DNA of 45,548 bases. Origin: Scenedesmus sp. PABB004. Its lineage: Eukaryota. This document shows positions 1-45,548 of the stretch, piece after piece (the first letter of the stretch is position 1; each line of letters opens with the position of its first letter). The translations under genes were made by a program, and so were the position numbers. Location of the stretch: contig JABVCE010000003.1 in assembly GCA_014905635.1 (NCBI GenBank), positions 1,798,001-1,843,548 on the forward strand, given 5' to 3'. The notes under the pieces are model-generated. The model ran no database searches, was not told where the DNA came from, and saw only the letters and a program-made list of their open reading frames with translations.

Positions 1-3000
1 GCTTCTCGTGCGGCTGCTGCTGCTGCTTCAGCTGCTGCTTCTGCTGCGCGCCGCCAGCCTGCTTGGCCGCCGCCGCCGCCGCGGCCGGGCCGGCGGGCGG
101 CGGCTCCGGCGCGGCGGCCATGAGCGCGCCCACGAGCGGGCGGTGCTCGAGCCACCAGCGCAGCGAGCGGCTGTCCGCGCCGTCGAGCAGCACCGCCGGG
201 ATGTCGGGCTCGCGCCCCGTGTCGTCGCCGGCCATGGTCAGCAGCTCGCCGCGCGGCGCGAGGTTGAGCACCACCAGGCCCACCGCGCCCGCCGCCTGCA
301 CGGCCATGGCCTTGTCCAGGAAGCTGCACCCGCCGCGGCTCACCACCGCCAGCGCGCCCGCCAGCGACGCGGTGTTGGCCGGCCGGCCGCAGCCGCTCAG
401 CGGCTCCGCCAGCACCAGCGGCGCGGCGCGCGGGAGGTGGCTCACAGGCGGCAGGCCCGCGCAGCCGCGCCCCGGGTGCGCAAACGCCTGTGCGTGCAGC
501 CACGTGCTGGCGGGCTCCGACGACGTGGCACGAAAGCCCACGCAGCCCTCGCGCAGCGCCGCGCTGGCGAGGTCGGCGGCGCTCAGCTCCGGCGGCGGCG
601 CCGAGCACGGCAGGTCAAAGTCGTCATCACCGTCGTCCTGCGCCTGCTGCGCCTGCTGCGCCTGCTGCGCGTCGCCGTGCTCGTTGCTGCTGCGGCCGCT
701 GCTGCTGCTGCTGCTGCTGCCGCTGCTGCTGCTGCTCCCGTCCTCATCGCCGCCGCCGCCGGCGCGCGCGGCGGCCAGGTGCGCCTGCAGCGCCCTGCAC
801 ACGGCCGCGGAGGGCGTGGCGCCCGCCCAGCGGTCCGCCGCGCGCGCCGCCGCGAGCCAGGGCGTGTCGCGGGGGCGGCCGCCCGTCGGCGGCCGCGCGC
901 CCGCCGGCAGCCAGGGCGGCGGGCGGCCCGGCTGCACGAGCGGGCAGTCGGGCAGCAGCGCGAGGCGGTGCCGCGGCTCCGCGAGGTGGTCAAGGCACGC
1001 CCCCGGCAGCGCCGGCAGGCGCGGGCCGAACGACGCCTCCGCCGCCGCGTACTCGAGCGTCGCCGGGGCGCCGTCCTCGCCCGTGAGCGCCGCGAGCAGC
1101 ACCGCCTGCGCCGTGGCGGGCTCGCCGCCGACCGCGGTCAGCTGCAGCACCAGCGCGCCCGGCGGCAGCCCGATCGCGCTGTCGAGCGCGGAGAGGCGGC
1201 GGATGGCGCCGGCGCAGCCGACGGCGCCGTCGCGCACGCGCAGCATGCACAGCACCTGCGCCAGCACCGTGCCGCCCGCGACCGACGCCTGCGCGGGGTC
1301 GGGCCCCGACCCCGCCTCCGCGGCCTGCCCAAAGTTGAGCCGCGCGAGGCGCACGGCGAGGCTGTCGGGCGGCGACGCCGCGAGCGCGGCGCTCGTGGCG
1401 AGGCACGCGCGGCAGCGCCGGTACCTGCGCGGCGCGGCGCGCGGCGCGTGGCGCAAGCGCAGCGCGGCGCGTGGCGCGTGGCGCGGCGCGTGGCGCGGCG
1501 CGTGACGCGGGCGCAGCGGGTGCCGCGCGCCGGCAGGCGCCGGGCGCGGCGCGCGGCGCGCGGCGCGCGGCCCGCGCGCGGCGCCGCACCGTATGCGCCG
1601 GCTGTACACGCGCCGCACGGGCAGCAGCGGCAGCGCCGCGCGCAGCCGCGCCTCGTACCCTGCCTCCTCCGCCTCGCTGCGCACCGCGCACAGCGGCCGG
1701 CAGTTGGACGGCAGCGAGTCGAGCGGCCGGCCCGCCGCCAGGCTCGGCGCGTCGCCGCCCGCGCCGGCCTGCTGCGTCCGCTGCTCCGCCTGCTGCTGCT
1801 GCTGCTTCTGCTGTTGCTGCGGCTGCTGCTGCTGCGCCTGCTGCTCCTGCTGCACCTCTGGCGGCCGCGCGTCGCTGCGCGGCTCCTGCTCCTCGCCTCC
1901 ACCGCCGCCGCCGCCGCCCGACCGCGCCGCCTGCTCCGCCGCCTCGTCCTCGGCGTAGGGGTCGGCGTCGCCGCCGTCGCCGTCGCACGCCGGCCCGCAG
2001 TCCTCGCTGAACTCGCACCCCGGGCCGCACGCCTCCTCCTCGCCGCCGCCGCCGCCGCCGCTGGCGCCGCGGCCGCGCCCGCCCGGCCGCGGCGGCGGCG
2101 CCGCCGCGTGCGGCGCCGCGCGCTCGCTGGGCGGCAGGCCCGCCTCTGTCGCGTGCGCGTCGTCGGCGTGGTGCAGCGGGGGCAGGAGGTGTCCCTCTGT
2201 GCTGAGTACGTAGTGGTCCAGCAGGGGGGCGCTGTCGGTGAAGGAGAGGTACAGGTAGCGCACCGTCTCGCTGCGGGGGGGGGGGGGGGGAGGGGTGTGG
2301 GTGGGTGGGTGAGGGGTGTGAGTGTGCGTGCGTGCGGGGAGGTGAGGGCCAGGGGGAGGGGGGGGGGGGGGCAGCGAGGGGGCGTGTGGTGTGGGACCAC
2401 ACCTGAGGAAGTAGCTCTCCATGAGGTCGGTGTGCGCGCCTGGCGATGAGGGGAGGGTGGGCAGCAGGGTTTAGGGAGCGGGCAGGGCTTGCGCCGCCGC
2501 CGCAGCCGCCCCCGCAGGCGAGCAGAGCAGCTGAGAGCCCCCCCCCCCCCCCCCCACACCCACACCCACGCCCCCACCCACCCACCCGTGTGCACGTCCT
2601 TGATCGGCGCGTAGCCGCACGGCGTCCAGCTCGCGTTGAGCACCGCCAGCAGGCTCGCCGCGACGCCCGCGTACACGCCGCCAGGGTCGCCAGACACGGC
2701 CTTCAGGTACCTGGCGGGGCGCGGCGCGGGGCGGGGCGGCGCGCGCGGGGCGCGCGGGGCGCGTGGGGCGGCCGCGGCGCCGCGTGGGCGGCGGCGCGGG
2801 CGGCAAGGCAGGGGCCGCCGGCGCCGCTGGCACCGCTGGCGCCGCCGCGTCTGGCCGGCGCCGGCGGCGCCGCGGGGGCGCGCGCGGCGGACCAGGTTGA
2901 CTCGATGTGCTCGGGGCGCAGGTTGTAGCCGGGGTCTTCGGGGTGCACCGCGGCGAGGTCGGCGCCAAACAGCTCCGGCAGCCAGCCCCAGGTCTCCCAC

Positions 3001-3186
3001 GCGGACGTGAAGTTGGCGTGCAGCGCCGCCGCGTCGGCGTCCTGCCCCGCCAGCACCTGCATCGCCGGCCAGAACGCGCCCAGGCTGCTCACCCAGGGGC
3101 GCAGCAGGCGCCCGCTCTCCATGTGCACGTCCAGCAGGAACACGGGCGACGACGCGCCCGGCGCGCCCGGCAGCTGCGCGCGCGGG

Positions 3187-3218
<32 letters not shown>

Positions 3219-5247
3219 CGCGGCGGTGCGGCGGTGCGGCGGCGGTGACGGTGCGGCGGTGCGGCGGAGCAGCGCCATGCGCCGGTGCGCCGTCCGCGCG
3301 CGTCCGTGCCCCCCTTGCCCCCCCCCCCCCCCCCCCCCCCCCTGAACCCCCGCCCCCCCCCCCCCCACCTGCATGTGCCGCATCGTCGCGACGTAGAGCT
3401 CTACAAACATGTCCAGGTGGGCGCGGTGACCAAACATGAGGTACGCCTGGGGTTTAGGGCAGGGCGCATGGGGGCGTGGGCGCGTGCGCCGGCCGCCGGG
3501 GTGGCCGGCTGGTGTTGAAACCCTCGCAAATGCGCCCCCCTCGAGCCCTCCCCAGCACTTAACCCCCCCAGCCCTAAACCCCCGCCTAAGCCCTAAAACC
3601 CCAGCCCCCTACCCCCCTAAACCCCTCCAACCCCCCCCCCCCCGTTGCACCTTGAGCAGGTACTCGTAGTAGGAGTCGCTGCCCGGGCCGATGCTGCTGC
3701 CCGGGTGGGACCACGTCGACGCGCCCACGTGCACGCCGCCGCCGACGAGCCCCAGCGGGCTGCGCCCCGCGTACAGCGCCGCCGCCGCGTGCGCCGCGGC
3801 GTCCATGTAGCGCGGGCGTCGCGTGAGCGCGGAGAGGAGCCCAAACTCGAGCAGCAGCGTGCCCGCGCACGCGGTGCACGAAAAGTTCTCCCCCGACAGC
3901 CGGCCCTGGTGCGTGTGGGGGGCAGGGGGGGGGGTCAGAGGAGGAGGCGGGCGGCGGCAGCGGCGCGCTGGCCGCGCGGCGCGGCGCGGAGCGGCGCGCG
4001 CAGCACGGCCGGCGACGCGCGCGCCGTGCGCCCGGGCGGCGCGCCTTCTGCAGGTGCACGTGGCCGCCCGGGAGGCCGCTGGGCGTGTCGAACGCGGCGA
4101 GGAGGCGGTCGCCGAGGTCTGAGGCCCACGCGAGCAGGCGGCCGTCGTAGCCGGGCGCGAGGCTGGGGTCGTCCGACAGCAGCGCGTGCCCCGACAGCAG
4201 CCCGCCCAGCACGCGGATGGTGGTCTCAAACACGTGCACCTGAGGGGAGCGCGGGGGGGGGGGGGGGGGGGGGGGGCGCGGGCAGGCCCGTCACGGCGCA
4301 GCCGCCGCGCCGCCGCTGCTGGGCCGGCCGCGCGCGCACGCACGGCGAGCGTCCCGCCCTCTGCCGCTGCTGCCGCGCCCCTCGCTGCCTCCCGCCCCTC
4401 CCCCTCCACCCCCTTCTCTGCCCACCTTGGCGTCCTTGTCAAAGTCCAGCACGCGCGCAAGGCGGTCCAGCGCGTCCAGCACGTCGCCGCGGCGGTTGAG
4501 CAGGACCAGCATGTCCAGCGCGTCCACCAGCGTCAGCCCCAGCCCGCCCTGCCAGTCCGCGCCGCCGCAGGTCACGGGCAGCAGGTTGTCCTGCGCGGCG
4601 CGCGGCCGGCGGCGCGGCGGCGAACGGTCGGCGGCGCGGCACGCGGCGACCGAGGTGGCGCCGCCGCGCTGCTCGCCGTCGCATCGCCGGCCGCTGCGCT
4701 CGTGGCCGCCCGACCGCCCCGCAGCGCCCCGCAGCGCCCCGCAGCGCCCCGCAGCACGCCGCCGGCGCGCGCCTTGGGGAAGGCGTGGCGCATGTAGTTG
4801 GAGTATCCGTGGTCAAACATCTCCCACGCCTGCCGCCGCAGCGCCTCCAGGGCGCTTGCGTTGGCGACGGGGCCGTGCGACCGCCACACCGCGCGCACGC
4901 GCTGCACGCGCTCCTGCGGCGCGCGCGCACGTGCGCAGGCGGCGCGCGCGGTCGGCGGCAGCGCCGCCGCCGCACACCGCACGCCGCACGCCGCTGCGCG
5001 CCAGGCACCCCGCCGCCGTCGCTCCGGCGGGGCTCGCTGCCAACCGCCGCTGCAGCAGCGTTGCACCCGCAGACCCCGCCGCGCTCACCGCCGGCGTCTG
5101 CACCGCGCAGGGCGAGAGCTCCGGCCGCGCCTCGCACTGGTCGACGTGCGCGGCGCATGGCCGGGGGCCGAGCGGCAGCAGCAGCAGTGGCAGCAGCAGC
5201 GGCACCAGCAGCGGCAGCGGCGGCAGCGGCCGCCGCCGCCGTTCCAT
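1..5247 (-). CDS. ER degradation-enhancing alpha-mannosidase-like protein (GH47, EDEM3-like) with C-terminal protease-associated (PA) domain; multi-exon, 3' end beyond the window
   Basis: Signal peptide MERRRRPLPPLPLLVPLLLPLLLL. Exons carry GH47 motifs EMFDHGYSNYMRHAFPK|DNLLP, LTLVDALDML, VHVFETTIRVLGGLLSGH, CTACAGTLLLEFGLLS, IGPGSDSYYEYLLK, YNLRPEHIEST, MESYFLS|ETVRYLYL and VLSTEGH. PA motif SRGGCSFLDKAMAVQAAGAVGLVV...IPAVLL at about 120-400. Confidence 0.93.
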
Positions 5248-5673
5248 GCTGCTGCTGGCCCCCGAGCCGGTCATCGAGCCATGGCGCAGGCTGCCGGCCG
5301 CGGGCGGGCGGCGGCGCCCACTGCGGCGCGCTCGGCAGCAACGGCGTGCGGGGCGGCGTGCGGGGCGGCGAGCGTGCGCCTCCTCTGGCTGAGCGGCAGG
5401 GAATTTTACAGACCACTCGACCGCGCGCGATGACATGGGGCGGCGGCGGCGAGGGCTCGGCTCCAAACCGCCAGCGCACGCCGGGTTGACGGGGCCGCGC
5501 GCGGCCGCCGCGCTGGCCCACTCGCCCCCGCTCCCGCGCCATCACTCAGCGCGCTGGCCGCACCACGCTCCAGGCGGCATCGCGCCATCTGAGCCGCAGG
5601 TCCGCAGCAGCAGACGCGCGCCGCGCCGCTGCTGCCGCGCCGCCGCCGCCCGCCCGCCGCCGCGCTGGCGGCG

Positions 5674-6004
5674 ATGGCGGACGCCGACGGCTTCACGTGG
5701 GCGCCGGGATTCACCACCGTCCGGGTGGGCTGGAGCGGCGCGGTCGGCCACATCGTGCTGCAGCGGTGCGGGCGCCAGCGAGCTCGGCGGCGGCGGCGGC
5801 CGCGGCGGCGGCGGCGGCGGCCGCGGCCCTCACGCGCGCCGCCGCCGCGCCGCCGCAGCCCTGCCAAGAGCAACGCGTTTGACGGGCCGATGTGGACCGA
5901 GTTCCCCGCCGCGGTCGCGCTGCTGCAGGCCCGCGGCGACATCCGCGCGGTGCGCCGCGCGCACCCACTGCGCGCCGTCGCCGCCCGCCGCCGCCGGCAC
6001 CCCA

Positions 6005-6036
<32 letters not shown>

Positions 6037-7096
6037 CGCCGCGCAGGCGGTCGTGTCGGCCGCGGGGCGCAACTTCTGCGCCGGCCTGGACCTGGGCTAC
6101 CTGGCAGGCACCTTTGCGGCGCGGCGCGGCGCGGCGGGGTGCCCCGCGCGCGCGCGCGAGGCGCTGCGGCGCGACATCGGGGCCATGCAGGCTGCGTTCA
6201 CAGGCCTGGAGGCGTGCGCATTCCCCGTCATCGCCGCGGTCCAGGGCGAGCGGCGCGGCGCGGCGCGGCGCGGCGGCGGCGCGGCGCGGCGGCGGCGCGC
6301 GGGCGGCGGCGCGGAGCTGCGGCTGAGCCGCGCGCGCCGCCGTGTGCGCCACGCGCGCCGGCGCAGGCGCGTGCGTGGGTGCGGGCGTGGACCTGATCAC
6401 GGCCGCGGACCTGCGGTACTGCACCGCCGACGCCAGCTTCAGCGTCAAGGTGCGCGCGCGTGTGTGTGTGGTGGTGGTGGGGGGGGGGGGGGGGGGGGGG
6501 GGGGGGCTGGGCCGGCGCGACGGGCCGGCGCGGCGCCCGCGTGCTCACGCCGGCGCGGGCGTGCCGCAGGAGGTCGACCTGGCCATCACCGCCGACCTGG
6601 GCACCCTGCAGCGCCTGCCGTCCATCGTCGGCCACGGTACGCGCCGCCGCCAGCGAGCGCCGGCGCAGCGCGGACGCGGCGCGCCGCCCAGGCCGCCGCT
6701 GTCGTGGGCCGGCGCCAATGGCCGTCCCACCGCCGCCGCTTACCGCGTGCGCCGCGCCCCCCGCCCGGCGCAGGCGTGGCGGCGGAGCTCGCGCTCACCG
6801 CGCGCAGCGTGGGCGGCGCCGAGGCAGCGCGGCTGGGCCTGGTGGCCGGCGTGTTCGCCGACCACGCCGCGCTGCTGGCGGGCGTGCTGGCGCTGGCGCG
6901 GGAGCTGGCGGCCAAGAGCCCGCTCGCTGTGGCGGGGACCAAGGCGGTGCTGCTGCGCGCCCGCGACGCGCCCGGCGTGGCGGCGGGGCTGCAGCACGTC
7001 GCGCTCTGGAACTCCGCGTTCCTGCTGTCGGACGACATGACCGAGCTCGTCACCGCGCGCGCTGAGCGGCGGCCGCCGGTGTACTCCAAGCTGTGA
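5674..7096 (+). CDS. DCI1: Peroxisomal delta(3,5)-delta(2,4)-dienoyl-CoA isomerase (crotonase family), multi-exon
   Basis: Exons give PAKSNAFDGPMW, GRNFCAGLDL, FPVIAAVQ|GACVGAGVDLITAADLRYCT, FSVK|EVDLAITADLGTLQRLPSIVG and KSPLAVAGTK. C-terminal SKL is a PTS1 signal. Confidence 0.9.
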
Positions 7097-7298
7097 CCCT
7101 GCGGGGCGCCTGAGGCAGCGCCCGGCGTCGCTTTGGCCGGCGGCGGGCGGGCGCGGTTTTGGGCCGGGGCGCGCGGTGCAACGCAGTTGCGCGCAGAAGC
7201 GCAACGCACGCGTGCCCCCACTGCTGCCTGCCACAGCCCCGCACTCGCCAGATGCAGGCGCACGGACCTGCTGCAGCTGCCGAGAACGCCGCTGCGGC

Positions 7299-8409
7299 AT
7301 GCAGTCGGCGCGCGCGCCGCTCGCGCAATCGCCGCCGTCCAATCGCGGGCTCTGCGCCGTGATCGTCAAGCTCGGCGGCTCCGCCATCACGGACAAGGGG
7401 CGCCTGGAGACACTGCGCGGCGACACGCTCGCGGCGGCCGCTGCCCACGTCGCGGCGCTGCATCGGCACCTGCAGCAGGTGACTGGGGCAGCGGGCCCGC
7501 CCGGCGCGTCACGTCGAGGGATAGGCCTGCCGTGGGGCACGCAGTGCGCTGCCGCAGCCCGCCGCAGCCCGCCGCAGCCCGCCGCAGCACGCAGTGCGCT
7601 GCCGCAGCCCGCCTGCAGGCCGCTGCGCCCGCCGCCGCTGCCGCCAGGCGCGCCGCGGCGGAGTGTGCGTGGTCCACGGCGCGGGGTCGTTCGGCCACTT
7701 CCAGGCCTCCGAATTCGGCATCGCGCGCGGCGGGAACGACCCGCAGAGCGCGGTCGCCGGCTTTGTGGCGACGCGGCGGTCCGTCGCGCGCCTGCACGCC
7801 GCGGTGCTCGACGCGCTCATCGACGCGGGCGTGCCCGCGGTGGGGCTGTCGCCGTGCGGCGTCTGGACCACCAACGACCGGCGCGTTGCGGACGCGGCGG
7901 CCGGCGTTGCGGCCGTGTCGGCCGTGCTCTGCGCGGGCATGGTTCCTGTGTTGCACGGCGACGCGGTGCTTGACGCGGTCCTCGGCGTCACGATCCTGTC
8001 CGGCGACACGCTGTTGCGAGAGCTCGCGCTCGCGCTGGCCCCGGAGCACGCCGCCTTCCTCACGCACGAGGCGGGCCTCTTCAACCGCCCGCCGCAGCAG
8101 CCCGGCGCGGCGCTGGTGCCGGCGGTGGAGGTCGCGCGCGACGGCAGCTGGCGGCTCCCAGCTGGCACTGGCGGCGGCGGCGGCGGCGGCGCGGCGGGCG
8201 TGGCGATGTCGACGGCGGCGCACGACGTCTCTGGCGGCATCGCCAAGAAGGTCGCTGAAGCCGCGGCCGTCGCCGCCGCGGGCTGCCCCGTCGTGATCGC
8301 CCAGGCCGGCTCGCCGTCGGGCGCGGCGGCGCTGCTGCACGGGCCGGCCGCGTTTGTCGGCGACGGCGCGCTGCGCGGAACGGTCATCGCCCTGGCGGCC
8401 GGGGCCTGA
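7299..8409 (+). CDS. IPK: Isopentenyl phosphate kinase (amino-acid kinase family), 2 exons
   Basis: IVKLGGSAITDK, VVHGAGSFGHFQA, VPVLHGDAVLD, ILSGDTLL, HDVSGGIAKKV and terminal GTVI match IPK motifs. Confidence 0.88.
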
Positions 8410-8619
8410 CCAGCTCGTGAGCGCTGGCGGTCGCGGCCACCGGCCGGCGCTGCAATATCGCGCCGAGGCCGCGCGCGCGCTGGGACGTGCGACGGGCGTG
8501 CTGGTCGTTGCAGCTTGCGTTGCAACCTGCGAGCCCACCCTCGACCGCGGCTGGCGCGCGCCACGCACCCACGCGCGAGCCCCGAACGCTGGCCAGCGGT
8601 GCAGGCGGCGCGCGGCGCA

Positions 8620-11600
8620 CTACGCGCGCTCGCGCGGCGGGACAGCCAGGGCTCGGAAGGGCCCGCCGCGGCGCCGCGCCGCCCAGGCCGCCGCGATGCT
8701 GCCGCCGCGGGCCGCCATGACCAGCACCAGCCCCGCCCACACCCCGCACAGCCGCAGCGCCACGTCGTCGCCCGCGGCGCGCGCGCCCAGCGCCATCACC
8801 GCCGCTGCGGGCGCCGCGCACAGCGCCATCTGCACCGCCGCAAACCTGAGGGCGGCGGCGCCGCCGCGCGCGGGGGGTGTGAGCTGCTCAGCGGCGGGCG
8901 CGCATGCGGCCGCGCGCGCGCGCGCGTGCGCGGCTCACCGGAAGCCGCCGGCGCCAAAGAGGATCCCGTCCCACACAAACGCGAGCGCGTTGACCGGCTG
9001 GCTCGCCGCGAGCACCGGCCACAGCGCGGCCACGAGCGCGAGCACCGCGGGGTCGGCCGTGAACACACCCGCCGCGCCCGGCCCCGCCGCGCCCAGCGCC
9101 AGCGCCAGCGCGACGCCCAGCGCGGCGGCGAGCGCCACGCAGCGCTCCACGATCTGGGGCGGGACCCGCCCGCGGGCGGGTCGGCGGCCGGCGGGCGGGG
9201 CGGGTCGGCGCGCGGCGGGCGGCGCGGCCCCCCGCGCGGCCCCGCGCGCGCGCGCGTGCGCACCCGGCGCGCGGACGCGGCGTCGCCGGCCGCCACGCTG
9301 CGCGCGAGCAGCGTCTGCGCCGCGACGGCGAGGCTGTCGGCGAGCAGGGAGCTGGAGAGCCAGAGCTGGAAGCTCACGGTGTGCGCCGCCGCCGACGCGG
9401 GCGCGCGCGCGGTGAGCGAGGTCGCGAGCGCGTACGTGAGCGTGATTGCGGTGGTCCGCAGCACCAGCAGGCCGGTGGGCGCGAAGAGCCGCGCCGTCGC
9501 CGCCAGCGCGTCCGCGTCGAGGCGCAGCCCGTGGCGCCGCACCAGGCGCGCCAGCAGCCACGCCAGCGGCAGCGCCTGCGCGCGGCGGGCGGCGAGGCGG
9601 GCGGTGCTCAGCTTGGGGCGCGGACGGCGAGCTCGGACGCGGTGGCAAGCCCCGCTGTCGAGACCTCGCGAGCCCCCGTCTGCCGCTGCGCCCCCCGCCT
9701 CCGCCGCCCCCGCGCCCGCTCCCAGAGCATCCGGAGACGCGACCCCCGTGCCCAGCGCGGCCAGCCCAGGCTCTCGCTGCCGGCGCCACCACAAAGATGG
9801 GCCTGCTCTCCCTGCCCGCCCGGCTCTTCAGCCGGGGGGCCTCCTGCATCCAGCCGTGCCACCAGGAGGACCTGCAGCAGCTGGCGCGCAGCTCCATCGA
9901 CCTCTCGCGCACGCGGCTCGCTACTCGGCGGTGCAGCCTGGACAACGCGGGCTGCGCGTTCAGCCACGAGGAGCTGCACACCGTGTGCCCGCGGTGCGGC
10001 GCCGGGGCCGCCGGGCGCGCCCCCAGCGCGCGGGCAGCCGCCCGCATGGCGCAAGTTGGGCCCGCCTCACGCGCCCGCGCGTCGCCAGCGCGCGTGCGCG
10101 CGGCCCCGATCCCCGAGGCGCCCGCCCGGGCCCGCCTGCGCGCCGGCGGAGCGGCAGCGCCCGGCCCGCCGCCGGCCCGCCGCCGGCCCGCCGCCGACCC
10201 CCGCGCGCGCCGCTGCTGCCGCGCAGGGAGGACAGCATCAAGCTGGCCAAGCAGCGCCTCTCGCACGACGACCGGCAGCAGCACCACCACGGCATGCACC
10301 TGGAGCGCCAGGCGCTTGACTGGGAGGCCGCCGGCGCGGGCGACCACGCGCACGTGCAGTTTGCGCGCGGTGTGGCCGTGCACATGATCTGAGCCGGCGC
10401 GCGTCGCGGAGCAGCACCAACCCAACCTCTGGAATGGCGATCGCGGCGGCGGCGCGCCCGGCGGGCGCGACCGCAGCTGGGCCGCCGCGGCGCGGCCGAT
10501 GATGGTGCTGGAGCGTGTTTTTGGATCCCGCGCGCGCGCGCCGCCGCGCGTCGTGCGGCGTGCTCGTGCGGCGTGCTCGTTGCCTTATGGCCTCTCTGGT
10601 GCGGATGAGCTGTAGTAGTGACTGTTTCAATTGTCGGCTCTCGCAAATAGGTGATGCGGCGCAAAGGCCGCCGCGCCCCGCCCCAGCGCGCGCGTGTGTT
10701 GCTGCTGCTGCGACTCGGCCCTTGGTGTGGCACTGCGCTGGGTGCGCGCTCGCCCCCTATGCGGGGGCCGCACGCGGGTGTGTGTGGACGGTCACGCACG
10801 CATGGGGGTTGGGCGATCGGGGGCAGCTGGGGCGGCGGCGGCTGTCGATGCCACCCTTTCACGCCCGCGGCAGGGACAGGGGGGCGCTCCCCGCCGCAGC
10901 AGCAGCATTGGCGCAGCCAGCGCGGCGCGGATTGCGTCGCCGCCGGCGCCCTGCACAAGGGCGCCCGCGGGGACGGCTTGCGATCGGGGCACGAGGTACG
11001 CTGTAACCATGCCCAAGCCCCCAACCGACCGGCTCACCTGGGCGATCACGGTGGCCGTCGCTGCTCCGCGCACGCCCAGATGCAGGCGAAATATGCACAG
11101 CCAGGCGAGCAGCACGTTGGCCGCGTTGGCCGCGAGCGTCGCGAGCAGCGGCGTGCGCGGCTCCTGCAGCCCCCGGAACACGCCCTGCGCGGCCGCGCGG
11201 GCGGCGGCGGCGCCGCGGCGGCTGACCCACGACCTCGCTGCGTGCGGCGCCTGCGCTGCTGGCAGTGGCGCGCACGCGCCGCACCTGCATCGTCAGAAGC
11301 AGCACCGTCACGGGCGCGCCGAGGGCGCGGACCGACAGGAACTCGCTCGCGGGCTGCCACAGCGGCGACGCGGGGTCGACGCCCCACAGCTGCGCCGCCC
11401 ACGGCCCGCTGCCGAGCAGCAGCGCCGCCTGCGGCCGCGGTGGTGCGCGCGGTGCGCGCCAGTGGGGCTGCGGCGGCTGGCCGCGCCGCGGCTGGCTGCG
11501 CCGCGGCTGGCCGCACCTGCACGGTGCCGACGGCCGCAGCGATGACGATGCTGGAGGTGATCGCGGCGCTGATGCCGCCGCCGCCGCCGCCGCCGCCGCG

Positions 11601-12077
11601 GCCCTCGTCGCCGCCGGTCGGCACGCCGTTGTGGCCCTCGTCGCCGCCGGTCGGCACGCCGCCGGCGCTGGCCGCCCGGTCCCGGCCAAGGGCCGCCGCG
11701 ACGCTGGAGGTTGTGACGGAGAGCAGGGGCACGTTGACCACCTTTGCGACCGTGTTAAACACGGACAGCGCGACGCCCACGCCCGCGAGCTGGCTCGCGC
11801 CGAGGCCGCGGCCGATGAACGCGGTGTCCACCAGCCCCGCGATCGGGTCGGCCGCCAGCGTCGCCAGCACGGGCAGCGCGATGGAAAGGATCTCGACCGT
11901 CAGCCCCGGCGCCTCCCGCTGCCCCGGCTCGCGCGGCGACGCCCGCTGCTGCCGCGGCCGCTGCCGCTGCCGCCGCCGCGCGGCGCGGCCGCCGGAGCTG
12001 CTGCTGCTGTTGAGCAGAGGTACAGACGAGGGCAGCCGTGCTCCAGCGGAGCAGCGGGGCGCCGCCCGGGCCAGCAT
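8620..12077 (-). CDS. MATE/DTX efflux transporter with probable plastid transit peptide, multi-exon; one 1462-bp intron at 9576-11037
   Basis: EILSIALPVLATLAADPIAGLVDTAFIG, GVFRGLQEPRTPL, LGVRGAATATVIAQ|ALPLAWLL, AAHTVSFQLWLSSSLLADSLAVAAQ and QPVNALAFVWDGILFGAGGF. Confidence 0.92.
9797..10392 (+). CDS. Small orphan protein (120 aa), 2 exons (9797-9993, 10227-10392), nested antisense in the MATE intron
   Basis: AAAGATGG start, host-like codon usage, GT donor at 9994 and CAG acceptor at 10224-10226 with matching phase (CG|G), TGA at 10390-10392, and TGTAA at 11002. Confidence 0.7.
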
Positions 12078-12393
12078 CGCGCCGCCGCGCCCCGCCGCTG
12101 CCGCGCTGCTGCCGGGGCCGCGGCGGGGTAGCCACAGCCGCGTGACCGGGCTGCGCGCCGCGTGGGCGGCAAGCTGCCTCTCGAGGAGGCCGATGCGCGG
12201 CTACCCGGGCTGCCGGGGCGTCGCAGTCGCCCGGCGCGAGAGCGGCGCTGCCGCTGCCGAGCGCGTCGGGCGGCGTCGGTGCGGCGCTGCGAGCGCGTGC
12301 GGGCCGAATCACGGCGGGGCGCCACTGGGAAGCGCCGTGCTGGGGACCCGCGTCGCACCGGCGGCGCGGCGCACAACCCTCGCGCGCCGCGCG

Positions 12394-16539
<4,146 letters not shown>

Positions 16540-17107
16540 GGCGGGCCCTCGCGGAGTGTGCTGCTGCTGCTCGCAGCTCGGCCCGGTGCCGGCAGGCCAC
16601 GGCGAGCCGTCGATCGGGCTGAGGTGTGTGGTCTGAGGGACCGGAGCAGCGGGGGAGGGCGCCAGGCGCTGCCCGGCAGGCACGCCGTCAAACAGCACGC
16701 GGCCGAGGCGTGCCGTGCCGGTGGCGACAAAACGCTCTGCCGACCGCGCTGGGCTGCCAGTGCCCCGGTGAGCTCGCCGAACTGTTTTGCCGACCGCGCT
16801 GCACACAGTGCACCGCCGCGCGGCCGCCACCGCCGCAGCGCGCACCGGCGCGCTCGGCCGGCGCGTGCCGCGCACGCCGGTGCGTGCGGCGCCTGGGGGC
16901 TCGCCGCTGGGCCGCCCCCAGCTCGTCCGGATCGCCGCCGCGCCGCCGTGAGCGACCCGCCGCGCGGCCGCCACGCGTGCGCGACCCGGCCCCGTTGACG
17001 CGCGGCGGCGCGCCTCAGAGCGTGGCGCGCTGCGTGGTGCTCGCACCATGTCGGGCAACGACAGCTCGGCAGCGGCGGGGCGGATGCTGACCGGCGCGCT
17101 GCCCACA

Positions 17108-17945
17108 GGCAGCGGTGCAAAGGCCGCGGTGCAGGGCATGGGCTCGGTCGCGGAGCTGCGGCGGCTGCGCGGCGAGGCGCGGCGGGCGGGGCTCAACCCG
17201 CCGCCGCGCCTGCTGGGCCCGCGGCCCAAGGCGCCCGAGGGGCCCACATGGGACGCGCGCCTGGGGCTCTACACACTGCCCTTCCCCGGTGCGCCTGGGC
17301 CCCTGCTGACGCCCCTGGCCGCGCGCGCGGCGCGCACGAGCCGACCTGACGCGCCGCGCCGCGTCGCCGCCGCCGTGCCAGGCGCCGACGCGAGCGTCGT
17401 GCGGCGCACGCAGTCTGCGCTCGCGGCCGCCGGCGAGCCCGCCGTCCACTTCACTGCGCGCTTCACCGTCCCGAGCGCGTGGGCGGCCGTGCAGTTTGTG
17501 TTCTGGGCGGGCCTCGTCTTCAGCACGCTGTGCAAGGCCGCCTGGGGCCGCGCGCTGCTGCTCAGGTGTGCGCGCGGCGCGCGGAGCCGGCGCCCAGCTG
17601 GCTGCGCGCGCAGCAGCAGGCGCGGCCACCACGCCCGCGCGCCCGCGTGCCGCCAGGTTCCCCGGCTTTTTCAGCCGCGGGCTCGTGACCCACGCGGGCC
17701 CGAGCGAGGCCCAGATGGCCGCCACGACCACGACGCTCGACTTTTTCGCGGCGGGCTGGTCCGCGCCGCCGCCGCCGGGCGTGGCGCCGGGAGCGCCGGA
17801 CCGCGCGGTCCACGCGCAGGTGACGCTCGGTGACCCAGGCTATCGTTGCACCGCGGTCATGCTCGTCGCGGCCGCGGCGACGCTGCTGGAGGACGATCGA
17901 AACGCGCTGCTCGCGGCCGTCGGCGGGCGCGGCGGCGTGTTCACG
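17108..17945 (+). pseudogene. Saccharopine dehydrogenase-like oxidoreductase (SCCPDH) C-terminal fragment; N-terminal Rossmann domain absent and C-terminus interrupted
   Basis: AAVQGMGSVAELRRLR, PFPG|ADASVVRRTQ, GRALLLR|FPGFFSRG, GPSEAQM, DPGYRCTAVMLV and GGVFT match the SCCPDH C-terminal half. There is no room or motif for the N-terminal NAD-binding domain upstream, and the satellite begins right after GGVFT. Confidence 0.7.
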
Positions 17946-17947
17946 GT

Positions 17948-19032
17948 CGGGCCAAAACCCGGCCCCGCCCCGCCAAAACTCGCGCTCCCGCGGCGCCGCC
18001 GGGCCAAAACCCGGCCCCGCCGGGCCAAAACCCGGCCCCGCCCCGCCAAAATTCGCCCTCCCGCGGCGCCGCCGGGCCAAAACCCGGCCCCGCCGGGCCA
18101 AAACCCGGCCCCGCCCCGCCAAAATTCGCCCTCCCGCGGCGCCGCCGGGCCAAAACCCGGCCCCGCCCCGGCAAAACCTGGCCCCGCCCCGCCAAAATTC
18201 GCCCTCCCGCGGCGCCGCCGGGCCAAAACCCGGCCCCGCCGGGCCAAAACCCGGCCCCGCCCCGCCAAAATTCGCGCTCCCGCGGCGCCGCCGGGCCAAA
18301 ACCCGGCCCCGCCGGGCCAAAACCCGGCCCCGCCCCGCCAAAATTCGCCCTCCCGCGGCGCCGCCGGGCCAAAACCCGGCCCCGCCCCGCCAAAACCTGG
18401 CCCCGCCCCGCCAAAATTCGCCCTCCCGCGGCGCCGCCGGGCCAAAACCCGGCCCCGCCGGGCCAAAACCCGGCCCCGCCCCGCCAAAATTCGCGCTCCC
18501 GCGGCGCCGCCGGGCCAAAACCCGGCCCCGCCCCGCCAAAACCTGGCCCCGCCCCGCCAAAATTCGCCCTCCCGCGGCGCCGCCGGGCCAAAACCCGGCC
18601 CCGCCGGGCCAAAACCCGGCCCCGCCCCGCCAAAATTCGCGCTCCCGCGGCGCCGCCGGGCCAAAACCCGGCCCCGCCCCGCCAAAACCTGGCCCCGCCC
18701 CGCCAAAATTCGCCCTCCCGCGGCGCCGCCGGGCCAAAACCCGGCCCCGCCGGGCCAAAACCCGGCCCCGCCCCGCCAAAATTCGCGCTCCCGCGGCGCC
18801 GCCGGGCCAAAACCCGGCCCCGCCCCGCCAAAACTCGCGCTCCCGCGGCGCCGCCGGGCCAAAACCCGGCCCCGCCCCGGCAAAACCTGGCCCCGCCCCG
18901 CCAAAATTCGCCCTCCCGCGGCGCCGCCGGGCCAAAACCCGGCCCCGCCCCGCCAAAATTCGCCCTCCCGCGGCGCCGCCGGGCCAAAACCCGGCCCCGC
19001 CGGGCCTAAACCGCCCCGCCAAAATTCGCCCT
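17948..19032. repeat. Tandem satellite/minisatellite, about 15 copies of a 73-bp unit (21+21+31-bp subunits; some 52-bp units)
   Basis: The AAAATTCGC[C/G]CTCCCGCGGCGCCGCC core recurs every 73 bp (about 18051, 18124, 18197 ... 18781). Subunit GGGCCAAAACCCGGCCCCGCC. Confidence 0.97.
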
Positions 19033-19403
19033 CTAGGCACCGTCTTGCTGTTGCGCCCGATCGCGTTGGCCTTCCACGCGCTGAAGGGCGGGTGAAGGTG
19101 TGCCTGCCGGTCTCGTGCACCGCGGCTGCTTTTTCGGCGCGCGCCACTGAACAAGCGCGGTGCGCGGCGCAGCGGCGGTCTTGCGGCGCCGCCCCGGTCG
19201 ACCGCTCACGCCGCGGCCCCCGCCATCGTGCCGCCCGTCCCGCCGCCGCGGTCTCCGGCACCGCGCCACGCGCACCCGGCGACCGCCCGCGCAGCAGCGC
19301 TCGTCAACGAGGCCCCGGCGCCTCACGCGCGTGCCGCGTGCTCCCCGGCCGCCCACGCATGCAGGACGGGCTCTGAGCCCGTGTCCGGCGCCGGCGGCGC
19401 GCG

Positions 19404-20897
19404 ATGGCGATCCGGCTGAGGTGGGGCGGGCCTGGATGCAGCGGACAGCAGCAGCAACCTCCGGCCCCCCGGCCCGGGCGCCCCTGATCGCCCCGCCCCC
19501 GGCTGTCCGTGCGCCGCAGGGAGCTCATCCGGGCGGTGCGGGCCTGCAAGACGGCCGCGGAGGAGCGGGATGTGATCGCAAAGGAGTCGGCGGCGCTGCG
19601 CGAGGCGTTCCGCGAGCAGGACGCGCGCTACCGGCACCGCAACATCGCCAAGCTCATGTACATCCACATGCTGGGCTACCCCACGCACTTCGGGCAGATG
19701 GAGACGCTCAAGCTCATCGCGGCAAACGGCTTCCCCGAGAAGGTGGGGTCGCCGCGCTGTGTGCAGCGGCGGCGGCGGCGGCCGGCGGCCGCGCCGCTCG
19801 CCGGCCGCTCACCGGCCGCCGCGCCCTCTGCCGCCGTGCCCCCTCTGCCGTGCCCCCTGCCCCCTGCCGCCCCGCGCGCGCACGCGCAGCGCATCGGGTA
19901 CCTCGGGCTCATGCTGCTGCTGGACGAGCGCCAGGAGGTGCTCATGCTCGTCACCAACTCGCTCAAGACAGACCTGGGCAACGAGAAGAACCAGTTCATT
20001 GTCGGCCTCGCACTCGCAGCGCTCGGCAACATCTGCTCAGCAGGCGCGCGCCCGCGCCGCGCGGCGCCGCGCGGGGCGGGGCGCACACACGCCAGCGCGC
20101 GCCGGAGTGGCGGCGCGGCGCGTGGCGCGGCGGGCGGGCGACGGCGCGCGCCGCGCCGCGCCGCGCGCGGCGCAGAGATGGCGCGCGACCTCGCGCCCGA
20201 CGTGGAGCGCCTGCTGGACCGCAACCCCAACCCCTACATCCGCAAGAAGGCCGCCCTCTGCGCGATCCGGTGTGCCCGCGGCGCCGGCCGGGCGGTGCCT
20301 GCCCGCGCCCGCTGCGCGCTGCCGCCGCTGACCTGGCGCCGCTGGCGTTGGGGGCTGTCAGGGTTCTGAAGAAGAACCCTGAGCTGCTGGAGGAGTTCCT
20401 GGACAAGGCGGCGGACCTGCTGCACGACAAGAACCAGGGCGTCGCGCTGAGCGGCGTGACGCTCATGCTGGCCATGGCGCAGCTCGACCCCCTCGCGGTC
20501 GAGCGCTACCGGTCGCACGTGCCCACGCTCTGCAAGATGCTGCGCGGCCTGCTGCAGGCGAGGCCCCGCGCGCGCGAGGGCGGCCGCCGTGCACCGCACG
20601 CGCGCCGCGGGCCGCACCGCAGGCCGACACGCGCGCTGCACCGCGCCACGCCGCGCGCCGCCGTCCGCCGCCGCAGGGCGGCTTCTCGCCCGAGTACGAC
20701 GTCGGCGGCATCACCAACCCCTTCCTGCAGGTCAAGATCCTGCAGCTGCTGCGCGTGCTGGGTGAGCGCGCCGCGCGAGGAGGGGGACCCCGTGAGGGGC
20801 GGCGGGCGAGCGCCCCTGCCGCCGCCGGGCCGCCTTTCGCGCCCCCGCTCACCGCGCCCCCGCTCACCGCACGGCCCGCTCACCGCGCGGCCCGTGC

Positions 20898-20928
<31 letters not shown>

Positions 20929-22420
20929 GCACCCCCCCCCCCCCAGGGCGCGGCCACGCGGAGGCGAGCGACGCGATGACCGACATCCTGGCCCAGGTGG
21001 CCGCCAACGTGGAGGGCGGGCGCAACGCGGGCAACGCGGTGCTGTACGAGGCGGTGGGCACGATCATGGGCATCGACACCCTCGGCGGGCTGCGCGTGAT
21101 GGCGGTCAACATACTCGGCCGCTTCCTCGCCGCGCGCGACAACAACATGCGCTACGTCGCGCTGCACACGCTCGCGCGCGTCGTCGGCGTCGACACGCAG
21201 GCGGTGCAGCGCCACCGTGGCACAATCGTGGAGTGCGTGAAGGACGCCGACGTCAGCATCCGCCGCCGCGCGCTGGAGCTCGTGTACGCGCTCGTCAACG
21301 AGGCAAACATACGGTGAGGGACACCAGGCAGCGGCGCACCACGCCGCCGCGGCGCACGCACGGCCGCAGGGGTGGCGCCCCCGCGCTGACACGCCCCCTC
21401 CTGCCCCCTCCTGCCGCACCACCGCGCGCGCAGCACGCTGACGCGCGAGCTGCTGGACTACCTGGCCGTGTGCGACGGCGAGTTCAAGCCCGACCTGACC
21501 GCCAAGATCGCGACGCTGGTGCAGCGCTACGCGCCGGACAAGCGCTGGCACGTGGACAGCATGCTGGCGGTGCTCGTGACCGCGGGCGCGCACGTGAAGG
21601 AGGAGGTCGTGCGCGCGCTGCTGGTGCTCATCGCCAACGCGGAGGACCTGCACGCCTACGCTGTGCGCCGCCTCTACGCGACCGCGGCGCAGCAGGGGCC
21701 CGCCGCGGAGCCCGCGCTGCTCACCGCGGCGGTGTGGTGCGTCGGCGAGTTTGGCGAGATGCTGCCCACGGGTGCGGCGCACTGCGGCGAGCGAGCGCGC
21801 GCGCCGGGCGACGCGAGCGGGCGCACGCAGCGCGCGCGCGCCCCGCCGCCGCTGCCGCTGCCGCCGACACGCGGCGCGCCGCCGCGGCGCCGCGGGCGGG
21901 CAGGGCGCGGCGGGCCGCTGCTGGACGGCGAGCCGCCGCTGGCGGTGAGCGAGGCGGACATCAGCGCCATGCTGGAGGAGCTGCTGCGCCGGCCCAAGCT
22001 GCCCGTGTCAGTGCGCCAGGTCGTGCTCACGGCGGCCATGAAGCTCACCGCGCGCCTGCCCAGCCAGGTGCGCGCCGCTGTCGCGGCGGCGGGGCCGAGC
22101 GCCGCGCGCGCCGGGCGCCGCCGCCACCAGCGGCGGCGGTGCGGGGCGCTCGAGCCCCGCGGTCCCCGGGCCCACCGGCGCGCGCCCGCTGCCGCCGGCA
22201 GGTGCCGCGGCTGCGCGCTCTGGTGGAGGCGCACGCCGGCAGCACCGCGCTGGAGGTGCAGTCGCGCAGCGTCGAGTACGGGCGCCTGCTGGCGGGGCAC
22301 GGCGGCATCACGGCGGGGCTGCTGGAGCGCATGCCGCCCCTGGACGAGGCAGAGTACAGCCGCAACCTCGCGAGCGGCGCGGTGCTCTCGCCGCCGCAGT
22401 CGGGCGGCGGCGCCGCGCCG

Positions 22421-22455
<35 letters not shown>

Positions 22456-23316
22456 GGCGGCGGCGGCGGCGGCGGCGGCGCGGGCGGGCGGCGGGCGGGG
22501 CGCCCGCCAGCGACGACCTGGTCGACCTGCTCGGCGGCCTCGACGCGGCGGCGGCCACCGTGGGCCGCGTCTCGGGCGGCGGCGGCGGCGCGCTGGACGG
22601 CCTGGACGGCCTCGGCGGCGCGGCGCCGGGCGGCGCTGCAGCGGCAGCGGCGGGCGGCGGGCTGGACGACCTGCTGGGCCCGGGCCCCGCGGCGCCGCCC
22701 CTCGCGGGTGGCGGCGACATCCTGAGCATGCTCGGGGGCCGGGCACCAGCCCCGCACCAGCAGCCCCGGCCGCGGCGGCGCACGACCCGCTCGCCGGCCT
22801 GCTGGGCGGCCCCGCGCCGGCCGCGCCGGCCGCGCCGGCCGCGCCGGCGCAGGCGACCATGCCCGTGTTCAACCAGGGCGGCGTGAGCGTGACGTTTGCG
22901 GTCGCGGGCGCGGGCCCCGGCGGCGCGGCCATCACGTCCACCGCCACCAACGCGGGCCTCGACGACGTGGCCGACTTCAGCCTGCAGGCGCGCGCGCGCC
23001 GCGGGCGCCGGCCGGCGGGGGGCGCGGCGCTGGCGCAGCGCGGCGGCACGCACGCGGCGCGGCGCGGCCGTGACGCGCCCTGCCCCGCGTCGCCACCTCG
23101 CAGGCGGCGGTCCCCAAGTCGTGTACGCTGCGCCTGGAGCCCGCGTCGGGCACAGCGCTGCCGGCGCTGGGCGGCGCGGTGACGCAGCGGCTGCACGTGT
23201 CCAACGCCATGCACGGCCAGAAGCCGCTGGCGATGCGGCTGCGCGTCAACTTCAGCCGCGGCGGCGTGCCGCAGCAGCACCAGGTGGAGGTCACCGGCTT
23301 CCCGCCAGGGCTGTGA
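19404..23316 (+). CDS. AP1G: AP-1 complex subunit gamma (gamma-adaptin), multi-exon
   Basis: [90 protein letters not shown], and ear domain FSLQ|AAVPKS...EVTGFPPGL*. Confidence 0.97.
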
Positions 23317-23403
23317 CGCGGGGCGGCGACGTGGCGGCCTTGCACGAGGCGCTGAGCGCGTGCGGATGCGTTAACGAGCCTGTGCTTGCGTCTGCCAGGC
23401 GGG

Positions 23404-24087
23404 CGCCTGCCGCACGCAGCGCGCGCGGGTGTGCGCCGCCGCGCCGCACCGCCCCGCGCCGGCGCGCCCCGGCGGCGCCGCAGCGTGCGCGCCAGAGGCG
23501 CTCGCGTCGCTGCGGAGCTCGGGCCGTCGGGAGCGTCAGTCGGGGAGCGCAGGCGCTCCGTGACAGCAGGTGCCGGCTGGCGGGAAGTGCGCCAGACCGT
23601 CGGTGCCGCCACGCGCAGTGCTGCAACGCGCTCCATACGCCGCATATATCACGATCAGCTCACTCCAGGACTTTACGGCCGGCCAGCGTGCGCGTGTCGC
23701 ACGAGCCATTTCGCGCTCCCGCGCCTGGCGCTCCGCGGCTCGCAACGGCAGCTCGATCGCGCCTTGAGAGCTGTGTGTGACTGCGGGGGACGCACGGCCA
23801 GCTCTCAACTCGCGTGCGCGGCGGGCCTCCACCGAGCCACGCCCATTCTCAGCTTGGCCCACCGCCATGCACGCCGTCCCGGCCGCGCCAAGCGGTCGCG
23901 AAGGGAGCTAGAGCCATGAGCATGTCGCGGGTGGCGGCTGCCGTGGTCCTGCTGCTGGCCTGCGCCGCACCAGGGTGGGTGCTGCCGCTGTCACGCCCGG
24001 CCAACAGCTGGCCCGGCGGCGGGCGGTGCGGGCCTGCGCGCGCAGCAGCCCCGCGCCCCTGAGTGCGTGCCTCGCCACCTTGACTCC
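23404..24087 (+). repeat. 684-bp direct duplication, copy 1 (promoter, 5'UTR, signal-peptide exon and part of intron 1)
   Basis: Matches 25686-26369 at offset 2282. By eye only two mismatches (23991/26273 and 24027/26309). Confidence 0.95.
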
Positions 24088-25122
24088 CTGGCGACACGCT
24101 GACGCACCCGGCTTGCCTCCGCGCGCAGGCACCCCGGCGCCCTGCCTGCGCATGGCGGCAGCCGGCGGCGACTGGCCGCAGATGCGCCGTCGCGGCCGGG
24201 CATCTCTGGCCCGGTTGCGAAGCCAAAGCAGCCAGCCAAGCAGCAGCAGGCAGCCGTCAAGCTCAAGCTAGAGCAGGCGCCGGTGACCGCCGATGTCAGC
24301 GCAGGCGACATGGACTGGATTGCCGCCATGTCAGCGCCGACCGCTGTCGTCACGTGGCGTGCGAGCCAGGAGCCGGCCCAGCCAGACGGCGGCCCTGCAC
24401 TGGCCGCCGTGACGCTGGACGGCCGTCAGAGCCGCGCGCCCAGGGGCAGGCACGTCGTGGGCTGGGCCTGGACGCTGGAGGGCGGCCCCGCCGGCCAGCA
24501 GCAGCGCCTCATGCGCGAGGGCCCCGTGGCCAGCCTGAGCGGCCTGCCGCCGGGCAGCTACACGGCGCGGCTGGTGGTGCAAGACGACGCCGGCGGCGAG
24601 GGCGAAGACTCGCTGCGCATATCGCTCGGCGACGCGGCCGCAGCAGCGGCCCAGCCAGCGCCGCAGCCGCGCGCGCCGCCCCCGGCCGGCCCGGCGCCGC
24701 AGGCGCAGCCAACGCAGTCGATGCAGGTCGTGGTGCCGCCGGCGCGCCCGCAGCTGCAGCAGGCGCTGGTGATGGTGCCGCCGGCGCAGCGCAGGGACCA
24801 GCCGATGGTGCTGGTCCCGCTGGCGACGCAGCGCGACGCGCGCTCGCCGTCGCCGGCCGCGCAGCCGCCGGCGGCCCAGCCCCCTGCTGGGCAGCAGGCG
24901 GCGCCCGTCGCAGCGCCGCGGCAGCGCAGGGATGACGAGCAGGCCAATGCCAGCCAAGGCGGCACGGCTGCCTCGCAGTGGCCGGGGCCACCGGCCAGTG
25001 ACGCGGCAGCGGCGCCCTGGCCCGTGCAACCCCGGCCATCGTCGTCGCCACCGGCGCCCTCACCACAGGCATCACCGGCGTCGCCTCCGCTGCCGCCATC
25101 ACCGTCGCCCTCGCCGCCGCCG

Positions 25123-25192
<70 letters not shown>

Positions 25193-25319
25193 GCCCAGCG
25201 CAGGGCACCGCCGGGCCTGGCGCAAGGTGAGTGTCTGCAGCTGACAGCGGCGCTGGCCGACGGGCGACGTGACTGCGTGCCGCTCACGCCACCGCTGCCC
25301 TGCTTGTCTGCAACACGGC

Positions 25320-25351
<32 letters not shown>

Positions 25352-25610
25352 CAGTCCGAGCCCCAGTCCGAGCCCGAGGTGAGGCCCTGGCCAGCCAGCC
25401 AGCGCTTGGCGGTTGGCTGCGCGGCTGCGTGCGCGGCCTCTCACTGCCGCGCCCGCCGTGCGCAGCCCGTCGCCCAGCCCCAGTCCCTCGCCCAGCCCAC
25501 CGCCCTCGCCCTCGCCGGCGCCCTCCAAGGACTATGACGACTACGCGCCCGACCCGCCGCTGCCGTCGCCGCCGGCGGGCGCGCCCGCGACGGGCAGCGC
25601 GATCGACTGA
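23916..25610 (+). CDS. Secreted PKD/Ig-like domain plus proline-rich (SPn, (SP)n) protein, paralog 1; 4 exons
   Basis: Signal peptide MSMSRVAAAVVLLLACAAPG. PKD-like APTAVV..VTLDGRQS..GWAWTL..LPPGSYTARLVVQDDAG. Poly-Pro and SP exons, with phases consistent. Confidence 0.75.
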
Positions 25611-25685
25611 CGAGCGTCCGACAGCACAGCTGCTATGTGTGTGGCTGAATGCCGGTAACAAGCATGGCCCTGCGCCGCTGCCTGT

Positions 25686-26369
25686 CGCCTGCCGCACGCA
25701 GCGCGCGCGGGTGTGCGCCGCCGCGCCGCACCGCCCCGCGCCGGCGCGCCCCGGCGGCGCCGCAGCGTGCGCGCCAGAGGCGCTCGCGTCGCTGCGGAGC
25801 TCGGGCCGTCGGGAGCGTCAGTCGGGGAGCGCAGGCGCTCCGTGACAGCAGGTGCCGGCTGGCGGGAAGTGCGCCAGACCGTCGGTGCCGCCACGCGCAG
25901 TGCTGCAACGCGCTCCATACGCCGCATATATCACGATCAGCTCACTCCAGGACTTTACGGCCGGCCAGCGTGCGCGTGTCGCACGAGCCATTTCGCGCTC
26001 CCGCGCCTGGCGCTCCGCGGCTCGCAACGGCAGCTCGATCGCGCCTTGAGAGCTGTGTGTGACTGCGGGGGACGCACGGCCAGCTCTCAACTCGCGTGCG
26101 CGGCGGGCCTCCACCGAGCCACGCCCATTCTCAGCTTGGCCCACCGCCATGCACGCCGTCCCGGCCGCGCCAAGCGGTCGCGAAGGGAGCTAGAGCCATG
26201 AGCATGTCGCGGGTGGCGGCTGCCGTGGTCCTGCTGCTGGCCTGCGCCGCACCAGGGTGGGTGCTGCCGCTGCCACGCCCGGCCAACAGCTGGCCCGGCG
26301 GCGGGCGGCGCGGGCCTGCGCGCGCAGCAGCCCCGCGCCCCTGAGTGCGTGCCTCGCCACCTTGACTCC
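25686..26369 (+). repeat. 684-bp direct duplication, copy 2
   Basis: Near-identical to 23404-24087. Confidence 0.95.
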
Positions 26370-27401
26370 TCGCTGCACCGCAGGGCCACGCCAGCCGCCG
26401 CTGGCGACGGGGTGCGCAGGCTGGGTGCGCGGCCGCTGTCAGCCCTGGCCGCGCAGCCGACCGCGCTGCAGTTCAAGCTCAGGGGCGTGTCAGTCGCGCG
26501 GCGCCTGCATGCAGACAGCAGTGCAGCAGGCAGCGCTGGCGCCAAGGCCGGCGGCCATGCCGCCGCGCACGCTCCGCGCAAGCCGGCCGCAGCCGCAGCC
26601 AGCGTGGCCTCTCCCTCGCCGGCGCCGCAGCAGGCCGCGGCCGCGGTGGACTGGATTGCGGCGCTGTCCGAGTCCACTGCGGTGGTGAGCTCGCCCCGGC
26701 GGGGTCAGGTCTTTCCCGCGCAGACGGCGGCGGGCGGCGTCGTGCTGCTCGACGGCAGCGCCTCCAAGGCGGAGCGCGGCGGCTCCATCACCGCGCACAC
26801 GTGGGTCGTGACGCGCGTCGACGGCGCCGGCGCGCGCGTGGTGCACTCGTTCACGGGGCCGCGCGTGGAGGTCGCGCTGCCGCCCGGCACCTACTCCGCC
26901 GCGCTCACGGTCACCAGCCGCGCCGCGCCCAACGACGTCGCGGTGGCGAGCAAGGGCACCGACACGGTTCCGGCCTTCGTGGTCGCGCCGTACGCGCCGC
27001 CGCCGGCCGAGGAGGCCCCCGCGCCAGCCGACGCGGCGCCAGGGGACGCGGCAGCCAGCGAGCAGCTGGCGCCAGAGCAGCCGCCTGGCGGCGCGGGGGC
27101 GGGCGCCGCGGAGCCCGGGGGGCTGAGCGACGCCACACAGCCAGCGCCGGGCGCGGCGGGCGAAGGCGGCCCGCTGGCAGGCGACCCAGCTGCGGGCGAC
27201 GCAGCACAGAGCGGCGTGGCGCTCGGGGCTGGTGGGCTGGACGGCGCAGCCGACACAGCAGGCGACGGCTTCACCCGAGGCCCGATGCCGCCGGGCTTCA
27301 CGAGGCCCATTGTGAGGGACGACGTCAGCGGCGACGGTGGCAGCGGCGCCGGCAGCAGCGCCGGCGGCGCTGGCGGGGCAGTGGCGCCTGGCAGCGGCAG
27401 C

Positions 27402-27434
<33 letters not shown>

Positions 27435-29037
27435 TCGGCCGCCTACCCGGTGGACGTGGCGGCGTCCGACCTCTTCCAGCCCTGGCTGACCCAGCTCACG
27501 CCCAGCCCGGCGCCGGCCGACGCAGCAGGGCCCTATGTGCAGCCGCCGTTGTCGCAGCCTGGCGCAGAGGCGCCGGCGCCGGCCGTGGGCGAGCTGCCGG
27601 GCTGGAGCCGGCCGTTCACGCGGCCCGCGGCGTCCCCAGCAGCAGCGCCGCAGCCGGCGGCGGATCAGCAGCCCTGGACGCCGCCCGGCCCGCAGCCGGC
27701 GCCGGTGGGGGCGCCCGACCCGGCACCGGCACCGGCGGCAGCGCCGGCGGCGAGCGAGCCAGCGCTGGGGCCTGGTCCTGCCTGGCCGCTGTCGCCGCCG
27801 CCCCCACCGCCCCAGTCAGCGGCCGCGCCAGGGCCATTGCCGACGTCGCCACCGCCGTGGGTGGCACCGCCAGTCGCGCCGCAGCCCGCCCCGGCACCGC
27901 TGCCGTCGCCGCCGCCGGCGCCAGTCCCCACGCCGCCGGCCGTGGGGACTACGCTCGACGAGGACTACTGCAACCCCAGCCACGTGCGGCACGGCGGGGC
28001 GCAGCGGGGCGTCGCAGCGCGCCGGCGGCCGTCTCTGGCGCACACGCACGCACGAGCGCGCGCGCACGCGCGCGCCGACCTGTCCGCTCTCTCGCGCAGG
28101 ACTATGACATGTCGGTGCTGGTTGACTGGCAGGACCTCAAGATGTGCTGCGACGACGCCGCGCGCAAGGGCGTGCGCGACAGCGAGTGCACCAGCCTGCC
28201 GCCCGCGCCGACGCCGGCGTCCGCCGCGGCCGCGCCTGTGCCGGCGCCCGCTGCCCCCGCTCCGGCACCGGCTGCCCCCGCTCCGGCGCCTGCCGCACCT
28301 GCGCCGGCGCCTGCCGCACCTGCGCCGGCGCCTGTGCCTGCTCCAGCGCCCGTGCCGGCGCCCGCGCCGGCGGCGCCCGCGCCGGCGCCCGTGCCTCCGC
28401 CCCTTCCCCCGGCGACGCCGACGAGCACCACCGACAACACGTACTGCGACCCCGACCACGTGCGCGCCGCCTGGGGGGGGGGGACGGGTTGGGCCGGTGC
28501 CGCGGCAGCCTGAGCCCTGAGCCCTGAGCCCAGAGCCCTGAGCCCTGAGCCCTGAGCCCTGAGCCCTGAGCCCTGAGCCCTGAGCCCTGAGCCCTGAGCC
28601 CTGAGCCCTGAGCCCTGAGCCCTGAGCCCCCCCCCCGCACGCAGGACTACGACCTGTCCGTGCTGATTGACTGGGATGACATGAAGCTCTGCTGCGACGC
28701 TGCGCGCGAGCGGGCAATCACAGACAGCGATTGCGCCGCCATGCCGGCGCGGCCCGCCGAGCCGCCGGCTCGGCCCGCCGAGGGCCCGGCCACGGTGGAC
28801 GAGGACTACTGGTGAGCGTCGCGCCGCGGGCGGGGAGCGAGGGGGGCGGCCGGGCGCGCGCCGCCGCCGTGCGCGCGTCGCCTGCCCAAGGGCCGCGCGC
28901 CGCCCGACCCGCGCAGCGTCGGCGACGACTACGACTTTGCGAACAAGGCCGACCGCGTGTACTGGGACGACTGCTGCGCCGACGCCAAGAAGGCCAACAA
29001 GCTCGACTCGGAGTGCTCCCGGCCGCAGTGGACCTAG
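26198..29037 (+). CDS. Secreted PKD-like, Pro/Ala-rich protein with three Cys-rich modules, paralog 2; 5 exons
   Basis: Same signal exon as paralog 1. VLLDGSASKAE..HTWVV..LPPGTYSAALTVTS. Modules YCNPSH|DYDMSVLVDWQDLKMCCDDAARKGVRDSEC, YCDPDH|DYDLSVLIDWDDMKLCCDAARERAITDSDC and YC|VGDDYDFANKADRVYWDDCCADAKKANKLDSEC. TAG at 29035-29037. Confidence 0.8.
28509..28629. repeat. (CCCTGAG)n heptamer array, about 17 units, intronic
   Basis: Read directly; one CCCAGAG variant. Confidence 0.95.
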
Positions 29038-29247
29038 TCGCGCCGGGTCGGCCGGTCGTCGCTGAAACCTGGTCCTCTCGTCCGCTCCCGGGGAACCGCC
29101 GGATGACCCCGGTTGGGCGCACAGGACAGGCCAGCTCCGAAGCGCCTCCGCAGCCGCCACACGCCGCTCTGCAAGCAGCAGCAGCAGCTGCGCGCGGGCG
29201 GCACTCACCGGCGCGCGCCGCCATGTGCCTCTGACCGCGCGCGCGCC

Positions 29248-32200
29248 ATGGCGGCGCTGGAAGCGCTGTGGATCCTGGCCCTGCTTCTTGCGGGCCAGAG
29301 CACGGCGCAGCCGGCGCGGTGCAGGTGCGCGCCACGCCTATCGCCGCCGTCGCGCGCCCGCTGCTCGCGGCGCGTCGGGCGCGGTCGTGCAGGATGGGGA
29401 AGGATCTGGCATCCTGCAGCCGACGCGCGCGGCCCGGCCGGCGCGGCAGCGCGCGCGGAGGTGGCCGCGTTGGTCCACTGATTTCGCCGGCGCCCGCCAC
29501 CGCCCGCCGCCCGCCCGGCCGCGCCGCAGGGGCCTCGGTTGCGGCTCACCAGCTTCCTCGGTGCCGCAGGCGGAGCAGCAGGCGCATCAGGAGCCGCAGC
29601 GACGCGCCGCGGCCGCCGCAGCCGGAGCAGCAGCAGCTGCGCGCGGCGGCGCCGGTGGCGCTGGCGCGCCGCGAGCGCTGGACCCGGGCAGCTCCCGCGC
29701 CCGCCCGGGTGGCCAGGAAACGCAGCCGCAGGCGCAGGCGCAGCGGCGGCGGCACCTGCTGTCCAGCAGCAAGGCGGCCGCGCCGGCCCGGGCGAAGGCG
29801 GCGGCGGCCAACGCCCGGCCGCCGCGGGCGCCCGCCCGCGTGTCAGAGGCGGCGGCGGCGGTGGACCAGATCGCGCTCTTCCTGGAGGCGCCCACGGCGA
29901 TCATCTCGTCGCCCGCCGGCGGCGCCGCGCTGCCGGCCAGCTCGGCGTCGGGCGCGGTCGTGCGCTTCGACGGGCGCCGCAGCGACCCCGAGCGCGGCAT
30001 GCGGCTCACGCGCTACGACTGGGCGCTCGCGCGCCGCCCGCCCGGCGGCGCGCCGCTCCCCGCGCTGCCCGCCGAGGTGGTGGCCGAGGCGGAGCTGGCC
30101 CCGGGCAAGTACAGCGTGAGCCTCACCGTCACGTCCAGCAAGCGCGTGGGCGGCCGGCCCAGCAGGGACACCGCGACGCTGGAGTTTGAGGTGGCCGAGT
30201 GGACGGGGCAGCCGGACGCCGGGTCGGCGGGCGGGGCCAAGGCCGGGGCAGCTCGCGGCGAGGCCGGGGCGCCAGCGCGGGGCAAGCGAGCTGCCGGCAG
30301 CGCGAGCAGCAGCGGCGCCGCCAGCGCCAGCAGCGGCGGCGGCAGCGGCGGCGGCGCTGGCAGCGGCAGTGGCGCCGGCAGCGGTGCGGGGAGCGGTGCG
30401 GGCAGCGGCGCTGGCAGCAGCAAGCCGGCATCTCCCTCGGGCGCGGTTGGTGCGGCCAAGCCCGGCGCGCCCAGCAGCAGAACCACTGGCGCCCCTCGCC
30501 GCAGCAGCAGTGGGGGCAAGCCCGGCAGCAGCAGCAAGGGCAGCCCCGGTTCAACTGGTGCCAGCAGCAGTGGTGGTGGCAGCAGCGGCAGCGGCGGCAG
30601 CAGCAGCGGCGCCGGCAGCGTGGGCAGCAGCGGCGCCGGCAGCAGCGTCGCCGGCAGCGGCGGCAGCGGCAGCAGCGGGGGCAGTGGCGGCAGCGGCGGC
30701 GCCAGCAGTGGTGCCGGCAGCAGCAGCGGCAGCAGCAGCAGCTCAGGTGCAGGAGAGCTGCCGAGCACGCGCAGCAGCGCTTCGGTCCCGGCCAGCTCCT
30801 CCAGCAGCGGCGGCGGCGCAGCAGCCACGGACGATAGCAAGAAGGTGCGGCGGCCCCGCAGCCCGGCGCGTGCCTTCCCGCCCCCAAAGGTCCTCGCCTG
30901 CGGCGCCCGCTAGCGTCACCCACCACGCGCCGCTCGCGCAGGCGGCGGCGGCAACGGCGCCCAATCAGGAGAGCGTGAGCACACCCGCGCCCCGCAAGGA
31001 GGAGTCCGGGGCGCCCCAGCCGACGCCCCCGCCCAGCCCGCCGGTGCGCAGCAGTGGGCCTGACGCTGCTGGGAAGTGCTCGTGCTCCGTGCCAGCACTG
31101 CTCACACGCGCCGCCTGACCCGCGCGCTCGTGCAGGGCCCTGCGACTCCACCAGCGGACGCGCCGGGGCCCGCGCCTCCGGCGTCCACGCCTGTGCCGAC
31201 GCCAGGGCCGAGCCCTCCCGTGCCGGTGAGCGACCTGGGGCCGCCTGCGCGCGCCGCTGCCGCCCTCCCTGCCCAAGGCGACCGCTCGACTTGACACACC
31301 GCGCGCCGGCGCCACCCGCAGGCACCCACGCCTGCGCCCGCGCCGCAGCCGCAGCCGCAGCCGGTGAGCTCCCTGCTCGGCGCGCATGTGCACGTGCTGC
31401 CGGGTGCGCTGTGCGCCTGGCGCCTCACCGGGCTGCCGCGTCGCGCCCGCGCAGGTGCAGGCGCCCGGCGCAGGGACGCCGCCGTCCACCCCCCCTCCCA
31501 CGCCGTCGTCGCCGCCCACGGTGAGAGAGACCTGCCATGCGCGCGAGCGGGGCTGCCAGGGTGGCGGGCCGCCGCCCCTCCACGCCGCTGGCTGGCCGCC
31601 GGGCCGCCTGCCGCTGCACGCCAGGCCCCGACGCCCGCGGCCGAGCCCGCGCCCTCTCCTGCGCCGGGGCCTGCCGCTGCGCCGCCGTCGCCGGCGCCTG
31701 TGCCCGCCCCGACGCTGGCGCCGGCGCCGTCGCCGGCGCCCGGCGCGGCGCCGCCGCCGGCGGCCTCGCCGCCGCCGCCTGCCGCGCCGCCGCCGACCGC
31801 GCCCGTGCCGCCGGCGGGGCCCACGGTTGACGAGCTGTACTGCAACCCGGACAAGGACTATGACGTGCGCGGCAACGCGGACGACTGGGACGCGATGAAG
31901 GACTGCTGCGACTCGGCGCGCCAGGACAGCGTGACCGACTCGGACTGCGCCGCCTTTGCCGCCACGCCGCGCCCCGCGAGCGAGGTGAAGCCGCGCGACG
32001 ACTACACCAACGCGCCCAACGTCAACGACGACTATGTGAGAGCGCCGCGCGGCCGCGCCGGCACGCCGCGCGCTCGCGCGCCGCACGGCTGCCCGGCGGC
32101 GCGGCGCGCGCGCCGAGCGCTGCCTCGGCCCCGCCCCGGTGCTGCTGCGCGCGCAGTGCGACCCGGGCGACTACGAGCTCGGCACCTCGATGGGCAAGGA

Positions 32201-32276
32201 GATGTGGCGGGCGTGCTGCAAGGACGCGGCCATGGCCAACGTCAAGGACAAGGACTGCGACGCAGTCAAGGTCTGA
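29248..32276 (+). CDS. Secreted PKD-like, Gly/Ser-rich and Pro-rich protein with two Cys-rich modules, paralog 3; multi-exon
   Basis: Signal peptide MAALEALWILALLLAGQSTA. APTAII..VRFDGRRSDPE..RYDWAL..LAPGKYSVSLTVTS. Modules YCNPDKDYDVRGNADDWDAMKDCCDSARQDSVTDSDC and Y|CDPGDYELGTSMGKEMWRACCKDAAMANVKDKDC. TGA at 32274-32276. Confidence 0.78.
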
Positions 32277-33927
32277 CGCCGCGGCGGCGGCGTCTCGCGG
32301 CAGCGGCTGCCCCCTGGCGGCGCTGCAGCACTGCGCGTGGCAGGAGGGGCAGGCAGGCAGACAGAGGGTAGCGCAGCGCAGGCTGAGCACAGCAAGCCTA
32401 TGTTCCACGACCAGCACTGCACAGGGCGCCCGCAGGCAGCTGCGCGCGCAGCGCACCCAGCCATCTATTCCTTGGCATCCTGCACACTGGGGGCGGTCGG
32501 GCTTGATGGGCGGACGCGGGCGGACACGGGCGGACGCGTGTGTGACGACTGGCCCAGTCGTCCGGCGCAGCACATGTGACCTGGCCGAGAGCCCCGGCCG
32601 ACCGCCAGCGATCTAAACCGGCGCGCACGCCCGCTGCTGCTCAGCCGCCCGCACAGCCCGCGGCAGCGCGCAGCGCGCAGGCCGGGCGAGAAGAGAGAAG
32701 TTACACTGTGTGCTGGCGCACATTGCCCGACAGTCGCCGCCGAGCTCCACTGCCTCGGCACTCGAGCGCCGAGGCGCGCGGCCTGGAGGTGGTGACAGCA
32801 GCGGCGGCAGGCGGCGTCAGCGTAGCGGGAGCGCAGGCGGGGGGCGTGCGATGGTGTGTGTGTGTGTGGGGGGGGGGGGGGGGAGTGTCGCGCGCGCCCC
32901 GCGGCCGCGGGCCAGCGCGTGGCCTCGCGGCGGGCGCGGGGCGCACGCAGGTGATTGTGGCACCACAGACGTCCAACTCGGATCGCGATTGCGGCGCGGC
33001 CAAGCCCCTTGCGGTGCGGAACCAGGACAGCGCGCGGGCACGCGCTGCCGCGGCGGCGGCGCACCTGCGCGACGCGCGGCGCGCCGGCGGCCTGCCGCCT
33101 CCTGGTGCGGCGGGGCGGCGGGGCGGCGGCGGCGGCGGGGCGGCAGCGGCGGGTTAGAGCAGGCGCGCCGGGCTGCTCAAGCGAGCCGCGGTGCTCGGGC
33201 ATGTCGGCAGCGTGTAGATCCGGGCGAGCACGGGGGGCGCTCGCGCAGGTGCTGAGCTGCCGGCGATGTGGCACCCAAGCGAAGCCCAGGCGCCCGTGGG
33301 GAGTGGGGCAACCGGGCATTAGAGGATGCGTGCGCAGCGCTGCCGCGCGAGCCGCTGCCGGCGGCCCGGCAGCAGCAGCGGCGGCTGGCGGCGGCTGGCG
33401 GCGGCTGGCGGCGGCTGGCGCGGCTGGCGGCGGCTGCCCGCCGCCCAGGAGGAGGCTGCGGCGCTGCGGGCATCACGCCGGGCCCTCACCTCACTGCCGG
33501 GGAGCATGCCGCCAGGCGCGCAGGCGCCGGCCGCCGGGAGGGGATCGCTGCCCCGCTGCCGCGAAAGGGGGTGGCGCCGGTGCTGGTTGGAGCGCGTGAG
33601 GATGCCCTGCGTCCCCCTGCACCGCCCGGTGCGGGCGGGACCAGCGGGCGGCCGGCTATCAGCGCGTGGGGCTAGACCGCGAAAATGCCGACGACCGGGT
33701 GCACGGCAGCGCGCGCGGGGCAGCTCACGTCGCAGCTGCCAGCACTACCATCACCAGCGGCCGTGGCACCAGCAGCAGCCCCCGCCACCAGCAGCGCGCT
33801 GCAGCGGCAGCGGCGGCGGCGGGTGCACCCGCCGGAGCGCCTCCGCTTGCTTGCTGGGGGTCGGCTCGCAGCAGGCACCGTCAGGCAGGCTCACAGCGGT
33901 CAGGCACACAGCAGCGGCGTCGCCGGC

Positions 33928-34314
33928 ATGGAGGCGCTGGAGCTGGCGGCGATCGTGGGCGCCGCGGTGCTGGCGCTCGTGCTGCTGCTGCGCCGCCGCG
34001 CGTCGTACCGCGCGCACGTCGCGGCGCTGGCGGCGCCGCGCAAGCCCAAGCGCGCGCTGGTGGTGGGCACCTGGACGCGCGCCGAGGTCGCGGCGCACGC
34101 GAGCGCGGACGACCTGTGGCTGGTCATCCGCGACGCGGGCAGCGGGGAGGCGCGCGTGTACGACGTGACCGACTACGTCGAGGAGCACCCGGGCGGCCTG
34201 AGCATCATGTACAACGCCGGCGGCGACGCGACCGACGGCTTCCACGGCCCCCAGCACCCGCCCACGGTGCACGAGCTCATCAAGGAGTACTGCATCGGCA
34301 CGCTCGCAGACTGA
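33928..34314 (+). CDS. Cytochrome b5-like protein with N-terminal membrane anchor, single exon
   Basis: Hydrophobic N-terminus, EVAAH..DLWLVI, VYDVTDYVEEHPGG, AGGDATDGFHGPQH and YCIGTL. Confidence 0.93.
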   Translation: MEALELAAIVGAAVLALVLLLRRRASYRAHVAALAAPRKPKRALVVGTWTRAEVAAHASADDLWLVIRDAGSGEARVYDVTDYVEEHPGGLSIMYNAGGDATDGFHGPQHPPTVHELIKEYCIGTLAD

Positions 34315-34423
34315 GCCCCGCCCCGCACGCACCAGCCCGGCGGCCGGGCGCGCGGCGGCGGCGGTCGGTAACGGGGCGGTTACCGGACGGCCCCTGCCTC
34401 GGGCGCGCGCCCTCACAGCCCCC

Positions 34424-35478
34424 TCACAGCGCGGGCAGCAGCCGCGACAGCAGCGCGTACGTGCCGCCCGCGACGAGCAGCGCGCCGCTCGCGGGCGTGA
34501 TCCAGCCGGAGCTCCGGCGCAGGTCCAGCACCGACCGCGCCGCGCCCTGCGGCACGCGGTGCGCGGCACGCGGTGCGCAGCGCGAGGTGTGGTGCCGGGC
34601 GGGCCGCTCGCGCGGCGCGGCTGAGTGCGCGGCGCGCTCGGCGGCGCCGCGCCCGCACCGTGGCCGTCGCGACCACGAGCAGCGGCGTGACGTAGCCGCA
34701 GCTGTACCCCAGCAGCAGCGCGCCGCCGGCCAGCGGGTCGCGGCTGCTGCTGACAAACGCGAGCAGCGTGGCCAGCACCGGCGTGCTGCACGGCGACGCC
34801 GCGAGCGCAAACACGCCGCCCGCCAGGAACGCCATGAGCGGCGGCGGCAGCCGCGCGGCGCGCACGTCGACGTCCAGCGACGGCAGCGGCAGCGTCACGA
34901 CCTGGTGCGTGTGCGTGTGTGTGGTGTGGCTGGGTGCTGGGGGCACCGGGCGCCAGCCTGCTGGGCGCGCGGCGCCGCGCTCCGCCACTGGCGGGTGTGC
35001 ATGTCCCGGCAGCCCGCGCACCTCGAGCAGGTTGAGCCCCATGGCGATCGCCACCAGCGCCACCAGCGAGGGCAGCCCGCTGCCGACCTGGCCGTACGCG
35101 CGGCCCAGCAGGCTGCTGGCCACCCCCAGCGCCGACAGGCTGCTCGCGAGGCCCAGGGCAAAGCACAGTGCCTGCACCCGCAGCCTGCCGCCGCCGCCGC
35201 CGGCCCCGCCGCTGCTGCGCGCTGTGGGCAGGGTGGCCGTGCTTTGTGCCGGCGCGCTGCTGCCGGCCGCGCCGCCGCCCGCGCCAGCATCTCCCGCACC
35301 GAGCGGCGCGCCGGGCGGCGCCGCTGGCTGCGCGCCGGGCGGCGCCGCTGGCTGCGCGTAGCCGCCGATGTATCCGATGGTCAGCGGCAGCACCGACAGC
35401 GTGCACGGCGACACGCTGGTCAGCAGGCCAGCCAGCACGCACACGCCAAACGTCGCAGGGGAGACGTCTGCGCCCGCA

Positions 35479-35525
<47 letters not shown>

Positions 35526-35896
35526 TGACGCCGGCCGGCCCGGCCCCCACGGCCGCGGCGCGCCTGCGGCGCCCGCCCGACCTGTGAGCGCGCCCTGCAC
35601 CAGCTGGTCCGCGGCCTGGCCCACGCTGTAGAGCCCGCCGTCGAGGGTGGACGCCACCGCCGTGAGCGTGCAGAACTGCAGCGGCGCACGTGCGTGAGGC
35701 GTGCAGGCGCTCGCGCGCAGCAGCCGCCCCCGCAGCGCAGCCCTCTCACGTCCAGCCCGACTGCCCGGCACCGTGCCCGGCGGCCGCCGCGCGGCGCGGT
35801 CCGCCACGCTCGCGCGCCGCTGCAGCTCCCGCGTGTGGCTCCGGCAGCGGCGGCGGGCGCTCGCGCGACGGCGGCGGTGGACGCCATGCTGGCCAT
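34424..35896 (-). CDS. CCDA: Plastid cytochrome c biogenesis thiol-disulfide transporter CcdA, multi-exon
   Basis: AGLLTSVSPCTLSVLPLTIGYIGG and FALAASPCSTPVLATLL contain the two conserved PC cysteines; transit-peptide-like N-terminus. Confidence 0.92.
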
Positions 35897-36106
35897 GCTG
35901 AGCGGGTAGCTCGGAGTTCGTGGCGCGGGAGTGGTGGGCCGGTGGGCTGCGCCGGCGGAGCAGCGGCCGCGCAGCGGGGGCGTCAACGCGGGCGCAGACC
36001 CCGACGCGCAACGGCTCCTCCGAGCCGGACTCCGTGGCACACCCGCACGCCTGCACAGACCTCCAGGCCGCCTGGGCGCTCACGTTGGGTGTTGGTGCTC
36101 GCAGCA

Positions 36107-38972
36107 ATGAGGGCCATCACCAACGCTCTGAAGGGCGTGAGCTATGCCAACCCGCAGCTCGGGGAGAGCCTGTACGAGCTCTGCCGGCGCGCGACGTCCA
36201 GGCACATCGCGGGGCCCGACGAGATCATCAACCAGCAGGTGCGCCGCCCCACCGGCGCCTGATCCCGGGCCCCCAAAACCTCCCGGCGGGCATGCGCGGT
36301 GCTGCGCGCGCGGGCGGGCCCGCGCCGCGCAGTGCGGCAGCTGCCGCTGCTGCGGCAGCGGCGCCGCCTCCGAGCACGCCGAGCGCCGCGCAGGTGGTCT
36401 ACATGATCAACTCTGAGATGCACACGCCCTACTCGGCCAAGGTGCGGGCAGGCTGGCGCGCCTCCGCTGCGCCGGGCGCGCGCGGGCGCCCACCACCACG
36501 CTGCTGCCGCGTGTGCCGCGTGCCCGCGCGCAGGACGCGGTGACGTGCCTCAGGCGCCGGCTGCAGATGGACCACCCGCAGAAGCAGTACCTGGCCATCA
36601 TCCTCACCAGCAAGGCGCGGCGGCGGCGCAGCAGCGGAGCGCCGCAGCGCGGGCGCGCAGCACCCACCGAGCGCGGCCTCCCGAGCGCCCTCTGTGGTCG
36701 ACCCCCCTCGCCCCGCCCTCCCCCGCGCAGGTGCTGCAGGAGTGCCACGCCGCCATCGGCATCTACCAGGGCGAGCTGCTCCAGGAGGTCGCCTACATCC
36801 TCCGCACCGTGCGCAGCAGCAGCCCCGCCGCGGCGCGCACGCGGCAGGTGGCCATGGACACGCTGCGGCACTTTGGCAACGCTGGCGGCGACGCGTACCG
36901 CGTGGCGCGGCAGCAGGGCGGGCCGCCGCTGCAGCCGGGCATGGTCACGGGCATGGTGGCGCAGCAGCAGAGCAAGGACCCAGGTGCGGCCCGCGCGGGC
37001 GCCGACCCAGGCGCGCCGCGCGCTGCCGCGCTCACGCGCCGCGCCGCCGCCGCAGCGTCGGTCGCGGCGGAGCGCGCGTCGCTGCTGGACGAGATCAAGC
37101 GCATGGTCGAGGCGGCGGGCGCGAGCAGCGAGATCCTGAACGAGCTCGTGCTCAACAAGCAGACGGTGGGCCCGCACCCCCCGCGCCGCGCCACGCGCGC
37201 GGAGCCCGCCCCGTCGGGCGCAGCGCGCTCCGCGCGCGACGCGTTGCGACGCTCAGCGCTCCCGCCGCCCGCTGCGCCGCGCGCGCCCGCAGCCCGGCGG
37301 CGCGGCGGCGCCGGGCGACGAGTCTGTGGGGCTGCGCCGTGAGCTGATCGCGGACGTGAAGGAGCTGCGGGGGCGGTTTGACACGTTCATGGGCCCCCTG
37401 GCCGCGCTGACCGGCGCCGACGCGGAGGAGGCGATGAAGGCCGCCCTGGAGGCGGTGGACACGCTCGACAACGCGCTCGCACTCGACAAGGCGCGCCGCG
37501 GCGCACCACGCCCGGCCCGACCGCCCCGCACGCGCTGCCGCCAGCCCGCCCGCGCGCACGCCCGCACCCGCCCGCGCTGCCGCCAGCCCGCTGCAGCGCG
37601 GGCCGGCCGCAGACCCCGGCCGCGCGCCGCGCCGCAGGACGTCGACGCGGAGCTCAAGGACCTGCAGGCCAAGGGCCAGCTGCCGCCGCCCGACGCGGCG
37701 CCCGCGCCGCTCGCAGCCGGCGAGCAGGGCGCCGCGGCGGCGGGCAGCAGCGCCGCCGCGGCGGCGGGCAGCAGCGCGGCCGCGGGTGCCGCGCCCGGCG
37801 GCGTGGCGTCGCTGAACCTCATCGACCTCGACGACGACCCCCCGCCCCCGCCCGCGGCCGCGCCCGGGCCGAGCGGCGGCGGCCGCGACCCCTTTGCGCC
37901 GCAGGCGCCCGCGGCGGCCGACCCGTTTGCCGCGCCGGCGCCCGCGGCCGACCCGTTTGCGGCGGCGTCGGCGGCGCCTGCGGCCGCCGCGGCCGACCCG
38001 TTTGCCGCGGCGGCCGACCCCTTCGCGGCGCTCGCCGCGGCGCCGAGCGGCGGCGCGAGCGCCGAGCTTGCGGCCGCCGGGGCGGCGGCGGCGCCGGCGG
38101 CGGCGGGGCCGTATCCACAGGTGCCCGCGCCCGCGCCCGCGGCCGCCGACCCGTTTGCTGACGCCGCGCCCAACTGGGGCGGCGCGGCGGCCGGCGGCGC
38201 GGGCGCGGCGGCGCCGGCGCCGGCCGGCGTCCCGCCGGCGCCCGGCAGCGTGCCCAGCGGCGGCGGCGCGCTGAGCGGCGGCGGCGCGCCGAGCAGCAGC
38301 GGCTTCCCCAGCGGCGGCGGCGCGCCGGCGGGCGGGCCCTACGCGCCGCCGGGCTACGCGCCGGCGGGCTACATGCAAGCGCCGCCGCCGTACGGCTACA
38401 TGCAGGCGCCCGGCGGCGCGCCCGCGGCGTACGCGTCGCCCGGGGGCGCGCCCGCGTACGGCGTGCCGGGGCAGGCGTTCACGGGCGCGCCGTACCCCGG
38501 CGGCGCCTACGGCGCGCCGCCGCCGCCGCCCTACGGCGGCGCGCCGCCGCCGTCGCCCTACGGCGGTGGCGCGCCGCCGCCGTCGCCCTACGGCGGTGGC
38601 GCGCCGCCGCCGTACGGCGGCGCGCCCTACTACGCGCCGCACTACGCGCAGGCGGGCGTGCCGGGGCTGGCGCAGCCGCAGCTGCAGACCCCGCCGCCGC
38701 CGCAGCCGCAGCAGCCACAGCCGCTGCCGCAGCACGGGAGCGGCGGCGGCGCGTACGGCGCGGGCGCGTCCCCGCCGCCGAGGGACACCACGGCGCTGAG
38801 CCCGAGCAACCCCTTTGCCGCGCCCGCGCCCGCGCCACCGGGCGGCGGCGAGACGGCCAATCCCTTTGCGCCGGCGCTGGCGGGCCCTGCGGGGGCCGGC
38901 GGCAGCGTGGAGGCGGAGTGGAACACCTTCTTCAGCGACGCGCGGCCGGGCGCGGTGCCGGCGGGCAAGTAG
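36107..38972 (+). CDS. VHS + GAT domain protein (TOM1-like/TOL) with long DPF/NPF, Pro/Tyr-rich tail
   Basis: [47 protein letters not shown] (VHS). [29 protein letters not shown] (GAT-like). Confidence 0.8.
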
Positions 38973-39325
38973 CGGCCGCGCGGAGCGCAGCGCGCGGGGG
39001 TCGGGGAGCGGCGGCGACGCACTGCAGCGTGGCTGGGGGCGTGGTGTGTGACAGACGCGCACAGCAGGCGGCCCGGGCCGCAGTGCCGGCGACGGCTCGC
39101 CCCGCGGCGGCTCGCCCCGCGGCGGCAGCGCACGGCCCACCGGCGCCCCGGCGGCCGGCGGCCATGCGGAGGCGCGCCGCTGGGCGGCAGCGCCGTCGCC
39201 TCCCTAGTGCGGTGCCCAGGGGCGCGAGGTTTACGATGCTAGCACCGCGCGAGCCGCCTCGAGCGCGCGCCGCGGGCTCGCCCCTTTCGCGACCGCGGCG
39301 TGCTGATCAGAGGGCGTGTGACACC

Positions 39326-40186
39326 ATGGCCGTCACCGTCGGCAAGAAGGTCGCCAAGGTGGCGGCCAAGAAGAAGGCCGCCACGTTCACCATCGACTGC
39401 AGCAAGGTGCGCGCCGGAGCTGACCGGGGGCGGCCCCTGGAGCGGACGGGCGGGCCGGCGGCGGGCCGCGGGCCCGCGCGGGGGCCGGCCGCCCCCGGCA
39501 GCAGCCGATGGCGCGCCCCCGAGGGCGCGGGCGGGCGATCCGGCAGAGGGCGGGGCCGTGAGCCACGCATGGCGCGCCCGGCGCGGCGGCAGGGCGGCAG
39601 CGGCGGCGTGCGGCGCGGCCGCCGGCGGCGCAGCAGCAGCGGCGGCACGCGGCGCTGCGCCGGCGCGCGTGGCCAGCCCGCCGCGGCAGGGCCAGCGTGC
39701 AGCCGTCATGCCCTCCATCCTCGCGCCGGCGCAGCGGCAGCGGCAGCAGCAGCGCGCTCGGCGGGGACGGCCGCGCAGGGCCGCCGCCGCGCAGGGCCGC
39801 CGCCGCGCGCCACGCCGCGCCGCGCCGCGCCCACCCCGCCCGCCGCGCCCGCCGCTGCCTCCCCCCTGTGGTCTCCTCGCCAGCCGGTGGAGGACAAGAT
39901 CATGGAGATTGCGAGCTTTGAGAAGTTCCTGGCCGACAAGATCAAGGTCGACGGCAAGGCGGGCGTGCTGGGCGACGTGGTCAAGGTCGCGCGCGACAAG
40001 ACCAAGGTCACCGTGACCAGCGAGGCGCACATGTCCAAGCGCTACCTCAAGTACCTCACCAAGAAGTACCTGAAGAAGCACAACGTGCGCGACTGGCTGC
40101 GCGTGATCGCGCACAACAAGGAGCGCGCGACGTACGAGCTGCGCTACTTCAACATCGCCGACAACGAGGCCGAGGACGAGGAGTAG
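39326..40186 (+). CDS. RPL22: 60S ribosomal protein eL22, 2 exons
   Basis: [47 protein letters not shown] and [13 protein letters not shown] polyA signal at 40326. Confidence 0.98.
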
Positions 40187-41232
40187 GGGCCCGCCCCGCG
40201 CTGCTGCCGCGATGCTGCTGGTTGGCGTCCGCAGCGGCGGGGCGCGCCGCCGCTGCCGGACGGGCGGCGGCCGAGCTGCAACGCTCGGCAGGCGGGGGCG
40301 CGGTGCGCCGCCGCAGCCCCCGGGGTGTAACTCGCCGCCTCGCGCAGCGGCTCGCCGGGGGCGCGTCGTCGCGCGCGCACGCACGCGCGCCGGGGCGCGC
40401 GCCGCCCCGCATCGCCTGCAGGTCCCCGACCCCGCCGCTGGCGCGCGACGGCGAGGAGCTGCTGGCGGCGGCAGGCGGCAGCCGCTGGCGGCGGCTGGCG
40501 ACTGGCGGCTGGCGGCGGGGCAGGCGCAGCTGGGCGGCAGCAGCCGCAGCTTGGCGGCTGCGCGGGCGAAGCCGGCGGCGGCAGCGGCCGGCGGCGGCAG
40601 CGGCCGGCGGCTGCGCGCTAGCAGCAGCTGGCGCAGCGGCAGCAGCAGATGGCTGGGTGGCTCTGACCAGCTGCGGCGTGGGCCCGGGCGTTCGCGCATT
40701 TCGTGCTTCTGCGTCGTCGCGCGGCTGCCGTCGGCCGCGACGCAGCGTGGCGGCCGCACCCGCCGCGACGCAACAGCAGCAGCGCGCCCCGTCGGCCCGA
40801 GCATCCAGCGGTCGCGCCGCCGCCATGCCGCTGCCCCGCGTCGTCAGGCGGCGCTGCGCCCGCCGCCGGCAGCCGGCCGGCCGCCGCCGTTCGGCTGTCG
40901 GAACCGCCGCGCCGGCGCACGCCGCCTGGCGCGCCGCCCCTGGCGCCGCGCACACGCTCCCCGCGCCACGCGACCCCGGCGGCCTCCGCAGCGCCCGCCC
41001 AGGCGCAGCCTGCCGCCTCCGCCCGCGCCGGCGCCCGGCAGCCCGCCCTGCTGACCCGCAGCCCGTCGCACACGTGCGCCCGGGTCCCTCCCCAGCCGTG
41101 TGCGCGGCCGGCTGAGGGCCGCGGCGGCCTCTGCGCGCGCCGTTTGGGGCGCACGCATCGCCGGCGTCTGGCGCCCGCCCCGGCCTGCCCCGGCCCCGTG
41201 AGCGGCAGCGGCGCCGGCCGGCGGTGGGCAAC

Positions 41233-44200
41233 ATGCCGGCCTACAACTTCAAGAGCATGCAGGTCGTGCCGCCCGCCAAGGACTTCATCGACATAGTGCT
41301 GTCGAAGACGCAGCGCCAGACGCCGACCGTGGTGCACAATGGCTGGCAGATCCAGCGCATCCGCCAGTTCTACATGCGCAAGGTCAAGTTCACGGCGGCC
41401 AGCTGGAACGAGAAGCTCACGCAGATCCTCGACGACTTCCCAAAGGTCGAGGACATCCACCCCTTTTACAGCGACCTGCTCAACGTGCTCTACGACAAGG
41501 ACCACTACAAGCTCGCGCTGGGGCAGCTTAACACGGCGCGCAACCTCATCGACAAGCTCGCCCAGGGTGAGGCGCGGCGCCGCGGCAGCGCAGCGCAGCG
41601 CGCGGGTCGCGGCGGCCGCGGCGGCGGGCAGCAGCGACAGCGGCGGCAGCGGCGGCGGGGGCAGCGGCCGCAGCGTGCGGCACTCGATGGCTGACGACTG
41701 CTGCGGCAGCAGCAGAGGCAACGGCAGCAGCAGCGGCATGAGCGGCTGCAGCGCCCGCGCCTGCGTTGGCCCTGCTCCCTCGCGCGGCAGCGGCGCGCCA
41801 GCAACCAGCGGGCGTGGGTGCTGACGCCGCTCCGCCCCCGCGCGCGCGCGCCCCGCAGACTACGTGCGGCTGCTTAAGTACGGTGACTCGCTGTACCGCT
41901 GCAAGGAGCTCAAGCGCGCGGCCATGGTGCGCTGCGCTGCGCGGTCCGCAGCCGCCAACGGCGCTGCGCGCGCTGCAGGCGACCGGCAGCATTGCTGGCC
42001 ACGCGGCCTCCGGCAGCCGCTTGGCTGCCGCCTGCCAGCAGCGGCTTGGCTGCAGCGCAGCCCAATGACAGCCTCGCCCGGCTCTGGCGGCTCGGCGCCG
42101 TGCCTGCTCGCGCGCGTGCCTCGCGCGACCCCGCCGCCGCCGCCGCCGCCGCGCTCGCCGCGCGCGCCAGGGCCGCATGTGCACGCTGATGAAGCAGCAG
42201 GACGCGAGCCTCAAGTACCTGGAGCAGGTGCGCCAGCACATGAGCAGGCTGCCGGGCATCGACCCCAACACGCGCAGCCTGCTGCTCTGCGGCTACCCCA
42301 ACGTCGGCAAGAGCAGCATGATGAACCTGCTCACGCGCGCCGACGTGGAGGTGCAGCCCTACGCCTTCACCACCAAGAGCCTCTACGTCGGGCACATGGA
42401 CTACCGATACATGCGCTGGCAGGTGACCACACGCGACCCGCGGCGCGGCGCGCGGCGCGCGGCTGTGAGGCTGCGGCGCAGCGCGCGCGCGCCGCCGCTG
42501 CAGCGGCACATGGGGCGGCGCTGCGCTGCGCGCGGCGCGCCCGCCGCAGCTGCCGGTCGGTCAGGCTGGGCGACCCGCGCGCCGCGCGCCGCGCGCCCAC
42601 CCCGCGCGCGCCGCGCCGCCGCGCCGCGCCGCGCCGCGCGTCCAGGTGCTGGACACGCCGGGCATCCTCGACCGGCCGCTGGAGGAGCGCAACACGATCG
42701 AGATGCAGAGCATCACGGCGCTGGCGCACCTGCGCTGCGCGGTGCTGTACCTGGTGGACATCAGCGAGCAGTGCGGGTACAGCCTGTCGCAGCAGGCGGC
42801 GCTCTTCCACAGCATCAAGCCCCTCTTTGCCAACAAGCCGCTGCTGGTGGTGGTCAACAAGACCGACGTGCGCCCCCTCGACGCGCTCAGCGACGACGAC
42901 CGCGCGGTGCTGGACGACATGCACGCAGAGGCGCGACGCATCAGCACCGGCGGTGCGCCGCGCCCGCAGGCCGCGCGCAGCGCCCGCGCCCGCAGGCCGG
43001 CCGCGGCCCCGCGCGCCCGGCGGCCGTGCGCGCCCCTCAGCGCCCGCGCGCCGCCGACGGCGCCGCCCACGCGCCGCCGCTGCCCCGCCCCCGCGCGTCG
43101 CGCAGGCGTGTCCGAGGCTGACAGCGGGAGCGGGACGCCGTACCTGCTGAGCATGAGCACGCTGACGGAGGAGGGCGTGATGGGCGTCAAGACGGCGGCG
43201 TGCGACCGGCTGCTCAACTTCCGCGTCGACATGAAGGTCGCGGGCAAGCGCATCGCCGACGTGCTCAACCGCATGCACGTCGCGCTGCCGCGCGCGCGCG
43301 ACGCGACCGCGCGCCCGCCCGTCATCCCCGCCAGCGTGCTCGCCGCGCGCGCGGCGGGCGCGGAGCGCGCCACGCGCAAGCTCGAGAAGCAGCTGCAGGA
43401 GGAGGGCGGCGGCGCGGGTGCGCGCGCGCGCTCAGGGGGGGCGGGAGCGCGGGGCCAGCGGCGGGGAGGCGGCGGCGCGGGGGCGCCGCGCGCCGTGCTG
43501 CAGGCGCCGCGCACGCACCGCCGCCGCGGCGCCGGCCGGCGTCCGCTGACCGCGTGCGCGGCCGTGTGCGCGCGCGTGCAGGCGTGTACAGCGCCGACCT
43601 GCGCAAGCACTACGACCTCAAGGACCCGGCCTGGCGGTACGACATCATGCCCGAGATCCTGGACGGCCACAACGTCGCCGACTTCATCGACCCGGACATC
43701 GACGCGAAGCTCGCGGAGCTGGAGCGCGAGGAGGCAGAGGCAGAGGCGGCGCACCAGGCAGAGGTGCGGCGCGCCGCGCACGGGGCGCTGCGCGCACTGC
43801 GCGCACGCGAGGCCGCGGGCTGCAGCCCCCGCCCGGCTGCAGCCGCGCAGCCAGCCCCGCCGCAGCGCTGCGTGCCCGCGCGCGCCCCCGCTGCAGCCGC
43901 AGCCAGCCCCGCCGCGGCGCTGCGCGCGCGTGCCGCGCTGCCGGCCGGCCGGCCGACCCCGTCGCGCCGCCGTCGCCGCCGCGCCCGGCGCGCGGCGCAG
44001 ATGGCGGGCGTGATGGACACCGACGAGCTGACCGAGCACCAGGCGGCCGACCTCGCGGCCATCCGCGCGCGCAAGAAGCAGATCGTGTCGGGGCACCGCC
44101 TCAAGAAGAGCTCCGCCGGCAACCGCCCCGTCATGCCCGCCAAGCACGGAGCGAGCGGCAAGCTCAAGGCGGCGGTGCTGCGCAAGTCGCTGGGCGCGCT

Positions 44201-44784
44201 CGGCATCGACACCAGCGCCGCGGAGCAGCGCCTGCGCGAGCGCAGCCAGTCGCGCGGCCGCAAGCGCAGCAGGTGCGCGCGCGCTGGGCGGGGGGCGCGC
44301 GCGCGCAGAGGGGGCGGCGCCGGCGCGTGCAGCGGCGCCGGCGCGTGCAGCGGGGGCGCCTGCGGCGCGCAGCGGCGGCGTCTGCGGCGCGGCACACGCG
44401 GTGGCGCGTAGCGTGCAGTTGCGCTTGCTGCGGCGGCGGCGCCGCGCACCGACCCGCCGCTGCGCGCCCCCGCGCAGGAGCGAGGCGCCCGGCGACGGCG
44501 ACGCGGAGATGGCGGACGCCGACGCGACGCCCAAGAAGCGCGTGCACAGCAGCAAGAGCCGCGGCATGAGCCGCGGACGCAGCCAGTCGCTCGCGGCGCC
44601 GTCGCCCAACAGCGGGCTGCGCGACGCGGGCATGTCCAACAAGGCGGTCAAGCTGTCGGACAAGGCGCAGCGCGTGCGCAACAAGATGGCCAAGGTCGGC
44701 GAGGCCGACCGCGTCATCACCACCAAGATGCCCAAGCACCTCTTCAGCGGCAAGCGCGGCAAGGGCAAGACCGACCGCCGCTAG
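41233..44784 (+). CDS. NOG1: Nucleolar GTP-binding protein 1, multi-exon
   Basis: [33 protein letters not shown]1 [24 protein letters not shown], and C-terminus [17 protein letters not shown]. Confidence 0.98.
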
Positions 44785-45323
44785 CGCGCGCGGCGGCGGC
44801 GCGCGGCGCGCGGCGGGCGCGTGGCGGGCGCGGCGTGCGCGGCGGGCGTGGCGGGCGCGGCGGGTGCGGCGGCGCGCCGGGTCGGCGCTGCATGCCCCAA
44901 CGTGGGGGGCCCTTGTCGTTGCCTCGGCCGCCGCAGCCGGCGGGGCGTGCGTGCGTGCAGCCCCTCCCTCGTTTGGGGCGGCCGGCCCCACGCGCGTGCG
45001 GCCCCTGTTCACTCGCGCGCGGCGGTGGGTAATCGTTGCGCCGCGTCCCTTGGCCGCTGCGCCCGCGCCTGCGCCCTCGCGCATGCACGTCGCCGCGCCG
45101 AGGCGCGCCCGTCCGCGCGGACGTCAGCCTCGCCGCAAGGGGGGCGGAGGCGAGCCCCTATTCGGCAACGTGCGCCGACCAATCCTCCACCCAAATCTCG
45201 AGCCAGAACCGCGCAACGACATGGCGGCCCCACAGCCCAGGCGGCGGGGCGGGGCGGCGGGCAGCCCTTGGCGCGCGCCGACACCACCGCACGATCGCTC
45301 GCCGGCGTGGTGCAGCATCGCGG

Positions 45324-45548
45324 TTTTAGGTTTTAGGTTTTAGGTTTTAGGGTTAGGTTTTAGGTTTTAGGTTTTAGGTTTTAGGGTTTGGTTTTAGGTT
45401 TTTAGGTTTTTAGGTTTTAGGGTTTAGGGTTTAGGGTTTAGGGTTTAGGGTTTAGGGTTTAGGGTTTAGGGTTTAGGGTTTAGGGTTTAGGGTTTAGGGT
45501 TTAGGGTTTAGGGTTTAGGGTTTAGGGTTTAGGGTTTAGGGTTTAGGG
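45324..45548 (+). repeat. Telomere: variant proximal repeats (mostly TTTTAGG) followed by 18 canonical TTTAGGG units
   Basis: G-rich strand runs 5'->3' to the window end; TTTAGGG is perfect from 45423. Confidence 0.97.

Follow-up and report, generated by a model that had tools for sequence, protein, structure and literature searches.

Two genes of Scenedesmus sp. PABB004 carry five copies of an acidic module of ~40 residues with four Cys, which is very probably a real, new and conserved extracellular domain. We give a probability of roughly one half to the reading that the carrier protein has a cross-linking or anchoring role in the cell wall or extracellular matrix. The window (the whole stretch of DNA that was analysed) is 45,548 nt long, and the five copies claimed in a sequence-only reading were all found in it at the places given there, on the plus strand. 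They are listed below with their scores against an HMM built from 26 outside relatives and no window copies (outside-only HMM).

27954-27983 and 28100-28189, plus strand: module M1 (class A, internal), split by a 116-nt intron (27984-28099); 47.7 bits
28430-28459 and 28645-28734, plus strand: module M2 (class A), split by a 185-nt intron (28460-28644); 55.0 bits
28795-28811 and 28917-29016, plus strand: module M3 (class B, terminal), split by an intron (28812-28916); 54.9 bits
31826-31948, plus strand: module M4 (class A), the sole copy without an intron; 44.3 bits
32021-32035 and 32157-32258, plus strand: module M5 (class B', terminal), split by a 121-nt intron (32036-32156); 56.5 bits

After the exons were joined by script, the first Cys was separated from the CC pair by 19, 19, 18, 20 and 18 residues in M1 to M5, and the CC pair from the last Cys by 12 residues in five out of five copies, the same figures as had been claimed from the letters. 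The accompanying claim that four of the five copies are split also holds: all four are cut by GT-AG introns and their halves join in frame. Each of these introns starts with GTG and ends with GCAG, and that of M3 interrupts the first Cys codon. The splice joins were inferred from sequence logic and from relatives with an uninterrupted module; the relative P0006, for example, has an M5-type module in one piece. The M2 intron contains a GAGCCCT microsatellite. M3 is followed by a tail with a PQW motif and a stop codon at 29035-29037, and M5 by a tail with a stop codon at 32274-32276. Only M3 and M5 have a W three residues before CC. The subtype proposed for the last module of each gene proved to be real, since it is conserved in other species with its own C-terminal ends: the terminal modules of many relatives finish with PQW-stop or with a short [IV]-K-[FV]-stop, each subtype has a conserved Trp, and internal modules of the family are followed by a PPRP-type motif. 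Such conserved ends would be compatible with a fixed structural or binding role.

With the outside-only HMM, scores ranged from 44.3 to 56.5 bits for the five copies (E 3e-13 to 5e-17), versus 8.6 bits for the next-best ORF among all six-frame ORFs of the window, and no sixth copy was detected in that set. The last two module exons show strong coding periodicity, with a GC content of 0.56/0.44/0.97 at codon positions 1/2/3. These values bear on the suspicion that the pattern is an artefact, either non-coding or recurring by chance in DNA so rich in GC. Long open frames are indeed present in all six frames at this GC content (79%), but the score difference to the next ORF, the high GC3 and low GC2 of the module exons, the existence of outside relatives and the in-frame full gene models all speak against an artefact, which is already refuted by the protein profile search and the outside-only HMM and retains next to no probability.

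The profile search covered 1.84 billion proteins and gave 29 matches at E<=1e-3, of which 28 were judged genuine, with the best outside relatives at E 2.5e-16 to 4.6e-15. P0032 (E 2.8e-4) was rejected as a false positive (a bacterial CarboxypepD_reg repeat protein lacking the fourth Cys), and P0039 (609 aa, clustered with P0010) is by eye a bacterial GlmS-type amidotransferase and not a relative. All relatives are unnamed or "hypothetical" proteins. Only one of their sources has a name, the chlorophycean Hariotina reticulata. The family came from contigs and one EukProt entry, and named model algae are absent from the relatives in this search. Most database relatives are fragments that begin right after a splice site; exon-splitting introns together with prokaryote-style gene calls conceal the module in public data. 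Word-index protein search returned a single match, P0006, and its use with longer proteins returned none, which is weak evidence; no related locus was matched in viral contigs. The metagenome loci L001 and L002 have only a 9-residue end pattern in common and no module, and were put down to chance.

Tyr, CC and the last Cys do not vary in a 31-row alignment, and two Asp hardly do. Across the family, no positions are better conserved than the four Cys, in support of the sequence-only reading. (MAFFT misplaced short first-exon pieces in two alignments, and row sets were picked by local trials.) CC-x12-C is kept in 32 of 33 outside modules (34 rows listed, one spurious left out), and 30 out of the 32 outside cores have D before Y. 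The window copies carry a net charge of -4 to -9, and 31/32 outside cores are net acidic (median -4.5). This acidity, and the conserved Asp beside Tyr and before the last Cys, are what one would expect if the module were above all a Ca2+- or metal-binding unit, namely an acidic disulfide-braced loop that buffers or bridges wall cations, a role ascribed to the acidic Cys-rich domains of diatom wall proteins. We consider this possible, if doubtful: acidity alone is unspecific, some family members are near neutral (0 to -2), and no known Ca2+-binding motif or family is matched. It overlaps with a role as cross-linker or anchor and does not exclude it.

The modules are carried by genes 1 and 2, which lie in a tandem array with an upstream paralogue, gene 0. 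The genes and their other parts are as follows.

23916-25610, plus strand: gene 0, the third paralogue (from translation; ATG placed from repeat offset)
26198-26256, 26384-27983, 28100-28459, 28645-28811 and 28917-29037, plus strand: gene 1, five exons, 768 aa (script model)
26715-26921, plus strand: PKD-like (K319L-type) Ig domain of gene 1 (Pfam PKD_4, 15.5 bits, E 0.019, cut-off 27)
28190-28429, plus strand: Ala-Pro repeat linker from M1 to M2 (from translation)
29248-29324, 29530-30844, 30942-31043, 31136-31225, 31322-31363, 31455-31520, 31625-32035 and 32157-32276, plus strand: gene 2, ~741 aa
29900-30200 (approximate bounds), plus strand: PKD-like domain of gene 2 (Pfam PKD_4, 20.8 bits, E 4e-4, below cut-off)
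30260-30800, plus strand: Gly/Ser/Ala-rich low-complexity region of gene 2 (from translation; repeat family D2)

The gene 1 model has four GT-AG introns, is a multiple of 3 in length and runs without internal stops; it encodes in order a signal peptide (by eye), the PKD-like domain, a Gly/Ala/Pro-rich region and three modules. The gene 2 model was obtained by enumerating frame-preserving GT-AG joins, with the first intron and one acceptor uncertain. Both genes share a layout of putative signal peptide, K319L-like PKD domain, long Gly/Ser and Pro/Ala linkers and two or three modules. The full-length outside relative P0014 (488 aa) reads much the same: its start resembles a signal peptide, and it has a K319L-like PKD domain, a Pro/Ala spacer and a single module. 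Gene 0 shares the signal-peptide exon of gene 1 and likewise encodes a K319L-like PKD domain, together with a region of poly-Pro/(Ser-Pro)n and an acidic end rich in DY, but it shows no match to the module HMM. The modules do sit on Pro-rich linkers, as had been suggested, and long Pro-rich repeats of the HRGP kind are found in the Ala-Pro stretch between M1 and M2, in the Pro/Ala exons upstream of M4 and in the poly-Pro/(Ser-Pro)n region of gene 0. The N-termini of genes 0, 1, 2 and P0014 are hydrophobic (signal peptides judged by eye). The carrier proteins are predicted to be secreted and glycosylated.

Pfam K319L-like_PKD matched gene 0 at 26.5 bits, just under the cut-off of 27, and P0014 at 30 bits, above it. 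When the three window paralogues and P0014 were combined in one profile, it matched PKD domains of KIAA0319L among the PDB entries (E 2.9e-10), and the PKD-like regions of the window can be aligned with the PKD domain of P0014 (alignment A9 for the gene 2 copy). At the profile level, the head would accordingly be placed in the K319L-like PKD family (PF22352) of the PKD clan, the window copies being borderline when taken alone.

The module itself had been called unrecognised, and the searches agree. No Pfam family was matched at E<=10 by the four module pieces that were in frame (the reference for M3, the fifth, was not) and none at E<=1 by six of seven module-only relatives; a match of P0007 to Pfam DcpS_C (12.6 bits vs a cut-off of 24) is at chance level. 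The PDB sequence profile search of the module gave two rows only (E 0.4 and 0.96), Foldseek against the PDB gave no match at E<=10 for the M4 and P0011 models, VIA-align wide gave best Z values of 3.6 and 3.7 with generic helical segments only, and the ESM Atlas gave no usable match for M4 or P0008. No account of the module was found in the open-access full-text literature. AlphaFold2 models M4 and the relative P0011 with pLDDT 82.3 and 87.4, respectively, as a compact mini-domain round one central helix bearing the CC pair, with a small bridge between the two arms in the P0011 model. The module is therefore predicted to be the small helical domain that had been supposed, most probably with two disulfides, and the conserved Tyr of the DY motif falls in a confidently modelled part of the fold rather than in a free tail. 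A predicted complex of two M4 copies scored 0.02, with the fold of the partner uncertain and the family alignment not used, a value that weighs neither way on binding.

The invariant Tyr and the subtype-specific Trp might instead point to a small carbohydrate-binding unit that ties the glycoprotein to wall polysaccharide. PKD domains are often found with glycan-active proteins, so the extracellular, multidomain setting would suit such a unit. We nevertheless think it unlikely: no CBM is matched by sequence or fold, a strongly acidic surface would be unusual for acidic algal glycans, and, given the small size of the fold, the aromatic residues may simply be its core.

The sequence-only reading had also considered the modules as releasable signalling peptides, in the form of disulfide-stabilised precursors that might be activated by sulfation of the D-Y Tyr. 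The nearly invariant D-Y and the extra DDY motifs of the linker that leads to the last module in gene 2 and its relatives are in its favour, as are the TPST-class sulfotransferase families that one paper reports in Viridiplantae including algae (PMC12506393). This claim is disfavoured and now looks very unlikely, since the modules are C-terminal parts of multidomain proteins (~740-770 aa) that also contain long spacers and a folded head, the Pro-rich flanks (PPRP-type) have no conserved basic or subtilase-type cleavage site, and the Tyr is predicted to be folded. Known plant sulfated peptides, moreover, are short and Cys-free.

We propose that the modules work as extracellular interaction knobs. 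Each would have the adjacent Cys pair on one central helix, an N-terminal arm with the first Cys and the invariant D-Y-D, and a C-terminal arm with the conserved D-x-x-C, each arm most likely being held to the helix by one disulfide. The knobs would sit at the C-terminus of rod-like glycoproteins secreted by chlorophycean green algae. These proteins would run from a signal peptide and a K319L-like PKD head through a long Gly/Ser and Pro/Ala spacer of the hydroxyproline-glycoprotein type to one to three modules on Pro-rich linkers. The PKD head could hold one partner. At the far end of the rod the modules, as non-catalytic and strongly acidic binding knobs, would attach to partners in the wall or matrix, perhaps via Ca2+ bridges. 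A binding role of the modules is suggested by architecture and charge alone because the fold matches no known binding domain. A bolder version, which we regard as distinctly unlikely, sees in the module a lineage-restricted recognition or adhesion device of Sphaeropleales-type green algae whose D-Y, when sulfated or Ca2+-coordinating, would switch binding on; it would join wall layers or colony cells, or act as a released disulfide-stabilised signal. If true, the module would be a small extracellular interaction domain of a new class, with a modification logic of its own.

The green-algal wall and matrix consist mostly of glycoproteins whose globular ends decide the binding partners, and few such end domains have been defined outside Chlamydomonas and Volvox. 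To these the module adds a conserved, compact domain that has a precise, searchable signature, is expressible and is confidently modelled by AlphaFold2, in an algal group that is used in biotechnology and whose wall proteins are poorly known. If the binding role is true, it would offer a handle for wall assembly, flocculation and surface display in these algae.

Among known systems, the likeness to KIAA0319/KIAA0319L (PF22352) lies in the N-terminal globular domain of genes 0, 1, 2 and P0014. The algal proteins have just one PKD domain where the animal proteins have five in a row; the latter also possess a MANSC domain, a transmembrane segment and a Cys-rich stalk, all of which are missing from the algal ones, and the four-Cys module has no counterpart in KIAA0319L. 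LDL-receptor class A repeats, which are disulfide-braced and bind Ca2+, resemble the module in their ~40 residues, acidity, D-x-S-D/E-type stretch before the last Cys and tandem arrangement on linkers. They have six Cys in a different pattern, whereas the module has four, and no Pfam (Ldl_recept_a) or fold match was obtained. The ACR domains of diatom frustulins are likewise acidic Cys-rich modules with Pro-rich separators, in Ca2+-binding wall glycoproteins, but belong to a different lineage and differ in Cys pattern, and the ACR signature hexapeptide is absent from the modules. PSK, PSY, RGF and CIF precursors are short and carry a C-terminal Cys-free peptide with D-Y; the D-Y is present here too, but in carriers of ~740-770 aa and in a unit with four conserved Cys. 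Pherophorins and agglutinins are head-shaft-head chimeric hydroxyproline-rich glycoproteins of the wall and matrix of chlorophycean algae; the long ORFs of genes 1 and 2 matched no Pfam family at E<=1e-4, the pherophorin domain included. The PAC domain (Ole e 1-like) is larger than the four-Cys module and has more conserved Cys, and Pfam Pollen_Ole_e_1 was not matched by modules, relatives or gene ORFs. PAC-domain proteins of the green lineage are reported to join a Pro-rich or arabinogalactan region to a Cys domain thought to bind wall glycans (PMC7177597), and the junction of a Pro-rich region with a Cys-containing domain is common to them and the proteins described here. Chlamydomonas MST1 has Ig-like domains and a glycosylated helix of poly-hydroxyproline as well as a Cys-rich domain, through which it assembles (PMC11015965). 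The proteins described here are predicted from sequence to follow a similar plan, with an Ig-type domain, a Pro-rich spacer expected to be a glycosylated rod and a Cys-containing globular part. In MST1 as described there, that part is a growth-factor-receptor-like domain with 26 disulfides, whereas here it is an acidic four-Cys module of ~40 residues, present in one to three copies.

A six-frame scan of the window recovered, on the + strand, the five copies described in the sequence-only reading, each as an acidic W...CC-x12-C stretch preceded by D-Y-[DE]. The copies are four-Cys modules of about 40 residues, three in gene 1 (M1 to M3) and two in gene 2 (M4 and M5). Four of the five are split, as had been claimed, with the first-Cys part on the preceding exon, and the four introns were delimited as follows.

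Module-splitting introns, all starting with GTG and ending with GCAG
27984-28099, + strand
28460-28644, + strand; M2-splitting
28812-28916, + strand; interrupts the Cys codon itself
32036-32156, + strand

A GAGCCCT heptamer microsatellite occupies most of the M2-splitting intron (about 28503-28630). The module exons were joined by coordinates in a script before spacing, charge and identity were measured. The joined modules reproduce first Cys spacings of 19, 19, 18, 20 and 18 and the constant CC-x12-C (12 in all five copies), with a net charge of -4 to -9 and a pairwise identity of 33-58%. Codon periodicity is strong in the two last exons (GC1/2/3 = 0.56/0.44/0.97), and G+C is about 79% across the whole window. 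The neighbors of the module genes are ordinary eukaryotic housekeeping genes, all of them intron-split.

Genes and repeats in the window
2-5541, - strand, GH47 mannosidase with PA domain
7525-8406, amino-acid kinase
12672-15616, - strand, 5'-nucleotidase
19488-22883, adaptin
23402-24095 and 25684-26377, direct repeat, unit of about 690 nt, identity 98-100%, offset 2282
about 23916-25610, gene 0, third tandem paralogue, upstream; K319L-like PKD domain (26.5 bits)
26198-29037, gene 1; open, in-frame model of five exons, 768 aa
29248-32276, gene 2; open, in-frame model of eight exons, about 741 aa, first intron and one acceptor uncertain
33676-34311, cytochrome b5
34416-36116, - strand, DsbD/CcdA-type membrane protein
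41116-44010, NOG1

Genes 1 and 2 share a layout of a hydrophobic N-terminus, a PKD-like (Ig-like) head domain, long Gly/Ser/Ala and Pro/Ala regions and C-terminal modules, three in gene 1 and two in gene 2. Gene 0 runs through poly-Pro/(Ser-Pro)n over a long distance and ends in an acidic region rich in D-Y; the Cys module is absent from it by translation and by HMM scan of the window. Through the 690-nt repeat, gene 0 and gene 1 share their 5' flank, signal-peptide exon and intron 1 start. This suggests that the tandem array underwent duplication or gene conversion recently. In gene 2 the PKD domain is followed by a very long Gly/Ser/Ala low-complexity tract of 9- to 12-nt repeat units (30260-30800), after which come the Pro-rich exons. 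The Pro-rich spacer of this gene (30845-31625) consists of several very short exons (42-102 nt), and the introns between them have GTG donors and measure about 90-105 nt.

The module had been called unrecognised, and this holds for the libraries searched. Pfam returned no family at E<=10 for four in-frame module pieces (the M3 reference in this search was out of frame) and none at E<=1 for six of seven module-only relatives, the seventh (P0007) giving a single chance-level row. Compared with all PDB sequences, the family profile produced just two rows (E 0.4 and E 0.96), nothing usable came from the ESM Atlas, and full-text searches of the open-access literature found no description of the module. 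We class it as a new domain family inside a known kind of protein.

Relatives were found outside the window. A word-index protein search retrieved one, P0006 (84 aa), which has a gene-2-type end and an uninterrupted last module. A profile built from the window pieces plus P0006 and searched over 1.84 billion representative proteins matched 29 proteins at E<=1e-3, four of them at E<=1e-10. The 28 accepted relatives bear 33 modules (one spurious row among the 34 listed is left out), and CC-x12-C is present in 32 of the 33. In a set selected by a stricter pattern, Tyr occurs in 32/32 cores, Asp precedes it in 30/32, and 31/32 are net acidic. All come from Logan, JGI/IMG, ENA or EukProt and have either no protein name or "hypothetical protein"; a single source organism carries a name, the chlorophycean Hariotina reticulata (order Sphaeropleales). 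An HMM made from 26 outside rows alone gave scores of 44-56 bits for the five copies in the window, with no other match there above 8.6 bits.

The discarded match, P0032, is a bacterial CarboxypepD_reg repeat protein without the fourth Cys. Between its repeats stands C-N-D-x-[YF]-D-[FY]-x-K...CC, a stretch resembling the module over two thirds of its length from the N-terminal side (E 2.8e-4); we judged this likeness to be chance or convergence. P0039 (609 aa), which by eye resembles a bacterial GlmS-type amidotransferase, shares a 90% cluster with the 43-aa module protein P0010, apparently through a clustering error in the collection.

Internal modules (class A) carry W six residues ahead of CC and are followed by a conserved PPRP-type motif. 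Terminal modules are of two types. In class B, W precedes CC by three residues and the C-terminus reads PQW-stop, gene 1 ending in PQW plus one extra residue; class B' ends D-K-D-C-D-x-[IV]-K-[FV]-stop, as does gene 2. The W placement that had been proposed to mark the last module, three residues before CC, is true of both genes. Because class B and B' ends recur among the relatives, we read the two window genes as representing two lineages present in other species too.

Many database fragments consist of unrelated residues, then Q, then D-Y-D, while others stop at ...Y-C-D-P-x-H-V or ...E-D-Y-W. Such ends are expected when prokaryote-style ORF calling runs across a ...CAG acceptor or past a GT donor. 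Since the fragments break at the splice positions of M1, M2 and M3, the intron places look conserved among relatives, judging from these protein fragments. In P0014 and P0036 (both from Logan; 488 and 489 aa) an uninterrupted module follows a full N-terminal part, whereas P0035 (JGI, 48 aa), from the same 90% cluster, is identical from D-Y-D on and different upstream. The simplest reading would be a spliced versus an unspliced copy, Logan contigs not necessarily being transcripts. The same three residues follow PPRP in both forms, and these might come from reading on into another intron.

Structure prediction was carried out for M4 (alignment of 31 rows) and for the terminal-type relative P0011 (24 rows). 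The M4 model (mean pLDDT 82.3, pTM 0.55) has helices at 8-11 and 19-33; the P0011 model (mean pLDDT 87.4, pTM 0.65) combines a helix at 19-34 with a second, short one at 40-43, and its residues 3-4 and 37-38 are joined by a small bridge. In both, the main helix holds the CC pair and two arms hold the first and last Cys, an arrangement that fits two disulfide staples, each tying one arm to the helix. Of the small two-disulfide helical domain suggested earlier, the helical mini-fold is thus predicted, and the disulfide pairing we infer from the models. Foldseek gave no match at E<=10 for either model, and VIA-align returned generic helical pieces alone (Z 3.7 or less), which shows neither a new nor a different fold.

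Across about 100 residues of the head domain, the three paralogues in the window can be aligned with P0014, and the joint profile of these four matches KIAA0319L PKD domains at E 2.9e-10, with weaker matches to clostridial collagenase PKD domains. P0014 lies above the Pfam K319L-like_PKD cut-off, and the window copies taken alone fall just below it.

By analogy with MST1 (below), an analogy based on the conserved charge, aromatic residues and C-terminal ends, our preferred reading is that the modules are acidic knobs clamped by disulfides, which would serve for binding at the distal tip of the rod and may act through Ca2+ bridges. Rival proposals make cation binding the module's main role or have it bind glycans. 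Release as a signal peptide is the weakest rival, because the carrier proteins are large, Pro-rich rather than basic sequence flanks the modules, and Tyr sits in the predicted folded part. Sulfation would be possible, since TPST-class sulfotransferases are reported across Viridiplantae including algae (PMC12506393). These functional ideas are proposals; the structural part is supported by prediction. The module proteins have the architecture of chimeric hydroxyproline-rich glycoproteins from the walls and matrices of chlorophyceans, in which a long Pro-rich spacer connects a folded head to small folded ends. In the published structure of one such protein, MST1, Ig-like domains are combined with a Cys-rich domain and a glycosylated poly-hydroxyproline helix, and its extracellular filament assembles via Cys-rich domain contacts (PMC11015965).
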